Source of the DNA: an uncultured virus (IMG/VR IMGVR_UViG_3300026549_002379)
Lineage: Duplodnaviria; Heunggongvirae; Uroviricota; Caudoviricetes
Length of the DNA: 64,000 nt
Strand: one strand, 5' to 3'
Virus record (IMG/VR): IMGVR_UViG_3300026549_002379
Part shown: positions 1-64,000 of the stretch, one piece after another
Numbering within the stretch: position 1 is the first letter of the stretch
Layout: each line of letters starts with the position of its first letter
The notes under the pieces: model-generated
What the model saw: the letters and a program-made list of their open reading frames with translations, nothing else
Told to the model about the DNA's origin: nothing
Databases searched by the model: none
Made by a program: the position numbers and the translations under genes

Positions 1-700
1 CGCCCACGGTCCTCGCCTCGTCCAGACCGATGGTCGCCAGCGTCGCCACCAGCTTCGACGGCCCCGTGGGCGTGAAGAACTCGCCGCTCTTCTTGCCAGC
101 ATCGGATGCGAACAGCCCGATGAGAATCATGTACGCCGTGCCCAGCACGTCGAACTGCGAGTCCGTCAGCTTGAAGTCAATCTCGCCGATTTTCACGATG
201 ACCTTCGCGATGAGCGACGTCCTCGCCGCCACGGCGTCACCCAAATCGGGGTCTTGCAGCTTCATGTCGTTGAACAGACCGGAAAACGCCGCCTCGGACG
301 CCTGCCCCATGGTGGAACCTGTCAGCTCATTCACCGCGCGCTCGTAGTCCTCGACGCTGAATCTGTCCGCATCGTCTTTCGGGCGGACAATCTTGCGCAC
401 GAGTTCCCGGAACAGGTTCTCGGGCTTGATGATGTAACCCAAGTGCTCGATGGACCACTGCTCGACAACCGGGCGGTAATCGTCGTCCGCGAACGCCTGC
501 TCGTAGGTCAGGCCGTCCTCCTTCAGGATTTCCTGCATGTAGTCCTCGGTGCGCTCCGACAGATACCTGTAGAAAATAGTCCCGAGGATGTAGTTTCGAA
601 ACTTCGTGGAATCCATGTTCCCGCGCAGGTCGTTCGCGATGGCCCAGAGCTTCTGGGAAAGCTCGCTCGCCTGCGCCTGGTATTTCGCAGAATCAATCAT
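1..700 (-). CDS. hsdM: Type I restriction-modification methyltransferase subunit M (5' part; runs off the window edge)
   Basis: Not in the ORF track because it is open at the edge. Manual translation from ATG 700: MIDSAKYQAQASELSQKLWAIANDLRGNMD...YILGTIFYRYLS...SGEFFTP, typical of the HsdM N-terminus; starts 3 bp after the hsdR stop. Confidence 0.93.
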   Translation of the reverse strand, partial: MIDSAKYQAQASELSQKLWAIANDLRGNMDSTKFRNYILGTIFYRYLSERTEDYMQEILKEDGLTYEQAFADDDYRPVVEQWSIEHLGYIIKPENLFRELVRKIVRPKDDADRFSVEDYERAVNELTGSTMGQASEAAFSGLFNDMKLQDPDLGDAVAARTSLIAKVIVKIGEIDFKLTDSQFDVLGTAYMILIGLFASDAGKKSGEFFTPTGPSKLVATLATIGLDEARTVG

Positions 701-703
701 GTC

Positions 704-3616
704 TTACTCTCCTTCTGCCTTGTAGCGGCTATATGTGCTCACGACGAACTCCTTGATAGCGCTCGTCATCTTCGTAATCTTCAGAAGCCCCATGTGGTAT
801 GCGGACAGCCTCCTGCGGATGGCCTCCTCGGAGATGTTTCCTCCGAAGGTGTACTCCGAGAAGACGTCCAGCACATCCTTCGCATCGAGACCGTTGTCGT
901 AGGCGAAAGACTCAATCTCGGCCTGCAGGCTCTCGCGCTCGAACTGCTCGTATGCCTGCTGGATGTCCGCGTCGTCCGGCAACTCGTAGAAGCGCGTGCG
1001 GATGAACGCCTCCATGATGTCCTTCTTCGCGCGGAGCGCATCGTTGTCCGAGCGCTCAATCTCGCGCATCACCAGGTCGATGTCCCGCGCGCGCTCCTCG
1101 TCGGACTTCTCGGCGTCATGGGCCGACTTCAGCAGGCTCAGGATGTACATCACGTTGATGCGGTCCGTCCGCACCAGCTCCACGTCGAAATCGACGTCGA
1201 CGGGCACGGGAACCTTCGGGTCCCGTTTCTTCGCCTCGTCGTGGTAGTAGAGGTACCAGCTCTTGTAGCCCTCGTACTCTTCCTCGCCCAGCACGACAGA
1301 AAGGTCGTCCCAGTCGAACTTGCCGAAGGTCTTCAACGTCGCCAGCGTACCGGACAGCGAGCGGAACGCCACGACGAACTGACGGATGTCGCCCTCGCTC
1401 TGGAGCTGCCCCGCATCGTCGACGGTTTGAGCCGCCTTGCGCAGCGCGGGCACCTGGTTCACCCACTTGTTCACGTAATACTCGTAGCTCTCCAGCAGGT
1501 ACTCGTTCGGGTCCCCGTCGCCGGAGAACAGCCGCAGCGCATCGTCCTGCGCGCGCTTGATGTCGCGGTACGACACAATCTGCCCGAACTGCTTCGTCAC
1601 CTTGTCCACGCGGTTCGTTCGGCTGTACGCCTGCACCAGCGTGTGCCAGATGAGGTTCTTGTCCAGATACAGCGTGTTCAGCGGCTTGGCGTCGAACCCG
1701 GTGAGCATCATGTTGACCACCAGCAGGATGTCCACCTGCGGAAGGTCCTTCTGCTTCATGCGCCGCGTGATGTCCTTGCGGTACGCATCGAAGGAGTCCA
1801 GCGAGAAGGACGTGCCGAACATCGCGTTGTAGTCGTCCATGCAGCGCCCCAGAAGCTCCTGGGAGTGCTCGTCGCCGCCTTCGTCCATGTCCTCGTTGGC
1901 CTGGTACGTGAAGATTGCGGCCACGCGGTAGCGCTCGCCCTCCGGCCTCGCCTCGTTCAGTGCCTTGAACGCGTCGTAATACTTCCCGAGCGTCTTGATG
2001 GAATCGACCGCGAACAGCGCGGTGTAGATGTCCTTTCCCTGCGGGTGGACATGCTGCTCATGGTGCTCGAAGATGTCCTCCGCGATGACGCGGATGCGCT
2101 CGTCGTCGTGATACAGGGCGTCCAAATCGAGATTGTGGCGGCGGCAGTAATCCGGGTCGCCCAGGCGCTCGGGGTCGATGCCGTTCGCGGCGACCTGCTT
2201 CGCAAAAATCGTCCGCTGATACTCGACGGAGAACCGCAGGACGTTGCCGTCTGCGATAGCGTCCTTAATCATGTAGCGGTGCAGGCAGGCGTCCAGCTTC
2301 GAGCCCGCGTAGAACACGTCGGCGGTCGTCCTGCCATCCTTGCCCTTGTTCGCCTCGAAGATGGGCGTGCCGGTGAAGCCGATGTAGTTCGCGTTGCGGA
2401 AATGCCGCTGGATGTCGCCGTGCATCTTGCCGAACTGGCTGCGGTGGCACTCGTCGATGATGAACACGACCTTCTTGTCGCGGTACGAATCCATCAGCGT
2501 CTCGTAGCGCTTGCTCTTGACCGCGTTCGCCATCTTCTGGATGGTCGTCACGATGAGCTTGCGGTCCGCCTGCTTCAATTGCCTCACCAGCACGGCGGTC
2601 GAGTCCGAGCCGTCAACGCAGTCCTTCTCGAACGAGTTGTACTCGTCCACGGTCTGGTCATCAAGGTCCTTGCGGTCAATCAGGAAGATGACCTTGTCGA
2701 CCCTCGGCTCATCGCGCAGAAGCTGCGCCAACTTGAAGGACGTAAGCGTCTTGCCCGAACCGGTGCAGGCGAAGACGTACCCGTTCTGGTTGGAGTCCAG
2801 CACGCGACGCTTCGCCGCCTTCACGGCGAAAATCTGGTACGGCCGCATGACCATCAGCACCGGCTCGGTGGTCTTGATGACCATGTACTTGTCCAGCATT
2901 TCGGTGATGGTCGAGCGCCGCAGGAACTCGGCAGTGAACTCGTCCAGCTTGTTGATGCGCTTGTTGTTCTCGTCCGTCCAGAAGAACACCAGGCTCTTCA
3001 GAATCGGATTGTAGACGCCGCCGTCCATCTCGTTCTCGTTGCAGAAATACTTCGTCTGCACCGAATTCGACACGACGAACAGCTGCAAATAGCGGAACAA
3101 CCCCTTGAACGAGAACTTGCGGTAGCGGTTAATCTGGTTTATCGCCTCGTTTATCTCCACGCCGGGGCGCTTCAGCTCAATCTGGACCAGCGGAAGGCCG
3201 TTGATGAGAATCGTCACATCGTAACGGTTCTTGTACGAAACGTCGTCCTTGTGGTCCTTGTCCATCGTGACCTGGTGCGTCACCTGGTAGATGTTGCGGT
3301 CGGTATCGGAGCTGAAGAAATCCAGATACACGGTCCGACCGTTATCCAGCGTCAGGACGTACTTGTCGCGCAGAATCTTCGCGGACTCGTAGACGCTGTG
3401 GTTGTCCACATGAATCATCACGCGGCCGAACTCTGCGTCCGAGAAGGCGGCTTCCCCCTTCGCCTCAACCAGCTTGGGCGCATTGAACGCCTCGAGCTGC
3501 TTGCGGAAATTCGCCACAACGTCGTCGTAGTTCGACATATCGACGAACTCATAGCCAATGCTCTCAAGCCTGTCTATGAACAGGTTCTCGACATCGTATT
3601 CTGATATATGAGCCAT
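704..3616 (-). CDS. hsdR: Type I restriction endonuclease subunit R
   Basis: 970 aa; nuclease motif DVTILINGLPLVQIELK, Walker A TGSGKT, DECHRSQ, FTGTP, MLTGFDA, QAYSRTNR. Confidence 0.96.
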   Translation of the reverse strand: MAHISEYDVENLFIDRLESIGYEFVDMSNYDDVVANFRKQLEAFNAPKLVEAKGEAAFSDAEFGRVMIHVDNHSVYESAKILRDKYVLTLDNGRTVYLDFFSSDTDRNIYQVTHQVTMDKDHKDDVSYKNRYDVTILINGLPLVQIELKRPGVEINEAINQINRYRKFSFKGLFRYLQLFVVSNSVQTKYFCNENEMDGGVYNPILKSLVFFWTDENNKRINKLDEFTAEFLRRSTITEMLDKYMVIKTTEPVLMVMRPYQIFAVKAAKRRVLDSNQNGYVFACTGSGKTLTSFKLAQLLRDEPRVDKVIFLIDRKDLDDQTVDEYNSFEKDCVDGSDSTAVLVRQLKQADRKLIVTTIQKMANAVKSKRYETLMDSYRDKKVVFIIDECHRSQFGKMHGDIQRHFRNANYIGFTGTPIFEANKGKDGRTTADVFYAGSKLDACLHRYMIKDAIADGNVLRFSVEYQRTIFAKQVAANGIDPERLGDPDYCRRHNLDLDALYHDDERIRVIAEDIFEHHEQHVHPQGKDIYTALFAVDSIKTLGKYYDAFKALNEARPEGERYRVAAIFTYQANEDMDEGGDEHSQELLGRCMDDYNAMFGTSFSLDSFDAYRKDITRRMKQKDLPQVDILLVVNMMLTGFDAKPLNTLYLDKNLIWHTLVQAYSRTNRVDKVTKQFGQIVSYRDIKRAQDDALRLFSGDGDPNEYLLESYEYYVNKWVNQVPALRKAAQTVDDAGQLQSEGDIRQFVVAFRSLSGTLATLKTFGKFDWDDLSVVLGEEEYEGYKSWYLYYHDEAKKRDPKVPVPVDVDFDVELVRTDRINVMYILSLLKSAHDAEKSDEERARDIDLVMREIERSDNDALRAKKDIMEAFIRTRFYELPDDADIQQAYEQFERESLQAEIESFAYDNGLDAKDVLDVFSEYTFGGNISEEAIRRRLSAYHMGLLKITKMTSAIKEFVVSTYSRYKAEGE

Positions 3617-3631
3617 AGGCCGCCACCTCCC

Positions 3632-3895
3632 TTACTTGTCTTCTCTGTGTTCCGCGACCCACTCGTGGATAATCGCGGCAATCGTCGTCTCGCGCTCCGC
3701 CGCCATCATCTTCAGCGCCTTCTTGTCGCTCACCGTGAGCGACAGCGAGAGCGTGGTGCGCTTCTCGTCCTCGGCGGACGCTGCGCCCGCCGAAACCGTT
3801 GTCTGCTTCGCAGCCGCCGGTTCAGAAACCGTCTGCTCTATCTTCTCCTGCTCGGCCTCGCGGTCGGCAGCGTATTTCTCGAACATATTCGCCAT
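3632..3895 (-). CDS. Ribbon-helix-helix DNA-binding protein (ParG/CopG-like)
   Basis: C-terminal TTLSLSLTVSDKKALKMMAAERETTIAAIIHEW beta-alpha-alpha pattern; RBS AAAGGAGG before ATG 3895; follows a parA remnant. Confidence 0.75.
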   Translation of the reverse strand: MANMFEKYAADREAEQEKIEQTVSEPAAAKQTTVSAGAASAEDEKRTTLSLSLTVSDKKALKMMAAERETTIAAIIHEWVAEHREDK

Positions 3896-3931
3896 GGCTC
3901 GACCTCCTTTAATCAATTACACATTTACACA

Positions 3932-3960
3932 ATTATACATCATAGAGACGTATTTGTCCA
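3932..3960 (-). promoter_or_regulatory. Putative sigmaA promoter for RHH-hsdR-hsdM
   Basis: TGGACA-N17-TATAAT on the minus strand, overlapping tandem 8-bp repeats. Confidence 0.55.
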
Positions 3961-3985
3961 TACGGAACACGGCTCTGACCTGCGG

Positions 3986-4126
3986 TTATTCCTTCGGGAA
4001 CCCCGCAGCCTCGCACACCGTGCCCACCAGGGCGAGAGTCGCCTTCGCGGCCTTGCCGCGTCGGTCGAACTCGACCACGGACTTGCCAACGCCGCCCTTC
4101 TGATTACATACCAGTATCGTTTTCAT
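3986..4126 (-). pseudogene. parA: Internally deleted parA (46-aa remnant)
   Basis: MKTILVCNQKGGVGKS (deviant Walker A N-terminus) runs directly into VVEFDRRGKAAKATLALV (ParA C-terminal-like); RBS AAGGAGG intact. Confidence 0.8.
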
Positions 4127-4128
4127 CG

Positions 4129-4527
4129 CTACGCCTCCTTTGGAGCAAGAATATGATTCGTTCGAAAACGCTTATCCTGCGGGTCTCGCTCAAGATGCAA
4201 CTGAAGTCCGTCATGACAAAACACGTCTATGACCTTGTAATACGGGGAATGCAGAACCAACGCCTCAGCAACGAGCGTCGCATTATCAAACATGTTCACG
4301 CCCATAATGACCTTCTCACGGTCTGCGACAATCCAATAGGGGAATGCCTCGCTATCCTCGCGTTGCCCTATCAGATAAGCGAGTGACTGCTCATAGAGCA
4401 TCCCTGCTTGCATGTATTTATCTTTTGGCAGCCCGTCAAACATTGAAATATCAGGAACACCGAGCAGCTTCACGCCAAGCGGGCGCTCACTCTCGTCAAA
4501 TACCGATGAAAACTCGTATTCACCCAT
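4129..4527 (-). CDS. Hypothetical protein (lower GC)
   Basis: 132-aa ORF with RBS GAGGAGG and upstream TTGACG-N16-TATAAT (4592-4565). Confidence 0.65.
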   Translation of the reverse strand: MGEYEFSSVFDESERPLGVKLLGVPDISMFDGLPKDKYMQAGMLYEQSLAYLIGQREDSEAFPYWIVADREKVIMGVNMFDNATLVAEALVLHSPYYKVIDVFCHDGLQLHLERDPQDKRFRTNHILAPKEA

Positions 4528-4995
4528 AATTCAGCCTCCTCATTTTTAATCAATTATATATTTAATTATATTCCAACCGCTACTCACGTCAATATTTAAT
4601 TAAATAATCAATTTTGACCACTTTTGTTCCCATTTAGTTGCCAAAACATGACCGATAACGGTACAAAGCAGGAACAACAAAGCCTTTTGCTACACTAAAG
4701 CCCGTTTCGAGACACTTTTGTGTCCAAAAACGGGCTTAAATCACGTTCTAACGCCTGTTTTGGCGACTTTTTGGTCACAAAGATAACTACAGACGGGCAA
4801 AAATCAATTATTCACCGTACTGCTCTTGCAAATTCGCTCCGCCGCCCAAGGTATCAATGGTCGTCTTGCCGCCCGTCGACAGTCCCATGGACCCGAACGC
4901 CGCCCAGAGCAAAACGGCAACGACAATCACCCCGAGAACGATTGCCACCAGCTTGCCGTCCGACATAGGCGGCTTAACCTCGCCGCCGTTCTTCC

Positions 4996-5562
4996 TCATG
5001 CTCGCCTGGATGTAATCGTTGCTGGATGTAATCGTTGTACATCTCTTAGAGCTCTTAGAACTCTCTGCATTGTCAGTACTCTCGGTGCTTGCGCTGCCTT
5101 CCTTGCTGGTATCATGCGTAGACTTCTCGCCGGAAACGTTCCGCTGCTGCTGTTCCACAGGAGACATGGTGCCCCGCTCGTATCCTCGACGCCATGCACC
5201 ATGCGCATGTACTCGGCGTACTCCGGGTCCTGTATCATCGCCTTGCGCTGCTTGAACTCCTCGTACGTCAGCGTGCGAGGCTGCTTCGACCGCTTGCAGG
5301 CCATCAGGCCGCAAACCGCGCTCGCGGTCCAAAGCCCGAGTGTGAAGAAAAGCAGACCGATAATCGCACAACCGATGCCGACCCCGCCAAGCGCAATAGC
5401 CGTCGTCTGTCGATTTGAAACGCCACGGACAAGACCGACGACTGAAGCAATCGCGCCGACAAGGCCGAACGCAATCACCACGATGAGAACGCTCCCACCG
5501 GAGGCCATGAAGCCCCTCATGAACGCGTCCCAATTCCAAGTTGCTACCACCAAATCACTCAT
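4996..5562 (-). CDS. Hypothetical membrane protein; 3' end probably scrambled by a duplicated fragment
   Basis: RBS AAGGAGG, two hydrophobic segments; 3' part overlaps the 99-bp repeat. Confidence 0.45.
   Translation of the reverse strand: MSDLVVATWNWDAFMRGFMASGGSVLIVVIAFGLVGAIASVVGLVRGVSNRQTTAIALGGVGIGCAIIGLLFFTLGLWTASAVCGLMACKRSKQPRTLTYEEFKQRKAMIQDPEYAEYMRMVHGVEDTSGAPCLLWNSSSGTFPARSLRMIPARKAAQAPRVLTMQRVLRALRDVQRLHPATITSRRA
5043..5141. repeat. 99-bp exact direct repeat, copy 1 (copy 2 at 48713-48811)
   Basis: ctcttagagctcttagaactctctgc...cgccggaaacgttc is identical at both positions. Confidence 0.95.
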
Positions 5563-5745
5563 ACCTAATCCTCCTTGTCCTCTGAATCTGATTTATCGTT
5601 ACCGCCCGAGCCGAGAGGCACCGTACGCACGAGCCCCCTCACGCGGACGGGCAGGTCGGACATGCAGACACGGCCCTGGTCGGAACCGCGGTACGCCTTG
5701 TTCATCCACTCGGTCACCTCGTACTCGGCAATCCGACGTCCTCCT

Positions 5746-5892
5746 TTACTTGACCTCATCATTCTCCATCCTGTACCACAGATTCCTGGCACGGCGCTCG
5801 CTACGCGAGCTGGCCACGCAGCAGGCCCATGCGCAGAAGAAGAGAACGACGCCGACAACGACGGCGCCAATGACCGCAAGAACACCGAACAT
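5746..5892 (-). CDS. Small membrane protein (48 aa)
   Basis: MFGVLAVIGAVVVGVVLFFCAWACC... preceded by GGAGGG RBS; below the ORF-track cutoff. Confidence 0.5.
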   Translation of the reverse strand: MFGVLAVIGAVVVGVVLFFCAWACCVASSRSERRARNLWYRMENDEVK

Positions 5893-5915
5893 AGGCAATC
5901 CCTCCAATCAGGCCG

Positions 5916-6398
5916 TCACGACTTCGTGACAGGCAAATTATTGTCATACAGAACCTTCAGCGCAGCCGCCGTATGATTCATGTGATACTGCCGATAGCAG
6001 TCAATCTTCTCCCACTCGTCCTCGTCGTGCGACGGCCAGGGACCGATGAGAATCTCGTACTCCGTGCGGGACCACTCCTGCCACATCACGAGCTTGTCGA
6101 GAGCCTCGTCAAGCTCATCGAACGAAATCTTGCCCTTCCGGTAACGGTCGAGAACCTCGACCGCGCCGTCATGGACATGGACATTGCGGAACACGTTGAA
6201 GTCCTCGAACGCACGGCGGTTGAAGTCGTGATTGATGACCCTGTAATCAAGCTTGTACTCGCGCTTTGCCATATCGGCATCCTCTCCTTTCAGTTCCTCC
6301 GCCAGACGGGCATAGCCCTCGCAGACCTTGTCATTTATCAACCCGGCGCGGACGAACTCACTGAGCTCGTCCTGCGTCAGGGGCTTGTCGTATTTCAT
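5916..6398 (-). CDS. Hypothetical protein
   Basis: ORF starting MKYDKPLTQ just downstream of the helicase gene with an RBS-like sequence. Confidence 0.6.
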   Translation of the reverse strand: MKYDKPLTQDELSEFVRAGLINDKVCEGYARLAEELKGEDADMAKREYKLDYRVINHDFNRRAFEDFNVFRNVHVHDGAVEVLDRYRKGKISFDELDEALDKLVMWQEWSRTEYEILIGPWPSHDEDEWEKIDCYRQYHMNHTAAALKVLYDNNLPVTKS

Positions 6399-6405
6399 AG
6401 ACGCC

Positions 6406-8205
6406 TCACTCCTTCGTCGGATAGTCGACATCGTCGGAATCATGCGACTCAAGCCTCGGAAGCTGCAGATTCTCCCTCAGCTTCTCATAGCCGTCCTGCC
6501 CCATGTCCCCCGGCGTCGTCTTGTGCGTGGAGCACCAGTCCCACACCTCGCGGCGAACAAGGCCACGACGTCTCGTGGACGCATAGACCGCGTTCGTCGC
6601 CAGAGTCGGCGACCACTTGGCCACGGACAGGGGCAGACCCCTGGAGCCGGAAGACGGGCGCACCCACTCGCCGCTCTCAACGGCAAGCTCCGTGATATGC
6701 ACCACAAAGGCCTTCTTCGACGGCATCCTGGTCGACGGACGGTCGGCCCTGAGCCACTGCGTGAACTGCTCCCAGAGCCAGTCGTTCGGGAAGAAGTCCG
6801 TCGCCGTGCCGGACATGACGAGCTGCCAGAACTCGGCAATCGGGTCATTATCCAGAATGAACTCGTCCTTGAGGCGAATGGCCTCTTCCGGCTCGGGCAG
6901 TGCCCAATACTTGTCCCAGACGACAAGCGCCTGGTAGGCCATATAGGAGCAGAACTCGGGCGACACGACCCATCTCTCGCGAATCGTCTTGTCGTCGTCC
7001 TTGCCACGGAACTCTCCGGTAAAGGGGACGTAGATGTTACGGTCGAGCCACGCCTGGCCCTTGTCCTTGGTCTTCGGCAGGTCGTTCGCCGCCGCCACGA
7101 TAAGGGCATGCGGCGTATAGTCGAACATCGTCTCGCCCTTACGCTCAACGCTAATCGTGTCATGCGAGATAATCGACTTCAGGCGGGAATTGTCACGGAT
7201 ATAGGCCCCGGAATCCGAGTCCTCGCACGTAATCAAAGACACGCCGACGATATTCGAGACGCCGAAGCGTCCGCCGTCAGACGAGCCGGCAAGCGTCGCG
7301 AGGTTCGACGACATGACGCCGTTGCTTCCGACCATGGCCTTCAGGCAGTCCAGATACGTGGACTTGCCGTTATGGCCAGTCTTATTGAACAGCGTGGCCA
7401 TCACGCGCCAGTTGTAGCGGTCGCGCAAAGCGGCGCCCGCCAGCTTGATGAGCAGGTCGCGCCCGCCCTCATAAGGCACGAGCGAGTCAATCCACTCCCA
7501 GAACGTAATCTTCGTCCCATCCGGCTTCGTGTGCACAGGCTCCGCAGGCGGGTCCTCCGGGAGAACCGTCGCATGCTTCCTGAGCGTCACCAGCTCCGGG
7601 TCGAAGTCCATGAGGACGCCGCTCCGATAATCATAGACGCCGTTCTGCATGAACACGAAGTCAGAATCGGAGCACTCGGCGACGCGAAACTCGTCGCGGG
7701 ATGCCATATCATGGATTTTCTGAACGAAGTCGCCCTTCCAATGGGCGTTCACTGACCCCGCAAGCTCCTCACACCAGCTGTCCACCTGACCGGGACCTAT
7801 CTCGCGATAGATGCCGCGGTCGGGACCATCCGTCACGTACACGGCGATAACGCCGTCCGCAGTCGGCTTGCGGACGTTCTCCTTCGTGCAGACCATCCGA
7901 ATGCGTTCCTTGCGAAACACGAGCTCGGCGGCCGCCGGAGCCGATATCGACTTCGGCATGGGCCAGCCCATCTCGCGACCGCCATTCTCACGCTTCGCGT
8001 TGACCTGGCGCACCAGGTCACGAAACGTGTCGACGACGGCATTCGAAAGGTCTGTCAAGGATGCGGATTCGAGCGAGCCATCCTCCTCTGCACGGGCGAG
8101 CACAGAGAGCACGCACTCATGCTCCGCATATTCATAGTTACTGCCCCCGTAAACTGCCGACGTGTCATCCGCTGGGGACATAGGCGTGTCCCTCTCGTCG
8201 GACAT
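6406..8205 (-). CDS. D5-like / P4-family SF3 helicase (phage/plasmid primase-helicase C-terminal type)
   Basis: D5_N-like QNGVYDYRSGVLMDFDP, Walker A GHNGKST, LKSIISHDTISVERKG, AANDLP motif C, FTGEF. Confidence 0.85.
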   Translation of the reverse strand: MSDERDTPMSPADDTSAVYGGSNYEYAEHECVLSVLARAEEDGSLESASLTDLSNAVVDTFRDLVRQVNAKRENGGREMGWPMPKSISAPAAAELVFRKERIRMVCTKENVRKPTADGVIAVYVTDGPDRGIYREIGPGQVDSWCEELAGSVNAHWKGDFVQKIHDMASRDEFRVAECSDSDFVFMQNGVYDYRSGVLMDFDPELVTLRKHATVLPEDPPAEPVHTKPDGTKITFWEWIDSLVPYEGGRDLLIKLAGAALRDRYNWRVMATLFNKTGHNGKSTYLDCLKAMVGSNGVMSSNLATLAGSSDGGRFGVSNIVGVSLITCEDSDSGAYIRDNSRLKSIISHDTISVERKGETMFDYTPHALIVAAANDLPKTKDKGQAWLDRNIYVPFTGEFRGKDDDKTIRERWVVSPEFCSYMAYQALVVWDKYWALPEPEEAIRLKDEFILDNDPIAEFWQLVMSGTATDFFPNDWLWEQFTQWLRADRPSTRMPSKKAFVVHITELAVESGEWVRPSSGSRGLPLSVAKWSPTLATNAVYASTRRRGLVRREVWDWCSTHKTTPGDMGQDGYEKLRENLQLPRLESHDSDDVDYPTKE

Positions 8206-8208
8206 GGG

Positions 8209-8493
8209 TTAGTCCTCAGAGGCATTCCCGAGGTCGCCCGCCCTGCCCTCGAGGATGTAATCACGCAGCTTCTCGCGCACGATGCGTGACTGACGACCGC
8301 TCTTCACGACGAAGTCGCAGTCGGGTGCATGCATCAGATGGCGAAGGCGTGCCCGGCCAATGCCAAAGTAAACGACGGCCTCGTTCACAGTCAGGAAGTC
8401 GCGTTTGGAAAGAACCTCCATCAGACTGGAAAGCTCGTCGTAAGTCATCGTCCCAAGCACCGTCTGAACGGTGCGCGTATCCTTCTCGGTCAT
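8209..8493 (-). CDS. Excisionase-like helix-turn-helix protein
   Basis: FLTVNEAVVYFGIGRARLRHLM...FVVKSGRQSRIVREKLRDYI resembles the Tn916 Xis/HTH_17 pattern. Confidence 0.75.
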   Translation of the reverse strand: MTEKDTRTVQTVLGTMTYDELSSLMEVLSKRDFLTVNEAVVYFGIGRARLRHLMHAPDCDFVVKSGRQSRIVREKLRDYILEGRAGDLGNASED

Positions 8494-8569
8494 TGCTATC
8501 TATCTCCTTTCATCGGCGCAGGCAGCGAACCGCGCCGCAAAAACGCAGCATATTTTGCTAACTAAAGCC

Positions 8570-8598
8570 ATTATACGACCAAAAAGAACCAAAGTCAA
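8570..8598 (-). promoter_or_regulatory. Putative sigmaA promoter for xis-helicase operon
   Basis: TTGACT-N17-TATAAT. Confidence 0.65.
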
Positions 8599-8636
8599 CC
8601 TATTTTGAAAAATTGGGTACGGCGACGGGGAGGGCC

Positions 8637-9072
8637 TGTACACTTCGTACACTTCTGCATTCGCGATGTGTACACCGATGTGTACAGTCCAAAAGCATAC
8701 CGAAACATGTTCAATCTCGCTCAAAAATTCCGAAAGTGTACACATGTACACTTGTACACCAAAAATCCCGGTTCATTCCCGCGCGCGCGCGCGCGTGCGC
8801 ATGCGCGTATATATGGATTTTGATGTGTACATGTGTACATAATATGCGCTAAGCGTTCATTTCCAAGGGTCAGAACGTGTTCACATCAAAATTTCGATGT
8901 GTACAAAAAGGGGTGACATGTGTACAGAATATGGGGAAACCCTTGCGTTCCAAGGGTCTCACGGCGACGCAAAATCGAAAACGATGTGTACAACGGGGCA
9001 ATTCCGAAGTGTACACATGCATCCCGGAGCATGCCCCACCCTCAAAAACCATCCGCCCTCCCAACCTGTACA
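8637..9072. repeat. TGTACA repeat cluster with central (CG)n tract; candidate replication origin
   Basis: 13 perfect TGTACA hexamers counted in about 440 bp of non-coding DNA, plus an alternating purine-pyrimidine run at 8780-8813. Confidence 0.75.
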
Positions 9073-9851
9073 CAGTCCGTCGTCATCCTTATCTGAAGCA
9101 ACAGCAGACCGCGAAATTTGACGTCTGACGGCTTTTCCGGGCCTCATCCGATACGTTGTTCATCTCACGGACAAATGCCCCTTAAATCGCCTCTGAACGC
9201 CTTACACGGGCATACGCCACAACGCCCATGAAAATCAAGGCGCAGAAAAAGCGCCACGACCCCTCGTGACGCTTTCCTTTTCTATCTCTGATATTCGAAC
9301 CAGTTCACAATCCCGTAGTCACCGGTCGTACCAATATGCCCCTTCTTATATTGGAGCGTCATCTTCCTTTCCATAGTCACGCACCCCCAACAAAAAAAAA
9401 AAGACCCGCGGGACATGTTTCCCGCGAGTCATGCTCCTCTACGATGACACGGACAGCACTTCCTGCCATTCCTTCCATCGCTCCATGTTACTGCAGCAGT
9501 CACCTGCCAGCCACACCCACAGCGTTCCCCTGCTCTCGTTCACCGACACGCGCGTCGCATTGCCAAGAGCACGGCTCCTCTGTGGCATCCTGGCCAGTAT
9601 GGCCAGCGTCTTCTCGATGTCCTCGGGAGCCTTCCCATCTACGGCCACCTTGTACATGTGACCGTTCCGAACGATGATGAACTCCCTCGGACAGAACTCC
9701 ATTATCCTTCCGCCCTTCAGAGGACGTCCGCGCCAGGTGTCAGCCACGTCCCTGGCGTAGACCAGCACGTCGTGGTACCCGTACAGGTTGAACCTGTTGC
9801 AGGAACCTTCCACCTCGATTAACACACGTGCATCTGCCTCCTGTCAGGTGA

Positions 9852-10790
9852 TTATGACAGCTTGCTGCAGACCCGCACGACAGTGACATGTGCGTCATCG
9901 TCAATCGCCTTGACGCCCGGCACCGTCAATTGCAGGGTCTTCGTCTCACCAGCCTTGATATCCTCGCCAAGGTCGACGGTCGACGTCTCCTTGACGCGGT
10001 TGCCGTTCGTATACGACAGCATGACGGCCCCGTTCGTGATATCCGACTTCGACTTGTTCGTGACAACCAGGCTCACATGCATGCCCTCCCCATCGTACTT
10101 CGGCATGCCGTCTGTCTTCGCCTCGTAATCATCGGCGTCGATGACCCTGAAGGTAGCCGGTGCCTGCTTGGCGTTCGCACTATAGTCGTACGAGCCATCA
10201 TCCTTCTGCTTGTAATTGTACTGATAAGACTGGTCGTCCCCGACCGTGTCCACAGTCATGGACGTCACGGCGACGCCGTCCAGATACACGGCATTCGTGT
10301 AGTCGGGCATTGATGTGTCGTCCTTTACGACGACCGGCCCGTCCATCGTGACAGTCTTCTCCTCGCCTGCGTCCAGCGTCAGACCTTCCAGCTCCGTCGC
10401 ATCCCACATGGCGTACCCGCCGCAGTTGTCCGAATGGAAGCCGACGAATCCGGGATGCGTCTCGTTGTCCAGCTTAGCCGCCTCGTTCGAGCCGTTCACC
10501 GTGGCGTTGCCCGCCATCGTGACATCGAACCCGCTCATCGTCTTGTCCGAGTCGTTCTTCAACTTAATCTTGATGTCGCTGTTCTGCATGTCGAAGCTCA
10601 CGTCCTCGACCAAGAGCTCCCCGGTCGCCTTATGGGCCTCGCTCGACTCCGTCTGCGTCGGCGCAAATCGAGATAGCCAGCCGCCTCGCCGCTCGCCAGA
10701 CAACGTTCCACCGGTACCGCACGCACAGAGCCCGAACGCGCACACTGCGGCAAGCGCTACGGCACTCGCCTTGATGACTTTCTTGTTCAT
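9852..10790 (-). CDS. Putative lipoprotein
   Basis: MNKKVIKASAVALAAVCAFGLCAC: basic N-terminus, hydrophobic core, lipobox Cys; two Ig-like beta-rich segments. Confidence 0.7.
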   Translation of the reverse strand: MNKKVIKASAVALAAVCAFGLCACGTGGTLSGERRGGWLSRFAPTQTESSEAHKATGELLVEDVSFDMQNSDIKIKLKNDSDKTMSGFDVTMAGNATVNGSNEAAKLDNETHPGFVGFHSDNCGGYAMWDATELEGLTLDAGEEKTVTMDGPVVVKDDTSMPDYTNAVYLDGVAVTSMTVDTVGDDQSYQYNYKQKDDGSYDYSANAKQAPATFRVIDADDYEAKTDGMPKYDGEGMHVSLVVTNKSKSDITNGAVMLSYTNGNRVKETSTVDLGEDIKAGETKTLQLTVPGVKAIDDDAHVTVVRVCSKLS

Positions 10791-11147
10791 GTTCATCCTC
10801 CGTTTCTGATATTTGTTTCCTACGGCATGGCGCACCCATGCCAGAAATCACACATGGTCACATGTATTATCTCATATATCAGCAGAAATCGCAACACATT
10901 TCGACATGTGCCCCAAAGCACAAGAAAACCCCGCCGACAGTGCCGACGGGGCTCCGTTTTAGCCATACCCCCGGCGCATTGTATCTGCACTTGCCATGAC
11001 GGCATCGCACACTGGTCATTATGACACCATTTACGAACCATATCGGAACCAATAAGTATCCCACGAGCAAAGGCTTCCGCCCATGTCTCGGCTACCGTTT
11101 CGGTACTCGAGAATATCGGTACCATTTTGGAACCATCATGAAACCAA

Positions 11148-11190
11148 AAAGTGTCCCGTCACGGCAAACCCTCTGCCGCACGGGACACAT
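11148..11190 (-). terminator. Putative intrinsic terminator
   Basis: gtgtcccg...cgggacac inverted repeat followed on the minus strand by a T run, downstream of the phosphoesterase operon. Confidence 0.55.
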
Positions 11191-11210
11191 TCGTTCGTAA
11201 TTCTATGTCA

Positions 11211-11792
11211 TCAGCCCTGTCCGATGCCCGCCTGCTTCCGCTCGGTCGCTGCGTCTATCGTCAGGCGATGGATGCCGGGCGAAGCTGCCAGCAGACCATG
11301 CTCGATTTCCTTGCCGAGGTTCACGGGAACGTATCCGCAGACGTTCGCCGCGAGGTTCAGGCAATGACACCCGAACCGGTTGTCATAACGCATGACCCCG
11401 TCGTGTACATGGCCGTGCACGTTCGTCGCAAACGGCAGTTCCACAGGCTCATGCGACAGCACGAGCTTCGGCGTGACGAACAACGGACCCTCGTAAATCT
11501 CATCGAACAGGTCGACATACGCCGACGTGCCCATGTCATGGTTGCCCGTAATCAGCACGCGGCGCTTCGTCCTCACGCCGCGCATGTAGAACGGCGCTCC
11601 GACATCGCCCAAAAGGACCAGCGTGTCACACGGCTTCACCAGGTCATTGATGAGCCTTATGTGGCGATGCGGCTCCGGCCAGTCCTCTGACATGAGCTTG
11701 CAGTCGATGTCGGCAAAATGCGTGTCACTGAGCACGTACACGGCACCTCCGTCCGACCAATGCCGGAACGGCTGGTAAAGCTGTGGAATCAT
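11211..11792 (-). CDS. Calcineurin-like metallophosphoesterase
   Basis: SDTHF, LGDVG, GNHD, SHEP and HGHVH motifs. Confidence 0.88.
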   Translation of the reverse strand: MIPQLYQPFRHWSDGGAVYVLSDTHFADIDCKLMSEDWPEPHRHIRLINDLVKPCDTLVLLGDVGAPFYMRGVRTKRRVLITGNHDMGTSAYVDLFDEIYEGPLFVTPKLVLSHEPVELPFATNVHGHVHDGVMRYDNRFGCHCLNLAANVCGYVPVNLGKEIEHGLLAASPGIHRLTIDAATERKQAGIGQG

Positions 11793-11793
11793 G

Positions 11794-12468
11794 TCATCCC
11801 TCCTCATAGAACAGCGCGAAATCATCATCCGGGTCGGACTGCCTGTAGGCGGCCTTCGCCAACCAGACCTCCTCCTTGTATTCCATCTCGGAATACATCG
11901 AGTCATCGACCTCGTCCCCGTCTGCATCGCAGAGCCTGGAGTCGAAGTCCCTTCGAGCAATCAGCTGGAGCATCTCGTCCGTGCACTTCGCATAGATGCA
12001 CGAACTCAGCTCATGCCCGGTCGCCCTTTTGTATGCCTCGCCAAGCTTGTTCGACAGCTCGTAGTCGCCGTGCCACTCCCCGAGGTCCGTGACATGGCAT
12101 GCATAGGCCTTCATCGGCACCATCTGCGAGAAGTCGTCGAAGTCCGACCACGGAATCGTGACCTTCTCACCGGTCTCGGCAGACTCGTAGGTGACGTCGA
12201 ACCCGTTCGACCTCACAATCGAATACTTGAAACCCGCACTAGCCCCATGCGCCCGCAGGCATGCCTCGTAATCGGTCTTCTTGACGAAGACCTCGACGCT
12301 CTCCGTATACGGCAGCAGGTCCCTGTAGACATCCGGCGACCGGTCAAGTTCCTCCTGCGTAAACGTCAGGAAGTCCTCTTCGAGCTTCGTTATGGAATTG
12401 TCCTCGTATCCCTTCAGAAAGCCGACACGCGGCCTCTGAACAATCATCAGCGTCTGCTCAAGGCTCAT
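11794..12468 (-). CDS. Hypothetical protein
   Basis: 224-aa ORF tightly packed in the operon. Confidence 0.65.
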   Translation of the reverse strand: MSLEQTLMIVQRPRVGFLKGYEDNSITKLEEDFLTFTQEELDRSPDVYRDLLPYTESVEVFVKKTDYEACLRAHGASAGFKYSIVRSNGFDVTYESAETGEKVTIPWSDFDDFSQMVPMKAYACHVTDLGEWHGDYELSNKLGEAYKRATGHELSSCIYAKCTDEMLQLIARRDFDSRLCDADGDEVDDSMYSEMEYKEEVWLAKAAYRQSDPDDDFALFYEEG

Positions 12469-12471
12469 AGG

Positions 12472-12771
12472 CTAGAACCTCCCATCCGTGCTCTGCCCGG
12501 CGTCAGGTCTGACATCCTGCACGGCAGACTCTGCCGCATCGGCAGGCTCCTCACGCACGGGCATCCTGTGCGCGGCCTCATACAGGTCACCGAGGTGCCT
12601 GATGAAATGCTGGCGCTCCTTGGTCTTCATATCGACGAGCTGCGGGAACACGGCGACGACGTCCTTGCCAATCGGCGTGTACATCCTCTGCTCATGTGCT
12701 TCCTTGGCCTTGAGAATCCGCTCGCGCTTCGCCTCAACGGCCGCCAGCTCAGCTTCGTAGTCTCTTGCCAT
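12472..12771 (-). CDS. Hypothetical protein
   Basis: 99-aa ORF with RBS AAAGGAGG. Confidence 0.6.
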   Translation of the reverse strand: MARDYEAELAAVEAKRERILKAKEAHEQRMYTPIGKDVVAVFPQLVDMKTKERQHFIRHLGDLYEAAHRMPVREEPADAAESAVQDVRPDAGQSTDGRF

Positions 12772-12882
12772 ATCGTGGCCTCCTTTCTCATATCCTCATA
12801 AACGCAAGAAGGCGCGTCACAAGACCCTCGGAAAGGCCCCATGACACGCCTCCGTGCCGGTCAGTAAAATATTCCGGACCAA

Positions 12883-13176
12883 TTACTCCGCAACAGCGTC
12901 CTTCAACTTCTTGCTGAAAGAAATCTTCGGAACGGTCTTCTCGGGAATCTGAATCGTCTCGCCAGTGCGAATGTTGCGTCCCTCGCGGGCTGCGCTCACA
13001 CGGGTACCGAAAGTGCCGAATCCCGGAATCGTGATGGACTCCTTTGCCGTCATAATCTCGCCGGTGACGGCGAACACTGCCTTAATCTTACGCTCGGCGT
13101 CGGCCTTGGACGCGAACGGATATCCGGCAGCTGCCTGATTTTCCATAACCTTGGTTACCATCTCAGAAAATGTCAT
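12883..13176 (-). CDS. hup: HU-family DNA-binding protein
   Basis: ITIPGFGTFGTRVSAAREGRNIRTGETIQIPEKTVPKISFSKKLKDAV; promoter TTGCCT-N17-TATAAT at 13265-13237. Confidence 0.92.
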   Translation of the reverse strand: MTFSEMVTKVMENQAAAGYPFASKADAERKIKAVFAVTGEIMTAKESITIPGFGTFGTRVSAAREGRNIRTGETIQIPEKTVPKISFSKKLKDAVAE

Positions 13177-13287
13177 TTTGCTTTACCTCTCTTTCGCTTT
13201 CTGAATACTGCGGCTGTTTGCCGCGCTTACAATGCCATTATAACCCTTGCAAATCAATAAGGCAATAGCTTTGCTACATAAATGAGC

Positions 13288-13863
13288 CTAAAATGCGAGC
13301 TCGTGCACCTGATGCTCCGCCAGGCACTCCAGGAACGCCTGCATCTTCAGCTTCGACAGCCCGCCGACGGACAGCGTCGACGCGTCCTCGAACCCAATCA
13401 ACACGACATCGTTGCTGTGCTGGTACATCTGCATGGACTCCCACGAATGGCCGTCACGGTACTTGCCGATTTCCACGGCCAGACCGTTGTCACCGCATAT
13501 CACGGTGCCATAGCCGGACTGCTCGCGCACATATCCGCGGGACACCTGACACATCACCTTCGTACAGCGCAGCTTCACGCTCCCTGTCTTGAACTTACCG
13601 TTCGGCCTGCCCGCCTTCGACCGGTTGCGTGCCTCCGGGCGTACGTGGTCATCGTCATCCTGGTCCTCATCGAGCTCGCCGATGGACGATGCCAGAAGCA
13701 TGATGCCCACTATGCCGATGTCGCACACCAAAATGATGATGCCCTGCAGCAGGTGCGAGTAATAGACGCACCCGACGCCTACGACCGCGGCCAGCAGAAG
13801 GCCGATAATCGCCAAAGTTTTCAGCACGCTTGCCGCCGTGCCATTCGACTCCTTCTTCTTCAT
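13288..13863 (-). CDS. Hypothetical membrane protein
   Basis: Two N-terminal hydrophobic helices; RBS AAAGGAG. Confidence 0.6.
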   Translation of the reverse strand: MKKKESNGTAASVLKTLAIIGLLLAAVVGVGCVYYSHLLQGIIILVCDIGIVGIMLLASSIGELDEDQDDDDHVRPEARNRSKAGRPNGKFKTGSVKLRCTKVMCQVSRGYVREQSGYGTVICGDNGLAVEIGKYRDGHSWESMQMYQHSNDVVLIGFEDASTLSVGGLSKLKMQAFLECLAEHQVHELAF

Positions 13864-14023
13864 GTTGCCTATCTCCTTTACGTTACACGCAATTCACTTA
13901 CCTTGTGCAACCATAATAACACACATCGCCTCATTTATCAAGACAAAATAAATAACACCCTTGAAAATGAGGCCAAAGAAAAGCGTCCGATGCCAATGCT
14001 GACAACGGACGCCTGTATTCTTT

Positions 14024-14344
14024 TTATTCCACTGCCACGTCACCTTCGGCATCCAGTTCCCTGAACCTGCGGTTCAGAACGTCGGAAGCCGAGAACTTGA
14101 ACACAACGTAGTCAGGCACTTCGCCATGACCCTCGAACTGTACCGGATGACCCTTGTGCCTCTGCAGGTAAAACGAGCCGAACCCGGTTATCGTCAAAGT
14201 CGAACCGTCAGCGACAATGTTCTTGGTGCGGTCAACGCACGCATTGAACACCTTCGTGACGACGTCGACTGGCATGTCCACTTCCTGGGCAACGTCGGCA
14301 AGGAACTGTTTCTTCGTCACCCTTGCCTTGTCATTCATCGTCAT
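14024..14344 (-). CDS. Divergent HU/IHF-like DNA-binding protein
   Basis: VTKKQFLADVA...LTITGFGSFYLQRHKGH...VPDYVVFKFSASDVL; promoter TTGATT-N17-TACAAT at 14465-14437. Confidence 0.8.
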   Translation of the reverse strand: MTMNDKARVTKKQFLADVAQEVDMPVDVVTKVFNACVDRTKNIVADGSTLTITGFGSFYLQRHKGHPVQFEGHGEVPDYVVFKFSASDVLNRRFRELDAEGDVAVE

Positions 14345-14507
14345 ACGTCCTTTCGTATACTTGACCTTCCAATCGTCTTGCAGCCATGCCCTGCCGCACC
14401 GTGTGCGACCCAGCCAACCGGGATGCCTGCAAGATGATTGTATCTCATATATGCTCAAAAATCAAGCGTTTTAGGACAAATGACGCGTTGACCCTAACAG
14501 TGCGGCC

Positions 14508-14750
14508 TTAGCCGAGACTCGTATCGTAGCGAGGGTCGCGCCTGTCCTTGTTCTCCTGCTTCAGACGCTCCATATCACGCTCGATATCCGCCAGCTCCTT
14601 CTCGCGAGCAGCCTGACGCTCCGCACGCTCACGTTCGCGCTTCTGCTCCTCAGTCTCGTCAAGACCCCACTTCTGCGGCGCCTTGTCCTTCAGCCAGGAC
14701 GTATCGTCCATGCCATTTTCAAGAAAATGGCTTCTTACCTTGTCACGCAT
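14508..14750 (-). CDS. Hypothetical protein (RNAP operon)
   Basis: Start MRDKVRSHF after AAGGAGG RBS; charged coiled-coil. Confidence 0.6.
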   Translation of the reverse strand: MRDKVRSHFLENGMDDTSWLKDKAPQKWGLDETEEQKRERERAERQAAREKELADIERDMERLKQENKDRRDPRYDTSLG

Positions 14751-14763
14751 GTCAGCTACCTCC

Positions 14764-15018
14764 TTATAAAAACTCAGGTCCGTCGTACTCAGAACCGGCA
14801 TTTCGCATAATGTCACTGGCCAGACGAGTCGTCGCATAACTCAGTGCCACACGCCTTGCCGTATCGACCTGCTTCTGCACGCCGTCCTTCATCTTCCGCG
14901 TCCGCTCGTTGTCCCTGCCGACGATATCAATCGCAGCATCAGTCTCAGTGACCTTATCAATCGCCTTCGCCACAGCACCATCGACACTGCGCACCACACT
15001 CTTTCTCATCGTACCCAT
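14764..15018 (-). CDS. Hypothetical protein (RNAP operon)
   Basis: 84 aa, RBS GGAGGTG; ends EYDGPEFL. Confidence 0.6.
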   Translation of the reverse strand: MGTMRKSVVRSVDGAVAKAIDKVTETDAAIDIVGRDNERTRKMKDGVQKQVDTARRVALSYATTRLASDIMRNAGSEYDGPEFL

Positions 15019-15033
15019 GCAAAATCACCTCCA

Positions 15034-15594
15034 TCAGTACTCAGGACCGTCCTTGCCGGTACCGTCCGGTCCGTTGTCACGGATGTCATCGCCCAGGTCG
15101 GACGCCTGACGCTCCAGCATGTCGCGAATCGACGTAGGCGAACCGGAAGGCTTCGGGCCATCATTTTCAGGACCCGCGCTGCCACGTCCGCTCCGCCCGC
15201 GACGACCGGCATTGCCGCCGCCCTGCATCTGGTTCAGCATCTGCTGCATCAGCTGGTTGTTCTTCTCCATCGCTTCAGCAAGGCGCTCGTTATCACCGCT
15301 GAAACGCAAAGCCTCAGCATGTTCCGCCTTGGCATCGAGCTCCATGCGGCTATCATCACTCATATCATGCTCATTCAAGCGGTTGCCCATGAAACCGGCA
15401 GTCTCCTCTGCCGTCAGCCTCATCTGCCCCATACGCATGAACTCATGTGCCATACGCCCAAACGGGTTCATCTGCTTGCGCATCATCTTGCGGCGCTCCG
15501 CCTCTTCCTTGTCCCTCTGATGCTGCTGTCTGGCCGCATCGTTGCCAAATACGTCGTCCAGCCCATCAATGAAGGCCTCTTCTAATGCAGACAT
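15034..15594 (-). CDS. Hypothetical protein (RNAP operon)
   Basis: 186 aa, RBS AAGGAGG; ends KDGPEY. Confidence 0.65.
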   Translation of the reverse strand: MSALEEAFIDGLDDVFGNDAARQQHQRDKEEAERRKMMRKQMNPFGRMAHEFMRMGQMRLTAEETAGFMGNRLNEHDMSDDSRMELDAKAEHAEALRFSGDNERLAEAMEKNNQLMQQMLNQMQGGGNAGRRGRSGRGSAGPENDGPKPSGSPTSIRDMLERQASDLGDDIRDNGPDGTGKDGPEY

Positions 15595-15606
15595 ATCGCT
15601 ACCTCC

Positions 15607-16230
15607 TTACAAATACTTCTCGATGGTCCTGGAACCAGGATAGAAGTCATCCTCAGTCTCGCCATCGTTATAGACACCGTCCTCAAGCACATCAGGAAGC
15701 TTGCGCTTCACGTAGTCGTCATCAGCCGTCGTCTCCGTACCACGCGCGTATCTGCCGGCCACACGCTCCACATCGTCCACCAGGCCAGCCTTCCTGACCT
15801 CATGCGAGACCTTGCGTTCGGCCGTCGAGAGACGTCCGTCCTCGTGGGCCTCGCGATAGGCCTTGGCCTTCGGACGCTCGTCGGCAAGCTTCTGCTGAAG
15901 CTCGGCATGCGTCTTGTCGACCGGGTCGAAATCATCTTCCCTCTTCGTACCCAGCCGGTCAGACTCGGCCTTCTCCTGCTCGAACTCGTCCATGCCCTGA
16001 TGGTCATATATCATCTCACGGTACTCCGTCGACCCCATCTGAAGCGACGCACCGCCAGACCTCGAGTCATCTTCTGAACCAGCCATACGACGTGCCTTGT
16101 CAGTACGCGCCTCCTCGGCCTCCAGTTCGCGGATGCCCTCGAGCTCGACCTGACGCGCCCGTCTCTGGGCACGCGTCTCGCCTTCGCCCCTGTGCATATT
16201 GGGCATCAGCGGTCTCTTTCTGTCCTTCAT
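15607..16230 (-). CDS. Hypothetical protein (RNAP operon)
   Basis: 207 aa, highly charged, RBS GGGAGGTG. Confidence 0.65.
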   Translation of the reverse strand: MKDRKRPLMPNMHRGEGETRAQRRARQVELEGIRELEAEEARTDKARRMAGSEDDSRSGGASLQMGSTEYREMIYDHQGMDEFEQEKAESDRLGTKREDDFDPVDKTHAELQQKLADERPKAKAYREAHEDGRLSTAERKVSHEVRKAGLVDDVERVAGRYARGTETTADDDYVKRKLPDVLEDGVYNDGETEDDFYPGSRTIEKYL

Positions 16231-16245
16231 ACACGTTCACCTCCC

Positions 16246-18786
16246 TTACGGCATCTGATGGTCGTCGGACATGTCGTCCGGCTCCACGTTGTCGAATATC
16301 GTGGCAAACTGGTCTTCTGCAACCTTGCCACGGTCTTCAACATTACGCTCATGCAAATCCTCGCGAGCCTTCTCGCGTGCCTCTTTCTCAGCCTGCGTCT
16401 CTTTATTGATATGCGTGTCCGTTTGCCTGTCCGTAGCAGCGTCCGGCACGCCGCCATACGATTCAAACAGCCCCATGTACTTGTCCCAAAGCCGCTGGTT
16501 CTTCTTCGGGTTGCAAAGCTTCTCGGCCTTGTCTACCGTATCGCGGATATTCTGCGGAATCTTGACATTTCCGTCCTTGTCCTTCACAGGGCAACCTCTC
16601 TCGTCAGTCTCCGCACAGCTCTCCATCCACTTCTGGCAGACTGAACGCTCACAGTCGCGGGCTGCGTCCAGAGTCGCCGTCGGATGGTCGGCGCTCCTGG
16701 CCTGCCAGCTTACCGAATAACCGTCATGAAGCCATCTCGTAAGGTACAGCATCTGATTGGTCTTCAGGTTGATGTCATTGCGCGCCTTGTCGTAATCACG
16801 GTCAATATCGTCCCTGAATTTATTGCACTTCTTGCTGATATCCAAGTCCTCCTGTGAACGAGCCTCATCCACATCAGCCATCAGCTTTTCACGAAGCTCC
16901 TCTTTCTGCTGCTTCACCGCCATGTCACGAGCCTCGTCCAGCCTGTCAGGCGCCTCGTATGCGCCCGTATCTTCGTTCACCTCAAGAACCACGTTGTACT
17001 TATCGCAGAAATCAAGCACAGCGGCAGATTCCAGACTCGCCCGCTCGTCAGGGCTCTTGCCTGCGAGCTCATTCTTCAGCTTGACCCACGTCTCCTTGAA
17101 GTCGTCATTGATTTCGTTGCCACGAGCCTCGCACTTGGCGTCAACGTCCTTTACGGCCTTGTCACGAGTCTTATTTGCTGCCCTCTCGAGCTTCTTGCGA
17201 AGACGCCCTACCGCCTGCTCCTCCACGGCGTACTTTTCCTCATCGAACGACATCGGGGACGCGCTGTTTGCATCAGGCTTGTACCCGTACTTTTCCCCAA
17301 GTGACCGCAATGCCTGACGCTCCAAGCCACGTCCAAAGTCACTGGTGAAATCCATAATCGCGGCATCGGCGGTCGTGGCATTCTGCTTCTCGTCGTTCGA
17401 GAACTTCATCTGAGCCAGAAGCGACGCAAATCCGCTTGCCTGCTTCACCATCCAGACGCCATCCTCGGACTCGCCGCACTGCCTGTACACGGAACGCGCG
17501 GCATCGACGACCTGCGCCCTGCCATAGGCGTCCATTGCAGCCGTCGCGCGGTCAGACGCGCTCATTCCATCGTCCTTGCACATCGTGCCCATGCGGTCAA
17601 TCATGGCATCTGCGACTGCCATATCCTTTTCATGAATCTTAGCCTGCTCGTCATACCATGCGTCACGCTCGTCATAACTCTTGACACCCGGCTTCAGGGG
17701 CTGCATGTTAAGCATCTTACGGCGCATGAACTCAGCGGCATCGCCATGCTCCATTCCGCTTTTCCCAAGCTCATGCTCGCCCTCAAGCACCACATCGGTC
17801 CATTCCCGAGCGAGTCTTGCCTCATTCACCTGTCCTCTCGGCGAGAACAGCTTGTTAAATCTCTTACCGTCGGAATCCAGGTACTCGCCCGTCCATACCA
17901 GCCGGTTCACGACCTTCGGATTGCCGTCCTTATCGTACATCAGGTCCTGGACATGATGCGCCTTATCCGGCTTGACATTGTCATACATGATTTCGCTGAA
18001 ATACTTGGCATTCGTCTTGTCCGCACGGCACATACGCCCGACGATGACATGTTCCTGCTGGATGATATCTTCCTCGCTGACACCGTCACGACGCGCCATC
18101 TCCAGAAGCGTATTCTCCGCGTCCTTGAACTGCGTCATTACCTCATCGGCCTTGATTCTGCCGTCACGGACGCCATCGTATGTCTCCTTGATGAGAGACA
18201 CATGCTGGATTGCCGCGGTCTCGGCATTCAGAGGAAGGCGTTCAAAATTACTCGCACGCAGATACTTCTCGGACATGTCGCGAAGCTTCTGTCCCATCGG
18301 CGAGTCCTGCCCCTTGCGAAGCTCGAACTCATGCGCCAGGGACCCGAGAAGCTTTCCCGCGCCACGCTGCACCTGACGACGCGCGTCAGGATTCGATGCC
18401 GCCAGACCGGCATACATGCCGACAGCCTCAAGGATATTACCAGGATTGAAACCCTGCTCCAGAGGGCTCATGCACATCAGGAGCATACGCCTGTTCCACA
18501 TGCGATTCATGCTATTCGCATTGCGTATACGCTCGGCATCCTTCTGGGCAATCCAGAAATTGCCCTGCGTCTTGTAATCGGTCAGGCTGGTGACAAGATT
18601 GTCATGCTGGTTCTGCAGCCGCTCCATCATGGCCTTGACACGTGCATCCTCATCAGAGCCCTCCGTCACGTACTGACTGTTCACCTTCTCGTTTGCACGA
18701 CGTGCCTCGTATTCCTTACGAGCCTCGCGCCTCTTGTCCCGCGACCGTGCCTTGTTCGGCTTCAGCGGTTCTCTCTTGTTCGCCAT
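16246..18786 (-). CDS. Large hypothetical helical protein (RNAP operon)
   Basis: 846-aa ORF, RBS AAAGGAGG; no motif recognised. Confidence 0.75.
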   Translation of the reverse strand: MANKREPLKPNKARSRDKRREARKEYEARRANEKVNSQYVTEGSDEDARVKAMMERLQNQHDNLVTSLTDYKTQGNFWIAQKDAERIRNANSMNRMWNRRMLLMCMSPLEQGFNPGNILEAVGMYAGLAASNPDARRQVQRGAGKLLGSLAHEFELRKGQDSPMGQKLRDMSEKYLRASNFERLPLNAETAAIQHVSLIKETYDGVRDGRIKADEVMTQFKDAENTLLEMARRDGVSEEDIIQQEHVIVGRMCRADKTNAKYFSEIMYDNVKPDKAHHVQDLMYDKDGNPKVVNRLVWTGEYLDSDGKRFNKLFSPRGQVNEARLAREWTDVVLEGEHELGKSGMEHGDAAEFMRRKMLNMQPLKPGVKSYDERDAWYDEQAKIHEKDMAVADAMIDRMGTMCKDDGMSASDRATAAMDAYGRAQVVDAARSVYRQCGESEDGVWMVKQASGFASLLAQMKFSNDEKQNATTADAAIMDFTSDFGRGLERQALRSLGEKYGYKPDANSASPMSFDEEKYAVEEQAVGRLRKKLERAANKTRDKAVKDVDAKCEARGNEINDDFKETWVKLKNELAGKSPDERASLESAAVLDFCDKYNVVLEVNEDTGAYEAPDRLDEARDMAVKQQKEELREKLMADVDEARSQEDLDISKKCNKFRDDIDRDYDKARNDINLKTNQMLYLTRWLHDGYSVSWQARSADHPTATLDAARDCERSVCQKWMESCAETDERGCPVKDKDGNVKIPQNIRDTVDKAEKLCNPKKNQRLWDKYMGLFESYGGVPDAATDRQTDTHINKETQAEKEAREKAREDLHERNVEDRGKVAEDQFATIFDNVEPDDMSDDHQMP

Positions 18787-18801
18787 GCTATCGTCCCTCC
18801 T

Positions 18802-19977
18802 TTAGCCGCCATAACCGTCGGTGTTCTTGTCATCCTCGTCGTAATCGACCTCATCGAAATCGAAGTCCGGCGTGGACCTGCCGTGCTCGACAGAGTTGTA
18901 AATCGTCTGGTCGCCGTTCTTCACAGGCTCGGTCATCTTCTCGTCCTGCGCCTCAGGCTCCACACCATACTCCTGAGCATCCTTGGGCTTTGCGCCAAGG
19001 TCAACGGAATCAAACACTCCACGCTGATGCGTCGCCCTTGCCTGAAGCTCGGCCTCATGGTCCTTGACGAATTTCTCATAATCGCTTCCGAGCGCGGCCA
19101 AAGCCTGCTTCGACAGAGTCGGACGCTTTCCACTGCCCACATAGGGCAGCGTCTGCACCCGATAGGCGGCCTTGTAAATCTTCTCGGCTTCCGCATCGAG
19201 CTCCGACATGTCATCGGCCAGCTGCTCGTTCCGGGCTTCGATGTATTCGTCTGCGTCCTGGCCAAAGCCAAGCTCATTGGCCTTGTACCACGGAATGTCC
19301 TCCTCGTCGCCCTTCAGGCCTTCCTGCTCACGCAGGTCGTCCCATCCGCTAGCCCTCGTCGTATCGGCGAACGCCGATGCGTCCGTCTCATAACGAGCAT
19401 TATCAAGTTCCTCCATACGGTCGATAATCTTGTCGTTCATGAGCCTGTTCATCTCATCCGTCCACTCATCGCCGCGCATGAACACGGCAACGGGCATGAA
19501 GCCGAAACTCATGTTATGAAGCAGGTCATCCTTCGATACTGGCGCGTCAGGACACTCATCGGCATGCTGCATGTAAAGCACCGCATACCAGTCCATGCCC
19601 TGCTGCTTCGCGGCCTCCTGGCCCTTGGCCCAGAGGAAGTCCCTGCGATTGTCATAAGGCACATCATCAAACGGGAGCGCCGATTCGCTACTGTATCCCA
19701 GGGCATCGCACATGTCATTGAAATCCCTCTGCACGGCCGGATACAGTCCAGGGTCGTCGGCTACTACCGACAGCTCGCCGATGGCACCGTACGCATCGGC
19801 ATAGTCCTGCACGGACTTCATGCGACCCTTGCGCGCCTTGTCTTTCAAATGCTCGATATGCATAGCGCACATCTCGGCATCGGAGGGAGGCTCTGAAAGC
19901 CCCAGAGCCTCATCCATCTCACTCATGGCCTGCTCGTACTCCTCACGAGTCAGACCCATCTCTTCCCATTCATTCAT
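18802..19977 (-). CDS. Acidic hypothetical protein (RNAP operon)
   Basis: Directly follows the RNAP stop; AAAGGAG RBS before MNEWEE. Confidence 0.7.
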   Translation of the reverse strand: MNEWEEMGLTREEYEQAMSEMDEALGLSEPPSDAEMCAMHIEHLKDKARKGRMKSVQDYADAYGAIGELSVVADDPGLYPAVQRDFNDMCDALGYSSESALPFDDVPYDNRRDFLWAKGQEAAKQQGMDWYAVLYMQHADECPDAPVSKDDLLHNMSFGFMPVAVFMRGDEWTDEMNRLMNDKIIDRMEELDNARYETDASAFADTTRASGWDDLREQEGLKGDEEDIPWYKANELGFGQDADEYIEARNEQLADDMSELDAEAEKIYKAAYRVQTLPYVGSGKRPTLSKQALAALGSDYEKFVKDHEAELQARATHQRGVFDSVDLGAKPKDAQEYGVEPEAQDEKMTEPVKNGDQTIYNSVEHGRSTPDFDFDEVDYDEDDKNTDGYGG

Positions 19978-19994
19978 AATGGCTTCTCCTTTCA

Positions 19995-22900
19995 TTAGTC
20001 CACAAGGCCCTCACCGGACTGCTTGGACATCTCCTTGGCCTTGCGCTCGATGTCCGAGACGTCAATGCCATCACGCGTCTTCTGCTGGCGCTTGTGTCCG
20101 TCCTCGAGCGTGTCGCTCTTCGTAAACGCACGCATCGTGCGTCCCTCGGCACGCTCGTCGCCGGCTGCACGCTGCTCTGCCAGACGCTCGTTCGCACGCA
20201 TCTTGTTCGGCATGAACTCATGGTCGCAACGACCCTCGAAGAGGTCCATGCCCTTGCCATCGTTCGCATCGGCGATGTCGCAAAGCGTCTGGAAGTTACC
20301 ACCATAGGCCATACGGTCCAGAGGAGCCACCAGGTCCTTGCGTACGCTCTCATCCTCGATGTTGCGCATCACGCCGTTATCGTCTGCCATCACATCGGCA
20401 ACCTGCTTCAGCCACTTCTCGTTGATGGACACGTTCAAGCCATTGTCCGCCGTGGAGCTAGTGTACATGTCCCTGAAGGACTTGACCCACTCATCCCTCG
20501 TCGCAAGGGACGGCTTTCCGTCACCATCCCTGGCAACCTGCCACTGATTCTTCTCGTCACGACGAACCAGATATCCACGCCACAGGTTGCGTACCGGCGA
20601 CTGAAGCAGCCGATACTTCACCTCTGCCTCCTCGGCACTGTGCTTGACCTGCAGGAGCGATTGCGTAACAGGACGCGTCAGCTCCAGAACCGCCGTCGGA
20701 CACTCATTACGAAGCGCCGACATCGCTCTCTGCGAATAGCCGCCACCGATGCCCGTACCGAACGACTTCGTAGCCGTTGCGTACATGACATCCTCCTGGT
20801 CCTGACGCGTCGCAAGCGTATGGCCGGTGTCGCGAATCTTCGAGTAATCTATTGCGTCCGCGCCCTTGTCATCAATGGCAAGTCCTGCCCACTTTGCATA
20901 GGTGCGAACCTTGTTGTAGTTACCCTTTGCCCCGGTCTCGACGCAGGCCTCGACCACTGACTGGATGTGCTCCTGCACGCCATCGAAGCGAATGTACGAG
21001 GTTCCGCACTTGCCACTGAACGCCTTGTGATACGCGTCATTCAGCCGCTGCACATAGCCTTCCTTGATATCATCGTCCAGGTCAGCCCATGCAGGCACCG
21101 CATCGTCGCGCTGGGCATTGTTCAAATCACCGATAATGCCCTCGAACTCGCTCTTCAGCGACGGGTCATTGTGCTCGGCAACCTTGACGTCCAGCGACTC
21201 CTGGAGACCAAGCTCCATGTTGCCATGCTCGTCTGCCGCACCGTAGTCCAGCAGATTCTCCTTGATGGAGAACAGGTGCTCCGCCTCTGCCTTCGCACGA
21301 GGGTCATGCAGATTGACAACGGCAACGGTATCGCCATCGAAGTCGCCATCGAACGGCTTGTCAACCGCAGGATTGATGGACACGCCGGTAAGCGAGTCAT
21401 CAATCTTCACGCGCATATAACGAACGCCGGAGTCACGCAGAACAGGGTCACGCCAAATCAGCGCCTTGTCGCCGTCCTTCAGACCGATGGTGTCAGCCAT
21501 CACGCGACCGATGGCAATCTCGTCGATATCCAGACGCGGGTCCTCAGACCAGATGGACGTAGCCGAGTTCGGCATGCGGTGTCCCATGATGTCGTCACGG
21601 AAGATGTTATGCTTTCCCTCGAACTGACGGGAAGCCACGCCATCCATAATCACGTCGTACTGAGACTGGGCGTCGCTCTGGCACTCCGCCATCTTAGCCT
21701 CGTCACCGTGCGCCTGTGCATCACGGTAATTGCAGGCATCCATGAAGATGCGCTCGTACTGATGCGTCCAGTCATGCGTCGTGGACGTACCGTCCTCGAA
21801 CGTCTGACCGCTGCGCAGATAAGAGCTCATGACAGGAAGACCCCAGGTCACCTTGTCATCGTTCACGCGCTGCGTGCTCGCGTCCGTATGACGATGCACG
21901 GTCGTAGGACGGACATAGGTGCCATCCTTTCTTGTATAGCCCTTGCGCGTCCACTCCTCTGCCTTGTAGACAACGTCCGTATGACCGTCGTTCAGCGGAG
22001 GCAGCGGGTCACCCGTCTTGTACTTCAGCTCGAACGGCAGCTCCATGATGCCGCCCTCGAACATGACCTTGTCATGATACTGGCGGGTCATCTCCCTGGT
22101 ATCCAGTGTCATGCCTGACTTCGTCTCATGATAGACCAGCTCGGGCATCTCGAAGACCTTGCGCTTCTCGCCCTCATGAGGCTCGTATCCGCGATGGATG
22201 CGGCCGGTTTCGTCGATGTCCAGACCACACGTAATCAAATACTCCCTGAGGTTCGTGACAGGCGCGGAGTTCGAACCGTAGCACTCGCGCATGATGGAAT
22301 CGGCACCCTTAGAGTTAAGTGCCCACGCCAGCTGGGCGGACGCCTTACGACCACGGCCCTCGGCCAGCTCCTCATCATCATAGATATGCGTCTTCGTATC
22401 CGCCGACTTATCGGTGATAATCATGTTCAGCTCGCCAAGGGCACCCTTCAGCGTCTCGCCATCAGGCGACTTCAGGTCACTGACCTCGCCATCCATAATC
22501 TCGCGCATTGCTCCTGCGTTGAAACGCGAAGGCGCAGAGAACGGAGCCATGACGACATCCATGTCAGGGTTGGCCTTGAACCATGCCCATTGCTCGTAGA
22601 TGCCCTCCTTGCGGGCTTCCTCCTCGGACATGTCAGGGTCAACGACCAAGGACACGACGCCCTTGTTGCCATGCATGTCGGAAATCTTGTCGCCCTTGAC
22701 GAGACCGCGCAGCTGGCCGCTGCGGTTCCGCATCTTGTTCGCCTCGGCGAAACGCTTGGACACGACCATGCCGTCGTCCATGTTCCATCCGCCGAAATCC
22801 ATCAGCGCAACCTTCGTCTTCTTCGTAATCGAAGAGGCCTGTGTGATATTCGAGAACGCCATGTTCTGACGGTCGAACGGGTCATAGGACGCATACTGCA

Positions 22901-25661
22901 TTATCGGATGCGCCATGATGGCACACCTCGCGTTCTTGTCAGCCGACGGATGAATGAAGCCATTCTCGTCCACATGCGTGCCTTCCACCAGATACCGCAG
23001 GGTGCCCTGGTTCGTCGTCGTCGCCGTGGAGGCTATCGGGTCGAAGTATCCATCGCTCGCCTCGTTCATGACGGCCATGTTGCGACCGCCGGTCAGTGCC
23101 GGAGCATCCGTACCGTTCGTATTGGCAACATCCAGAAGACCACGCTCCATCTGATACTGCATGTACAGTGTGGAGCCGTCGCGAATGTCGTTCGAATAGC
23201 GAACACGCTGAGACTCCGTCTTCACAATCGCGTCAATCATGTCCTGGGACATGCCCTGCTCGCGATACTGCTGCTCGAAATCAAGGTCATGCCTTGCGTC
23301 ATACAGACCGCGATACGCGCCATTAAGAGACGTCGGAACGCCAAGCGCATCGCCGCCCTTGCGATACCAGGAAATGTCAGTACGAACCTGATAGGCAATG
23401 GCCTCGCGCATCGTCTGCTCATAGCCACGAAGTCTCGTGCGCTCTTCGACGGACTTGTGCTCGCCAGGCTTCTGCGGCATGATGTTCGCCTCATAGCCGG
23501 GAACGAAGGCATAGTTATCGGACGCGTTGTAACCAGTCGCAACAACGCCGCGGGCGTCAGGCTCGAAAATCTGGCCAAGCTCGCCTTCGACATGCTCCGT
23601 CTGGGCACTGCTCTGCGTCGGCGTCAGCTCGCCCGACCAGCGCACGATGCCATGGCCGTCAATGCGAATGCCGGCATCAGGCCCGTCGAACATAACGCCG
23701 TTCTGCTCCAGACTCGTGCGAATCGCACCGTACATGCTCTGCATGAACGGCGACGTCTTCGTGCTCATATCCACAGAACCGGGGAAGTCGAACTTCACGA
23801 GCTTGTCGCGCACCTGGTCGCAATAGAAGTTGTCTCCACGCACATCGTCCTTGTCCATGCCAAGGATGCGCATGGCCTTCACGATATCGTCCGTGTTCCG
23901 ATACTGGTTGAAACCGTTCGTGTTGTACTGTGCCACGCCGACAGGATTGAAACGCGTGCCATCCGGCCCCTTCTCATAGGTGCCGATGTTGGCCTCCACG
24001 CAATCCGCCGCATGGGCACGGATGATTTCCGCAGGAGTCATCCCTGCGCTGTCGTACATCTTGGACTGCAGGTTCACCTGCGTCAGCCCCGCGTCGACCA
24101 CGTTCTCCGTCTCGTACTCGCCTGCCTCGGAGAGCTCCGTCAGGAACTCCTCCTCGTCGACGCCAGGACGAAGCAGCGTCGTCCGACGACCTTCCAGAAG
24201 GTCGATATAGGACGACTGAATTGCCGCGATGTTCGGGTCGCCAGAGAAAGTCGGAGCCCAACCATCCTCGGTATGATGAGCCTCCCAGTCTGCCACCAAT
24301 GCATCGGCACCAAGCGCCTCGGCATATGCCCGACGGGCGGACGTCACGGCACCGCGCAGATACTCGTCAGCCGCCTCCGGCGTCAACATCGACGTCGTGG
24401 CCGAATTGCCGTTCTTTCTGAGCATCGTCACGGCATAGTTGCCATCCTTCTTGTACATCGCCGAATAGCCTGCTCCATGATAGACGGAATTTGCTGCCAC
24501 CCGGCGGCCCTTGCCGTTGATGATGGTCTCGCGACCTGCCTCTCCGACATAGCCCCTGCCATCACCACGCGGCACCTGCTCGCCAAGAGCGAACCTCACG
24601 AGCTGCAGAGACTCCTCAGCCGTTGGAACATAGGTCTTAGCACGTCTGCTGGTAGCCGACTCACGCTCCGTCGTACTGAACGTGTACTGAGCACCGCCAT
24701 TGCGGTCGTATGCCTTGCCGATGAAGGCCTCGGAACCCTCTTTCTCAGTGACACGCACCTCGACGCGCGTACCGTCAATGCACGCCTTAATCTGGCCGGG
24801 GAACGTGTCCCTCTGGATTTTATAGGTACGGCCCTCGTCACGAAGACCCGCCAGAATATGAACACTGCGGTCCATTGCCTCACGGCGAGCTCGGACAGCC
24901 TGTGCCGAACGCGCACCAGTGTTCATGCCCTCGTTCGCCCACTGACGAACGTTGTTGTACTCGGCCTCCGTCATGTAAGGACGCAGCCGGACGACGCCGC
25001 TGATATCGTCCTCGGACATCATCATCTTGCCCGTCGGATTCACGATGATATTGCCACTCGCCGTGTCACGGACGCTGGAAATCTGCACGGTCTCGCCCGT
25101 TGCCGGGTCCATCGCCTGCTGCAGGGAATCGGCATCCTCTCCGCGAATGCCGCCCATCTGCGACCCGAGGTCCAGCACTGACGCACGGTCGGCGATACGA
25201 GGGTCATACGGCGAAATCGGATAAAAATTCCCCTGCTTGATTTCCAGGGCCCCATCCCGGTTCATCGCCTGATGAACCCATGCAACGGAATCCTTGACCA
25301 CTTTCGAAGAGCCGAAGACCCGATTCCGCTCAACAGGGCCATCTGCCTTGAAGATGTCATATCCCGGAATCTGAATACGGTTCTGCAACACCGACTTTAC
25401 CGCGCTGCATGCGGAACCAAGCGTCGCGTCGTCAAAACCATGCCTGAAGCCCTTGTCATAATTCTTGTTCTTGGCAGGGTCGTTCTGCCATGCCAGAAGC
25501 CGACGCTCGACCTCACGACGAAGCGCCCGTGCCTCTGTCGTGGTGATAAGGTCGGGCGCCTGCTTGTTGACCTCCTGCTCCATGGCATTGTAATCATGCA
25601 CAATCTGCCAGAACATGCGCTCGTACACCGCACGCGTGCAATCCTGTTTGGTAATCTTCAT
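19995..25661 (-). CDS. Single-polypeptide two-barrel (double-psi beta-barrel) RNA polymerase, beta+beta'-like
   Basis: In order: DRQNMAFSNITQA, GGWNMDDGMVVS, GDKISDMHGNKGVVS, PDMDVVMAPFSAPSRFNAG (beta-like), then WRDPVLR and NPAVDKPFDGDFDGDTVAV (beta'-like DxDGD). Confidence 0.9.
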   Translation of the reverse strand: MKITKQDCTRAVYERMFWQIVHDYNAMEQEVNKQAPDLITTTEARALRREVERRLLAWQNDPAKNKNYDKGFRHGFDDATLGSACSAVKSVLQNRIQIPGYDIFKADGPVERNRVFGSSKVVKDSVAWVHQAMNRDGALEIKQGNFYPISPYDPRIADRASVLDLGSQMGGIRGEDADSLQQAMDPATGETVQISSVRDTASGNIIVNPTGKMMMSEDDISGVVRLRPYMTEAEYNNVRQWANEGMNTGARSAQAVRARREAMDRSVHILAGLRDEGRTYKIQRDTFPGQIKACIDGTRVEVRVTEKEGSEAFIGKAYDRNGGAQYTFSTTERESATSRRAKTYVPTAEESLQLVRFALGEQVPRGDGRGYVGEAGRETIINGKGRRVAANSVYHGAGYSAMYKKDGNYAVTMLRKNGNSATTSMLTPEAADEYLRGAVTSARRAYAEALGADALVADWEAHHTEDGWAPTFSGDPNIAAIQSSYIDLLEGRRTTLLRPGVDEEEFLTELSEAGEYETENVVDAGLTQVNLQSKMYDSAGMTPAEIIRAHAADCVEANIGTYEKGPDGTRFNPVGVAQYNTNGFNQYRNTDDIVKAMRILGMDKDDVRGDNFYCDQVRDKLVKFDFPGSVDMSTKTSPFMQSMYGAIRTSLEQNGVMFDGPDAGIRIDGHGIVRWSGELTPTQSSAQTEHVEGELGQIFEPDARGVVATGYNASDNYAFVPGYEANIMPQKPGEHKSVEERTRLRGYEQTMREAIAYQVRTDISWYRKGGDALGVPTSLNGAYRGLYDARHDLDFEQQYREQGMSQDMIDAIVKTESQRVRYSNDIRDGSTLYMQYQMERGLLDVANTNGTDAPALTGGRNMAVMNEASDGYFDPIASTATTTNQGTLRYLVEGTHVDENGFIHPSADKNARCAIMAHPIMQYASYDPFDRQNMAFSNITQASSITKKTKVALMDFGGWNMDDGMVVSKRFAEANKMRNRSGQLRGLVKGDKISDMHGNKGVVSLVVDPDMSEEEARKEGIYEQWAWFKANPDMDVVMAPFSAPSRFNAGAMREIMDGEVSDLKSPDGETLKGALGELNMIITDKSADTKTHIYDDEELAEGRGRKASAQLAWALNSKGADSIMRECYGSNSAPVTNLREYLITCGLDIDETGRIHRGYEPHEGEKRKVFEMPELVYHETKSGMTLDTREMTRQYHDKVMFEGGIMELPFELKYKTGDPLPPLNDGHTDVVYKAEEWTRKGYTRKDGTYVRPTTVHRHTDASTQRVNDDKVTWGLPVMSSYLRSGQTFEDGTSTTHDWTHQYERIFMDACNYRDAQAHGDEAKMAECQSDAQSQYDVIMDGVASRQFEGKHNIFRDDIMGHRMPNSATSIWSEDPRLDIDEIAIGRVMADTIGLKDGDKALIWRDPVLRDSGVRYMRVKIDDSLTGVSINPAVDKPFDGDFDGDTVAVVNLHDPRAKAEAEHLFSIKENLLDYGAADEHGNMELGLQESLDVKVAEHNDPSLKSEFEGIIGDLNNAQRDDAVPAWADLDDDIKEGYVQRLNDAYHKAFSGKCGTSYIRFDGVQEHIQSVVEACVETGAKGNYNKVRTYAKWAGLAIDDKGADAIDYSKIRDTGHTLATRQDQEDVMYATATKSFGTGIGGGYSQRAMSALRNECPTAVLELTRPVTQSLLQVKHSAEEAEVKYRLLQSPVRNLWRGYLVRRDEKNQWQVARDGDGKPSLATRDEWVKSFRDMYTSSTADNGLNVSINEKWLKQVADVMADDNGVMRNIEDESVRKDLVAPLDRMAYGGNFQTLCDIADANDGKGMDLFEGRCDHEFMPNKMRANERLAEQRAAGDERAEGRTMRAFTKSDTLEDGHKRQQKTRDGIDVSDIERKAKEMSKQSGEGLVD

Positions 25662-25818
25662 ACCTGTCTACCTCCTGTCCTGTCTTCTTATACGAAAAGT
25701 GGCCGGGTGGAAACGTTGGCGTTCCACTCGGCCTTTCGCAAGGATGGAGGTAACGATGACGCCGCGACGTTTCGCGTATCTGCCACGATTGGCATAAGTC
25801 TTTATCATCTCTTTCCTT

Positions 25819-25847
25819 ACTGTACAACACTTATGAGCACCTGTCAA
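25819..25847 (-). promoter_or_regulatory. Putative sigmaA promoter of the RNAP operon
   Basis: TTGACA-N17-TACAGT about 160 bp upstream of the ATG. Confidence 0.65.
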
Positions 25848-25903
25848 GTCCCAACACGCGAAAAGCGCCTGCGGAAAATCCCGCAGACGCCTCAGAATCA
25901 ACG

Positions 25904-26044
25904 TCACGGACCCATTTCAGGGTCTTCGTACTCCTCTTCTGTCCCGGCACTGCCGGCTTCGGCCTCATGGTCGAGCGCCTGCAGGTTTCCGGGCATGCTG
26001 TGCTCGCCGTAGTCGACGCCATCGCCGTACGTATTCTTGTACAA
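25904..26044 (-). CDS. Small acidic protein (46 aa)
   Basis: TTG start after GAGGAGG; MYKNTYGDG...EEYEDPEMGP. Confidence 0.4.
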   Translation of the reverse strand: MYKNTYGDGVDYGEHSMPGNLQALDHEAEAGSAGTEEEYEDPEMGP

Positions 26045-26176
26045 TCTGAAATTCCTCCTCACTATACGGAAACGACCCCGCAGAATGCTCTGCAAGGGCC
26101 GTTTCCATCGTCACATGGGCACTTTACCATGGCACGCCGAAACGTGCCTGTAATCGCCTCTCACGGCCTTGTTCCG

Positions 26177-27332
26177 TCATCCCATCAACTGCCTTGCCAT
26201 AATGTCATCAAAGCGCCCGTTCGCGAACTTACGCCAGTTCTGCTGCCCGACAAGGAACCGCAGGAACTCGTCAGTCACCTTGAAGGTTCCGAACTGTTCG
26301 CCGACATTCTCATCCTCAGAGTACACACGGCTTCCCTGCTCATGCGCGGCCTCGTTCAGCTTCTGCAGCTCCGCAGAGGACGTCGCACACACGATGTACG
26401 GCTCATTATTCAGACCATACAGAGAGCCATCCCTCGTAGTAAAGAACTGATGGTCCTGCCACATGTCGCCCTTGCACTCCTGGTAGGCCTTGATGATTTC
26501 ACCATCCAGACTGTGGTTCGGATTGCCGTCGATACTGACAAAGTCCTCCTTCGCACACATGCCATGGGCATAGCGACGTTCCGACCAATCCCTCTGCTTT
26601 CCGGCCGTCTCCTGCGTAGCCTTCATCTGCTCCTCATTGTCTTCGGCCTGCTCGAAGAACGAATCGTCGTCGCGCTGACCCTCCAGGTACTGGCTGACGT
26701 CCTCGATATCATCGACACCGCCGGCGTCTTCCTGCATGGACGCATTGATGACTTCCATGATTTCGGCCGCATACAGGTCAGGGTCAAGCTGCTCGACCTG
26801 ATACTCCGTATAATCATAGATGCTCATATAAGCCTCACGAGCATCCTCTGCGGCCAGAGCCTGCTTCATACGCTTGTCAAGCATCTTGCCGAAGTCAGGC
26901 TGGTTCTTACGCACATCGAACTCCTTTGCCGAAGACAGCGTAGGAATCGTCTGGAACGTGTAGTCATGCCCAGGCTGCTTGATATCGTGCGCACGCAGAC
27001 GCCAGGACATCGGCAGGATGGTCTCGTTACGGTTCCAGATAGGCGAGTCGCCCGCACGGAACACGATGGAGTTACGCGGCGAAATGAACGCCATGTCATT
27101 GTACGAGATGACAGGCACCTCCTGTGCCGTCATCGTGTACGACGTCTTGCCCTCGTTACCGGACAGGTTCTGGAACACGGCCTCCGTGTCTCTCGTAATC
27201 GTCTTGGAGTTCGTGAACACCTTGTGCGTCGTACCAGACATCTTCTGCAGGGTATCCAGCATCGAGTCATCCGTCGACTTCAGGAAGACGATATTGCTTG
27301 TATTTCCTTGGACGACCTTATCCACGGAGTCT
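26177..27332 (-). CDS. virD4: VirD4/TraG coupling protein, exon 2
   Basis: DSVDKVVQGNTSNIVFLKSTDDSMLDTLQKMSG continues the TraG-D C-terminal motif that exon 1 leaves at QTLQQLRDVYG. Confidence 0.88.
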
Positions 27333-27999
27333 CAATGTCTCGAAAACCGAATAGAGAATCATTGAACTGTGTTTTGATGTCATCCTCGCTACGATTATTG
27401 CGACAATCCAATTCAATGAGCCGAATATGACGTTTTTCCGCATATTCTCGTTTCATACGGTCATGCTCCTGTTGGATTCGAAAATATGCCTCTCCGCCAA
27501 AGACGTCAACAGGACGATAATGCTGTTCTCCTTGACACTCAATCAAGACCCGAGTGCCGTCCTTTAATCGAACATCAAAATCGTAAGACAACAGCCCTCC
27601 GCCCGTTCCGATAAGACTCGGAAACGAACGCTGTGCCGTATAATTCAATCCGGCCTCGGCAAGCCACTCCGAAACCCTCAATTCATATTTTGAAGGTCCT
27701 TTACCACGAGCCATACTTTCAACACGAGCGCATCCGCAAGACATCGTATGACCGTTTCTAAGACTCGTTCCTCGAACAAGTACCGTTCGACCACAATCGC
27801 ATTTGCATATCCATCTGATATAACGAGTGCCTTTTTTCGTGATTTCATCATCGCCACGCGACACGACTGTCAGACTTCCGAATCGACGCCCAATCATATC
27901 TGGGATACGCAACTGTTTCTTTCGACAACCGCATGATTTCGTATGACCGTTCACCAAAGATGAACCGCGCGTGACAAATTCTTTACCGCAATCTGTCAA
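27280..27999 (-). CDS. Intron-encoded putative homing endonuclease (Cys-rich repeats + Vsr/DUF559-like nuclease domain)
   Basis: Two CG...GHTxSCGC repeats, then YDFDVRL...LIECQGEQHY...QEHDRMKREYA; lower GC than flanks; TTG start. Confidence 0.75.
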   Translation of the reverse strand: MTDCGKEFVTRGSSLVNGHTKSCGCRKKQLRIPDMIGRRFGSLTVVSRGDDEITKKGTRYIRWICKCDCGRTVLVRGTSLRNGHTMSCGCARVESMARGKGPSKYELRVSEWLAEAGLNYTAQRSFPSLIGTGGGLLSYDFDVRLKDGTRVLIECQGEQHYRPVDVFGGEAYFRIQQEHDRMKREYAEKRHIRLIELDCRNNRSEDDIKTQFNDSLFGFRDIETPWIRSSKEIQAISSS

Positions 28000-28459
28000 T
28001 AATTCTCTATTCGGTTTTCAAAGAACAGTTTCACATGTTCGCAACACATGCTCCGTGTTATATCACGGCACCCCCGTTACAGGGCGTGGACTGACTATAT
28101 GTCAACCCCGCACCGCTTTCGCGGCCGCTGAGCCACCTATTTTTCGCCGACCGCATATGCTTCGGTCGCTACAGGGACGTCATCCCTTAGTCGATGAGCG
28201 TTACCCGGCTCTTACGCTACGGGCATTCGCAACCAAACAGACCCTTGTCATCGCCGACGAGGAACCCAAACGTGATGTCAGGGCTTTTATTGCATCCTGT
28301 ACGGCATCCTCGAACTTCTTTCTGCTTTCGCTCCTTCGCGCTTGTCGTTTCCAACTACGCTGTGGCATCGAGGCTCTTGAGGCCCGTGTCAAGGTTTTAA
28401 CTGGTGTAATGATACGCACACATTACATGTACGCAGAGACTCGTCTATTTGACATCACT
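27333..28459 (-). mobile_element. Group I intron (IA-like) interrupting virD4
   Basis: P7 GACUA (28192-28188)/UAGUC (28097-28093), P4 CCUUG/CAAGG, P3 CACC/GGUG, two hairpins between P7 and P3', P8, terminal G at 27333; removal restores the reading frame YG-DSVDK. Confidence 0.85.
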
Positions 28460-31323
28460 CCATACACATCGCGCAATTGCTGCAGAGTCTGCAGAATCAA
28501 TGTGAACTGCTGCTCCTGGCCAAGGCCGATGGAAAGCATCGTCTCGAAGCCACTGATGCCATGCCCCTCAGACTGCAGGTTGCCCAACTCGTCGAGCATG
28601 AACCTCGTCTTGTACAAAGGCTTCTGGTTGCCCTTCGTCATGTACGACTGGTCGAAGTTCAGGTCGACCAGCTGCTTGATGAGAATCAGAATCAGCTTCG
28701 CGTACTTCATCAGATGAGGCGGCGTGACCAGGAACACGACCTTCGGCTTCTCGGAGTACCGGAGCATGAACTGCGTAATCGCATGTGCCCGCACGGTCTC
28801 CTTATGAGCGTTGGCCGAGATGTCCTTCATCTTGACCGTCTTGAACGTCACATGGCCCTTCTTGTAGACGACCTTGCCGTCCTTGCTCTTCACAGGACGA
28901 AGCTCCGTCATAATGCCGTCGCGCACAATCTTCTCGCCGAGGACAGGGTCCTTGACATAGGCGCGGCCATCAAGCGTGGTCGCATAGGACTTCTGGAACC
29001 TGAAATAGAACGTACGCACCAGCTGGCTTGTCTGAGGATTGCGAATCTCGCACTTCAGATAGGCTACATCCGTCGGGAAGATTCCCTTGAAATAGAACCT
29101 CGCCCAACCAGCACGGTTAATCAGGTCCTCATGATAGAAGTCCTTGCCCATAGGCTTCGTGAATCCCCTGTCCTCATATGCCTGCCACACGCACTGCATA
29201 CCGGTCAGGTGATAGCGCTTGATGAAATCGGCGCTCATGCGGAAGCCGAGACGACGCGGGAACGACAGACCCGCCAAGTCCACGTTCTGACTCGGCGTGC
29301 CACTGGTCAAAGTGGAAATCGTCGGGTCGGTGAAGAAGGACATGGCCGTAATGGCAATTCCGTAGACGGAAGCCATCATCTTCTCAGCGCCGGCCATAGA
29401 ACGCAGAGCATTGTTCGCATTGCTCACGAGCGTACGCATCTGGTTCTTAGGCAAGGCATCCGTCGCATTGAAGTACAGGGTCAGCAGGTCAATCTCCGGC
29501 TTGTCCTCCCAGAGCTTCGACTGTGCCGTCGCCTCCTGGAGCTTCGCCTCGTACTCATCGTCCGAGAGCGAATCGAACTCATGATTCTTGGCCTTCTTCG
29601 TGAACTCCAGGGCGGGGTTCTTCAGCTTCTTGGACGTCAACTGAACGAACAGCTGATAGCAGTTATACAGCGTGACATGTCCCCACATCGCGTCGAGCTT
29701 CGTCTCCAGCGTCTTCGGGTCCATGTGCGTCCGCTCCGCCATATTACGAAGCTCGGCCTCTTCCTCAAGGTAGTAGTCGATGAGACCGTAGGCAGCACGC
29801 TTGAACGCATTGTTTGCGGCATTCGGCCACACAGGGTCGTCGCCGCCATCCAGCGGGAAGAACACGTCCGCGATATTCTCGACGTACATTGCCACCTTCG
29901 TGAAGTCGCCCTCACGCGCCGACTGCGCCGCCATCATCAACGGATTGTAAATATCCGTGTTCATGGCGTTAATCAGATTGAACTGCACGACCTGGAAATC
30001 ACGATACGTCGCGGCAACATAGAACTTCTGCAGAAGCTCGCCCTTAGGGTCGTTGATAACGATGTTGTTCGGCCTGCGCTCGCGAAGCCACATGTCAATC
30101 GTCGGCTCGATGACCGTCTGGCCCTTACCTGCACGAGTGATAGCCAGGACCATCGTGTTGACCGGGTCGATGTCCACGAGATAGGCGCCGGCAGGACGCT
30201 GCGTCTCGTACTCCGGAATCACCCAGTCGCCGTTAATCATGTCAGCCACCGTGTCATAGCCCTTCAGCTTGTCACGGTTGGCGTTCTTCGGATTGTAGGG
30301 AATCTTCGTCGGGTCGTAATATTTACGAAGCGTCTTGTCCTTCGGAAGCCCGGAAGCCTCGAACAGGGACTCCATGAAATCCTTGTCGAACATCGGCTTC
30401 GTCTCCATCAGGGCATTGCCGTCATCATCCCGAAGGATTTCGCCCTTCAGGTACTCGATGTCGCCGTCCTCGTCAAGGATGTCCTTGTCCGCACGCCTTG
30501 ACACCTGTACAGGGTTGATGCCCTTGTTCAGAAGAGCCACATGCGAAATCATGCTGGACGGCTGGACGCTCGAATGGGCACCCGCATCAGGGAACCAGTC
30601 GAACTTCCGCATGACCTCCTCAGGCAGGGCGATATGCTGGTCGTTATGGTACTGGTTGATGTCTGACGTGTCGTTCATCATGTTCTGTGCAGCCAGGTTA
30701 CGCATCATCTTCGTATATACGATAAGAAAGACGATGAGCCACGTAATCAGCGACAAAAGGAACTTCACCAGACGGAACGTCCCGAACTCCTTCCAGAACG
30801 CAGCAAGACCGCCATTGTCCTGCTTCGACGAACTTCCGGACGCGTTCTTTGCATTCTGCATGTCAACATACCACTGCGGTTTGGGAACCTGGTCTATACT
30901 GCCCCACGTTTCTGAAGACAACGTATGCTTATCAGGGTCAGTTATCTGATAGCAATACACCATTCCTCCCCTGGTCGTTTGAATCGTATAGTCGTTCGGC
31001 TGCGAAATCGTATTCACATCCGTAAGGCCATACTCCTGCTTCAGCTCATCGGTCTGGCTGCTCACAACGACTCCGGTGCTCCCCATCGTTCCCGTATCGC
31101 TCTGAAACGCGCCGATTGCCAGGGCACCCGCTGACGCGAGAAGCCACATCACCAGCGCCGCGAACAGTGCAACCACAACGGAGAAGATGATACGCCACGT
31201 CGGCGTCTGCTTCTCCTGAATGGTCGAACGTTCCAGCTGCTGGTCTTCGTACACGTCACGATACTGCATCGTGTCGGCATTGCTCTGCTTGCTGAGCCTC
31301 TGCCAATTTGTCTTCTTGGCCAT
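28460..31323 (-). CDS. virD4: VirD4/TraG coupling protein, exon 1 (spliced product about 1339 aa)
   Basis: Two N-terminal TM helices, Walker A-like AITRAGKG, NDPKGEL, Walker B FMLDELGNL, LILQTLQQL. Confidence 0.92.
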
Positions 31324-31349
31324 TAGCCTCTACCTCCATTCTTTCTGCT

Positions 31350-31643
31350 TCACTCTTTACTCTCCTGTGCGGCCGTGCCATCGTCATGGGCAAGGCTTTC
31401 CTTGTACGCTGCCACAGCGTCCGCAGCGGCCTTCTCATTCGCCTTCTTGCCAAAACGGCAGATACCGACAACGGCACATATGGCAATCAGGACCTCCCAC
31501 CAATGCATCAATGCAATCACGACGCCACACAGCAACAGGAACAAATTCTGTCTCACATGAGAAAAGGGGCAAGCAATCGCACCATACCCCATCCGGCTGA
31601 TGCGACCGCTCGCCCCATTGTATCGAACGGCCACGCCGTTCAA
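31350..31643 (-). CDS. Small membrane protein (start uncertain)
   Basis: Hydrophobic segments; lies between the 763-aa ORF and virD4. Confidence 0.5.
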   Translation of the reverse strand: MNGVAVRYNGASGRISRMGYGAIACPFSHVRQNLFLLLCGVVIALMHWWEVLIAICAVVGICRFGKKANEKAAADAVAAYKESLAHDDGTAAQESKE

Positions 31644-33935
31644 TTACTTTGCTGCATCGGTACCGTCGGACTGCTGCGTGTCAGTAGTCGTCGAATCCGT
31701 GGTGGTCTTGCTGGACGTCGAGGACTTGGAATCCTTCTCGACGTTGTCCATGCGGTCATTGAACTCCTGCGAAATCGCACTCGACGCCTTCTCGGAACCA
31801 AAGCTCAGGTTCAGCTGCGTGCCGACGAACGCACCGACGCACAGGGAAGCGATTGCGACCACGATGCAGAGCGCAACCATAACCATGTTCGAACGCTTGT
31901 GCGATGCGATGATGTCGTCGCACTTGCTCTGCCATGCCGCCTTCTGGTCATTGGCCTCGGCAAGACGATTGCTGAACTCATCGTTCTTAATCTTGTCCAG
32001 TTCCGCGAACTTGTCAACAAGAACATCGTACTTGCTCTGCTGCTCGTTCAGACGAGACTGCATCTCCTTGACACGATTATCGCACTCAAGCTGAATATCG
32101 GCGATGCGCTTCTCATTGTCACGCTTGATATGCTCGATGTCCGCCTGCATCTCGACGCGGCGCTGCTCGAAACCTGCCTTCTCAGCAGCCAGACGCTCCG
32201 TGTACTCCTTCATGACACGGTCGGCCTTCTCGCCCTGAGCGAGCTCCTCAGCCAGAGCCTTGTCATGCGCGACGTCATCCTTGCGATGCTCGTCAAGGAA
32301 CGTATTGATACGGTTGCGCCACTCATCGTACTGAGCCTTCTCATCGGCAAGCATCGTCGTGTACTCTTCGGACAAAGTCTTCAGGGTCTCGATGATGCCG
32401 TAGTCCAACAGGCGCTTTGCCTCATCGCGACGCTCGACGTTCATGTCGCGGATGCTGGACTGACGGTCCGCCTCGATGCGGTTCGCCGTATCCGTCTCAA
32501 CACGCATCATCTCGTCGCTATGCTGACGGCCGTAACGCTCACGATACTGCTGCTTTGCGGCATGCGCGGCGTCCTCACCTACCTGCTCAAGCATGGAATC
32601 CCACGCCTTGGTCAGCTCATCACGGCGACGTCCGACGATGTCTGCCATGCCGGCCTTGCTCTCGACGTAATGCTGGGCGATTGCCGCAGACATACGTCCG
32701 TACTGGGTCGTCGGGTCACTGGTGTCCAGGTCGCGCTGAATCTTCTCACAATGCATGGAAATCAGCGAGTAGTACTTCTCACGAAGCTGGAGCAGATTCT
32801 GCTGATGCAGACGACGCATGAACATGTTCGCGTCACGGCTCATCTCGTTCAGGTACTGGTTCAGCCAGCCCTCTCCACGGCTCTCGTTGAACGGAACATA
32901 AGGGTTCTCAGCCATGAACTGGGCATCGAACGGCGAACCGTCAACCTCCAGACCAAGCTCGTCAGAATAGAAGCGGAACTTCACTGCCTGACGGACCTGC
33001 TCCTCGTCGACGACAGGACCCTCGTCCTCTTCCGTCTCCTCATCGCCCGTACCAGCCGGCTCTGCGGCATCCTCCGCATCGCCATCGTCTGCCACGGCAT
33101 CCGATTCAGTCGCATCATCCTCGACAGGCTCATCCGCGACGTCATTCTCAGACTCGTCATCGAAACCGTCCCCGGACGGAACCTCGTCCGTGAAATCATT
33201 CTCGTCGATGACCTCGCCCTCGTCGTCAATCACATCGTCGGTGCCGTCGCCGTCATCGGGGTCGATGACCTGCGTCTCGTCAGCGTCACTGGCATTGTCT
33301 TCGACATCGTCCTCAGGCTCGTCCATCTGCGCCCACTCGACACCGTTGTCAGCCAGAAGGCCATAGACGTCATCGTCGCCGGTCGCGATGCCAGAAGCCT
33401 GCTCATAGGTAATCGGGAACCCGAGGCGCTCAATCTCGCCCTCCTCATTCACGATGACCGTCTCGTACGGAGCATCCGTCAGAAGCGGGAACTCGTCCAT
33501 GGCAGCCAGTGTGTTCGTGTTCGGGATGATGACAAGCTCCTCTGCCTCCAACAGGTCGGCAGGAACATACACGGCAATACTGCCGGAATTGATGAGCTCG
33601 ACAACAGAACCCTTGTCCTCGTCACGCATCGCCTTCTTGTCAAGTCCGCCGATATCGGCAGCCTTCAGCAGCATGCCGACAAAGACATCCTCACCGTCCT
33701 TCTGTACAACGAAGTTCGTGTTCGCCTTCATCGTCTCGACAGCGGACTCGGTGACAGATTCGGAAATCAGACCGGCCATGCTGTCCTTGGCACGCTTCTT
33801 CTTTTTCTTCTTGTTTCCTATGTCGTTAGCGACTGCGCCATCGTTCGCATGACGACCCTTCATGTGCTTCCCTTCGAGAGAAGCATCGGCCGAGGCATCC
33901 GCCTCGTTCTTGTTCTTGCGGTTAAAAAGACCCAT
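31644..33935 (-). CDS. Hypothetical conjugation-region protein (acidic linker, coiled coil, C-terminal TM)
   Basis: 763-aa ORF with clear compositional domains. Confidence 0.75.
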   Translation of the reverse strand: MGLFNRKNKNEADASADASLEGKHMKGRHANDGAVANDIGNKKKKKKRAKDSMAGLISESVTESAVETMKANTNFVVQKDGEDVFVGMLLKAADIGGLDKKAMRDEDKGSVVELINSGSIAVYVPADLLEAEELVIIPNTNTLAAMDEFPLLTDAPYETVIVNEEGEIERLGFPITYEQASGIATGDDDVYGLLADNGVEWAQMDEPEDDVEDNASDADETQVIDPDDGDGTDDVIDDEGEVIDENDFTDEVPSGDGFDDESENDVADEPVEDDATESDAVADDGDAEDAAEPAGTGDEETEEDEGPVVDEEQVRQAVKFRFYSDELGLEVDGSPFDAQFMAENPYVPFNESRGEGWLNQYLNEMSRDANMFMRRLHQQNLLQLREKYYSLISMHCEKIQRDLDTSDPTTQYGRMSAAIAQHYVESKAGMADIVGRRRDELTKAWDSMLEQVGEDAAHAAKQQYRERYGRQHSDEMMRVETDTANRIEADRQSSIRDMNVERRDEAKRLLDYGIIETLKTLSEEYTTMLADEKAQYDEWRNRINTFLDEHRKDDVAHDKALAEELAQGEKADRVMKEYTERLAAEKAGFEQRRVEMQADIEHIKRDNEKRIADIQLECDNRVKEMQSRLNEQQSKYDVLVDKFAELDKIKNDEFSNRLAEANDQKAAWQSKCDDIIASHKRSNMVMVALCIVVAIASLCVGAFVGTQLNLSFGSEKASSAISQEFNDRMDNVEKDSKSSTSSKTTTDSTTTDTQQSDGTDAAK

Positions 33936-33972
33936 GTGTTAATTCCTCTCTTTCTTTTATTGGTATCATCAT

Positions 33973-35733
33973 TTACCTATGCCACTCGCCGACCACCACA
34001 TGGGCCCGCGATTTCAGCATATGCTTGTTCTCGGCCGTCATCGTTCCCTTGACGGTCACGCCGATAGACGTCACGAACGGATGCGAATTGATGTACGCTG
34101 CGATAGGCGTCGTCACATCCGTCTCCAGCTGCGACATGACAGCACGTGCGCCGCCGGCATTCGAGTCGGTGGTCAACTGGTCAGTAACCAGATAGTCGAC
34201 GACCTTGTCCGCCACATACAGCTTGACATTGTGCTTCATCATGACATCGTCGCTCAAACACTTCAAGCGCATCTTGACGATGCCCTTCATCGTATTCTCG
34301 GACAAAGGCTGGAACGGCACGATGCAATCAATACGACCCACCAGCTCAGGCGGGAATCTGTTGTCTCCCGTCGTCTCGGAAATCGAACGCTTGATGAGCT
34401 TCATGTACTCGTCCTGCAGCTTCGTGCCATCACCAGTGTCATCCTCGCCGTACTTCGCGACGGTGGCATAAATCTCGGATGCGGCATTCGTCGTCATGAC
34501 GATGTACGCATTCGTGAACGACACCTCGCGATTGTTCCGGTCGGACAAACGACCGTCATCAAGCACCTGCAGAAGGATACGCGTGACAGGTGCGCACGCC
34601 TTCTCCACCTCATCCAGAAGGATGATGGAATACGGATGCTCCCACACGCGCGTGGTCAGCGAATCACGGAAACGCTCCAGCGAATCAGGGTTCGCATACT
34701 CGGTCATGTCGAACCGAAGCAGACTGCGGTCATCATCGAACAAGATTTTCGCAAGCTGCTTGCACATCTCCGTCTTGCCAACACCAGTGGAACCGGTGAA
34801 CAGGAACGTTGACATCGGCTTCGTCTTATCATTGAGGTCGGCAACGCAAATCTGAAGCCTGCTCTCAATGGCCTTCGTAGCCAGATGCTGCGACAGCACC
34901 CTCTGGTCCAGCCGCTTCTTAATGGTCGTCGCGTCGACCTTGAAGTCGACGTTCACGCCCTCCGTCTCACGGATAACGTCCGCCAGAAGTGCACGGTCAA
35001 GTTTGCGCCCCTCCGAACGAGCCCATCCGACCATGGCGTCAAGCACCAGAATGGACTTACGTGGCTGTGCGTTCGCCGGAATATAACGATTCGTGTACTC
35101 GTAAATCAGCTCGAACAACGAGTCGTTATAGAACTGCGAACCCACTCCGTAGCGGTTGGCCATGCCACGGAGAATCGACACCGTCATCGCCTTGTCCGCC
35201 TGCTTGAGGTTGATTCTCTGAAGACGTTCGACCAATGGCTGGTTGGGCGAAATGTACTTGCGGAACTCCTCATAGGTGGTGGCGGCAACGACACGAATGC
35301 CACGCGTGCCTGAATCGGCCAGAAGCGGCTTCAACGCCTCGACGGCCGCCGCAGACAGCTGCACAATCTGATGGAACTCGTCGATAAAGAGGACGAGCTC
35401 GTGCTCCTCCTGCTGGCCATACCGTGCGGCCTCGTCAAAAAGAGCCTTGAGCTCTGCGGCAAGCTCGTTCGGGTCGTTCAGGTTCGCAATCATGCGAGCC
35501 AAGTCGACCTCGATGTATATACGCTTCGTATCCTTCAGCATCGCGCCCTGTACCAGCGCCGTCTTACCGGAACCGGCTTCGCCAAGAAGAATGACGTTGC
35601 AAAGCTCAGGCCTCATGAACGCTGCCAGGAGCGCACGTATCTCAAGGTCACGCCCGAGAATCTCACGCTCCGCCTTCTTGACGCGGTGGGTGAACTGCGC
35701 GAGCATAGGATACTTTTTCTCATCGACATTCAC
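33973..35733 (-). CDS. Clp/Hsp100-family AAA+ ATPase lacking N- and M-domains
   Basis: GEAGSGKT / LFIDEFH / ATTYEEFRKYI and GSTGVGKTE / LLDEVEKA / RFPPELVGRID; GTG start after AAGGAGG. Confidence 0.9.
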   Translation of the reverse strand: MNVDEKKYPMLAQFTHRVKKAEREILGRDLEIRALLAAFMRPELCNVILLGEAGSGKTALVQGAMLKDTKRIYIEVDLARMIANLNDPNELAAELKALFDEAARYGQQEEHELVLFIDEFHQIVQLSAAAVEALKPLLADSGTRGIRVVAATTYEEFRKYISPNQPLVERLQRINLKQADKAMTVSILRGMANRYGVGSQFYNDSLFELIYEYTNRYIPANAQPRKSILVLDAMVGWARSEGRKLDRALLADVIRETEGVNVDFKVDATTIKKRLDQRVLSQHLATKAIESRLQICVADLNDKTKPMSTFLFTGSTGVGKTEMCKQLAKILFDDDRSLLRFDMTEYANPDSLERFRDSLTTRVWEHPYSIILLDEVEKACAPVTRILLQVLDDGRLSDRNNREVSFTNAYIVMTTNAASEIYATVAKYGEDDTGDGTKLQDEYMKLIKRSISETTGDNRFPPELVGRIDCIVPFQPLSENTMKGIVKMRLKCLSDDVMMKHNVKLYVADKVVDYLVTDQLTTDSNAGGARAVMSQLETDVTTPIAAYINSHPFVTSIGVTVKGTMTAENKHMLKSRAHVVVGEWHR

Positions 35734-35921
35734 GTCGGTATACCTCCTTCCTTGTTTTAACTCATTTATGAACCTATAATAACACATCCTGCAAAGTAAC
35801 ACAAGACCGAAACGCTTGAAAATCAGCACAGACAATCAAGACAAAAAGAAAAAGCCGTCCGCATCACTGCGAACGGCCTCTTCTTTAGGCTGGGAGAATC
35901 CCGTGTGGCGTTCTAACTACG

Positions 35922-36602
35922 TTAAGTCTCAGGCTGCTCATCATCCATCTGAGCCTCCGCTGCATCCATCTGAGGCGCCTCGGCTTCTGTCTGCTTTGCC
36001 TCACGCTGTGCATCACGGAAATCCTGAATCCACTGAATTCCGTCGTGGATGTGCTTTGCCTCACGCTGTACATCACGGAACTCACGGGCCGCCTTGGTAA
36101 CGGCATCCTGATTCTTCAGGACGTTCTTACCGAAGTACGGATTACGAGTAGCACTCATAGGCTTCGCCGTATTGACGATGAGCTCGTTCTTGGCGTTCTT
36201 GGTCAGGTTAGCCTGAATACCAAGAACCTGGTCGCCCTTGTCAGTCTTGAAAGACTTCTTGCCAGCGGCCTTGGCCATGGACTGATACTGCTCCTCGGTA
36301 TAATACGTACGATGGTTCACATAAGTGCCACCGTTCGGGTGGTCAACCTCATTCGAGACGAGATGAGGATTCGTCTGCGGTGCAATGGTCATCGCTCCGC
36401 TCTTGGTCTCCTTACCTGCCTCGGGTCCCTTACCCTCACGAACCTTGTCCGGATTCATAAGAGACTGGTCGACCTGAACATCCAGAAAACGACCCTTGAT
36501 GACATCCTTCTTGGTCTTGTCCTCGTAAACGATGCCTGCCTTAGGCGACGTTACGATGAGCGAACGATTAGAGAACGCTCCCTTTCCACGCAAATAAGCC
36601 AT
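35922..36602 (-). CDS. Hypothetical protein with short C-terminal repeats
   Basis: 226 aa; own promoter TTGACA-N18-TACAGT (36710-36681); FRDxQREAK occurs twice. Confidence 0.7.
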   Translation of the reverse strand: MAYLRGKGAFSNRSLIVTSPKAGIVYEDKTKKDVIKGRFLDVQVDQSLMNPDKVREGKGPEAGKETKSGAMTIAPQTNPHLVSNEVDHPNGGTYVNHRTYYTEEQYQSMAKAAGKKSFKTDKGDQVLGIQANLTKNAKNELIVNTAKPMSATRNPYFGKNVLKNQDAVTKAAREFRDVQREAKHIHDGIQWIQDFRDAQREAKQTEAEAPQMDAAEAQMDDEQPET

Positions 36603-36937
36603 AATTTCCTCCGTTTCCGCCTACTTCTTCCTAGGCACTGTATTAACCCGGCATCGGGGACTATCCCCGTCCGTGCCTTTACTGTATCATACAATGTATA
36701 ATAATGTCAAGACCCTTTTATAAAATAAATACAATTACATTAATGACCATCATGCCCTAACAGGCACGCCAAGACCCATCCGACGGCACATCCCACAAGG
36801 AATCCGCCACAAAGAAACAAAAAGGACGGACACCTGGCAAAAGCCATGGCAACACGTCCCATCATCCATTCTCTCAACGGCTGCAACGGCATCGTCACAC
36901 CCATCACTGTCATCATGAGACAACTCCGATTCCCTCG

Positions 36938-39052
36938 TCAGCTTCCGAACGCCGCGGACTGTACGGTAGCCTGAACGGCCAGCTTCATGTCCCGCTCGAA
37001 GTCATCGCCAAGGCTCGTCGTATGAACGACCTTCGCATGACCGCCGGAGCCCGTCTTGGCAGATGGAAGCACGGCCTGCCCGGACTGGAACCTGTCGGCC
37101 ATGTCCTTCATGACCTGTACGTCCTTCTCAGGCATGTTTCTTACGAAATCGCCCTGCCCCGTGTCTTCCAGGTACGCACGCGCGGCTTCGAAGACCTCGT
37201 GGCGTCTGTTCGCCACACGGACGAAGGCATCGACGTTAGGCTTGCTCACAGGTGCGTCGAACGGGAAGTCGTAGCCCAGATGATGCAGGTCCAGAGCCTT
37301 CACGTCATCGAAGTCGTACGCGGGCTGATGCCTAACGCGTGCACCGTTTTCGTCCGATTCGAACGTCATGCCCAAATCGGCCAGATGCAGCTTGAAATCG
37401 TCGACCTTGCGGTCATACGTCGCAAGCATTCTGTCAAGCCTCTGCTCCAACACCTGCGGAGCCGTCACGGCAAAACGTCCGCCACGCTGACCATAGACAC
37501 GCATACCATAATCTTCCGCAGAATCAGGACTGCGACGCCGCATGCTCCTGTCCGTTATCATCGCGTCCATGTTCACAATCGAATCGCGATACTTCATGAG
37601 GTCGTCGAACTCGCCCTCATATTCCTCGTCCGGCGGCAAAAACGCCAGGAAATGCTGGTATTTCGCCATCAGCATCGCATTGTACTCCTCCTCGAACTTG
37701 TAGAAATCGTACAGCGGTTTCGAGTCCTCGGATGCCTCACCGGCTTCCTCGGCCTCCTCATAATGCACGCGCGCATCATGATAGCGCTTGTGCTCCTTCT
37801 TATGGTAATCGAGACGCGACGAGTACGAACGCAAACGGAACCCGAACTCCAGCATCGGGTCCGTCATGGCATCCTCGGCCATATCCGTGTATTCCATGCT
37901 CATGATATCGAGCATCGGCGTCGTCGTCCGCATCCGCGACTCCGGCACGTCCTTCAGAATCGAGTACACGCCATTCATGCAGTCCGTGACCAGACGCTCG
38001 CGGCCGTTCGCCACAAGCTCACGATACTCGCGACCCGTCAAATCCTCCCTCATCTGCCGCGAACGTGCGTACTCACCAATCTCACGCATGGCCTTGTCAT
38101 AGCCCGAGTCAGGCTGGGCAAGCACCTGCTCCACGAACTCGCGCGTGATGGCATTCGCCTTCCGCATCTCCTTGCGGTTCGTGTTCGCACGCCACAGACG
38201 CCTATCATCCGGCAGACACGCCATCAGAAGCTGCGGCGTACCGTTCTGCGCCATGACCTGATGCGTGTACTTCTTGATGAAGCAACGGGCATTCCGCCTG
38301 TCATAGGCCACGCTTGATGCCAGCATCTTCACAGGTTGCATCTCGTCCAGCTGCATGTCGATGCCACGCCGAAGCATACGCTTGTCATCCTCGTCAAGCT
38401 TCCCCCTCTGCGTGCCATCAGGCATCACACGGCCACGGCCCTTGTCCACCATGCAAAGGTGACAGTGCACATGCATGGTATCCACCTGGATGACGCCGAC
38501 CCATTCCAGGTCGTCGAAGCGCCTTGACATGCGGTCCATGCCATGCATGATGGCCAGTCGCAGCTTCATCTGGTCGATGTTGCCACGATAGTCACCACGC
38601 CTCCTGGGCTCAAAATCCTCATCCACAATGCCGGTCCGCTTCAGGTACGGCAGGTCGAAGGACACGACGGTCTTCAGTACCGTCTTGCCGGACTCGAACT
38701 GCTTCTGGATGTCCTTCGACACGGCCTTGACCTTGCGATGGCTCATCGAGATGTCACCCATGTCACCATCACCCGTCGACCCGAAGGCGACACCGCCAAA
38801 CCCCTGCGCATCGCGCATGCCCTGCTTGATGCGTCCGACGGAATCGTACCTCTCCGTGGCCTCACGCCGCGCCATGTACCGCGTCACATAGGCATCATTA
38901 TCATCATATCGAACGGGCGTCAGGTCCTCTGTCGCACCGTTTCTCGCCATATATCGTATGACATAGTCTCCCGGCGTGTTCCCGCGGGAACCGCCGTCCA
39001 CCGTCGGAACGGAAAACTCGTTCACGACGACAATGTCCTGCTTCAAACCCAT
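36938..39052 (-). CDS. HUH relaxase (MobP2/MobL-like)
   Basis: N-terminal YVIRYMAR and YVTRYMAR tyrosine motifs, TVVSFD, WVGVIQVDTMHVHCHL HUH motif. Confidence 0.85.
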   Translation of the reverse strand: MGLKQDIVVVNEFSVPTVDGGSRGNTPGDYVIRYMARNGATEDLTPVRYDDNDAYVTRYMARREATERYDSVGRIKQGMRDAQGFGGVAFGSTGDGDMGDISMSHRKVKAVSKDIQKQFESGKTVLKTVVSFDLPYLKRTGIVDEDFEPRRRGDYRGNIDQMKLRLAIMHGMDRMSRRFDDLEWVGVIQVDTMHVHCHLCMVDKGRGRVMPDGTQRGKLDEDDKRMLRRGIDMQLDEMQPVKMLASSVAYDRRNARCFIKKYTHQVMAQNGTPQLLMACLPDDRRLWRANTNRKEMRKANAITREFVEQVLAQPDSGYDKAMREIGEYARSRQMREDLTGREYRELVANGRERLVTDCMNGVYSILKDVPESRMRTTTPMLDIMSMEYTDMAEDAMTDPMLEFGFRLRSYSSRLDYHKKEHKRYHDARVHYEEAEEAGEASEDSKPLYDFYKFEEEYNAMLMAKYQHFLAFLPPDEEYEGEFDDLMKYRDSIVNMDAMITDRSMRRRSPDSAEDYGMRVYGQRGGRFAVTAPQVLEQRLDRMLATYDRKVDDFKLHLADLGMTFESDENGARVRHQPAYDFDDVKALDLHHLGYDFPFDAPVSKPNVDAFVRVANRRHEVFEAARAYLEDTGQGDFVRNMPEKDVQVMKDMADRFQSGQAVLPSAKTGSGGHAKVVHTTSLGDDFERDMKLAVQATVQSAAFGS

Positions 39053-39135
39053 TCCATCACCTCCGTACACGAAAAAGGGCGACGGCCGGCTCTACATGCC
39101 AGACCGCCGCCCAGGCCCTCACGCAGGTCGTGACG

Positions 39136-40404
39136 TTAATCGTCGGTATAATCGTTGGACGAAGACGCCTCGTCCTCACGCATCTGACGCTCTTCGTCAG
39201 CAATGCTCTGGAACTCGGCAGGAATCGGACGTGCAGGCTTTGCCTTATCGACAGGCTTTGCATGCTTAGGCTCGGCCGGAGCCTTACCATCCTCAGCCGC
39301 CTCGACATCATTCTCGTCGATGTCGCCATCACCGTCCATGTCAGGAACCTCATCCTCGAGATTCTCTTCCACGTTCTGCTTAACGGCCTCGCGATGCACG
39401 ACCGCAGACTGCTCGGTCTTCACATCGCTGCCAGACGTCCTATCGGAATCCTCGATAACATCGTCATCGTTCATATCAACGAACGTATCGTCATCGTCCT
39501 GGTCGTCATCGTCGAACATCGAAGCGTCGAACGGCTCATCGACAATCGACTTGGCCGGCTCTGCCTCTTCCGACTTCTCAGCCGGCTTCTCATTGACATC
39601 CTCAACGGAATCCTCTGCAGAATCCTCGGCAACCTTCTCGCCGTTCTTCTCGGCTTCGGCCTCCGCAATCGACTTGGCCAGATGCTCGTCATGAGGCTCG
39701 ACATGGAACTTGACGACGTTCTGATGAATGCCCTCATATTCGTTATGCAGCGCCAGCTCTTCCGGCGTCAGCTCACGAGGCTTCTCAGGCTTCGGCTCCT
39801 GATGCTCTGCATCATACTGAGCATCGTAATCGGCGCCCATGTCGAAGTCCTCCAGATAGTTCTCCTCTTCATGATGAGGAACAGGCTTCTCGAAGAACTC
39901 TGCGAAATCGTATCCGCACTCCTCTGCCGTGACCTCGATACTGCCACGGTCCTCGATGTTCGCGAAGATAATCGGGGGCACATCCTCGCCCTGAGGCGGA
40001 ACCATCGTCATATCGCAGTACACGGGCATATACAGCTCGCTCTCGAACAGAATGTCCGGACAGCGGAAATCCGGCGAATACAGACCCTTGCTCACAAGAT
40101 TCGCAAGCTGGTCATCCGTAAACTCATAGAAGATGTCAACGGGAATGCCCTTGTCCTCCGGGAACTGCAGTCCCTTGACACCGTACGGAAGGTCACCATG
40201 CAGGCCCACGCACTCGCAAATCATGTGCATGTACGGGCGATGGGGACGCTCGCGGTCCTGACTGTCATGGAAATCAATGAACGCACTATTGACGTTGATA
40301 TCCGCCACACAGTCGACACCCGTGAGCTCTTCGCGTTCGGCATCCGGCATTGCATGTGAAATGGCGACCCTGGGGTCATCTGTCGTAAATGCTGAAACTA
40401 TCAC
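39136..40404 (-). CDS. Acidic hypothetical protein
   Basis: 422 aa; promoter TTGATT-N17-TATGAT at 40472-40444. Confidence 0.7.
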   Translation of the reverse strand: MIVSAFTTDDPRVAISHAMPDAEREELTGVDCVADINVNSAFIDFHDSQDRERPHRPYMHMICECVGLHGDLPYGVKGLQFPEDKGIPVDIFYEFTDDQLANLVSKGLYSPDFRCPDILFESELYMPVYCDMTMVPPQGEDVPPIIFANIEDRGSIEVTAEECGYDFAEFFEKPVPHHEEENYLEDFDMGADYDAQYDAEHQEPKPEKPRELTPEELALHNEYEGIHQNVVKFHVEPHDEHLAKSIAEAEAEKNGEKVAEDSAEDSVEDVNEKPAEKSEEAEPAKSIVDEPFDASMFDDDDQDDDDTFVDMNDDDVIEDSDRTSGSDVKTEQSAVVHREAVKQNVEENLEDEVPDMDGDGDIDENDVEAAEDGKAPAEPKHAKPVDKAKPARPIPAEFQSIADEERQMREDEASSSNDYTDD

Positions 40405-40468
40405 GTTTGTCTCTCCTTTCTGAATATGAAATCAGTCACATATATCATATGCTAAATACGCTGAAAAA

Positions 40469-40948
40469 TCAAGCGTTTTCGCTGTGCTTCTTCTCAATCT
40501 TGGCCTTGTGACGAGCCACGACATCGTCGAACCAGCGCGTCAGCCAATGCCAGAACATGCGAACCGCACAGCAGGACAGGAACACAAGCATCAGCGTCCA
40601 CACCAGCAGGGGCATGCCCCAAAGACCTGCAATCCCCGCCGTGGAAAGGTCATTGCCAACCTGCGAAATCAGCTGAGCGTATAAGACGTTCGCTACCTCT
40701 GGCACCAGACGACCAGATACAATCAAGGTCAACATCATAGCAAACGTCAGCGTCATGGCCACTTTCAGGAACCACAGGAACACGCCAAGCAGCGACCCGT
40801 CGCGTGCCCATGCGAACCTGCCGTTATCATCCGATTCCCTATGAGCCTTCGCTTCTGCACGATTCTTCTTGAGAATTGCGATAAAACTCTTCTTGTCCTC
40901 CTTCTTGCTCTGCGTATCGTTCGTTTTCTTATCTTCTTTCTTCTGCAT
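40469..40948 (-). CDS. Hypothetical membrane protein
   Basis: Two TM helices. Confidence 0.65.
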   Translation of the reverse strand: MQKKEDKKTNDTQSKKEDKKSFIAILKKNRAEAKAHRESDDNGRFAWARDGSLLGVFLWFLKVAMTLTFAMMLTLIVSGRLVPEVANVLYAQLISQVGNDLSTAGIAGLWGMPLLVWTLMLVFLSCCAVRMFWHWLTRWFDDVVARHKAKIEKKHSENA

Positions 40949-40974
40949 TCCGCATATCTCCTTTCAAATCGTAC

Positions 40975-41556
40975 TTACCACTTGTACGCAGACGAATTCG
41001 TCGTAATAAGCCTGATGTTGTTGACCGTCGTGCCATCCTTCTTGGAACTCAGCGTGTCAACATATGCTGCCAACGAGTAATCGTCCCCACCGTTGACCTC
41101 CACCAGATAGGTGTACGTCGAACCGGAGATGCCGCAGCAATAGGCCTTCACCGTGACCGTACGACCATTCAAAACGGACGGCTTGCCGTCCGGAATCACC
41201 GTGGACGCAAACGCGTCGTCTGCATTCACGCCATGAGCCCCGACGAAGTCCTTGCGCTTCGTCCCGGTACCGTCAATCGCGACAACCTCATCAAAGGTTT
41301 TCTGAATGGCATCCGTATCCGTCTTGACACGGTCCATATCAATGCCGACGACCTTGTCGCCGCCATTAGCCGCATCCTCGGACTTGCTTGCAGCCTGCAA
41401 CACGGCAATGCGGTTCTGGAGATTGTCAATCTCTGACGTCTGCTCAGTCAGAACGCTGTCCACCCGCGATGCCTGGACGTGATAATAGACGAACCCGCCG
41501 CACAACGCGAGAATCGCAACCGTCGCGATAATAAATTTCTTCTTGAAATCGTCCAT
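40975..41556 (-). CDS. Single-TM coiled-coil protein, possible VirB8-like
   Basis: N-terminal TM + coiled coil + alpha/beta domain; resembles 42335-42991. Confidence 0.6.
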   Translation of the reverse strand: MDDFKKKFIIATVAILALCGGFVYYHVQASRVDSVLTEQTSEIDNLQNRIAVLQAASKSEDAANGGDKVVGIDMDRVKTDTDAIQKTFDEVVAIDGTGTKRKDFVGAHGVNADDAFASTVIPDGKPSVLNGRTVTVKAYCCGISGSTYTYLVEVNGGDDYSLAAYVDTLSSKKDGTTVNNIRLITTNSSAYKW

Positions 41557-41557
41557 G

Positions 41558-42214
41558 CTACTTCACCTCCAGTCCGTCAAGCGCCGCGTCCACGTTCTTC
41601 TGATACTCGGCATTGCCATCATCGGACTGCAGCGTGTGGCCATACTCCGTAGTCACCACGCGGATGTTATCGAACTTGTTCGTCTTCGCGTCATACGTGC
41701 CGACGGCGTATGCCTCGAGACTGTCCGTGCCGCCAGGCGAACACGTCCAAACGACCGTCAGCGTATCCTCCTTGAAACTAAACGAACTCTCAAACGACCA
41801 CTTGACACCGGCACTTGTCTTCGTCGTGGCATACCACGGACGATACACCGGTGTATAACCGTCATCGACCTTGCCGGAATACTGCACGAGCTGCTGTGCA
41901 GTCTCCTTCAGCGCCGCTGCCTGCGTAGGCAGTGTGTCCGATGACATCTCGTTCTGCAGCTTGGCCACATCCTGCCCGGCCGCCGCGGCAGAATTCTTGT
42001 ACGAGGCAATGTCCTTCTCGGCCTGCTCGTTGGAATCCTCAAGACCCTGCTCCTGTTCCTTCAGCTGGGAAATCTTCTCGTTGTTCGCCTTGGCCATCTC
42101 AATACCGTCCTGCATGGTCTTGTTGCCAAGCAGAACCAATCCGACACAGCCAAGCAGACAAACGACGCAGAGGACAATCAGGATGACTTTTGATTTTCCT
42201 TTCAGTGCTTGCAC
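41558..42214 (-). CDS. Single-TM coiled-coil protein, possible VirB8-like
   Basis: Paralog of 43005-43787 (WSF...VVW.C...AYA.G.Y.A...KF). Confidence 0.6.
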   Translation of the reverse strand: MQALKGKSKVILIVLCVVCLLGCVGLVLLGNKTMQDGIEMAKANNEKISQLKEQEQGLEDSNEQAEKDIASYKNSAAAAGQDVAKLQNEMSSDTLPTQAAALKETAQQLVQYSGKVDDGYTPVYRPWYATTKTSAGVKWSFESSFSFKEDTLTVVWTCSPGGTDSLEAYAVGTYDAKTNKFDNIRVVTTEYGHTLQSDDGNAEYQKNVDAALDGLEVK

Positions 42215-42334
42215 GTCACCTACCCCTTTCTTTCTCGTCGAATTGTCAAAATCGACTCATTTACAAGCATAATTATAGCACGGCCATGCCAATGACGCAA
42301 CCGTGCTATTTAATTTCCTGCCTTTTATCAGCTA

Positions 42335-42991
42335 TTACCAGGCCGAATCCATGCCGTACGCCGACAGGTTTCCGATGTTCCCATCCTTGTCCATCGTGTA
42401 CGTCACGACCACGTCCGCAGATGCCGACGCGCTCTTCTCATCCTTCGAAGACGTTGTCACAACTGTAAAATACGTATATGTCCCGTCGTCGATGTTCGTC
42501 ACCGAGGACTTCATGTCTGTGAACGACATATTGAGCGCATTGTCATCAATATAATTATGCTTCCTGCCGTCGCCTTCGGTGCCCTTGTATCCGGCCACCT
42601 CGTACTCGGTCAACGGGGCCATGACACCTGTCATGAACTGCGAATCTTCCGGAATGCCATAGTTCTTCATCACGGTCTCACGTGCCGTCTTATAGGCCTC
42701 GCCGGAATCCCAAGAGAACGCCGTCTTAAACAGCTGGCGCATTTTCACGTCATCGTTCAGCTTGCGCGTCGAATCATAACCGGTCACGTCCGTGACCAAG
42801 GACTTCACGTTGGCATCCGCCTTTGCCTGAGCGGACTCCTTCTTGCTCTGCAGCTCGGCTATCTGGTCCTTCTGGTCAGCCAAGGTCGACTGCTGATTCG
42901 TATACACTACGGCAAGACCGCAGACCAGGCCAATAGCAAGAACCGCCAGAATGATACTCAGCAGATTTTTCTTCAAGAACTCACCTTTCAT
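42335..42991 (-). CDS. Single-TM coiled-coil protein, possible VirB8-like
   Basis: N-terminal TM + coiled coil + NTF2-like pattern. Confidence 0.6.
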   Translation of the reverse strand: MKGEFLKKNLLSIILAVLAIGLVCGLAVVYTNQQSTLADQKDQIAELQSKKESAQAKADANVKSLVTDVTGYDSTRKLNDDVKMRQLFKTAFSWDSGEAYKTARETVMKNYGIPEDSQFMTGVMAPLTEYEVAGYKGTEGDGRKHNYIDDNALNMSFTDMKSSVTNIDDGTYTYFTVVTTSSKDEKSASASADVVVTYTMDKDGNIGNLSAYGMDSAW

Positions 42992-43004
42992 GTCCTGTCA
43001 CCTC

Positions 43005-43787
43005 CTACTGCGTATCCTGCATGAACGAGCCGTCGCTCTGGGACTCGACTTCCTTGCGCTGCTCGTCAGTCAAATCCTTGGACCCAGAGGAGTCTTCAGA
43101 CGACGTGCCAACCGAATCGCTGTCAGATGACGATGATGCCTCGGAATCGTCCTGCGTCTTCTTAATCGTGTCCGAGAAGGACCCGTCACTCTGCGCCTCA
43201 ACCTCTGCGGCCGTAGCGTCACGCAATGCCTTGTTCCCTGCGGCCATCACCGTGACCTCGACATCGCTGAACTTACCCGCGGCGGCCGTATAGGAACCCG
43301 TGGCATACGCCAAAAGCTCTCCGTCCTTACGGCACTGCCACACGACGGGGATGGAACCCGCTGTGAACGTATACGGCGCGCTGAATGACCAGGACGCCCC
43401 CTGCACGGTCTTCGTATTGAACCAGATGGACTTCGCGTTCGCCGAATTCGATGCGAAATACGCCGCAAGCTTGTCGGACACGCCAGGCACATCATCCGTC
43501 GTACCATAAGAATTCTGCAAATCGGCGACGGCACTGCCGGCATCCTGTGCCGATGCGACCATCTTTTTAGCCTCACTGACCGTCAGCGTCTTCGTACCGG
43601 TAATGTCACTGATATCGCCCTCCAGCGACGCAATCTCGTCCGCATTCTTCTTATATGCATCGGCATAGCTGGAATTGTTCTGCGCCAGAAGCACCGCCGC
43701 GACGACGATGACAACGCCCAATGCGATGTTCACCCACGTGCGCGGATGTCTGAGACGCTCAACCACACTTGCTCTGCTCTCATCCAT
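43005..43787 (-). CDS. Single-TM coiled-coil protein, possible VirB8-like
   Basis: Start MDESRAS after AAAGGAG; paralog of 41558-42214. Confidence 0.6.
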   Translation of the reverse strand: MDESRASVVERLRHPRTWVNIALGVVIVVAAVLLAQNNSSYADAYKKNADEIASLEGDISDITGTKTLTVSEAKKMVASAQDAGSAVADLQNSYGTTDDVPGVSDKLAAYFASNSANAKSIWFNTKTVQGASWSFSAPYTFTAGSIPVVWQCRKDGELLAYATGSYTAAAGKFSDVEVTVMAAGNKALRDATAAEVEAQSDGSFSDTIKKTQDDSEASSSSDSDSVGTSSEDSSGSKDLTDEQRKEVESQSDGSFMQDTQ

Positions 43788-43861
43788 GAACAATCTCTCC
43801 TTTCGTAACAAAAGGGGACGGCCACGGTCCCTATGAACCACGACCGTCCCCACATACTCAC

Positions 43862-46036
43862 TTAGTCACCCGCATGAGCATACTTATCACTGTGCATAGG
43901 ATTCACGCAACGGAACACGTGATAGGTACCACGTGAATCGCCGCCGCCCAGAGCCCATGTCGTGGACGAGTCGCATCCCGCACTACGCTGGCCAAACGAA
44001 CCGGAAACGCTGTTTGCGCTCGCGTCTGCCTTGCCTGCGTACTTCTGCTGGATAATCTCCGTTCCGACATACATAAACGTGTGCGCACCAGGCATAATGA
44101 AGATGTCGCCAGGCTCAAGGTCATCGACGGTCAGAGTCTTGTCCGTTCCGATTTCCTTCCACCTGTCAGACGACACGCAGTAGTTGTACTGCTGCGTGCA
44201 TGCTCCCGGCGGATAATCGTCATCATAACCGGACCAGCGCACGGCAGTCGCCACGCATCGGTCACAGCTCATGAAGTACGGGTCGCCAGGGAAGATTGCC
44301 TCATGGAGCTTCTGGTACAGGCTCGTACCATTGTTGCCCGTGGCTTCGCTTGCCGTGGGATATGCATAACTTACGGCAGCCGCTGCCAAGGACGAGTTGT
44401 CATAGCTCTTCGACTTCACGCAATTGTCCTTGGACTTGCCACGCGCCGACGCGGAAGCCGTCGTCTTGGACACGTCCGCAGACTGCAAGGAACCGCCATG
44501 CGAGGAAACGTAATCGCTGTACTCCTTCGCAGGCCCGTGGTTCGTAAACGACGCCGCACGGAGGCCCTTCTTACCGGTAATCTTCTCAAAGTGGTTGTTC
44601 TCGGACACGGTGCCCCAGAATTCAAGCACGTTGACGTCGTTGCCATACGTATGGCCGTACGCGGAAATCTGCGCCGGACCAGTAGGCGTGTCGATAGGAA
44701 CAATCTCGTCCCATGACGTGCCGTTACGGAAATCATACGTGCCGCCACCACGGCGGTTACCCTTGACGTCGCCCTTCGTATCGCCAACGATGCACTCAAG
44801 TGCCGTACCGTCGCTCAGATAGAACGTGATGTAATCGCCGACATGCGCGTCAACGTCCTCAGTCGTACCAAACGGCGTCGGAGCAATGGCCACAATGTAA
44901 TAGTCGCCGATTTTCAAGAAACCGCCAGAATCATGAACGCTGCCGCCGGCCTTGCACATATCCACGACCGTGCGTTGCGCCGTACCGCTGCTGATATGGG
45001 AATCCAGCCAACCGATATCGGCCTCCCACGTCGTGGTATAGCCAATGGTCAAATTGCCAAGCTTCTCGGGAATCGTCCCGTCGCCGGTGCCGTACGTCAG
45101 CACGTTCTTCGAGCAATCCTCCACCTCGGTATTGTACGCGCCACTGCTTCCGTTCATTGCCAGCGTAGCAACGCCTGCAATAACACCAATCACGAGCAAA
45201 CCTATCATACCGCCGGCCACCACAGTGGCAACGGCCGTACCGACACCAAGCGCACTGGCAATCGCCGTACCGATAGTCGTGAAGAAATTGCCAATGGCGC
45301 CAAGGATACCACCCAGGAAACTGGCTCCCGCATTGACCGCGTTCGCCAGCATCGTGGACATGAACCGCATCAGTCGCATGAACTGGTTTGCGGCCGCAGC
45401 TCCGACACCGGCCTTGCCACCGGCTTTGCCTGCCTGAACAGCACGCCTTACCTTTGCGTGACGGTCCATAGCCGACTGGCCGCCATCGACAGAACCTTCC
45501 TCAGGCGAACCGTCGCCAGTGCCGTCCGGGTTCGTCGCACGTCCCATCGCACTGACATTGCTCTTGCCGCCCTTCAGACCCATGCCGCCTTTGCCGCCGC
45601 TCTTGGAAGTCGACGACTCCTGCTCAGACGTGGACTTGCCAACAGACCCGCTCTGCGATGCAGACGAAACGTCGCCATTACTGGCCTCGACATCGTCTGC
45701 ATCCTTCATCAGCTCGCTTGCCTTACCGCCACGCTTGCCGCCGACACGTCCGACAGACGCATCGGCATCCTGGTGGGCAGAGACCGACTGACCGTCGGCC
45801 GTGCCCATATCAGACGAGGCGCCACCGCCATGACCGTCCTTATTGCGAGCAACGCTCGCGTTGTTTGCATCCGAACCAGAGGACGCCTTGGCACCATCGG
45901 CACCGCCCATGTCGTTCTTCTCGGCATGCCCGACGTCAGGAGACTTCGCATCAGAAGACTTCGCATCCTTGTTTCCGGCGTCTTGACCCTGTCCGGCAGT
46001 GTTGTCTTTGTCTTTTGCATTCTCAGCCATGTACAC
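43862..46036 (-). CDS. Conjugative cell-wall hydrolase (VirB1-like; C-terminal CHAP/NlpC-P60-like domain)
   Basis: Low-complexity N-terminus, TM region, SCDRCVATAVRWSG...LEPGDIF...HTFMYVG Cys/His dyad. Confidence 0.75.
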   Translation of the reverse strand: MYMAENAKDKDNTAGQGQDAGNKDAKSSDAKSPDVGHAEKNDMGGADGAKASSGSDANNASVARNKDGHGGGASSDMGTADGQSVSAHQDADASVGRVGGKRGGKASELMKDADDVEASNGDVSSASQSGSVGKSTSEQESSTSKSGGKGGMGLKGGKSNVSAMGRATNPDGTGDGSPEEGSVDGGQSAMDRHAKVRRAVQAGKAGGKAGVGAAAANQFMRLMRFMSTMLANAVNAGASFLGGILGAIGNFFTTIGTAIASALGVGTAVATVVAGGMIGLLVIGVIAGVATLAMNGSSGAYNTEVEDCSKNVLTYGTGDGTIPEKLGNLTIGYTTTWEADIGWLDSHISSGTAQRTVVDMCKAGGSVHDSGGFLKIGDYYIVAIAPTPFGTTEDVDAHVGDYITFYLSDGTALECIVGDTKGDVKGNRRGGGTYDFRNGTSWDEIVPIDTPTGPAQISAYGHTYGNDVNVLEFWGTVSENNHFEKITGKKGLRAASFTNHGPAKEYSDYVSSHGGSLQSADVSKTTASASARGKSKDNCVKSKSYDNSSLAAAAVSYAYPTASEATGNNGTSLYQKLHEAIFPGDPYFMSCDRCVATAVRWSGYDDDYPPGACTQQYNYCVSSDRWKEIGTDKTLTVDDLEPGDIFIMPGAHTFMYVGTEIIQQKYAGKADASANSVSGSFGQRSAGCDSSTTWALGGGDSRGTYHVFRCVNPMHSDKYAHAGD

Positions 46037-46063
46037 ATCCTCCTTTCTGTCTCAAATCATCGC

Positions 46064-47362
46064 TTAATAGCATGTGATGACATCCTTACTCGTGTTAATC
46101 GACGCAGAGGAATCGACCATCGAAGCCTCCGCCTCAAGCTCAAGCAGCTGGCCAAGCAGCGTACGCTGATAGGCCACCTTCGCCTGATAGTACTCGTTCC
46201 AGGCCGACGTCAGATTATTGACATCCGTCTGTGCCTGCTTGTAGCGTGCCGATTCCTGGTTAAGGCTTGCCAGCTCCGCGCCATCGCTGAACGTCCAGAC
46301 GATATCGAAGTTGGTCACGCTATCCTTGCTTGCCTTCGCGGCCTTGTTCTGCTCCGCAAAATACTGGTCATACGTCATGTTCGGCGTATCCGTCTTCTTG
46401 ATGAGCTCATCAAGCCATCCATCCGTCACGGAACGCGAACGCCAATCAAAATCATAACCACCAGGCACAACAGACGCAGGCTTGAGCGTCAACGTCTCCT
46501 TACCATCATCGTCCTTCTTGGACTCAATCTTGTCGCCCTTAATCGCAGCAGGCGGCTCCGGCACGTTCATGTTATCCGTGTTCGTCAGACGATTCGTATA
46601 CTCGTCAATCTTGTTCAGCGCAATCTTCATCTCACTGAGCTTGTCATCCAACTGCTTGTGGATGTCGGCCTCTTCGGTCTTGACCACAGCCTGGTTGTAC
46701 AGCTCCTTGACCGTAGGCACCTGACCGGAACCCTTGTCAAGGCAATCAAGGCTCTTCGTTTCCGACGCTCCCGGATTCACCATGAGCGTGAACTGGTCGT
46801 GCTTTGCAAAGGACTCGTCGGACGCATAGTCCTTCTTCAGGGACTCGCTGTCGTCGCTCTCCTTCAGCTCCTGATTGCAACGAACGGTTACCTGAAGCAC
46901 CTGAGGCTGGAAGCCCTGCGTACTGTACAGGTAAATGCCCATATAGCCGGAACTGCCAAACATGTAAATACTGCCCTGCGGACGCGTCTTCAGCTCCGAA
47001 CCGTTGCCAACCGCCTGCGCGTTCGTCAGGAACACCTGATAGTTATCCGCATCGACCGACATGTTGGACATGTCCTCGAACTTCAGCAACACAAGCGCCT
47101 GCGTCTTGTCCTTGCTCGTATACACACCAGTGACGTTGCCCGTCACATCCGTACGCGACGTCGTGAACTTGCCACCCCACACGGCGGTCGTCTCCAGGTC
47201 TTCGTTGGACTTACCCATATACTGCGCAAAACAACCAACGGTCACGCCGACAAGAGCCACAGCCAAAGCGACGAACATCACGGCAAACTGCTCGATGCGG
47301 CGATGCTTGCCGGCCGCAAGCAGATTCTTAATCTTCTCCACTATGATTCGCTCCTTTCTCAT
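46064..47362 (-). CDS. Membrane-anchored hypothetical conjugation protein
   Basis: 432 aa with N-terminal TM. Confidence 0.65.
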   Translation of the reverse strand: MRKERIIVEKIKNLLAAGKHRRIEQFAVMFVALAVALVGVTVGCFAQYMGKSNEDLETTAVWGGKFTTSRTDVTGNVTGVYTSKDKTQALVLLKFEDMSNMSVDADNYQVFLTNAQAVGNGSELKTRPQGSIYMFGSSGYMGIYLYSTQGFQPQVLQVTVRCNQELKESDDSESLKKDYASDESFAKHDQFTLMVNPGASETKSLDCLDKGSGQVPTVKELYNQAVVKTEEADIHKQLDDKLSEMKIALNKIDEYTNRLTNTDNMNVPEPPAAIKGDKIESKKDDDGKETLTLKPASVVPGGYDFDWRSRSVTDGWLDELIKKTDTPNMTYDQYFAEQNKAAKASKDSVTNFDIVWTFSDGAELASLNQESARYKQAQTDVNNLTSAWNEYYQAKVAYQRTLLGQLLELEAEASMVDSSASINTSKDVITCY

Positions 47363-47500
47363 TTATATCGAACTCATATATGAGTACATTTTATCATAAT
47401 AGAAGGCATAAAAGAAGCCCCTCCATCCCCTCAGGTGCATCCACCGAAGAGGACAGAGGGGCCCTTTTGATGACCTTCAGTCATAAGCCTTGGAATCAGC

Positions 47501-47845
47501 TTACTTCATGAACAGATATGGCAGGATAGTACCGCCACCGTTGCCAAGCTGGTCAATCGTCGTCTTACCACCAGAAGCGATGTTCGAGACGAATGGAAAT
47601 CCGCCGACCATAAAGGCACCACCAAGAATCAGGAGAATGATGGTAACTGCCCAGTTAGGCGGCTGACCCTTGCCCTGAGACATCAGGCCCTTCGCAATCT
47701 GATAAACGGAAACGATAATCATCACAACACCAATGAGGATGATTACGAAACCACCCCAGGTCTTCAGAGTATTGGTTGCGTTCTGCAGGAACGAACCAAG
47801 GTCCCAGGAGCCAGGCAGATTGGCTACAATACCAGTCAGATTCAT
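47501..47845 (-). CDS. Small two-TM protein, VirB2/pilin-like
   Basis: 114 aa, two hydrophobic helices, own promoter TTGACG-N18-TATAAT (47958-47929) and downstream terminator-like hairpin. Confidence 0.6.
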   Translation of the reverse strand: MNLTGIVANLPGSWDLGSFLQNATNTLKTWGGFVIILIGVVMIIVSVYQIAKGLMSQGKGQPPNWAVTIILLILGGAFMVGGFPFVSNIASGGKTTIDQLGNGGGTILPYLFMK

Positions 47846-48033
47846 GTCGCTTCACTCCTTTCTACACGTCATAGCACGCGCGCATTTTGGCAATGCCTTC
47901 ATAATTCTTATCACACATTGCTGTGCATATTATAACATCGCCGACGCGTGCGCGTCAAGCCAATATTAGCAGATATATGAGCAGATACGGCCGCCACGTG
48001 GATGCCCGCGACGACCATATCCGGTCAACGAAA

Positions 48034-51000
48034 TCAAACAACCTTACCGGCCGCATCCTTTGCCTTGTCGGCTGCCTCTGCAACCTTCTTCGTCGCATTT
48101 GCAGCCTTCTTAGCCGTACCGGCCGCGTTACCGCCCTGACCGGAAGGCCTTGACGGCGACGACGTCGCGTTCTGCGCTGTACCGGAAGCAGCCGCCCTCG
48201 TCTGAGAAGCAGGCGATGCCGACTGCACAGACGCCGAGATGGCGTTATTCCAACGCTTCTTCTCAACATTCATCGCCTTACGCACATCAGCAGGACTCGA
48301 GTACGTCACACCGGCAACAGTGGCCTGACTGCCGGAACGCGTCGTCTCGATAGCCGCCTTGTACTGACCCATAAGGTTATCGTGCTGGCGAGCCTGCTGC
48401 GGCGAGATTCCGGCACGTTCCTGACGAACTGCCTGGACCTCGGCACCGCCCTGCTTGACGTCCTTGATGCCTCTGGCCGCACGCTGCGCACCCTTCGCGG
48501 CAAGTGCCGCATTGCCGGTACCGGCGCCAAGATAGGCTTCTGCACCGCCGACCACTGCATTTTTGACGCCATGGAGTTTACGCTTATGGCCATCAGCCGC
48601 ACGCTTGTTAAGGTCCTGACTCTTCTTGTCAGTAGCCAAAGCCTCAGCGGCTCCGCCCTTGACGCCATGTACGCCCTTTCCGGACTTCGCATCGCTTCCG
48701 CTGCTCTTAGAGCTCTTAGAGCTCTTAGAACTCTCTGCATTGTCAGTACTCTCGGTGCTTGCGCTGCCTTCCTTGCTGGTATCATGCGTAGACTTCTCGC
48801 CGGAAACGTTCTTGGCATTGGCCAGACTGTCGACCTTGGACAGTTCCTTGCCCTTAGCGACAGACTCGCTCGAAGAGCTGTCAGAACCGCTATCACCGCC
48901 ACCTGTGCCATCAGGACCGTTCGTAGTGACATCCACGCCGGAGACACCGCCAGGCCCAGGAAGCGCCTTCTGGGAATCGAAGCCCTCGGCGCCGCCGACA
49001 GCCTTGACATCCTCTCGAGAACCAGTGGCGTTCTCTGCCGTGCTCTCGGACGAAGACTCGCTATCATTCGACGCAGAACCCTCTCCGTCAAGGCCTGCCA
49101 TACCGGCAACACCATGACCGGTCTCACCGGAAATCGCATTCATAGCACCGTTCGCAAGACGCATGCCCGCATAACCTGCGACGCCACGTCCAACAGCACC
49201 TGCTGCCTTACCAACAGCGCCACGTGCCTTGTCAGCGGCAGTAGGACGACCTGCAACGGCCTGCGCGGAACCAGGAGTCTCGAACAGACGGTCAATGACA
49301 CCGGCAGTCCACTCGTCAAAGGTCTTGACGATGACCTTACGAAGCTTCATGGCCTTGATAACGAACCAGATGTCCATTATCGTCGCCAACAGAGGCGCCA
49401 TGAAACCAAGGAAGAGGTTCGGTACAAGCGACGCAACCGAATCACCGGCAACCGTCGGAATCATCGTGGCAGTAATGTTCGTATTCCATGCATTAGCCCC
49501 ACCGTCCACAAGGACATTATTCAGCGTAATAAACAGCTGAATGACAAGGCCATACGTCAACATCGTCGCAAAGACCTCGAGAATCATCATCAGGCCATAA
49601 GTCAACGTCTTGGCAATGGCACGCAGGTTACCAAGCATTGCAAACGGCAAGCTGGCAATCATACGCACACCACGGCCAATCGAGTTGACGACCATAGCAA
49701 AAGCATAGCCAATCGCGATGATGACCAGACCAAGCAGAATGGTGAACGTGTTCATCCAGTAAATCAGCTGCGACACGCCACTACCAACAAGGTTGACCGA
49801 ATGGTGGGACCGCAGAATCATGCCGGAAGCGGCCTTCTTGCTGGAGAACACCGTCATGGAACTATCGCCGAACTCCGTCGTCAGATAATTGTACATGGCC
49901 AAAGTGGAAAAATACGTGTCACCATTGCCTGAGCTTGCACCGGTAATCGTACCTGCTTTGCCTTCGTCAAAGCCAGAAACTGTCGTACCATCGGCACCAT
50001 CTGTCAGATACGTGGCTGTGCCACCGCTGACACCAGACAGCGTATTGTTCTGATACGAATCAAACTTAACGGCATCCTTGAACGAATCCGCCAAAGTCGA
50101 GTTGGTTTCAATATTAAGGTCCTTCTTCGCAGTCGTCTCGAACTGTGACGCCGAATAGTAAGAACCCTTCATGTAGCGAACAATAATGTCGCTCATGGCA
50201 CTAATCTTGTCCACCTGAGCAATCGTGTTCGTATCATTGAATACGTCGATGTTGCTCAGCTGGAACTTGGACGTCTCCCCGGAATCGACAGCATCCGTAT
50301 TTATCGCATTCACATCATGCGCAATCGTACGAACAGGCGTCGTATCCGACATGGACACGGTGCCGTCGCCCGTAACCGTAATATTGTCCCCGCTAGGCAA
50401 AGCCAAACGTGTCTTATTCGCCCAGCTCTCGAAGTCAATCAACGTACTGCCGACAACCTGATTCGCCATAGGCGCGCCACCCGCGCCATTGGACAGATTG
50501 AGCGCATCCAAACATGCCGTATACAGAACGCCCATAACAGGAATTCCTGCAATAAGGAACAGCAGTCGAATGACCGTCTTCTTGAGAGACGACTTAATCG
50601 ACCCCGTGCCACGCCATGCAAGAAGCGCAATGCCAACAGATGCCATGAACAGGACCGTCACGATGAACAGACCTGCACCCTGCAGCACCTCATACCAATG
50701 TGTCACCGTGGAAGCCAGCGACGAGAAGAACGAACTAGGCGCACCCACCGTAGTACCGCCGAGCGACCAATCAGCCATGACTGACTGACCGAACCAGCGG
50801 AACGGGTTGAACACGCTCAGAATATAACCCGCCAGAGCAAACAGCAGCTCCACGACCAACGCCATACCCCACGCAAGATACAAAAGACCCCCGGCAATGA
50901 ACCGAATGATTACGGCAAAGCCATCGTTCTCATAACCGACCGAATCAAGGCCAAGCACATTGAGAGCATGTCCATACTGCGCATAGGCCTGATAATTACT

Positions 51001-51381
51001 CAGACCGTCCGTAGTCAGCGCATCGTAGCCACGACGCTGCGAAGCGCTGGACAGATACGAAATCGTGGCTCCGAAAAACCCGGTGTCGTAATTCTGGTCG
51101 ACGAAGCCCATGTAATCACCCGCATCGCCGGCCTTCACATCCTTCGTCAGATTCTCCTTGCCCTTGCCAGACGAGGCGTTCAAGGCATCGTCAAAGAAGG
51201 CCGAAGCGGCCGACGACACCTTGTAGAACGAATACGTATTGTCGTCGTCGTCCTTGCCGGCAAACGCCGGAGCGGCCGTCGCCAGAATCGTCAGCACACA
51301 GGCCAGCATGACCATGACAACCGTAAGGACACGCCAGATGCCATGTCCACTCTGCTTATGTACTCCAATTGCATCATTCAT
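48034..51381 (-). CDS. Polytopic membrane protein, VirB6-like
   Basis: 1115 aa, signal peptide, many TM helices, long low-complexity tail; overlaps the virB4-like stop. Confidence 0.7.
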   Translation of the reverse strand: MNDAIGVHKQSGHGIWRVLTVVMVMLACVLTILATAAPAFAGKDDDDNTYSFYKVSSAASAFFDDALNASSGKGKENLTKDVKAGDAGDYMGFVDQNYDTGFFGATISYLSSASQRRGYDALTTDGLSNYQAYAQYGHALNVLGLDSVGYENDGFAVIIRFIAGGLLYLAWGMALVVELLFALAGYILSVFNPFRWFGQSVMADWSLGGTTVGAPSSFFSSLASTVTHWYEVLQGAGLFIVTVLFMASVGIALLAWRGTGSIKSSLKKTVIRLLFLIAGIPVMGVLYTACLDALNLSNGAGGAPMANQVVGSTLIDFESWANKTRLALPSGDNITVTGDGTVSMSDTTPVRTIAHDVNAINTDAVDSGETSKFQLSNIDVFNDTNTIAQVDKISAMSDIIVRYMKGSYYSASQFETTAKKDLNIETNSTLADSFKDAVKFDSYQNNTLSGVSGGTATYLTDGADGTTVSGFDEGKAGTITGASSGNGDTYFSTLAMYNYLTTEFGDSSMTVFSSKKAASGMILRSHHSVNLVGSGVSQLIYWMNTFTILLGLVIIAIGYAFAMVVNSIGRGVRMIASLPFAMLGNLRAIAKTLTYGLMMILEVFATMLTYGLVIQLFITLNNVLVDGGANAWNTNITATMIPTVAGDSVASLVPNLFLGFMAPLLATIMDIWFVIKAMKLRKVIVKTFDEWTAGVIDRLFETPGSAQAVAGRPTAADKARGAVGKAAGAVGRGVAGYAGMRLANGAMNAISGETGHGVAGMAGLDGEGSASNDSESSSESTAENATGSREDVKAVGGAEGFDSQKALPGPGGVSGVDVTTNGPDGTGGGDSGSDSSSSESVAKGKELSKVDSLANAKNVSGEKSTHDTSKEGSASTESTDNAESSKSSKSSKSSGSDAKSGKGVHGVKGGAAEALATDKKSQDLNKRAADGHKRKLHGVKNAVVGGAEAYLGAGTGNAALAAKGAQRAARGIKDVKQGGAEVQAVRQERAGISPQQARQHDNLMGQYKAAIETTRSGSQATVAGVTYSSPADVRKAMNVEKKRWNNAISASVQSASPASQTRAAASGTAQNATSSPSRPSGQGGNAAGTAKKAANATKKVAEAADKAKDAAGKVV
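48713..48811. repeat. 99-bp exact direct repeat, copy 2
   Basis: Identical to 5043-5141; in frame within the VirB6-like tail. Confidence 0.95.
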
Positions 51382-53296
51382 TGGCCGTATCCTCCTTTCT
51401 CGCCTTCCTGCGCGCCCTGCGCCGCGTACGTTTGTCAGCGTCCGCCACAGGATTCAGGCGCAAATCCTGCTGAAACACGACATTATCGAAGCCACGCCGG
51501 ATGTATCCGACCGCGGCATCCTTCGCCGTAATCAAATCCTTCAGGTCCGGCGGAATCGCCTGGCCAAGCAGCTTCTCATAACGATTCACTGCCGTCTTCG
51601 ACATGTTGCCGAAAATCGTATAGTCGGCCTTGTCGAAATGCGAGAACGTGATGTCATCGAAGGCCTTGTCGATACTGTTGTACAGATAGGCCACACGACC
51701 ACCCTTATCATACAGTTTGGAAAACTGCGTGTCCACGTACTCGCGCACGTTCTTGTCAATCAGCTCACTGCCATGCACGATGACCAGGTCGCCATTGCCA
51801 AGGTTGTTCACGGCAAAGCCGATGATGTTCACCAGCTGCGCCATGGCAACGCCCTTGCCGCGAAGCATCAGCCGCGAGAAGTCATAGATGACCCTGCGTC
51901 CGGTCTTGGCACCGTCGATGCTGCTGGACGTCGTCGTGTTAAACAGGTCGCCGTTGTTGCTCAGCAGGTTCTTGAACGTAGCCGACAGCACGCTCAACGC
52001 GTGCACCTTCTCGTCGTCACGTGCCGACTTGTTGACAATCGCCTTGTACTCCATGTCCAGATAGGACACGAACTTCTCCAGCTTCGGCACCTCCTCATGC
52101 GGAATGTTGACGACACGCAGACGGTCACGGTGCTCCTTGGCATTGTCGTACCACATGCCGGAGTCGATATAGAACTTCGTCGCGATGTCCTCAAGGGAAC
52201 CGCGGATAATCGAACGGTCGGCATCCGTGGTCTCGTACGCCTGCTCCGCCATCAGAATCAGCTTCTGCATCTGCGCCGGGAAAATCGCCAGCTCGTCCTT
52301 GTCGTCGCCGAACATCTCGAACATGTTGACATCGCCATTACTCATGTCGATGCGATACGTGATGCCATCGAACTTCGGCCCAAGCTTGTCCATGTCCGCG
52401 CCATCAAGGATGATGTGCACAACACGACCGTTGTTCAGCAGACACGCCTGGGACATCTTGGAACCCCACATGTCGGCCATGTGCACACGGCCACGCACCA
52501 TGTTGTACTGCTCCGTCGACACCACCACGTGATGACGGAAATTGTCGACGTCCAGAAGGACGGCCGAATTGTTCACGTCACCAGTCATGGCACCGACGTA
52601 CTCGCCGCCGGCATCCTCAAGACCATGCGTAACCAGGGAATAAGACCCTGCAAACTCCGTTGACGTGTAATAGAAGCCCTTGCCACGCTTGCGCTCGTTA
52701 CGCGCAAACAGGTTCGCCAGCTCCTGCCTCTGCTCGCCATTGTACGCGGCCGCATTCAGCGTCGCAAAACGGTCCTGGTACAGGCGCTCGATACGGTCGA
52801 CCGCCTTGTCAAGCTCCTCCAGGGAAGGCGCCTTGACGATGATGCGGTTCTGCACGTTCAGATAGGACGCACCGTCGGTCAGCTCCTGTGCCACGACCTC
52901 CAGGTCCTCAACGGCCCTGTTCGCCGTATGACGAGACTTGTTGGTACCTGCCTGAGCCTGCGAGTTCGCATCCATCTGAGCCACGCCCTCGGCAGTGTTC
53001 TGATGGTTCGCCACCCAGGTATCGCCCATGCGCGACACCTGCTCAAAGTTAATCGTCATGACCTTCGGGCCAAGACCGGTAGGAATGCGATTCAGACCCC
53101 AGAAGGCTCCGAAACCATCCGTCGCACCAGCCTGGTGATGATAGGTCAGAATCGTCGCGTAATAGCCGTCAATCGTAAAGTAATCGCTATGGAAGATATA
53201 ACCGCTCTTCGGCTTGAACTCCGCCAGGAACGGCGTGTTCTTGAACGTCAGGTCACGCTCGTCCTCGTCCTTTTTCTTCCTGTTGAAAATTCCCAT
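51374..53296 (-). CDS. VirB4-like protein with degenerate ATPase motifs
   Basis: Position and overall architecture (YVG...AVLLD, VNMFE, DLFNTTT...RVIYDFS) fit VirB4, but there is no GxxxxGK[ST] or DE motif. Confidence 0.6.
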   Translation of the reverse strand: MGIFNRKKKDEDERDLTFKNTPFLAEFKPKSGYIFHSDYFTIDGYYATILTYHHQAGATDGFGAFWGLNRIPTGLGPKVMTINFEQVSRMGDTWVANHQNTAEGVAQMDANSQAQAGTNKSRHTANRAVEDLEVVAQELTDGASYLNVQNRIIVKAPSLEELDKAVDRIERLYQDRFATLNAAAYNGEQRQELANLFARNERKRGKGFYYTSTEFAGSYSLVTHGLEDAGGEYVGAMTGDVNNSAVLLDVDNFRHHVVVSTEQYNMVRGRVHMADMWGSKMSQACLLNNGRVVHIILDGADMDKLGPKFDGITYRIDMSNGDVNMFEMFGDDKDELAIFPAQMQKLILMAEQAYETTDADRSIIRGSLEDIATKFYIDSGMWYDNAKEHRDRLRVVNIPHEEVPKLEKFVSYLDMEYKAIVNKSARDDEKVHALSVLSATFKNLLSNNGDLFNTTTSSSIDGAKTGRRVIYDFSRLMLRGKGVAMAQLVNIIGFAVNNLGNGDLVIVHGSELIDKNVREYVDTQFSKLYDKGGRVAYLYNSIDKAFDDITFSHFDKADYTIFGNMSKTAVNRYEKLLGQAIPPDLKDLITAKDAAVGYIRRGFDNVVFQQDLRLNPVADADKRTRRRARRKARKEDTANE

Positions 53297-54175
53297 TTAC
53301 ACCGACTCCTTTCCCCTGTAGATAGTACGGAGTACGTCATAAATGTCATCGCCGAACAGCGCCGTGCACTGCTTGAACACGAGGGACGAGTTCTCGCATT
53401 CCGTCTGCAGCATGTTCTTGGCCACTGTCAGCTCCTCCGCGTTGTTCGACTTGAGAATAAGGTACTGATGAATCGAACGATAGGCCGCTCCGACCTCATC
53501 CTTCAGGCATTTGAACTCGGTATCGGCCATCGCGCGAAGCTCCGGGTCGTCCACCGTCAGATTGTTGTACCTATTGTAAATCGCCGAAAGCTGGCGATAC
53601 ACCTTCTGAGGCTCCTTGACCGTAATGAAAATCATCTCGGTATCGGTACGCATCTTGCGATAGAACGCATCGCAACGGTCAAGAATCGCGTCGCGGTCCT
53701 CCTCGAACAAGAGAACCGACGCCGTGCCGACGACCCTGTACATGAATCCGCACGAGCCATCCCAGAACTGGATGAACCCGGTCTCCGGGTTGATGGACTC
53801 GATGCCGACCATCGCAGAGAAGTCGTTCGCCCTCGACATGTTCCTCGTGTGAATGCGACGCATGCCCTTCGGCAGATAGTTCAGCATGGACACGACCATG
53901 GAAGCCTGCGGAATGCCCAGCTTGTCGCGCTTCAGAAGCACGAACGTCAACGCCATCCACAGGATGACGAACAAGATGATAAGCGACAGCGATGCCGACG
54001 CAATGAACGTCTTCGTCACCATCATGAGCAGCACGAGAATGCTGAGCACCCATGCCAGGATGTACCCGATGGGCATAGGCTTCGCACCGACGCCGTCCTT
54101 GCTCTGAAGCGAAATCTGAGTGTCCGCAAACGACTTGTCCAGGGACTCAGGTATCTTATAGGACTGCTTTGCCAT
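53297..54175 (-). CDS. PrgI/VirB3-like membrane protein
   Basis: Two TM helices, then a soluble domain; abuts the virB4-like gene. Confidence 0.55.
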   Translation of the reverse strand: MAKQSYKIPESLDKSFADTQISLQSKDGVGAKPMPIGYILAWVLSILVLLMMVTKTFIASASLSLIILFVILWMALTFVLLKRDKLGIPQASMVVSMLNYLPKGMRRIHTRNMSRANDFSAMVGIESINPETGFIQFWDGSCGFMYRVVGTASVLLFEEDRDAILDRCDAFYRKMRTDTEMIFITVKEPQKVYRQLSAIYNRYNNLTVDDPELRAMADTEFKCLKDEVGAAYRSIHQYLILKSNNAEELTVAKNMLQTECENSSLVFKQCTALFGDDIYDVLRTIYRGKESV

Positions 54176-54287
54176 CCAATCTCTCCTTTCTGTCTATTTG
54201 AAATTACCTTGTTCCAGACACGGAAGTGCGGCCGGGACGATTTTCGTTCCAACCGCAGCGTCCCATGATATTCAATAATCGCAGCAC

Positions 54288-56462
54288 TTAGTTGAACTGC
54301 GGAATGATGCCCTTACTACCGTCTTCGCGCTCGCCGTAAATGACATCACAGTCAAACACATTGCCCTTCTTGGACACGGCACCCTCGATATGCACGGTTC
54401 CGCCATCCTCGAGAAGCTCCTTCTCGTGCGGCGTGAACTCATGCCTGCACCACGAGTCAGGCACGCCCTCCTTGTTGGCAAAACCGGTGCGCTCGAAGCC
54501 GACGAACTTGTGACCGTTGTAGGTCTGCTCAGCCAAGTGCCCGGTAATACCGTACTCCTTGCCGGTCTTCTTCGACTTCAGGCCCCACACCTCGATTTCG
54601 TCACCGTTGCAGAGTGCCTCGCACTCCTCGTCCGTGAAGCGGTGTCCGCCCCACGTACGATTGAAGGAAACGCTCTTGCCATTCCAGGTTCCTGTGAACT
54701 TCTCCTTCTGCTCAAACTTCTGTTCCATGATTCCAAGCTCCTTTCTCATATTTGCGCCATTCTGCTTCATCGTGACCATATCGTCCCGAACCAGCTGGGC
54801 CACACCAGCCAGGCACTTGTCCGGGTCTTTCTTTCCTGCCGCGATGTCACGCATGTCAGACATCAGGGACTCCGTCATGGACAGGTCGCCGATATGCGTA
54901 CCGGGCAGGAGCATGTAACTCATCGCACCGTACTGCGTCATGGAAATCTTCCCGCGCTTCTCGGCAAGAAGAGGATACTTCGCCTTGTCGTTCGTCACAT
55001 CGGCATAAATCGACGTACGCGTCGCGCCGGTGCCCACGTCACGCTTCTCAAGCTGCTTCATCAGCCACTTCATCGAAGGCGTCTGCGGCTTCGGAGGGAA
55101 CCCCTCGTGAACGAACGGCTCTGCCGTCGTACCGAGCGCCTTCGAGGAGACGTCCTCGCCATCATCGGCATCATAGCTCACCGCATGCCAACCCTGGCTC
55201 AGCGGAACGTTCGCCATACCGGTGAACGCCGGATAGTCCTTCACATGGCCCTTCTGCTGCTCGTACTTGTAATCTTCGGCAAGCATGGCCAGATAGCTCT
55301 TCGCCAGGATGACGTAGATGTCCTCAGCCCCGGTACCGTACTTGGACAGGTCCGACAGACTCTTCGGAACGTTAGGTCCCGGACGGTTGGCGCCATGCGC
55401 ACATCCCGTCTTGACATGCGTCTTGCGAGGCTGCCGATGCGTCAGAATCGACGGGTCGACCCCGACGACGGCCGCGATGTCATCAATCTTCGGCAGCAGG
55501 TCATTGAACTGCTCCGGCGTGATGAACTTGTCCTCGGTACGCGGATAGCTGACCACCTGCGCCTCATACATCTTCTGATAGGTCGACAGGACGGTCTTCG
55601 CCTTGATACCCTTTGAAGCCAGCTGAGAAGACAGCCCGGCCAGGTCAATCAGACGCGGAGGCGTCGTGGACTTGTTCGCCTTGGAATCAACGACGACCGC
55701 TGACGTATGATACGTCTGCGGAACCTCGCCCTTCGTCTTGTACGAAGGCTCGTCGGGATTCGTATAGACATTGCCGTTCTCGTCCCTGAAACGATTCGAA
55801 TAGAACGGCACCTTCTTGTAATTGTTCACCAGCTTCAGCTGGTCGCCGACCAGAAGCACCATCGCCGACTTCAGACGTCCCTGGCGGAGCACCGCACGCC
55901 CGTCGCCGTTCTTAGTCGCGATACGCGTGAACTGCATGGACATATAGTCCCACTTGCTGCGATACAGCGCCTTGCGATAATCGGCATCGGCATCCAGGTT
56001 CGGAATCAGCTTCCTGCCCTTGAACGCCTTCTGCACCTCAGGCGCAGACTCGTCGACAAAGTACATACGCGTGTACTTCTTCGCACGGATGTTGTTCTCC
56101 ATCAGAATCTCGAACGCCAGCAACTGGCCTTCGCCCGTAGGGTCGTCATCGGTCGCGACACAAACCTCGTCGCATCCCTTGAACGTCTTCTTGATGTTCG
56201 CAATGGTGGCTGCCGTGTCCGGCTTCTTGGAACGGCTCCAGTTGAACTGCGTAGGGTCCCATGGCAGATTCGCCAGGTCCCATGACTTGTACTGTGCCCG
56301 CAACGCCGCAGGCACCTGCTTCTCGGGCGTGTCAAACTCATAGAGATGACCGCGTGCGGCGACAATCGTGTACTGTTCGCCGTTATACGTGCCCTGCATG
56401 CCACCCAGCGCCTTGGCAAAATTTCGCGCCTGTGACGGCTTCTCTGCAAGAATTCCTATCAT
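54288..56462 (-). CDS. Type IA DNA topoisomerase (TopB-like)
   Basis: ILAEKPS, ARGHL, ATDDDPTGEG Toprim, SYPRTE catalytic Tyr, VGTGATR, C-terminal repeats. Confidence 0.93.
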   Translation of the reverse strand: MIGILAEKPSQARNFAKALGGMQGTYNGEQYTIVAARGHLYEFDTPEKQVPAALRAQYKSWDLANLPWDPTQFNWSRSKKPDTAATIANIKKTFKGCDEVCVATDDDPTGEGQLLAFEILMENNIRAKKYTRMYFVDESAPEVQKAFKGRKLIPNLDADADYRKALYRSKWDYMSMQFTRIATKNGDGRAVLRQGRLKSAMVLLVGDQLKLVNNYKKVPFYSNRFRDENGNVYTNPDEPSYKTKGEVPQTYHTSAVVVDSKANKSTTPPRLIDLAGLSSQLASKGIKAKTVLSTYQKMYEAQVVSYPRTEDKFITPEQFNDLLPKIDDIAAVVGVDPSILTHRQPRKTHVKTGCAHGANRPGPNVPKSLSDLSKYGTGAEDIYVILAKSYLAMLAEDYKYEQQKGHVKDYPAFTGMANVPLSQGWHAVSYDADDGEDVSSKALGTTAEPFVHEGFPPKPQTPSMKWLMKQLEKRDVGTGATRTSIYADVTNDKAKYPLLAEKRGKISMTQYGAMSYMLLPGTHIGDLSMTESLMSDMRDIAAGKKDPDKCLAGVAQLVRDDMVTMKQNGANMRKELGIMEQKFEQKEKFTGTWNGKSVSFNRTWGGHRFTDEECEALCNGDEIEVWGLKSKKTGKEYGITGHLAEQTYNGHKFVGFERTGFANKEGVPDSWCRHEFTPHEKELLEDGGTVHIEGAVSKKGNVFDCDVIYGEREDGSKGIIPQFN

Positions 56463-56561
56463 ATGAAATCTCCTTTCGGGCACAGCCTTTTATCTCAGAG
56501 GCGTGCCGTCTCATATTCGTGTCAATGATATCATAAATTTTGGCCTGAATCAAGCCATATA

Positions 56562-57320
56562 TCAACGGATTGGCCGTCCATCACGACGTTTCGCAAGCTC
56601 AATCCGCTGTGCCGACTGCATCTGCAGACGACGCATGACGTCCTCCACGCCATCCTCTCCGAAGTCGACATCACCGGGCTTCGCCGGATTGCCACGACGA
56701 TAGCCAAGACGGTCGAACACCAGATACGACAGCGCCAGCTCGGCCTCGTGATTCAAATCGAGCAGCGTCCTCAGCTGCATCGTCGCCTTCGTAATCGACT
56801 TCTGCATGGCCAGCATCGGGTCGCTGGCATCGCTCGCCTTCGCATAGGCGTTGGCAAGACGCAGCTGCTCCGGCGTCAAGTCCTCATAGTTCCCAAGCGT
56901 CACCGCCATGAACGCCGTGACCGCATCGGTATTGTTCGCCGCATCCACAAGGCCCGGAAGCATACGCACCTGCCGTATCAGGGACAGAGGAATGTCCTTT
57001 ACCTGACTAAGCTTCACGTCTTCCTTCTTCTTGCCCTGCGACGGCTTCGGCACGTTCGTGCTCTTCGCCATCACCACGGGCTCCCTCTTCGCCTTCGGCC
57101 TATGAGGCGGCTCCATATCCGCCTGCTGGTCTGCAACGACATCCGTCGTCGACATCTCGGTTCCCGCCGGCGATGCCTCAACGCTCACAGTACTATCGGA
57201 AACAACAGGCCTCTCGTCCACATCGGGAAGCTTTCGCGGCTGCTTTCCCTCTTTCTTGGCCTGCTGCATGCGGTCCTTTATCATCAGATAGTTCACATCA
57301 AAAACGTCATTCTCCGCCAT
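56562..57320 (-). CDS. Hypothetical protein
   Basis: 252 aa, in an operon with two RHH genes. Confidence 0.65.
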   Translation of the reverse strand: MAENDVFDVNYLMIKDRMQQAKKEGKQPRKLPDVDERPVVSDSTVSVEASPAGTEMSTTDVVADQQADMEPPHRPKAKREPVVMAKSTNVPKPSQGKKKEDVKLSQVKDIPLSLIRQVRMLPGLVDAANNTDAVTAFMAVTLGNYEDLTPEQLRLANAYAKASDASDPMLAMQKSITKATMQLRTLLDLNHEAELALSYLVFDRLGYRRGNPAKPGDVDFGEDGVEDVMRRLQMQSAQRIELAKRRDGRPIR

Positions 57321-57338
57321 ATCGCATCACTCCCTTCG

Positions 57339-57656
57339 TCATACCTCGCCATCCTCATGCTCCAACAGATAGTTGTCGCCACGGGTCAGACCGAGCAGGC
57401 TGTCGAATCCGCTCACCGTCACGTCCTCCAGGCTCCTGACATTGCTCGAAAGCACAGTGACCGCGTCTATCAGCTGATTCAGCCTCGCCACCTCCGCCGT
57501 CGGGAGGTCATAATCGCCGTTCTCGCGCCCTATCTGGCGCTCCAGCGCCTCCTGCATGTATTCGTTCGCTGACAAACCACGGCGCTTCGCCCAGTACTGG
57601 AGCCTCTGGTAATCGTCCTCAGAGAGCCTCAGCGTCATTCTGTGCCCTTCTGCCAT
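57339..57656 (-). CDS. Ribbon-helix-helix (CopG-like) protein
   Basis: RMTLRLSEDDYQRLQYWAKRRGLSANEYMQEAL. Confidence 0.75.
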   Translation of the reverse strand: MAEGHRMTLRLSEDDYQRLQYWAKRRGLSANEYMQEALERQIGRENGDYDLPTAEVARLNQLIDAVTVLSSNVRSLEDVTVSGFDSLLGLTRGDNYLLEHEDGEV

Positions 57657-57826
57657 GCCGTATCAGCCTCCTTCCTGTTCGCGTCGACCCATTCGTGAAT
57701 CAGCGCCGCGACGGTCATGCCGCGCTCGGCAGCCATGACCTTCAGCGCCGTCTTGTCATCCACGGACAGTGATATCTGCATCGTTGTACGCCTCTTTCCG
57801 GCGCACACGTCATTCGTATCCGTCAT
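57635..57826 (-). CDS. Ribbon-helix-helix protein, paralog of 3632-3895
   Basis: TTMQISLSVDDKTALKVMAAERGMTVAALIHEWV; promoter TTGATT-N17-TATAAT at 57886-57858. Confidence 0.75.
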   Translation of the reverse strand: MTDTNDVCAGKRRTTMQISLSVDDKTALKVMAAERGMTVAALIHEWVDANRKEADTAWQKGTE

Positions 57827-58064
57827 CCGCGCATCTCCTTTCTTATCCATTTATCCAATTATACATAATATTACGCCGGAAATCAAGACCCTGCGCCACA
57901 GTTCGACCGAAAACGCGACGGCATGACCCAACGCGTAAGCGTCGAACCCACACGACGCCCTGAGAGCCGATTTAAGACGTCTTTATCACCAGAAAGTAAA
58001 ACGTATCGACAGGCAAAAGAAAACGCCCCTGAGAGCATCTCAGAGGCGTCCTTTTCACCGTCTA

Positions 58065-59054
58065 TCAATTTTCAGACGCATCGCCCGACTCATCGCCGGA
58101 CTTATCGTCCGACACACTGCCGGACGTGCTCACGGCATCAATCTGTGCCTTACGAGTCGCGTCAACAGCCTTCGCCCAGGCATTGTACGCCCGCTCATCG
58201 TCCTTGTCGACATAGGTTCCGCTGTCATAGTAATACGCGGCATCGGGGGCGGAGACAAGCACGAACCGCATCAGCGCCCCGCCGTTCGGACGGTTGCACG
58301 TCGACATCATCAGAATCCGCGTATTCTTGTCGGGCGTGTCGCCGACCCTGTACCTGGCATTCGCGGCCACATGCTGAATCATCTCGCCGTACTTATCGGA
58401 ACCCAACTCGTACGGGATGTCATAGATTTCGTCCGACTCCCAGGCATCCAGCCCGGCCCACACGCGCCAGCGCTCGGAATGGTCCGGATAATAGATATAA
58501 ACGTACGGATAGTCGGACGCTCCCTGCACCGTACCCCAGCGCGTAGGCAGATTCGAGAACTGCCACTCGCCATTATAGCTGTTCATACGATGCCCGAGAA
58601 TCAGAAGCCTTGCATCGTCCGGCAAAGAGCCGTCCTCGTTCTTCGGCTCGGCCGGCACCAGAAAGGCCCCACAGCCGTTATAGGTCTTGTCCAAGCCCTT
58701 CAGGTTATAGAAATACTGGTTCACCGTGCGCTCCTGCATCACGGGCGCGTCAATCTTCGTTCCCGGAACGTACATCCAACGCGTAGCATCGGCGTTCTCT
58801 GCAATGAGCGAATTGAAGTCAATGCGCCTGAGCAGGTTCTCATCAATGCCGAAGCGCTCGGCATCATCCTTGGCCGGCTCCTGCACGACCTCCTGCACGA
58901 CCTCCTGTGCCACGTCCGACACCTCGTCATCCGCGTCCTTCTTCTCCGACGCGTCATGGCCGACGTACCACACACCGTACGTCATAGCCAAAACGGCCGC
59001 TATTGCAAGAACGACGCCAAGCACGCGCCGACCCACCAATCCTTTCCTGTTCAT
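58065..59054 (-). CDS. srtB: Class B sortase
   Basis: N-terminal TM, IDFNSL..N.D...W.YVPGTKID.PVMQ, ILGHRM, MMSTCN, downstream R; promoter TTGATT-N17-TATAAT at 59120-59092. Confidence 0.88.
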   Translation of the reverse strand: MNRKGLVGRRVLGVVLAIAAVLAMTYGVWYVGHDASEKKDADDEVSDVAQEVVQEVVQEPAKDDAERFGIDENLLRRIDFNSLIAENADATRWMYVPGTKIDAPVMQERTVNQYFYNLKGLDKTYNGCGAFLVPAEPKNEDGSLPDDARLLILGHRMNSYNGEWQFSNLPTRWGTVQGASDYPYVYIYYPDHSERWRVWAGLDAWESDEIYDIPYELGSDKYGEMIQHVAANARYRVGDTPDKNTRILMMSTCNRPNGGALMRFVLVSAPDAAYYYDSGTYVDKDDERAYNAWAKAVDATRKAQIDAVSTSGSVSDDKSGDESGDASEN

Positions 59055-59187
59055 ACGGAAGGCATCCTCCTTTCAATGTTCGTTTACGCCAATTATAAGC
59101 GATTTCAGCTCATAAATCAAGGCATAAAGAAAGGACGCACCCCTCGCGGAGTGCGTCCTCCCTATTATCGCGTCATGTCGTCAGACA

Positions 59188-62100
59188 TTAGCCGCGAGCC
59201 TGCTGACGCTTACGTACGTAGTACGTGATAGCGCCTGCAAGAGCCGCAAGCATTGCGATTGCGACCATGATACCGGCATTGCCGATACCCGTCTGCAGGT
59301 TGACGTGAGTCGTAGTAGGCGGAGTCTTGGACTCTTCCTTGACCGTCACGGTCTGACCCTCGTCATTGACATCCTCATGCTTGCCAACCAGAGTGCCGTT
59401 TGCGGAGTAGACATACTCGTAAGCGACAACCTTGGCACCGTTTGCCATGTTGGACGTATCCAGCGTGAACGTCATCTCGACGTCACCCGTTGTGGCCTCC
59501 GGCGTGAACTCGGTCTCGGCAGTCACAGGGTTTCCATTGGAATCCTTGATGGCCTTGCCCTCGCCGTCAACCAGGGTGCCCTTCACGGTGTACTTCTCGC
59601 CCACATAGAGGTTCTCGTAGTGGACGGAGTCGACAACACTGACCTTATCGGCCTTCTGGATGTCCTTGGACTTCTTGTCCGCGCCAGTAAGGGTCGTACC
59701 GACCTTCATCTTGTGCACGGACTGGGACTCGTCGTTGATGTCAGCATGGGTTGCAATCTTGACACCGTCCTCAGACAGGTCTTCGAACGCAACGACAGTC
59801 TGGCCGTCAAGCGCACCGGCCTCGATTTCGAAGTCGAACGGAACATCGACCGTGCCATTGGCCTCCTTCGGAGTGAAAGTGACAGTCGCCGCAACCGGCT
59901 TGCCATCCTTACCCTTCAGAATCGTGGCATCCTCGGTCGTATCGTCCTTCTTGGCATCGGCATCGTCAGCCTTCGTCACATCAGCGCCCTCGTCCTTCTT
60001 AGCGTCGGACTCAGTTGCCTTATCGGTCGAAGCAGCCTCAGCCTTTGCATCGGAATCCGTGGCCTTCGCGTCGGACTTGTCATCGGACTTAGCCTCAGAC
60101 TTATCATCAGCCTTTGCATCGGAATCCGTGGCCTTCGCGTCGTCCTTCTTGCCATCAGACGCTGCCGTCTTCTGAACATGAAGCGTACCAGTCAGCGTAT
60201 ACTCCTTGCCAGGAGTCAGGCCTTCGTATGCAACAGTATCGACAAGCTCGACGTGAGTCGTCTCAGACATCGCATGCGTCTTGGTCGTCTTGTCCAGAGC
60301 AGTCGTCTGAACGTCGACGAAGCTTACCGTCTGGTCCTTATCCGTGATGTCAGAGTGAGTGGCAATCGTACGGTCGCCCTCCTTGACAGTCTCGAATGCG
60401 ACAACGCTATGACCAGCGAGTCCAGCAGCATTGAACGTGAACGTCACGTCAACCGTGCCGGTCGTCTTCTCAGGCGTGAACTCGGCAGTCGCCGTAACAG
60501 CCTTTCCGTCGGCATCCTTCAGGGCACCGCCGTCAACGATGTTGCCATCCTTGTCGACGTCCTGCAGATGAAGCTCGCCACTCACGGTGTACTTCTTGCC
60601 AACCTCAAGGTTCTCATAGGCGATGGTATCGGTCAGAACGACCGTCTCGTCCTTTTTCTCAGTCTTCTCAGACTTCGAATCGGACGCCGTATCCTTCGCC
60701 GAATCAGACTTCGTCTCAGTCGTGCTGTCGGACTTGACTTCCTCAGCAACCTTGCTATCGGACTTGACGTCCTCAGTTGCGATGCTGTCAGCCTTTACGG
60801 ACTCGTCGGAAGCCTTGGCATCAGCCGAAGCGTCATCCTTCTTGTCCTTCGAGGCATCATAGGAAGCCTGCGTCACATGCGTACCGTTCTCGGCAACCAT
60901 CGTGGTGCCAATCTTCGGAACGTAGACGCTCTGGCCCTCGTCCGTGATATCGGCATGAACGGCCAGCGTCTTGTCCTCACGGGACAGGTCCTCGAATGCG
61001 ACGATGGTCTGTCCACCAAGGGCAGAAGCATCGAACGTGAACTCGAGATTGACCTTCATGTCAGCCTTGTCGGCCTTGAAAGTCGTAGATGCGACAACGT
61101 CCTTGCCATCGGCATCCTTCAGAGCGCCAAGGTCCTTGCCGTCCTTGTCGCGAAGATGAAGCGCACCGCTTACCTTGTACTCCTTGCCAACAACCAGGTT
61201 CGTAGCGTCAACAGTGTCAACGACGGTCTGATTCTTGTCTGCGGCGACAATCTTGCCACCGCTGGCCTTATCGGTAGCAGTCGTTCCGACCTTCGGGAAG
61301 GTCACGGTCTGTCCCTCGTCGTTGATATCGTTATGCGTTGCAAACTCAACGTTGTCAGACGTCAGAGACTCGAACGCAACGACGGTCTTGCCTGCGACGT
61401 CAACGCCGGAGAACTCGAACACAACGTCAGCCTTGCCAGAAGACTTTGAAGGAGCAAACGTGGTCGTGGCAGTAATCGGATTGCCATCGGCATCCTTGAC
61501 AGCCTCGCCAGTCTCCTTGTCCATCAAAGTGGCAGTCAGCGTATAGTTCTTGCCCTTCTCGACACCGCTGTAGTCAACGGTATCGGTCAGCTTGATGGTC
61601 TTGGCAGCCGCATTGGCCTCATGCTCGACATCGCCGGTGAACGTCGTACCGATACGAGGAATCGTAACGGTCTGGTCCTCGTCCGTCAGGTCCTTATGGT
61701 CGACAATCTCATCGCCATTCTGCTCAAGAGACTCGAACGCAACAAGCTTGTTAGTACCGACCTTGGACATGTCGACGTTCTCGAACACGACATCCGTCTT
61801 GCCGGTCATATTCGAAGCAGTGAACTCAGACTCGGCCGTTGCGACAACGCCCTTGTCGTTGCCATCGTCATCGACAGCATGCAGCTCGCCCTTCAGCGTG
61901 TACTTCTCGTCCTGGGACAGGCCGTTGTAGGAAACGGTATCCGTCAGGTTGACAGTTCCGACAGAAGGAACGGACTTACCGGTATCAGCGGAAAGCTCGG
62001 TGCCAATCGTGATGGTCTTGTCGTCAATCGTGCCGTAGTCGAGGTCAATGCCCTCGCCGTTCGGATTTCCGTACTTATGCAGAGTCACAGTGAACTGGAC

Positions 62101-64000
62101 GAGGTGATGACCCTTGTTCGTGTCAGATGCCAGCTCGGTCACAGTGTACGTATCGTAAGGGAACGCGCGCAGGTCATCATTGACCTTGACGTTGCGACCA
62201 TTTACATCATAGGACTTGCCGTCCTCAGCCCACTTCGTCATGTCAGAAGACATGCCCGTGAACCACGTACCGGCCTCGGAATCGAGCTTGCTCGAGTCGA
62301 CGACCTTGTAGTCACCGTCTGCGTCCTTCTGGATTGCACCGTTCGTATTAGGAGAATCCGGGTCGTTCGCATTGGTGTTCTGCGTATGAGCGTTCCAAGA
62401 GGAACCCCAGGTACCATTCTCATCCGTAACGATGACATGGGTCTCGCCAGTCGTATTGGACGTCACCTTGAAGGCAACCTTGTCCATGCGCTCCATGGAG
62501 TCCTCATCCTTCTTCTTGAAGGACCAGTCCTCACGAGACACCTGGTTGGCAACGACATCGTCCTCGTCGAGCAGGTCGACATAACCATCGTGCGTATGCT
62601 GGGTCAGCGTCACCGTCCAGCTCTTGGACGTATCGTCGTACAGATAACCAGTGCCGGACTTAATCTCACGAACCTCGTAGGTGCCATAAGGAAGCACCTT
62701 GCCGCTATCGGCATAGCACTTGCCATCATGCCACTCCGTGGCCATGGTCAGAACGCTCTCACCAGGCTTGTACGTAACGCCATTGACCTTGACATCATTC
62801 GCGGAACGGTTGATGACATCGAAGACAGCACCATCAAGGTGTGCCTCGCCAAGCTGGATGTACTGCTTGGTCTCACGGTCGACCTTGCCGACACGCAGGC
62901 CACCACGCCAGATGTCGTTCGCGTTCCACTTGTTCGCATCAGAGTCATAGCTCTTCAACTGACCGTCCTCGGTAATCTGGAACGTATCGGACCAACCCGC
63001 ATTAAGATGCGAATCGTTGGCCGAACCGTCAGTTGCCGAATTGACCTCGCGAATCTCATACGTGCCGTACTCAAGCGTCTTATCGTTGTCCGTATCGACA
63101 ACGTACTTGGAGCCATCCCACTTCACGTTGTCAGTCTTGGCAACGTAAGCCTTGAGATTGTCATCGTACTTCGTAGTAATAGTCGTCACGACATCGCCGA
63201 CAGCGACGTCCTTGCCGTCATACTTCACCTTGTTGTCAGAGCGGTTGATGATTTCGTACTTGACATCGGCAAGAGAACCATCGCCCTGGTCACGAGATGC
63301 GTTCCAGTCCTTCTCGGCCTTGGTCACAAGCACACCGCCGCGCCAAACCTTATCAATGTAAGAACCAACAGCGTCGGCAGTCGTCTTTGCAGAAGGCCAT
63401 GTTGCAATCTGGTGCTGTTCAGCCTCACCATTGCTATCGGCATCCGTCAATGTAAACGCCTGCGGGTCACCAGAAACAGCCACGCCAGAGGGCGCATTGA
63501 CTTCAGTAATCACTACAGTGCCAAGAGGAATAGTATTCTTCATGCCAGTGCCATCATGATACGGCCAAGTACCGGAAACTGGCGTCGCCGCACCGAACAG
63601 CAAAAAACCGTCATCATCCGTCGCAAACACAGCAGATGCCTTCGGAGAACCACTGGCCTGGGCAGCTGCCACAGAATCATACACATCACTATAGTAATCT
63701 ACACGGAACTGCACGCCCGAGAGCTTGACATCGCCACGCATCGTGCCAGCCTTGTCTTCGCCATCCAGAGCCTTCTGAACCATAATGCCCATAGGGTCCT
63801 TGGTTGCAGGCTCAGCGAACTGACCGTCCAGCGTAACCTTGGAATGACCACCACTCGTCGCCTCCACGGATGCCACAGCAGGGTTCGTCGTATAACCACA
63901 ATTACCGGACTTGATTTCCTTAAGATAGTAAGTGCCTTCCTCAAGAGGGCCAACCTCGTTCGTCACGCCAGTATTGTTCTGAACCGTCAGGATATCCACG
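59188..64000 (-). CDS. Large cell-wall-anchored repeat adhesin (SpaA/Cna-B-like and VaFE-type repeats); 5' end outside the window
   Basis: GTYEIREV-type Ig domains, six DTV.Y..L..G..Y...G.L / VVAFE / H.DI.D..QTV repeats, C-terminal NLQTG + TM + basic tail. Confidence 0.9.
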   Translation of the reverse strand, partial: VDILTVQNNTGVTNEVGPLEEGTYYLKEIKSGNCGYTTNPAVASVEATSGGHSKVTLDGQFAEPATKDPMGIMVQKALDGEDKAGTMRGDVKLSGVQFRVDYYSDVYDSVAAAQASGSPKASAVFATDDDGFLLFGAATPVSGTWPYHDGTGMKNTIPLGTVVITEVNAPSGVAVSGDPQAFTLTDADSNGEAEQHQIATWPSAKTTADAVGSYIDKVWRGGVLVTKAEKDWNASRDQGDGSLADVKYEIINRSDNKVKYDGKDVAVGDVVTTITTKYDDNLKAYVAKTDNVKWDGSKYVVDTDNDKTLEYGTYEIREVNSATDGSANDSHLNAGWSDTFQITEDGQLKSYDSDANKWNANDIWRGGLRVGKVDRETKQYIQLGEAHLDGAVFDVINRSANDVKVNGVTYKPGESVLTMATEWHDGKCYADSGKVLPYGTYEVREIKSGTGYLYDDTSKSWTVTLTQHTHDGYVDLLDEDDVVANQVSREDWSFKKKDEDSMERMDKVAFKVTSNTTGETHVIVTDENGTWGSSWNAHTQNTNANDPDSPNTNGAIQKDADGDYKVVDSSKLDSEAGTWFTGMSSDMTKWAEDGKSYDVNGRNVKVNDDLRAFPYDTYTVTELASDTNKGHHLVQFTVTLHKYGNPNGEGIDLDYGTIDDKTITIGTELSADTGKSVPSVGTVNLTDTVSYNGLSQDEKYTLKGELHAVDDDGNDKGVVATAESEFTASNMTGKTDVVFENVDMSKVGTNKLVAFESLEQNGDEIVDHKDLTDEDQTVTIPRIGTTFTGDVEHEANAAAKTIKLTDTVDYSGVEKGKNYTLTATLMDKETGEAVKDADGNPITATTTFAPSKSSGKADVVFEFSGVDVAGKTVVAFESLTSDNVEFATHNDINDEGQTVTFPKVGTTATDKASGGKIVAADKNQTVVDTVDATNLVVGKEYKVSGALHLRDKDGKDLGALKDADGKDVVASTTFKADKADMKVNLEFTFDASALGGQTIVAFEDLSREDKTLAVHADITDEGQSVYVPKIGTTMVAENGTHVTQASYDASKDKKDDASADAKASDESVKADSIATEDVKSDSKVAEEVKSDSTTETKSDSAKDTASDSKSEKTEKKDETVVLTDTIAYENLEVGKKYTVSGELHLQDVDKDGNIVDGGALKDADGKAVTATAEFTPEKTTGTVDVTFTFNAAGLAGHSVVAFETVKEGDRTIATHSDITDKDQTVSFVDVQTTALDKTTKTHAMSETTHVELVDTVAYEGLTPGKEYTLTGTLHVQKTAASDGKKDDAKATDSDAKADDKSEAKSDDKSDAKATDSDAKAEAASTDKATESDAKKDEGADVTKADDADAKKDDTTEDATILKGKDGKPVAATVTFTPKEANGTVDVPFDFEIEAGALDGQTVVAFEDLSEDGVKIATHADINDESQSVHKMKVGTTLTGADKKSKDIQKADKVSVVDSVHYENLYVGEKYTVKGTLVDGEGKAIKDSNGNPVTAETEFTPEATTGDVEMTFTLDTSNMANGAKVVAYEYVYSANGTLVGKHEDVNDEGQTVTVKEESKTPPTTTHVNLQTGIGNAGIMVAIAMLAALAGAITYYVRKRQQARG

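Follow-up and report, generated by a model that had tools for sequence, protein, structure and literature searches.

Polymerase gene and its neighbours

The window, that is, the whole stretch of DNA analysed here (64,000 nucleotides; IMG/VR record IMGVR_UViG_3300026549_002379), carries on its minus strand an intact ORF of 1888 codons for a putative RNA polymerase, with AGGAGG 10 nt 5' of the ATG. The positions of this gene, the parts of its product, and the surrounding genes are summarized in Table 1. In addition to a MobL-type relaxase and a coupling protein, the window encodes VirB4-like pieces, topoisomerase III, a Tn916-type excisionase, and a sortase together with an adhesin. The genes from 63999 down to 5916 are nearly all on one strand and are separated by short gaps. 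The relaxase, the coupling protein, the excisionase, and the VirB4-like pieces place the polymerase gene on a mobile element, and this DNA is, judging from its gene content, a conjugative element, as an earlier sequence-only reading of the window had proposed. The carrier of the mobile element was a cattle-gut bacterium.

Table 1 Features of the window around the putative polymerase gene. Residue numbers refer to the polymerase.
Feature	Position	Strand	Remarks
Putative single-chain two-barrel RNA polymerase gene (P0001)	19995..25661	(-)	ATG start, 1888 aa, NCgl1702-like family
N-terminal ~700 aa, family-specific	23562..25661	(-)	Own model pLDDT 84.9, pTM 0.67
beta/Rpb2-type double-psi barrel region, ~aa 914-1092	22386..22922	(-)	Holds D962/D963, K992, K1000, R1046
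GDKISDMHGNKGVVS two-lysine motif	22650..22694	(-)	aa 990; K992, K1000 = E. coli beta K1065, K1073
Whole beta'/Rpb1-like half, aa 1151-1838	20148..22211	(-)	Aligns along entire largest-subunit chains
beta'/Rpb1-type double-psi barrel, ~aa 1363-1489	21195..21575	(-)	Holds WRDPVLR (R1404, P1406) and metal loop
DFDGD metal-binding triad	21330..21344	(-)	aa 1440; D1440, D1442, D1444
Disordered C-terminal tail	19998..20144	(-)	pLDDT ~30
ORF of 79 codons between coupling-protein and polymerase genes	25668..25907	(-)	Without family match
Coupling protein, C-terminal 382 aa	26177..27325	(-)	Separate ORF here; within one ~1350-aa ORF in most relatives
Coupling protein (VirD4/TraG type), N-terminal 966 aa	28423..31323	(-)	Pfam T4SS-DNA_transf E 2.4e-18
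763-aa protein between ATPase and coupling protein	31644..33935	(-)	Weakly conserved
ClpB/ClpA-like double AAA+ ATPase	33973..35835	(-)	Pfam AAA_2 E 9.1e-38; NCBIfam ClpB E 7.1e-84, below cut-off
MobL-type relaxase	36938..39070	(-)	Pfam MobL E 1.2e-53
Two ORFs downstream of polymerase, 397 aa and 846 aa	16246..19995	(-)	Without family match
HU-like DNA-binding protein, downstream of polymerase	14024..14458	(-)	Pfam Bac_DNA_binding E 2.5e-07
P4-family primase/helicase-type protein	6406-8205		TIGR01613, 144 bits vs cut-off 108.7

The polymerase gene had been described as standing directly after virD4. It does lie downstream of the coupling-protein gene, but a 79-codon ORF intervenes. The coupling-protein gene itself is split in the window by a 1.1-kb insert, for which an intron-family search gave matches at chance level only (E <= 10). 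Among 61 genome loci, homologues of the coupling protein (54-68% identity) were found upstream of the polymerase on the same strand in 58, and two of the other three were 5.5-kb contigs without upstream DNA. The ClpB-like ATPase (identity up to 64%) and the 763-aa protein (23-39% identity) were each found in 57 of the 61 loci, and the HU-like gene in 49. The coupling-protein gene was also upstream in all 26 family-bearing IMG/VR loci, which share a single dataset and cannot be counted as independent. Among Actinomycetota the polymerase gene was observed beside the coupling-protein gene, and Bacillota are represented by one Staphylococcus plasmid, SAP020A, on which the coupling-protein gene is followed by two genes and then by that of a 1807-aa homologue with both Pfam domains described below.

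The 763-aa protein had no Pfam or NCBIfam match, and an Atlas search led to unnamed clusters only. Immediately downstream of the polymerase gene, the ATG of the 397-aa ORF overlaps the polymerase TAA, and the same frame has another ATG, preceded by AAGGAG, 18 nt beyond the first; the 846-aa protein showed weak similarity in 14 of the 61 loci. The primase/helicase-type gene adjoins the excisionase gene and is far from the polymerase gene. No sigma, alpha, or omega family was detected in the 50 window ORFs of at least 60 codons that were scanned (Pfam, E <= 0.01), in agreement with the earlier statement that such genes are not found nearby. Rfam and tRNA scans of the window found nothing.

Sequence motifs, predicted fold, and family

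The sequence-only reading had recognized in this ORF beta-like motifs followed by beta'-like motifs. When the translation was rechecked with regular expressions, all six were located: DRQNMAFSNITQA at aa 930, GGWNMDDGMVVS at aa 957, the two-lysine motif, APSRFNAG at aa 1043, WRDPVLR at aa 1403, and DFDGD. This motif set is far above chance expectation. Two Pfam domains were found in the same order, both above their cut-offs: RNA_pol_Rpb2_6 at aa 980-1077 (E 2.9e-11, 43.5 bits vs cut-off 23.4) and RNA_pol_Rpb1_2 at aa 1394-1465 (E 6.7e-10, 39.9 bits vs cut-off 25.3). The only other Pfam match at E <= 1 was a weak one to DUF1717. A profile of 22 homologues matched RPC1 with an E of 2e-12, and the profile and hhalign matches together extended to RPC1, Rpb1, beta', and beta. 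In the hhalign comparison, aa 1273-1473 corresponded to residues 240-493 of E. coli beta' (94% probability) and aa 985-1052 to residues 1058-1112 of E. coli beta (89% probability).

According to the accessible text of PMC2919709, eight residues are invariant across all two-barrel polymerases, namely the three DxDGD aspartates, an Asp and a pair of Lys in the other barrel, and the Arg and Pro of the RxP loop. The corresponding residues of the polymerase (D963, K992, K1000, R1404, P1406, D1440, D1442, and D1444) were the same eight, and each was invariant in 22 of 22 aligned sequences sharing 33-50% identity; the catalytic set is thus complete, as the view of an intact enzyme had implied. The residues preceding DFDGD are D-G, whereas they are N-A in the cellular enzymes. 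The Asp at this place (D1438, equivalent to N458 of E. coli beta') shows a conservation of at least 90%.

Comparison of a predicted structure with RpoB and RpoC had been suggested as a check. In the AlphaFold model of the catalytic part (aa 700-1888; pLDDT 85.2, pTM 0.82), two double-psi barrels were present in one chain, the fold that defines the superfamily, with the beta-type barrel before the beta'-type barrel as the Pfam domains indicate. The best Foldseek matches were beta' chains (E 3e-12). The beta-type barrel matched PhiKZ 7ogp_C with Z 12.8 on model residues 215-393, and beta/Rpb2 chains matched residues 1-432 with Z 12.2-12.5 (VIA wide search). The beta'-type barrel (model residues 664-791) was matched by barrel-only structures with Z 8-10, and Rpb1/beta' chains aligned with the second part of the model with Z 13-17. 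RPC1 gave Z 17.7 in the VIA search (484 aligned residues, rmsd 3.3), in which model residues 452-1123 correspond to chain residues 13-1420. This half contains GAKG, a funnel motif, at aa 1577, a modelled 32-residue helix (aa 1619-1650), and TQSLLQVKH at aa 1666. The alignment with QDE-1 spanned both barrels (Z 13.3, 485 residues). A search of BFVD gave as best matches Rpb1/beta'-type subunits of giant viruses and phages (E 3e-10 and weaker); no YonO or SPbeta name was found among the 50 matches listed, of which 16 were unnamed.

Three further features of the chain were observed. The flap, a sandwich-barrel hybrid inserted in beta-type barrels, is absent: D963 and G990 are separated by 26 residues, whereas in E. 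coli beta 248 residues separate D814 from G1063. The N-terminal ~700 aa, in which 24 columns are invariant across 30 sequences, have a confidently predicted fold, yet one without a match among solved structures (Foldseek best E 0.37; VIA wide search best Z 5.0). The C-terminal tail carries a short conserved motif, FTKSDTL here and V-x-K-R-D-V in most relatives, which is followed by a basic stretch.

The proposed kinship with the NCgl1702-like family also held. The NCgl1702 motif rows printed in the available supplement of PMC2919709 (switch 2, metal loop, funnel, ED motif, and the two-lysine/PSRFN block) closely match, by eye, both the polymerase and its family consensus, and in the metal-loop row about 30 of 45 positions are identical, also by eye; the kinship is drawn from these five rows. 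The words WRDPV[IL]RD.GVRY, SATA[VI]W, DGDFDGD, and ETGAKG are common to the printed NCgl1702 rows and the polymerase family, and the first of them was present in 63 of 297 retrieved proteins. Like the NCgl1702 family, the polymerase combines a beta-like and a beta'-like part in a single chain within the range of ~1800-2200 aa. On these grounds the polymerase is assigned to the NCgl1702-like family, and it is an additional member of a family predicted years ago, in print since 2003 to judge from reference lists (Iyer, Koonin and Aravind 2003; Iyer and Aravind 2012).

The family is sizeable. Its cluster representatives (50% identity) numbered 636 with E <= 1e-3 as the limit and 380 with E <= 1e-30; full-length homologues were mostly of 1780-2555 aa, with a few listed outside this range (772-2884). 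Of the 58 loci that were 20 kb or longer, 56 retained an uninterrupted frame of 1836-1909 codons. Homologues were found on 13 plasmid records, and a search of 50,697 phage records detected no relative at E 1e-5. The searchable literature yielded no biochemical or genetic result for any NCgl1702-like member, and the accessible parts of PMC2919709 and PMC7824862 do not describe the constant neighbourhood of the coupling-protein gene, the fold match across the length of Rpb1, or the N-terminal module.

Possible role in conjugation and other explanations

Taken together, these findings suggest, with a probability that we put at roughly 0.55, that the gene encodes an active, sigma-independent single-chain DNA-dependent RNA polymerase which makes RNA on the element DNA during transfer. 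The parts of this proposal differ in strength. From the residues and domains that it contains, the protein is very probably a real polymerase, and its role is probably linked to conjugation. The chain would consist of a 700-residue N-terminal module, the beta-type and beta'-type barrels fused in the cellular order, and a compact but whole beta'/Rpb1 core. Independence from host initiation factors is expected, because none of the scanned ORFs was recognized as a sigma, alpha, or omega gene, and the absence of the flap should be counted as support for it. The gene is a constant part of a conjugation module of the Gram-positive type, which runs from the ClpB-like ATPase through the 763-aa protein, the coupling protein, and the polymerase to the HU-like protein. 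As the polymerase gene is co-oriented with that of the coupling protein, we infer that the enzyme is made along with the transfer machinery. Its fixed place among the DNA-transfer genes suggests a step of conjugation that has not been studied.

During transfer, the enzyme would synthesize RNA on the element DNA, most likely on the transferred single strand, since no promoter melting is needed there; we assign the single strand as the template only tentatively. Work on N4, AR9, and QDE-1 reportedly provides an analogy for single-stranded templates. The RNA would serve as the primer for complementary-strand synthesis, would supply the new host with its first messages from the element, or would do both. 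Against priming, the P4-family primase/helicase-type protein means that a priming enzyme may already be present on the element, and a polymerase of this size with a full Rpb1-like core is better suited to long, processive transcription than to the making of short primers. Also against the proposal, the scans described below showed no repeated promoter-like motif, and folding of the whole window as single-stranded DNA in 70-nt windows showed no outstanding class of intergenic hairpin: the 14 most stable non-overlapping windows among 12,786 were nearly all coding, and the intergenic ones were two terminator-like stems only.

An extension of this proposal, which we consider unlikely, is that the polymerase itself is a cargo of type IV secretion and enters the recipient with the single strand, so that it would correspond in conjugation to the virion RNA polymerases injected by phages along with their DNA. 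The co-encoded ClpB-like ATPase would then unfold the polymerase, and the unusually long coupling protein would recognize it, perhaps through the C-terminal tail motif and basic stretch. In the recipient, the polymerase would transcribe and prime the strand at once without host sigma factors, and the host range of the element would be widened. When the last 110 aa of the polymerase were submitted to complex prediction together with the C-terminal 382 aa of the coupling protein (20 paired rows each), the scores were 0.01 and 0.00, which speak neither for nor against binding.

The protein might instead be a donor transcriptase specific to the element, which reads duplex DNA from its own promoters and drives the co-oriented transfer and accessory operons without host sigma; we regard this as a less probable explanation, though the most credible of the rivals. 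The full Rpb1-like core suits processive transcription, the run of genes on one strand described above suits long operons, and YonO offers a precedent in the transcription of SPbeta late genes (PMC5467207, accessible text). Contigs from four RNA-labelled runs cover the polymerase gene, but contigs cannot establish transcription, and the libraries may contain DNA; in all four runs they end at ~35750-35925, near the start of the ATPase gene, which is compatible with a transcription unit and is no proof of one. Against this explanation, scans of the window revealed no repeated candidate promoter. Apart from the ribosome-binding word AGAAAGGAG, found in 4 of the 25 intergenic regions, the exact 9-mers that recurred in at least 3 of them were four unrelated words, each found in 3, and a repeat search detected coding repeats only, mostly in the adhesin gene. 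A sigma-70-type consensus scan gave 13 sites in comparison with 10.5 +/- 3.5 in shuffles. Furthermore, the polymerase gene lies in the middle of the module that it would switch on, so the host polymerase must transcribe the module first, and a role in the donor only leaves the fixed position beside the coupling protein unexplained.

The other rivals have much less in their favour. Two-barrel enzymes can be DNA polymerases, as PolD is, and PolD DP2 was among the fold matches (Z 8.5). In cellular enzymes, the Asn before the metal loop contacts the ribose, and sugar selectivity could therefore differ in the present enzyme, in which D1438 replaces it. These points would agree with an enzyme making primers or even DNA for vegetative or rolling-circle replication of the element and not for transfer. 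The RNA polymerases, however, scored Z 13-17 against 8.5 for PolD, and the linkage of the polymerase is with the coupling protein and not with the separate primase/helicase-type gene beside the excisionase, so that a replication enzyme is improbable to a high degree. Even less probable is an RNA-templated polymerase of a conflict system that acts in defence or counter-defence of the element. QDE-1 and RDR2, which copy RNA, do align over both barrels (Z 13.3 and 10.9, respectively), but both halves of the protein are closer to DNA-dependent subunits, the Pfam RdRP family gave no match at E <= 1, and no defence gene is consistently adjacent. Finally, that the protein is a relic which has lost catalysis and persists for a structural or DNA-binding function is hardly credible in view of the invariant catalytic residues across the 22 divergent sequences and the frame retained in nearly all loci.

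The preferred reading, RNA synthesis during transfer, would matter for the understanding of conjugation. In the textbook scheme, conjugative DNA obtains its first RNA from the RNA polymerase of the recipient and from plasmid primases. This pathway would gain a new enzyme in a conserved, cellular-type polymerase that the element itself encodes.

Comparison with known polymerases

The polymerase resembles E. coli RpoB and RpoC in the order of the subunits and in the presence of the equivalents of K1065/K1073, R425/P427, and D460/462/464, and its core fold matched M. tuberculosis beta' with Z 13.7. Natural beta::beta' fusions exist, for example in Helicobacter (PMC2919709, accessible text). An rpoB or rpoC equivalog was nevertheless rejected, as the best NCBIfam scores were 39.3 bits vs a cut-off of 819 and 25.5 vs 896; overall, the cellular beta/beta' models gave 14-39 bits vs cut-offs of ~800-5400. 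Cellular beta has a flap for sigma region 4, which the polymerase lacks, and the N-terminal 700 aa match no beta domain. The cellular enzyme also works with an alpha dimer and omega, whereas neither partner was found among the 50 scanned window ORFs.

Injected two-barrel polymerases of phages enter the new cell along with the DNA, and the cargo proposal above is modelled on them. Those of P23-45 (gp96, a tape-measure fusion), P74 (gp62), and the crAss-like phage phi14:2 (gp66) have the same single-chain two-barrel fold. The structures of such enzymes matched the model with Z 11.3 (8h2m), 11.7 (8f5m), and 7.1 (6vr4), and 8h2n was also matched by sequence (E 1.9e-5). These enzymes score below the cellular subunits, and they are virion proteins, whereas export of the polymerase is a proposal.

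Orf6 of the yeast killer plasmid pGKL2 is likewise a plasmid-borne single-chain fusion with the same Rpb2::Rpb1 order, a likeness taken from its description in the accessible part of PMC2919709; its host, unlike that of the polymerase, is a eukaryotic cytoplasmic linear plasmid. The available text of PMC7824862 states that killer-plasmid enzymes keep a flap-type insert and that NCgl1702-like enzymes have no flap, and the window polymerase shares this lack with the latter. NCgl1702 (2169 aa in the printed source, vs 1888 aa) and the polymerase are both giant single chains with beta-like and then beta'-like motifs.

YonO of the Bacillus prophage SPbeta, with which the polymerase had also been compared, is an experimentally shown single-chain two-barrel RNA polymerase (PMC5467207, accessible text). 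The comparison holds for the type of enzyme: both have one chain, two barrels, and the DxDGD triad, are encoded by a mobile element, and have no known sigma-type partner. It does not extend to the sequence, since hhalign of the family profile against the single YonO sequence gave a probability of 0.2 and an E of 0.38; kinship was not detected, although a very distant link may exist. Placement in the YonO/RdRP-like clade (Pfam PF05183) was also rejected, because only Rpb2_6, Rpb1_2, and the weak DUF1717 matched at E <= 1. YonO has ~840 aa and belongs to a phage, whereas the polymerase has 1888 aa and its family belongs to conjugative elements. According to the same accessible text of PMC5467207, the homology of YonO is limited to a few residues and no trigger loop is detectable; unlike YonO, the polymerase matches Pfam beta/beta' families and whole Rpb1 chains. 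The polymerase would also be a 200-kDa single-chain model that retains far more of the beta'/Rpb1 core than YonO, and this larger core would make it useful for finding which parts of the multisubunit enzymes serve which step.

Sequence and predicted structure of the polymerase

The polymerase ORF of 1888 codons starts with ATG, is preceded by AGGAGG 10 nt 5' of the start codon, and lies in a window of 56.0% G+C. The six polymerase motifs quoted in the sequence-only reading were all present at their places in the translation. Pfam searches gave RNA_pol_Rpb2_6 (E 2.9e-11, aa 980-1077) and then RNA_pol_Rpb1_2 (E 6.7e-10, aa 1394-1465), both exceeding the curated cut-offs, whereas all NCBIfam matches (to rpoB, rpoC, and rpoA1 models) were short and below threshold. 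When PDB sequences were searched by phmmer, archaeal Rpo1N (E 4.7e-6), RPC1 (E 1.7e-5), and the tape-measure-fused polymerase of phage P23-45 (E 1.9e-5) were matched. Furthermore, hhalign placed aa 985-1052 on E. coli beta 1058-1112 (89%, E 2.2e-6) and aa 1273-1473 on beta' 240-493 (94%, E 1.1e-7); accordingly, K992 and K1000 correspond to beta K1065 and K1073, and the DFDGD triad to beta' D460, D462, and D464.

Of 8000 candidates scored in a word-indexed search, 142 were relatives at E <= 1e-3. The 120 relatives listed were 1807-2141 aa long and, with the exception of one 99% twin, 33-50% identical across almost their full length; where named, they were called 'hypothetical protein', with a single 'RNA polymerase Rpb2', and the named sources were Actinomycetota, e.g. 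Streptomyces, Arthrobacter, Kribbella, Amycolatopsis, and Promicromonospora. When aa 700-1888 were searched exhaustively with phmmer against 1.84 billion representatives, 636, 440, and 380 matches were obtained at E <= 1e-3, 1e-10, and 1e-30, respectively. Full-length entries were mostly about 1780-2555 aa, with a few listed ones shorter or longer (772-2884). The frame spanned 1836-1909 codons in 56 of the 58 related loci of at least 20 kb (exceptions, L034 and L050). Invariant in a 22-member alignment were D930, R931, D962, D963, K992, K1000, R1046, N1048, R1404, D1405, P1406, and D1440-F-D-G-D1444, and further G1577-A-K-G, K1632, G1635-T-G, S1643-Q, T1666-Q, and K1673-H.

Just before DFDGD, at aa 1438-1439 (window 21345-21350), the family carries D-G, whereas cellular enzymes carry N-A (E. 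coli beta' N458-A459). Of the two family residues, G1439 is invariant and D1438 at least 90% conserved, and both recur in NCgl1702, the C. glutamicum protein after which the family is named. N458 is a ribose-contacting residue; with Asp in place of Asn, the choice of nucleotide sugar may differ in this family.

An AlphaFold2 model of aa 700-1888 (30 sequences; model residue 1 is aa 700) had a mean pLDDT of 85.2 and a pTM of 0.82. Its best PDB matches by Foldseek were bacterial beta' chains (E 3.3e-12). VIA-align on the Foldseek list gave yeast RPC1 a Z of 17.7 (rmsd 3.3, 484 residues, model 452-1123 on chain 13-1420), and Z was at least 16.9 in all 50 best rows. In a second VIA search, independent of Foldseek and covering 48,161 representatives, both halves of the model were recovered, which supports the two double-psi barrels foreseen from the sequence. 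Largest subunits matched model 451-1140 (Z 13.4-16.8), and second-largest subunits matched model 1-432, namely plastid beta (Z 12.5), Pol I A135 (Z 12.3, 367 residues), and Xanthomonas beta (Z 12.2, 354 residues). The PhiKZ beta-type barrel aligned with model 215-393 (Z 12.8) and pure double-psi barrel structures with model 664-791 (Z 8-10).

The gap between D963 and G990 is 26 residues, whereas D814-G1063 of E. coli beta spans 248; the flap is absent from the protein. A 32-residue helix is modelled at aa 1619-1650 and is followed by the invariant TQSLLQVKH, a stretch that is beyond the reach of hhalign and for which VIA gives range ends alone. The first 720 residues were predicted to form a confident fold (pLDDT 84.9, pTM 0.67), for which no match was found among solved structures (best Foldseek E 0.37; best VIA Z 5.0). 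Taken together, sequence and model show that the two-barrel active site is complete and conserved and that the fold is Rpb1-wide.

The element and its conserved neighbourhood

From the genes in the table below, the window is a conjugative element of the Gram-positive type. No match to a sigma, alpha, or omega family was found among the 50 ORFs scanned in the window, as the sequence-only reading had noted for the vicinity of the polymerase.

Features of the window
Feature	Coordinates	Strand	Remarks
Type I restriction enzyme R subunit	704-3631	-	HSDR_N, SWI2_SNF2, T1R_D3-like, EcoR124_C; E down to 2e-54
ParA-like and ribbon-helix-helix-like frame fragments	3632-4171		after the R subunit gene
Direct repeat, exact	5043-5141 and 48713-48811		99 bp; 43,670 bp apart
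P4-family primase/helicase-type protein	6406-8205
Tn916-type excisionase	8209-8493
HU-like proteins	12883-13176 and 14024-14458		two
Polymerase	19995-25661	-
VirD4-type coupling protein	28423-31323 plus 26177-27325	-	two ORFs; gene 26177-31323
Insert in coupling-protein gene	27326-28422		about 1.1 kb
Insert ORF	27280-27999		239 codons
Inverted repeat flanking insert ORF	27342-27365 / 27996-28019		24 nt
ClpB-like double AAA+ ATPase	33973-35835
Hairpin	35845-35886	-	19-pair stem, then T run
MobL relaxase	36938-39070		E 1.2e-53
VirB4-like pieces	51374-54175		in-frame TAA at 53297-53299
Topoisomerase III	54288-56483
Class B sortase	58065-59054
Seven-repeat T-Q ester adhesin	59188-63999

The TAA in the VirB4 region stands between two neighbouring ORFs, 292 and 640 codons long. 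The first resembles the N-terminal and the second the C-terminal part of a VirB4-type ATPase model, both weakly (E 4.8e-05 and 5.2e-06, respectively). Possible explanations are a split gene, a broken gene, and readthrough of the TAA. The copies of the direct repeat have unrelated flanks. They enclose the genes for the polymerase, coupling protein, and relaxase, but not the VirB4-like, topoisomerase, sortase, and adhesin genes. The repeat may have arisen by recent recombination, or its copies may be scars resembling attachment sites, left when one element inserted into another. Only about 10 nt separate the terminator-like hairpin from the start of the ClpB-like gene, too little for a promoter between the hairpin and the module that includes the polymerase.

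The window proteins were compared by tblastn with 61 loci of relatives from named genomes. Both parts of the coupling protein were found upstream of the polymerase on the same strand in 58 loci (N-terminal part 54-68% and C-terminal part 41-59% identical); the other three were two 5.5-kb contigs ending before the upstream DNA and one MAG contig of different context (L055). The polymerase position beside the coupling protein is fixed and co-oriented. The ClpB-like ATPase and a 763-aa protein each occurred in 57/61 loci, an HU-like protein downstream of the polymerase in 49, an 846-aa protein in 14, and a relaxase match in six, a count limited by the 10-kb flank. In IMG/VR, the coupling protein was upstream in 26/26 family-bearing loci, which come from a single dataset; one of them (L079) is the same contig range as the genome locus L004 (uncultured Actinomyces MAG), and the loci are hence not independent. 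These 26 contigs (L066-L091, 67-230 kb), filed as viral genomes, carry the conjugation module with the polymerase and are probably conjugative elements rather than phages. Relatives were also present in 13 plasmid records. Staphylococcus plasmid SAP020A has a coupling protein (1289 aa), two genes, and then an 1807-aa homologue with both Pfam domains, followed at some distance by topoisomerase III and a lysozyme/CHAP protein; the 2382-aa homologue of Lactococcus pJM4A adjoins polysaccharide genes instead.

Public runs and the insert in the coupling-protein gene

Polymerase-gene 31-mers were found in 20 public runs of 11 studies, mostly of bovine gut, with four skin metagenomes; two of the runs may be where the window comes from. 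Contigs of four RNA-labelled runs (two samples) span the whole gene at >= 95% likeness, which does not establish transcription. These contigs stop at about 35750-35925, near the 19-pair stem, and depth on the contig upstream of the insert is 1.5-2.2 times that on the polymerase-bearing contig.

The insert, of lower G+C, lies inside the ATPase domain and cuts the coupling-protein gene in two. Its ORF has two NGHTxSCGC repeats and a PD-(D/E)xK-like motif, and gave no Pfam match. In the four RNA-labelled runs, the insert flanks were joined at 27330/28458 (27338/28458 in one run), a join that is in frame by arithmetic; the depth of the joined form was 149-833, versus 10-32 for contigs with the insert. 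In all four, a 456-nt contig consisted of 28018-28443 plus its own first 30 nt, which implies a 426-nt circular or tandem form. These observations would fit either a mobile endonuclease cassette that is polymorphic in the DNA or splicing of the RNA; an Rfam search of the insert found no intron family.

At the same site, 14 of the 61 related loci showed a gap of about 1.1 kb between two tblastn matches (L013 at 4331-9469, L014, L015, L022, L024-L026, L042, L044, L048, L054, L057, L058, and L061), with the reading frame uninterrupted in every case (1708-1756 codons). The gap of L013, the one scanned, contained a LAGLIDADG_3 domain (E 5.7e-11). The gap at such loci looks like an intein where the window has a free-standing cassette.

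Possible role in conjugation and comparison with known enzymes

The polymerase would be made together with the transfer apparatus and would take part in transfer by synthesizing RNA on the DNA of the element. We favour the transferred single strand as the template (probability roughly 40%), because an enzyme with neither sigma nor flap lacks an evident means of melting promoters, and single-stranded DNA needs no melting. The sigma-less N4 virion RNAP, AR9 non-virion RNAP, and QDE-1 reportedly use single-stranded or hairpin templates. RNA made on the transferred strand might be a primer for the complementary strand, an early message, or both. Several points count against this reading: neither a repeated promoter class nor a recurrent hairpin class was found in the window, the element has a separate primase/helicase-type gene, and the build of the polymerase seems suited to long transcripts. 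The main rival, which we regard as unlikely, is a donor-side transcriptase of the long one-strand operons of the element.

A bolder and less likely possibility is that the polymerase passes through the secretion system into the recipient, like the virion polymerases injected by phages. Circumstantial hints are the unusual length of the adjoining coupling protein (about 1350 aa), the conservation in the module of a ClpB-like ATPase of the unfoldase type, and the disordered C-terminal tail of the polymerase (pLDDT about 30), in which one invariant Asp lies within a conserved short motif that precedes a basic stretch.

The NCgl1702-like family and its prediction as a mobile-element polymerase are already in print. 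In the literature searched, we found no experiment on the family, no description of its conserved coupling-protein neighbourhood, and no report of an Rpb1-wide structural match or N-terminal module; two earlier Iyer papers may cover some of these points.

Among single-chain enzymes, QDE-1 aligned over both barrels of the model (Z 13.3, 485 residues), as did P74 gp62 (Z 11.7), P23-45 gp96 (Z 11.3), RDR2 (Z 10.9), and crAss-like gp66 (Z 7.1); PolD DP2 gave a Z of 8.5. YonO of phage SPBc2, which had been cited as a comparable enzyme, showed no relation to the family profile (hhalign probability 0.2), and no relatives were found in 50,697 phage records. The proposed placement in the NCgl1702-like family was borne out by family-specific words. 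NCgl1702 was described by Ruprich-Robert and Thuriaux (PMC2919709), whose supplement prints its rows for switch 2, the metal loop, the funnel, the ED motif, and the two-lysine/PSRFN block. These printed rows, the window protein, and the 22-member consensus have in common WRDPV-RD-GVRY, SATA-W, DGDFDGD, ETGAKG, and GGWN-(E/D)DG, the kinship being judged by eye from these motif rows. Indeed, in the printed metal-loop row about 30/45 positions are identical by eye between the window protein and NCgl1702, whereas the RxP and DFDGD cores alone are common to cellular enzymes.

Follow-up and report, generated by a model that had tools for sequence, protein, structure and literature searches.

An insert of 1127 nt interrupts the gene for a VirD4-like coupling protein (T4CP) on the minus strand of a 64,000-nt DNA from an uncultured virus record (IMGVR_UViG_3300026549_002379; this whole stretch is referred to here as the window). 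The insert is very probably a mobile group I-type intron in the T4CP gene of a cattle-gut conjugative element. Transcription of the gene extends through the intron, and an RNA exists from which exactly 1127 nt have been removed, with the exons joined in frame. An initial annotation, made from the sequence alone, had claimed a group I intron in virD4; this claim is supported by the spliced RNA joint, the topology of the core, the P1 and P10 pairings and the presence of an endonuclease reading frame.

Interrupted coupling-protein gene and removal of the insert from RNA

The following features define the interrupted gene and the RNA species detected from it.

28458..31323, minus strand: T4CP (VirD4-like) exon 1 (ORF, Pfam and NCBIfam matches, alignment to P0004, RNA joint)
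27331..28457, minus strand, both ends possibly up to 3 nt higher: intron of 1127 nt (RNA joint, intron-less homologs)
26177..27330, minus strand: T4CP exon 2 (alignment to residues 991-1377 of P0004, RNA joint)
28019..28444, minus strand: 426-nt circular (or tandem) RNA of the ribozyme core (joint that goes back 426 nt)

A minus-strand ORF (31323..28423; 966 aa) matching the T4SS-DNA_transf, TrwB_AAD_bind and TraG-D_C domains ends with ...LQQLRDVYG followed by 11 read-through residues and a TAA stop codon at 28425-28423. A second frame starts with ...DSVDKVVQGN at about 27331, and the spliced T4CP ORF would, by computation, have 1339 aa. The ORF ends and the RNA joint agree with the proposal of the initial annotation that the virD4 frame stops at this TAA and resumes 1127 nt further on. 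Alignment to intron-less homologs, a check suggested by the same annotation, indicated a clean insertion: P0004 (1379 aa) and P0007 (1370 aa) are continuous across the site, with unbroken ...LQQLRDVYGDSVDKIVQGN. In tblastn searches, residues 1-990 and 991-1377 of P0004 mapped to opposite sides of the insert, and homologs from actinobacterial plasmids aligned across the site as two adjoining pieces. The splice junction falls within the TraG-D_C, T4SS-DNA_transf and TrwB_AAD_bind matches of the intron-less homolog; hence, it is a reasonable inference that splicing is needed for production of a full-length coupling protein.

The exon-exon joint was detected in contigs of two RNA (metatranscriptome) runs (X3 and X4), in which position 27330 is linked to 28458 with exactly 1127 nt being skipped and 3 letters being ambiguous. 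These runs derive from two samples of two studies, both being other than the sample of the likely source DNA run, X1, and the evidence consists of assembled contigs, not reads, with contig depths being weak measures. Both of the RNA runs, but neither of the two DNA runs compared (X1 and X13), contained the joint. A single contig of X1 covers the whole stretch and has the unspliced form only. The joined RNA contigs exhibited 0 mismatches to the window, while a divergent DNA variant in X13, with 56 differences over 716 nt, still contains the insert.

Due to the ambiguous letters, the edge of exon 1, placed at 28458, could be shifted by as much as +3 nt, and four registers of the intron are possible (28457..27331, 28458..27332, 28459..27333 and 28460..27334). 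Comparison with related introns favours 28457..27331, in which exon 1 would end with ...UAUGGAG. The first letters of exon 2 are ACUCCGUGGAUAAG. The boundaries given in the initial annotation, 27333..28459, are among the four allowed registers but lie 2 nt away from the preferred one.

A second type of joint, in which 28018-28020 is linked to 28443-28445, was present in 456-nt contigs of both X3 and X4 in two different rotations and was absent from DNA runs X1 and X13. These contigs show that a 426-nt circle (or tandem form) of ribozyme core RNA exists.

Core structure and splice sites

The structural elements of the intron, all on the minus strand, are as follows.

28020..28457: ribozyme core, P1 to P9.2, with a large P5 extension (folding and covariation)
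28434..28442: internal guide GAGU-CUC-UG (pairing across the family and predicted pairing with the ligated exons)
28413..28435: P2 hairpin, stem of 9-10 bp, UAA/GUAAU loop (RNAalifold)
28406-28403 / 28137-28134: P3 (covariation at 4/4 pairs in 44 sequences)
28396-28393 / 28234-28231: P4, AACC/GGUU (supported by covariation)
28192-28188 / 28097-28093: P7, GACUA/UAGUC (invariant in 44/44)
28187-28173: P7.1
28169-28146: P7.2
28133-28105: P8
28084-28072: P9
27996..28019: 5' arm of a 24-bp stem, holding the TTG start (27999-27997) of the intron ORF (inverted-repeat search)
27342..27365: 3' arm of the 24-bp stem (inverted-repeat search, folds)
27280..27999: intron ORF, 239 aa, homing endonuclease (PHROG matches, similarity to the ORF of locus L107, fold matches)

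The first ~440 nt of the insert have a group I-type fold with P1 to P10, a P3/P7 pseudoknot and the P7.1 and P7.2 hairpins. The topology is that of group I introns, as P4-P6 is nested in P3 and P8 lies between P3' and P7'. RNAalifold predicted 78 pairs, 54 of which had compensatory changes, and recovered P2 to P6, P7.1, P7.2, P8 and P9. For 10 sequences, 95.5% of cells were paired as compared to 78.3% in shuffles; for 44 distinct sequences and with P7 added, 95.3% of 3638 cells were paired as compared to 76.8%. The observed level of pairing was reached by 0 of 500 shuffles, while slid partners gave 35-42%. Compensatory changes were found in 60 of the 83 pairs, distributed over 18 helices, in the 44 sequences. 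The core pairing is not due to chance. Among individual helices in this set, P2 (helix 1) had 99.7% of cells paired and compensatory changes in 6/9 pairs. Of the helices that make up P7.1 and P7.2, helix 14 was paired in 100% of cells (5/6 pairs compensatory), helix 15 in 88.7% (4/5 pairs compensatory) and helix 16, a single pair, in 65.1%. P7 was invariant and, hence, without covariation; by eye, the letters of P7 and J8/7-P7 agree with the RF00028 consensus, AGACUA ... AUAUAGUC.

Most of the core elements named in the initial annotation were retained by these analyses. The proposed P3 (CACC/GGUG) is the one that covaries at all four pairs, the P7 pairing is present, and the two extra hairpins between P7 and P3', likened there to those of subgroup IA, correspond to P7.1 and P7.2, both of which covary. 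The proposed P4 (CCUUG/CAAGG) was misassigned, with CAAGG being the 3' strand of P5 and the covarying P4 being AACC/GGUU. The intron has the layout of subgroup IA: the core comes first, and an endonuclease ORF is situated towards the 3' end. Two early readings of the 5' region were discarded: a P1 formed by exon AUGUGUAUG with CGUACAUGU, as the first strand is part of the P2 hairpin that covaries in all relatives, and a P2 formed by UGUAAUG with CAUUACA, a pairing that is broken in L024a.

Searches with the group I covariance model (RF00028) detected no match in the window at the gathering threshold. With the limit relaxed to E<=10, neither a 1601-nt segment nor the 471-nt core by itself had a match, and four relatives from L024 and L025 had none at E<=1 (L023-L025 searched). 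A different intron, in a phage record (L001), reached 41.7 bits for comparison, the gathering score being 50. The initial annotation had looked to such a match as a check and had counted its lack among the outcomes that would speak against an intron; the match was not obtained, and this result is outweighed because a spliced product was found. A covariance model of the 3' half-core built for the family (model R1) had no match in the introns of phage Twort (L002) or in two Alicyclobacillus phage introns, and gave weak extra matches in L036 (23.6 bits) and at L025:2317-2482 (13.8 bits).

A U·G wobble at the 5' splice site, with U as the last exon nucleotide, is near-universal in group I introns. 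The guide of the family was located by a direct hairpin search across family introns and lies just 5' of P2. In the window, CUC(UG) of the guide would pair with (UG)GAG of exon 1 to form P1 and GAGU with ACUC of exon 2 to form P10, so that P1 uses the last 3-5 nt of exon 1 and P10 the first 4 nt of exon 2; by eye, pairing with the joined exons extends over 9 contiguous guide nucleotides. In 18/19 family introns, the triplet immediately 5' of P2 pairs with positions -1 to -3 of the exon, the combinations being CUC/GAG, CCC/GGG, CGC/GCG and GCC/GGC. Position -1 is a G paired with C in 17 of the 19, a C paired with G in one and an A opposite C in one. For the window, the four registers of the RNA junction allow G, A, G or G at -1 and U in none of them. 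A similar pattern was apparent for ORF-less introns: of 13 distinct intron/site cases, a count that omits HEG-containing introns with exon 2 outside the locus and below-threshold cases, 12 allow G(-1) with omega-G, one allows C(-1) with omega-G and 0/13 allow U(-1) together with omega-G. From these pairings, the 5' splice site is predicted to consist of an exon G in a Watson-Crick pair with a guide C, not the canonical U·G wobble. The lack of a U·G pair had gone unnoticed in the initial annotation. The terminal G of the intron would be G27331 in the preferred register or, alternatively, G27333, and a terminal G is allowed in all 13 resolved relatives. For L114, L210 and L284, no protein-compatible register has a terminal G and only A or C fits. 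The lack of an RF00028 match and the G-C pair at the splice site go against plain group I membership.

Endonuclease ORF and distribution of the intron family

The arms of the 24-bp stem are 96% complementary and constitute the only inverted repeat of >=12 nt in 27300-28480; the stem is present in both the MFE and centroid folds. It loops out a 630-nt segment containing the ORF, the distance between the 3' splice site and the core then being 11 nt. The ORF extends past the 3' splice site into exon 2 and encodes two Cys-rich CxCDCG..SCGC modules and a predicted PD-(D/E)XK-fold nuclease domain. PHROG families of homing or intron-encoded nucleases match this ORF with E values of 1e-24 to 1e-7, and residues 115-310 of the L107 ORF share 43% identity with it. 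For the window ORF, Pfam and NCBIfam searches gave no match and a PDB sequence search gave only two chance matches to dehydrogenases; a relative of the ORF had a weak match to Pfam PDDEXK_11 (E 0.11). An AF2 model of the ORF (pLDDT 82.6) had TnsA, Hjc, Bax1 and Vsr as its best Foldseek matches, with probabilities of 0.87-1.0 (0.97-1.0 for TnsA, Hjc and Vsr) and E values of 2e-3 or weaker, none of which reached 1e-3. Residues D140, E154, H160, D180 and K183 were invariant in 13 sequences. Relative to related proteins of 324-330 aa, the ORF is truncated at its N terminus. The window endonuclease may be inactive because ~113 N-terminal residues are missing, the TTG start is buried in the stem and there is no stop of its own before exon 2.

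A first pattern for the collection of relatives was too strict, yielding 5 loci, 3 of which were chance matches in coding sequence. A search of genome contigs with a second pattern gave at least 120 loci, mostly chance; among the 120 listed, only L135, L210 and L242 were identified as members by nhmmer. In metagenomes, 104 core matches, representing about 100 copies, were found in 67/74 loci. The family occupies at least 8 sites in T4CP genes, and, of the 120 closest clusters of T4CP proteins, 35 are interrupted within a single stretch of 40 residues. Members without an ORF (L025a, L116/L117, L135 and others) occur at several sites with the reading frame intact across the junction, and the one at L135, inserted at LQQLR|DVYG, is present in the cultured Evansella clarkii DSM 8720. 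Insertion content varies among near-identical elements, as P0001, which is 99% identical to the window protein, has its insertion at another site. Some T4CP genes contain other types of element: a group II domain 5/6 was detected in the T4CP gene of L024 and L025, and intein-like tails occur in some T4CP homologs.

This large intron family is apparently undescribed. The literature searched contained no description of group I introns in T4CP genes or in conjugation genes. In the excerpted text of PMC1924603, the one paper mentioning both subjects, IStrons lie elsewhere in the genome, and the excerpted text of PMC11878797 does not deal with splice-site nucleotides. On balance, we lean towards the view that these introns form a new lineage of group I-type ribozymes, in which the 5' splice site is marked by a G-C pair within a 3-bp P1 stacked on P2 and some members use an omega-A. 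This lineage would be specialised in the motor domain of T4CPs, at no fewer than 8 sites and often with 2-3 introns per gene beside group II introns and inteins, and would produce abundant circular core RNA.

Mechanism, alternatives and relation to known introns

Splicing of the window intron would follow the group I pathway of two guanosine-dependent transesterifications, with the terminal G27331 probably acting as the omega-G. The circle could arise by attack of the 3'-terminal G28019, at the base of the stem, on a site 13 nt inside the intron, after G28445. A PD-(D/E)XK-fold endonuclease, or the intact version in relatives, may drive homing into intron-less T4CP alleles, presumably upon encounter of elements within one cell. 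Splicing would be needed for a functional T4CP of 1339 aa and, in consequence, for transfer of the element.

A possible but rather doubtful alternative is that the group I-type core splices with the aid of a protein cofactor, such as the endonuclease acting as a maturase or a factor of the host, and that the circle results from nuclease cleavage at the base of the stem followed by joining by a cellular RNA ligase. Such a dependence would fit with the impossibility of a U·G pair at the splice site and the lack of a terminal G in three relatives, and the 3' end of the circle is exactly at the base of the 24-bp duplex, a plausible nuclease substrate. Against this, the intact frames of the ORF-less members at several sites suggest splicing without an intron-encoded protein. 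Furthermore, the 5' junction of the circle is 13 nt inside the intron and follows an AG that would, from its sequence, be able to pair with the nucleotides guiding the 5' splice site; the circle thereby resembles the truncated circles made by ribozymes.

It is much less probable that the insert is not removed from RNA, the T4CP being split or inactivated in this element and the joined contigs being derived from a co-resident intron-less strain. The joined form is known entirely from contigs, compared across four runs (X1 and X13 for DNA, X3 and X4 for RNA), with the RNA coming from samples other than that of the X1 DNA; given these features and the P0001 pattern of differing insertions in near-identical elements, an intron-less DNA allele in the X3 and X4 samples is possible. 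The joined contigs, however, have no difference from the window, and the variant in X13, with its 56/716 nt different, keeps the insert. The 426-nt circle, moreover, consists of exactly the structured core and is found in both RNA runs and no DNA run, while compensatory changes over 44 sequences and a guide that pairs with both exons at the sites examined would be unexpected for a dead insertion. The introns described from conjugation genes belong to group II, and domain 5/6 sequences and intein-like tails are found in some of these T4CP genes, but identification of the insert as a group II intron or intein, or as a free-standing endonuclease gene that splits the protein into two separately translated halves, can practically be dismissed, as the window has no RF00029 match and no reverse-transcriptase ORF (the ORF being a nuclease), the structure has group I topology, and the element, with stop codons in frame, is removed at the RNA level.

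Bacterial group I introns are mainly found in tRNA and rRNA genes and in phage genes for DNA metabolism, whereas the introns known to us from conjugation genes are of group II. Phage introns of subgroup IA2, such as that of T4 nrdD/sunY with I-TevII, have a 3'-located ORF. Both the T4 nrdD/sunY intron and the window intron start with the catalytic core and have P7.1 and P7.2 hairpins that separate P7 from P3', an endonuclease ORF located after the core and before a distant 3' splice site, and a long-range pairing that returns this site to the core. Unlike the T4 intron, the window intron is located in a conjugation T4CP gene and not a phage gene for nucleotide metabolism, has an endonuclease predicted to combine a PD-(D/E)XK fold with Cys-rich modules, and has a G-C and not a U·G pair at the 5' splice site. 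No link between the window intron and known phage introns was obtained with RF00028 or by cross-searching with the family model.

At the level of DNA, similarity was detected to two phages. The second intron of a dnaE-like gene of Alicyclobacillus phage KKP_3916 (L001:2437-2820) is 78% identical to the window over 73 nt of the P5 extension and has, by eye, a similar P2 hairpin and the GACUA...UAUAGUC letters of P7. This intron differs in being compact, in lacking an ORF and P7.1/P7.2, in residing in a phage replication gene and in having, by eye, the canonical U(-1)·G pair, with a terminal G present. It is unannotated in its record. The IepB gene of Staphylococcus phage Twort, annotated as intron encoded, has 76% DNA identity over 80 nt with the window endonuclease gene, while the ribozyme parts of the Twort terminase introns (L002) had no similarity detectable with model R1.

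A functional parallel is provided by Ll.LtrB, a group II intron which, in the account excerpted from PMC7293003, interrupts the relaxase gene on conjugative plasmid pRS01. Like that of the window, this intron lies, according to the same excerpted account (PMC7293003), in an essential conjugation gene, such that transfer is tied to splicing, as would be the case for the window, and the intron travels along. Ll.LtrB differs in belonging to group II, with a reverse transcriptase and a lariat, and in being found in a relaxase gene and not a T4CP gene.

The T4CP is the one ATPase linking DNA processing with the secretion channel, and its gene represents a new home for group I-type introns. With an intron in this gene, transfer of the element should depend on RNA splicing, and splicing is a possible control point for conjugation. 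Genome annotation will call such genes split or broken because the standard Rfam model misses the family. The G-C pair predicted at the 5' splice site would be a natural exception to the U·G rule, and this exception is directly testable because an ORF-less member is present in a cultured and harmless bacterium, E. clarkii DSM 8720. If these introns do constitute a separate lineage, then conjugative elements host a phage-like ecology of homing introns, and the rule for recognition of the 5' splice site by group I introns is less universal than thought.

The interrupted coupling-protein gene

The window (G+C content, 56%) belongs to a conjugative element, and the public runs containing this stretch were bovine gut metagenomes. 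Among its large ORFs were the following.

36938-39070, minus strand: MobL relaxase
Minus strand: VirD4/TraG-type coupling protein (T4CP)
Type IA topoisomerase
ClpB-like AAA protein
D5-type primase-helicase
T-Q ester adhesin
19995-25661, minus strand: 1888-aa protein combining beta and beta' domains of RNA polymerase (Pfam: Rpb2 domain 6 and Rpb1 domain 2)

The 1888-aa ORF resembles a beta/beta'-like polymerase fusion on a conjugative element.

The initial annotation had described a virD4 frame that stops within an insert and resumes beyond it, and this was borne out. The first T4CP ORF (31323..28423, minus strand, 966 aa) ran to ...LQQLRDVYG and on through 11 residues of unrelated sequence to a TAA stop, while a second frame, from about 27331, encoded ...DSVDKVVQGN; the predicted spliced ORF has 1339 aa. 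Intron-less homologs of 1370 to 1379 aa (77 to 79% identity over the searched region) were uninterrupted at this point (...LQQLRDVYGDSVDKIVQGN). In tblastn searches, residues 1-990 and 991-1377 of one such homolog, P0004, flanked the insert in one piece on each side, and actinobacterial plasmid homologs gave two adjoining alignment pieces across the site. In P0004 the insert site fell within matches to TraG-D_C (942-1065), T4SS-DNA_transf (892-1085) and TrwB_AAD_bind (883-1035), indicating that the product of the unspliced gene is cut within the conserved motor region.

Removal of the insert from RNA

Four runs were compared with window positions 26900-28900: two DNA runs (X1 and X13) and two metatranscriptomes (X3 and X4) representing two samples from two studies. 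A single contig of DNA run X1, the likely source of the window, covered the entire region with no joint. Both of the RNA runs contained a contig with a joint at 27330-28458 that skipped 1127 nt, with 3 ambiguous letters and no mismatches to the window, demonstrating that the insert is precisely removed from RNA. Another contig, of 744 nt, spanned the 3' splice site; hence, precursor RNA, or contaminating DNA, was also present.

A second joint, in which 2 letters were ambiguous, went back 426 nt (28443 to 28018). This joint was present in one 456-nt contig per RNA run, in two different rotations, and was found in neither of the DNA runs. A joint of this kind marks a 426-nt RNA, circular or tandem, that consists of the insert's structured 5' portion. 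The middle register puts the circle's 3' end at G28019, the opening nucleotide of a 24-bp stem, and its 5' junction 13 nt inside the intron, following G28445; the AG preceding this junction can pair with the guide nucleotides used at the 5' splice site. The circle would be formed through attack by the 3'-terminal G. Contig depths fitted efficient splicing and a stable core RNA, depth being a weak measure and the RNA and DNA samples being different.

Table. Contig depths in the metatranscriptomes
Region; X3; X4
Exons; 376-833; 99-149
Core; 204; 43
ORF part; 32; 10

The RNA joint permitted four registers, with G28458, A28459, G28460 or G28461 as the last exon nucleotide and, correspondingly, G27331, A27332, G27333 or U27334 as the last intron nucleotide; U28462 was excluded as the last exon nucleotide. 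In relatives, G at position -1 with a terminal G was the only combination allowed everywhere (12 of the 13 distinct intron/site cases having both exons in the locus), the other case having C(-1) with a terminal G. U(-1) with a terminal G was allowed in none of the 13. A U·G pair at the 5' splice site is nearly always present in group I introns. The same junction method returned the canonical U/G for a related intron of Alicyclobacillus phage KKP_3916 (L001; by eye). No G was possible as the last intron nucleotide in loci L114 (226-1662, minus strand), L210 (3' end near 455) and L284, one sublineage at the window's site in which this nucleotide could only be A or C (...ACCA/A...).

The guide paired with both exons. 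In 18 of 19 introns, the triplet directly 5' of P2, a 10-bp hairpin, was complementary to the last three nucleotides of exon 1 (-1 to -3). Four types of triplet occurred (CUC/GAG, CCC/GGG, CGC/GCG and GCC/GGC), and the sole exception, L123, had A opposite C. Nucleotides 5' of the triplet paired with the start of exon 2, GAGU with ACUC in the window and over 7 bp with one compensatory change in L025a and L280 (all by eye). Due to these pairings, the window register was assigned as ...UAUGGAG/UGAUG...UUGAG/ACUCC, placing the intron at 28457..27331. The pairings also show a guide of the P1/P10 group I kind, with a G-C pair at the cleavage site instead of the U·G wobble.

A divergent group I-type intron and its nuclease ORF

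RNAalifold analysis of 10 copies produced a structure of 78 pairs, with compensatory changes in 54, to which P7 was added as a pseudoknot before pairs were counted. While derivation from the 10-sequence alignment favors this structure, the slid and shuffled controls were still far lower, and the ribozyme-like fold was conserved in 44 distinct sequences.

Table. Support for the core structure
Measure; 10 sequences; 44 distinct sequences
Cells paired; 95.5%; 95.3% of 3638
Shuffled mean of cells paired; 78.3%; 76.8% (0 of 500 shuffles reached the observed value)
Cells paired with slid partners; 34-45%; 35-42%
Pairs with compensatory change; 54/83; 60/83
Covariation score; 0.593 vs 0.240; 0.566 vs 0.212

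The helices were P2, P3, P4, P5 (whose large extension has three branches), P6, P7, P7.1, P7.2, P8 and P9, followed by two more hairpins. The topology is that of group I, P4-P6 being enclosed by P3 and P3 crossing P7; the placement of hairpins P7.1 and P7.2, after P7 and ahead of P3', is that of subgroup IA. All 44 sequences had the same P7 (GACUA/UAGUC) and the same AUAUAG preceding it, in agreement with the consensus of RF00028, the Rfam group I model. The P3, P7 and two additional IA-type hairpins of the initial annotation were thereby recovered; its P4 was wrong, the proposed 3' strand being part of P5. The P2 and P9 loops (28426-28422 and 28080-28076) contained the same pentaloop, GUAAU in most copies and GUAAC in P9 of the window, and a conserved AUUAC between P2 and P3 (28410-28406) was complementary to both. 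This complementarity suggests a possible tertiary or alternative pairing, in nearly invariant columns outside the reach of covariation.

RF00028 gave no match at any threshold tried in the window or four relatives. A covariance model of the family's 3' half-core (R1) did not match the Twort or Alicyclobacillus phage introns. The claim of a group I intron was upheld by the fold, the guide and removal from RNA but not by an RF00028 match or a U·G pair. As both of the latter fail, the insert is a divergent group I-type intron, not a standard member, that works like a group I intron. Splicing would proceed by two-step transesterification initiated by guanosine.

Two unannotated group I introns were observed in phage KKP_3916. 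One (L001:414-642) reached 41.7 bits with RF00028, for which the gathering score is 50; the other (L001:2437-2820, delimited by eye) splits a dnaE-like gene listed in the record as separate hypothetical proteins, and has the P5 extension in common with the T4CP family.

A 24-bp inverted repeat (28019-27996/27365-27342), the only one of at least 12 nt in the insert, surrounds the ORF segment, buries its TTG start and ends 11 nt from the 3' splice site; this long stem places the 3' splice site next to the core. Relatives had stems of differing sequence at the equivalent place, without an ORF in L210 (by eye). The 239-aa ORF (27999..27280) matched PHROG families of homing or intron-encoded nucleases (E values of 1e-24 to 1e-7), and its DNA was similar to the gene for Twort intron-encoded protein B. 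It aligned with residues 115-310 of 324- to 330-aa ORFs in same-site relatives (43% identity), indicating that approximately 113 residues, one of three CxCDCG...SCGC modules among them, have been lost from the N terminus. Across thirteen homologs, five residues of the C-terminal domain (D, E, H, D and K) were invariant. The closest folds to an AF2 model (pLDDT, 82.6) were the PD-(D/E)XK nucleases TnsA, Hjc, Bax1 and Vsr, with high probabilities and E values of 2e-3 or weaker.

Distribution of the family and other insertions in T4CP genes

The exon protein, the ORF of the intron and motifs conserved in the core served as queries to collect relatives; a five-copy profile then found more members. 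Named members were L024 and L025 (several copies each), L114, L116, L117, L123, L135 (Evansella clarkii DSM 8720) and L210 (Muribaculaceae MAG). In metagenome contigs the family occurred in 67 of 74 pattern loci (104 core hits), many having two or three copies within 1.5 kb. A T4CP match directly adjoined 52 of 65 near-complete cores, at sites (P0004 numbering) of ∼415 (Walker A), 933/934, 947, 949/950, 968-971, 985-987, 990/991 and 993. Most of the other 13 were flanked by further copies, or by endonuclease ORFs, belonging to the same gene region; no T4CP flank could be recognised for four (L263, L266, L278 and L300).

Among the 120 closest T4CP protein clusters, 81 were continuous across the window's site, 15 ended directly after DVYG with related read-through peptides, 20 were interrupted elsewhere in the preceding 40 residues and a few had intein-like tails. 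The T4CP P0001 (952 aa, 99% identical to the window exon 1 protein) broke off at ...GQEQQF, 20 codons upstream of the insertion point in the window; site occupancy therefore differs among closely related elements. On one contig, an identical ORF-less intron (L116:1000-1422 and L117:1000-1422) occupied two sites of a single T4CP gene, in Walker A (...TR/AGKGQT) and at ...MLDE/LGN, each preceded by CGAG, which suggests that the intron spread recently within the gene.

Group II domain 5/6 (Rfam model RF00029) was detected in T4CP genes at L024:1384-1486 (57.8 bits) and L025:1393-1477 (60.7 bits), ending just 5' of a T4CP exon in genes that also hold two or three group I-type introns. Intein-like sequence followed ...DKI(V/I)QGN in the T4CP homologs P0043, P0044, P0096 and at L267:1284-1937. 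Further clean insertions of 364 to 396 nt were observed at other T4CP sites (L023:3613-3987, L024:2120-2515 and L025:2146-2509), the last matching R1 weakly (13.8 bits; E value, 0.075). In full-text literature searches, no report emerged of a group I intron within a gene for a coupling protein or any other conjugation function; the only paper in which both terms occurred, PMC1924603, deals with IStrons at other genomic locations.

Inteins and introns of both kinds, group I-type and group II, all target the T4CP gene. Transfer of the element would depend on splicing, and the endonuclease would drive homing once an intron-less element enters the same cell.

Follow-up and report, generated by a model that had tools for sequence, protein, structure and literature searches.

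Evidence for a group I intron that is spliced after G in a conjugation coupling protein gene

The window, i.e., the whole 64,000-nt stretch of DNA analyzed here (IMG/VR virus record IMGVR_UViG_3300026549_002379), contains a VirD4/TraG-type coupling protein gene that is very probably interrupted by a 1127-nt IA2-type group I intron with a ribozyme of IStron lineage, an endonuclease cargo and a 5' cut after G28458. Our analysis supports a 5' splice site that follows a G in a Watson-Crick G-C pair and not the U of a U.G pair, since three independent lines of evidence, namely homologue proteins, the RNA joint and P1/P10 covariation, agree on a G-ended 5' exon with G-C at the cut. A first-pass annotation made from the sequence alone had proposed a group I intron with such a non-canonical G-C splice site, and homologue proteins, RNA contigs and covariation in eight introns bear this out.

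28458..31323, minus strand: exon 1 of the coupling protein gene, ending ..GAT GTG TAT GGA G (Pfam, homologues, RNA joint at 28458)
27331..28457, minus strand: probable group I (IA2-type) intron, 1127 nt, beginning UGAUG and ending UUGAG (RNA contigs, related introns)
26177..27330, minus strand: exon 2 of the coupling protein gene, starting AC TCC GTG GAT AAG (frame, homologues, RNA joint)

Exon 1 matched Pfam families PF02534, PF10412 and PF12696, and the host element is a Gram-positive conjugative element of cattle gut bacteria. Ligation gives the reading TAT GGA GAC TCC (YGDS). Among the matches listed, 91 of 120 homologues continue uninterrupted across the junction as ..QQLxxxYG[DE]xxD[KR] (YG[DE]SVDK), 15 end just past YG with intron read-through, and 14 are truncated or broken at other places. 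RNA evidence came from assembled contigs of metatranscriptome libraries, which can contain DNA. In RNA-library contigs from two samples, ..TATGGAG is joined to ACTCC.., and contigs of runs X3, X4 and X7 link 27330 to 28458, skipping 1127 nt with a 3-nt ambiguity. The X7 joint contig (8520 nt) aligned over 431 and 443 nt on either side of the joint with 0 mismatches. The joints GGA GTA GAC and GTG TAC TCC, which the annotation had set against its own proposal, are not what the contigs read (TATGGAG-ACTCC). No RNA contig spans 28444-28457 joined to exon 1, although the 3' junction is spanned; we did not count this as evidence.

As the annotation had pointed out, GAG is present at both ends (28460-28458 and 27333-27331) and leaves a 3-nt ambiguity at the DNA level, so that four DNA-level junctions yield an identical mRNA; none of the four gives a U-ended 5' exon. 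Nearby U-ended alternatives behave as it had predicted: an exon end at U28462, the conserved U.G at position -5, meets a TGA or a frameshift, and the RNA contig retains G28461; U28464 yields GTG TAC TCC with loss of Gly-Asp; and U28457 combined with G27333 inserts a Val. Overall, U-ended junctions are ruled out by frame, homologues and the RNA joint. Two other types of insertion were rejected. A group II intron had no Rfam group II match in the window, and an exon ending at the Gly codon would give introns ending in A, U, A and U across copies. For an intein, read-through hits a stop after nine codons.

The guide stretch of the annotation, 28442-28427 on the minus strand, is GAGUCUCUGCGUACAU in the sequence. 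Its P1 is present, with exon bases 28469-28460 (AUGUGUAUGG) facing 28436-28427 in nine of ten pairs (four G.U; the exception is A28463.C28433), and so is its P10, in which AGACUC (27332-27327) pairs with GAGUCU (28442-28437). This pairing is above chance because the same columns pair in seven related introns, with compensatory changes. In the register that we prefer, the elements around the splice sites are:

28458..28462, minus strand: P1 core exon strand UGGAG, positions -5 to -1, last exon base G28458; pairs with 28434-28438
28434..28438, minus strand: P1 part of the internal guide sequence, CUCUG, with C28438 paired to G28458 (covariation)
28439..28442, minus strand: internal guide sequence, P10 part GAGU; pairs with ACUC (27330-27327), the first four bases of exon 2
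28442..28454, minus strand: P1 extension hairpin UGUC/GACG, loop AAAUA, after a 3x3 internal loop (by eye)
27331..27339, minus strand: terminal G 27331 and cryptic terminal G 27339, inside a duplicated GAGAC..GAGAC (RNA joints)

Following the annotation's suggestion to compare P1 among homologous introns, we examined P1 and P10 in eight introns from four sites (the window copy, L009, L014, L016, L019, L059, L060 and L090) and found covariation, with G-C at the P1/P10 boundary every time. Position -1 is thus G-C in all eight introns and nowhere the U.G wobble usual for group I; position -3 is likewise G-C in 8/8, while position -2 covaries (A-U in two, C-G in four, G-C in two). Positions -5/-4 form a conserved U.G/G.U tandem. 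In total, 39 of 40 P1 core cells are paired, and in the seven aligned introns the five columns pair in 7/7, one cell excepted. P10 comprises 4-8 contiguous pairs in 7/7 introns and varies with the 3' exon across the four sites. The terminal intron base is G in all seven introns with a known 3' end (L014 is without one). The window intron moreover has the G-rich target, last exon base G and first intron base U of group B IStrons (UGGAG followed by U). RNAfold of 28457-28439 returned the three inner pairs of the P1 extension, which in same-site relatives reads UGAUUU/GAAUCG by eye.

Downstream of the guide, a group I core was modelled as follows:

28406..28426, minus strand: P2 hairpin (92.9% of cells paired)
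28399..28405, minus strand: P3 5' strand, partner 28135-28141 (two-sided changes in 3/6 pairs; 100% of cells paired)
28308..28373, minus strand: conserved peripheral module, Ha, Hc and Hb with a GAAA loop, then the A-rich strand GCGAAAGCAGAAAGAAGU (covariation helices 5-8)
28198..28234, minus strand: P4 3' strand (28231-28234, partner 28393-28396), then P6 and P6a (covariation helices 4, 9 and 10)
28188..28194, minus strand: 5' strand of P7, U[C]GACUA, bulged C beside a G-C pair, partner 28092-28097 (covariation helix 11)
28146..28187, minus strand: P7.1 (28173-28187; covariation) and P7.2 (28146-28169; RNAfold), between P7 and the P3 3' strand
28020..28133, minus strand: P8 (28104-28133), P7 3' strand and P9/P9.1/P9.2 hairpins (RNAfold of sub-regions, alignment blocks)

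Covariation of the core was computed on an alignment (A4) of seven sequences with 53 pairs, in which the P4-P5 region (28393..28234) is modelled in part. Here 98.4% of 370 cells were paired compared with 87.2% in shuffles, and two-sided changes occurred in 24 of 53 pairs compared with 10.9; for either measure, 0 of 500 shuffles reached the real value. In slid controls, 31-44% of cells were paired. Two-sided changes were found in 2/3 pairs of P6 and 1/6 pairs of P7, whose first pair is U-A in six sequences and C-G in one, and P7.1 covaries in 3/5 pairs. P7.2 differs in sequence among relatives, with the hairpin kept (by eye). P4 was read in the window sequence with a one-column shift; the alternative CCUUG/CAAGG fits four sequences and fails in L009, and AACC/GGUU covaries in L009 and L060. 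P7 crosses P3 and so forms the group I pseudoknot, J8/7 (UGACAUA) precedes the P7 partner strand, and UCGACUA and GACAUAUAGUC presumably resemble the group I R and S consensus. The intron hence combines P1/P10 with an internal guide, a P3-P7 pseudoknot with P4, P6, P8 and J8/7, and a terminal G, as in group I; its extended P9 (P9.1, P9.2) and its hairpins P7.1 and P7.2, placed between P7 and the 3' strand of P3, are features of subgroup IA2. Assignment to IA2 and not to another IA subgroup follows a description given in excerpts of PMC4227781, and we hence speak of a probable IA2-type intron. The Rfam group I model RF00028 had no match in the window at E up to 10, nor in four related loci. This is a weak test because annotated Twort terminase introns (L002) also escape the model (E up to 1).

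The 3' part of the intron contains an open reading frame within a long stem, and the RNA contigs contained a circle:

27280..27999, minus strand: intron ORF, 239 aa, TTG start, homing-endonuclease-like, extending into exon 2 across the 3' splice site (PHROG)
27996..28019, minus strand: 5' arm of a 24-bp stem, 3' arm 27342-27365 (arms of 24 nt, 96% complementary)
28019..28444, minus strand: circular RNA stretch, 426 nt, most likely joint G28019 to A28444

The ORF matched PHROG homing-endonuclease families 559, 9084, 374 and 7140, had no match in a Pfam search, and resembles at the DNA level the intron-encoded protein B of phage Twort. The 630 nt between the two stem arms are looped out and contain this ORF. 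A back-joint 28443->28018 (426 nt, 2-nt ambiguity) was present in 4/4 RNA runs from two samples; the circle is abundant and its content is the ribozyme core. In ORF-less relatives the terminal G stands at the position of G28019. The presumed attack site for the circle, after G28445, again follows an AG able to pair with the guide. A cryptic 3' site lies after G27339, 8 nt upstream of the true one, where a joint in run X5 skips 1119 nt.

These data bear on three other readings of the locus. It might be that no RNA splicing takes place and that the joined contigs represent an intron-less DNA allele in RNA libraries, the intron copy being a split or dead gene. RNA libraries can indeed hold DNA; however, X3 depths are uneven along the locus (376 and 833 in the exons, 204 in the core, 31.7 in part of the ORF), the X5 joint would mean a frameshifted allele, the circular core contig found in every run is without a DNA explanation, and the way P1 and P10 covary shows that splicing is under selection. 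We regard this reading as highly improbable. The second concerns the register. The annotation had the exon end at G28460 (paired with C28436) and the intron at 28459..27333, with P10 as AGACUC/GAGUCU. In the window copy this gives the same mRNA (3-nt ambiguity in the RNA joint) and a longer P10 (6 bp vs 4), and it leaves two intron-guide pairs past the cut, which is common among group I introns. Against it, the exon end is set at G28458 and the terminal G at 27331 by seven related introns, which occupy four sites in the same coupling protein gene. In the same-site introns L009, L016 and L019, the 5' end reads TATGGC before GTGATG, i.e., their Gly codon is GGC, and the 3' ends are ..CT, ..CA and ..TT before GAC; a 1-nt shift at most is available, and the intron ends in G only if the exon ends in G. 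For them the upstream register would hence require a 3' exon that their loci lack and an intron without a terminal G. Moreover, the third base of the Gly codon and the guide base facing it covary (A-U in the window copy, C-G in four relatives), hence this pair is part of the exon P1. The G-ended junction with its G paired to C holds in both registers, whereas the cut after G28460 with terminal G 27333 is improbable; for the window copy we infer from these comparisons 28458/27331, 2 nt downstream and with the spliced mRNA unchanged.

In laboratory work on the Tetrahymena ribozyme, activity was reportedly far lower when the pair at the cut was not a wobble, which counts against a G-C cut. A third reading would have the ribozyme read a U.G wobble and cut one base upstream of it, with U(+1) pairing to a guide G. 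Seven of eight introns begin with U, which stands opposite G in L059 and L060, and excerpts of Tourasse et al. 2014 (PMC4227781) describe for group B IStrons a U-G one base pair off, followed by an internal loop. This picture misfits the window intron, where, as in four same-site relatives, U(+1) is opposite U and not opposite G; the L090 intron begins with A. Furthermore, the guide base in question tracks the first 3' exon base through P10, hence its identity is explained without a role for U(+1). We consider a shifted wobble quite unlikely and retain the G-C pair at the cut.

For splicing after G28458 we propose that exon UGGAG (28462-28458) would pair with guide CUCUG (28434-28438) in a short P1 that defines the 5' site, and that cleavage would occur after G28458, Watson-Crick paired to C28438. 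The 3' site would be set by terminal G27331 and a 4-bp P10 (ACUC/GAGU, 28439-28442) directly adjoining P1. Exon ligation, presumably by the usual guanosine-initiated two-step chemistry, yields the TAT GGA GAC TCC joint present in the RNA contigs. By the simplest route to the circle, G28019 would occupy the G-binding site, its own 3' bond would be broken, and its 3'-OH would attack after G28445. A wider proposal is that the lineage abandoned the cut-site wobble for a Watson-Crick G-C at the P1/P10 boundary, with docking by the -5/-4 tandem instead, and that in its endonuclease-bearing members internal processing at the retained ancestral terminal G28019 is programmed, setting free a stable ribozyme circle and, apart from it, a linear RNA with the endonuclease message; taken as a whole, we think this rather unlikely.

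In classical IA2 introns of phages (T4 td, Twort orf142), the cut follows the U of a U.G pair. Like the window intron, they have an extended P9 and place P7.1 and P7.2 between P7 and the 3' strand of P3, reside in a protein-coding gene and loop an endonuclease ORF out from a peripheral stem. The peripheral module 28308..28373 is also found in IStrons and phage introns. A 45-nt pattern of the module matched 22 genome loci; the four tested, picked for a long ORF after the ribozyme, all carry TnpB and align with the window intron through guide, P3, P6, P7 and J8/7. The ribozyme hence appears, by sequence, to belong to a lineage that also forms group B (IS607-type) IStrons. Truncated circles of an excised group I intron are known from Tetrahymena.

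According to excerpts of Tourasse, Stabell and Kolsto 2014 (PMC4227781), the sites after which group B IStrons insert end in GG, with last exon base G and first intron base U, and these elements enclose their ORF in a long inverted-repeat stem; for BcISt1 (Bacillus cereus group), splicing after G was confirmed by RT-PCR, so a G-C cut is not new for this ribozyme lineage. By this description BcISt1 and the window intron both have an IA2-type ribozyme 5' and a cargo ORF near the 3' end, and both form circles in vivo. Group B IStrons share with the window intron the G-rich site, exon-end G, first base U and terminal G, and the inverted-repeat stem enclosing the ORF (15-34 bp vs 24 bp here). They differ in stem composition (>80% A-U pairs vs 15/23 here), in the intron 3' end (CGG vs GAG here) and in cargo, which is IS607/IS605 transposase genes vs a homing-endonuclease-like ORF. 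As this ORF is without Pfam match and matches PHROG homing-endonuclease families, the window intron is not an IStron. Unlike group B IStrons, it occupies a conserved host site, in one gene and at fixed codons, as homing and not transposition would predict. BcISt1 forms full-length and partial circles (PMC4227781, excerpts); unlike in these and in Tetrahymena, the presumed attacking base, G28019, is internal, 688 nt before the true 3' end, hence the circle contains the core only and excludes the ORF. The same excerpts describe a Turicibacter sanguinis group IA2 intron, IS-less and with homing site GGAGG, that resembles group B IStron ribozymes and follows a GG-ending site; unlike the window intron, it is described without an inverted-repeat stem-loop.

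IMG/VR pattern scans returned one related intron (L003) and three chance coding matches (L005-L007), and a scan of IMG/VR for the same-site pattern had no match. Neither did blastn against plasmids nor megablast of 12 kb against phages. In two distant relatives, by eye and unused in the analysis, the L003 splice site possibly follows C and that of the Alicyclobacillus phage dnaE intron probably follows U; for the third ribozyme copy in L103, no clean 3' site was assignable. Titles and abstract openings of literature on group I introns in coupling proteins held nothing relevant, and excerpts of the reviews PMC3984707 and PMC11878797 do not mention splice-site exceptions.

Group I introns are regarded as having, almost without exception, a U.G pair at the 5' cut, on which gene callers and intron finders depend. 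Since splicing of a group B IStron after G was shown in 2014 (PMC4227781, excerpts), the window intron is a new case of a known kind, not a new rule: it is a further example of the rare, already published G-cut kind, with a homing endonuclease in place of a transposon. The one lineage known to break the U.G rule now includes an endonuclease-carrying member in a conjugation gene, with RNA-level support for the G-cut from natural samples. The four insertion sites form a natural mutational series in which the -2 base and the whole P10 vary and the G-C at -1 is constant. That the intron need not begin with U, and that its first base is in most cases unpaired to G, bears on the shifted-U-G question raised in the excerpts of Tourasse et al. 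In practice, annotation pipelines will set junctions of this type one base off or treat the gene as broken.

The interrupted gene encodes a VirD4/TraG-type coupling protein (matches to PF02534, PF10412 and PF12696) on the minus strand, its frame reading ..CAA TTG CGC GAT GTG TAT GGA and then GTG ATG TCA .. TAA. Among the best 120 homologues of this protein, 91 have the uninterrupted motif ..QQLxxxYG[DE]xxD[KR].., 15 reach a stop just past YG by read-through such as VMILSTNRVAAYL, and 14 are truncated or broken at other points. The strict uninterrupted motif was found in 46 of 80 metagenome loci, with GGN/GAN at the site in all 46 (slashes mark junctions). Four loci are interrupted at YG; the remaining 30 did not match the pattern, and most of these have DSVDK exactly at the match end.

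Four metatranscriptome runs, covering two samples and two studies, supplied assembled contigs that we compared with window positions 26900-28900. In contigs of runs X3, X4 and X7, 27330 is joined to 28458, i.e., 1127 nt are skipped, and the joint is ambiguous by 3 nt. Of these contigs, the one from X7 (8520 nt) flanks the joint by 431 and 443 nt with zero mismatches. G28461 is retained in the RNA contigs, which excludes cutting at the conserved U28462. The first-pass annotation had proposed a group I intron that cuts after a G paired to C, and had named the cDNA junction as the check; the joint in these contigs favours that reading. Its guide is present, the exon sequence AUGUGUAUGG (28469-28460) pairs with 28436-28427 at nine of ten positions, and AGACUC (27332-27327) is complementary to 28442-28437, as proposed for P10, the helix of guide and 3' exon. 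GAG at both intron ends allows four junctions that yield one mRNA; none of the four has an exon-final U, and the U-ended alternatives fail as stated there.

The proposed cut position is probably not the one used: judged by introns at the same YG codon position, the likely cut lies 2 nt further on. The same-site introns of the related loci L009, L016, L019 and L014 have the 5' end TATGGC/GTGATG.., and three same-site introns end in ..CT/GAC, ..CA/GAC and ..TT/GAC. These relatives permit a shift of one base only, and an intron-final G requires an exon-final G; the register 28460/27333 is not applicable to them. By equivalence with these relatives, the window intron would be delimited as follows.

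Predicted intron register (minus strand)
28458: G, last base of the 5' exon
28457..27331: intron
28442-28427: guide sequence
27330: A, first base of the 3' exon

Related introns occupy three further sites in the coupling-protein gene, namely after GGATTGGGG (L059, second site), after AGTATCGGG (L060, third site) and after CTCAGAG (L090, Evansella clarkii DSM 8720, fourth site).

Table. Pairing of exon end and guide (P1) in eight introns
Position -1: G-C in 8/8
Position -2: A-U in 2, C-G in 4, G-C in 2
Position -3: G-C in 8/8
Position -4: G.U in 6, A-U in 1, unpaired in 1
Position -5: U.G in 7, C-G in 1
Position -6: mismatch in 8/8

P10 begins at the guide base directly after P1 and changes with each 3' exon, with ACUC/GAGU at the window's site and uninterrupted runs of 6, 8 and 5 pairs at the other three. 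Seven of the eight introns begin with U and one with A; the guide base opposite is G in L059 and L060, and U both at the window's site and in L090, where it forms an A-U pair.

A structure comprising P1, P2, P3, P4, a three-helix peripheral module, P6, P6a, P7 and P7.1 was written on an alignment of seven introns. Of its 370 cells, 98.4% were paired (shuffles 87.2 ± 1.0, 0/500 as high), and 24 of 53 pairs had changes on both sides (shuffles 10.9, 0/500 as high). When partners were slid by 1-3 columns, 31-44% were paired. P7 crosses P3, and one of its bases bulges next to a G-C pair. The interval from P7 to the P3 3' strand contains P7.1 and P7.2, and P9 holds three hairpins. The layout is IA2 as set out in PMC4227781, with the stretch from P4 to its 3' strand partly solved. 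Rfam RF00028 gave no match to this intron or to four related loci, even at E up to 10; this says little, since the annotated Twort terminase introns escape the model as well.

The RNA contigs also contain by-products. In X5, which shares its sample with X4, 27338 is joined to 28458 (1119 nt skipped), which is a cryptic, frameshifting 3' site after G27339 in a duplicated GAGAC. All four runs contain a self-closing 456-nt contig leading from 28443 back to 28018 (426 nt, 2-nt ambiguity). Only one of the three possible circle joints has a terminal G (G28019 to A28444). The attacked bond is preceded by G28445 with an A before it, and these can pair exon-like with guide C28438 and U28437. In an alignment with the L090 intron, which lacks an ORF, G28019 falls a few bases past P9.2, at the position of the L090 terminal G. 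The endonuclease cassette, 24-bp stem included, may have been inserted behind an older 3' end, whose former terminal G would still occupy the G site and yield the core-only circle. For run X3, mean contig depths were 204 over the core and 31.7 over the ORF part, values that serve as a rough guide only.

The 239-aa product of the intron ORF (27280-27999, minus strand) has matches in PHROG homing-endonuclease families and is similar to phage Twort intron-encoded protein B. The TTG start codon lies within the 24-bp stem, and the frame extends beyond the 3' splice site to 27280 in exon 2. The ORF has two Cys-rich GHT.SCGC-type repeats, compared with four in relatives, and may be decaying. Upstream of the endonuclease ORF in L009 (~2020-2050), L016 (~5295-5325) and L019 (~2530-2560), a TTGACA/TAGACA box and a TATAAT-like box, separated by 17 nt, precede a ribosome-binding site, so that the ORF of these relatives seems to have its own predicted promoter within the intron; the boxes are absent from the window copy.

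Selfish inserts of several kinds concentrate in the coupling-protein gene, making it an insertion hot spot. Many homologues carry an insert right after ..VQGN, reading AQPLD..IATP.GW.. (proteins P0040, P0051, P0053, P0060, P0072, P0076, P0077, P0091, P0099, P0100, P0104 and P0120; loci L023, L024, L030, L040, L074, L077, L085, L086 and L088). It looks like an intein by sequence, its first residue mostly Ala, with Cys or Gly in a few copies. Other homologues have additional breaks in the frame no more than 25 codons from the window's site, namely after GQEQQF (P0001, P0018, P0062, P0112), after SIG (P0023, P0028) or within LQTLQQL (P0010, P0025, P0083, P0116). L060 has a second insert after LRD at ~2040, downstream of its first intron. 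L103 (2400-3850) and L104 have two head-to-tail ribozyme copies, separated by 437 nt and followed by an intact exon, plus a third at the YG site to which no clean 3' splice site is assignable. RF00029 (group II intron domain V/VI) matches L014 at 1226-1310 (61.5 bits) and L019 at 1128-1212 (57.7 bits), upstream of their same-site group I introns. These matches probably lie inside the same coupling-protein gene, in which case both copies would hold both intron classes. In L001 (Alicyclobacillus phage KKP_3916), an unannotated intron related to the window's (~2440-2830) appears to split a dnaE-like gene between the annotated CDS 1867-2472 and 2887-3894, and its cut probably follows a U. The same phage has another group I match, unrelated to the first, at 414-642 (RF00028, 41.7 bits, under gathering score).

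Besides the coupling protein, the window encodes a MobL relaxase, a topoisomerase, a ClpB-like ATPase, a type I restriction R subunit and a TQ/SpaA surface protein. We therefore conclude that it is a Gram-positive conjugative element and not a phage. The DNA and RNA runs containing its sequence are labelled bovine gut. A single 1888-aa protein (19995-25661, minus strand) matches RNA polymerase Rpb2 domain 6 and Rpb1 domain 2 with a DFDGD motif, and is predicted to be a fused beta/beta'-like polymerase.

The peripheral-module pattern occurs at 22 loci in Bacillota genomes. In four of four loci tested, chosen for a long ORF after the ribozyme, this ORF is TnpB, and these loci are therefore IStrons. 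They begin GGG/TAAC.. or GGAGG/TAAC.., have the guides CCCUG or CCUCC, and align with the window intron through guide, P3, module, P6, P7 and J8/7. Group B IStrons, as described by Tourasse, Stabell and Kolsto 2014 (PMC4227781), insert after GG-ending sites, have an exon-final G where known group I introns have "virtually always a U (or exceptionally a C)", begin with U, and enclose their ORF by a 15-34-bp inverted-repeat stem, compared with 24 bp here. The splice site of BcISt1 was confirmed by RT-PCR, with full-length and partial circles found, and GGAGG is the homing site of a Turicibacter IA2 intron that lacks an IS (PMC4227781). Measured against that description, the window intron differs in its host gene, in carrying an endonuclease instead of a transposon, and in a U(+1) that is not opposite a G. 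The observation of a G-C 5' splice site is real, with unusually good natural RNA support from contigs, and its interpretation was right in substance; since exon-final G is confirmed in group B IStrons as described there, the non-U splice site is an already published lineage trait. We conclude that the window intron, with its endonuclease ORF, joins the known G-splicing IA2/IStron ribozyme lineage as a new member.
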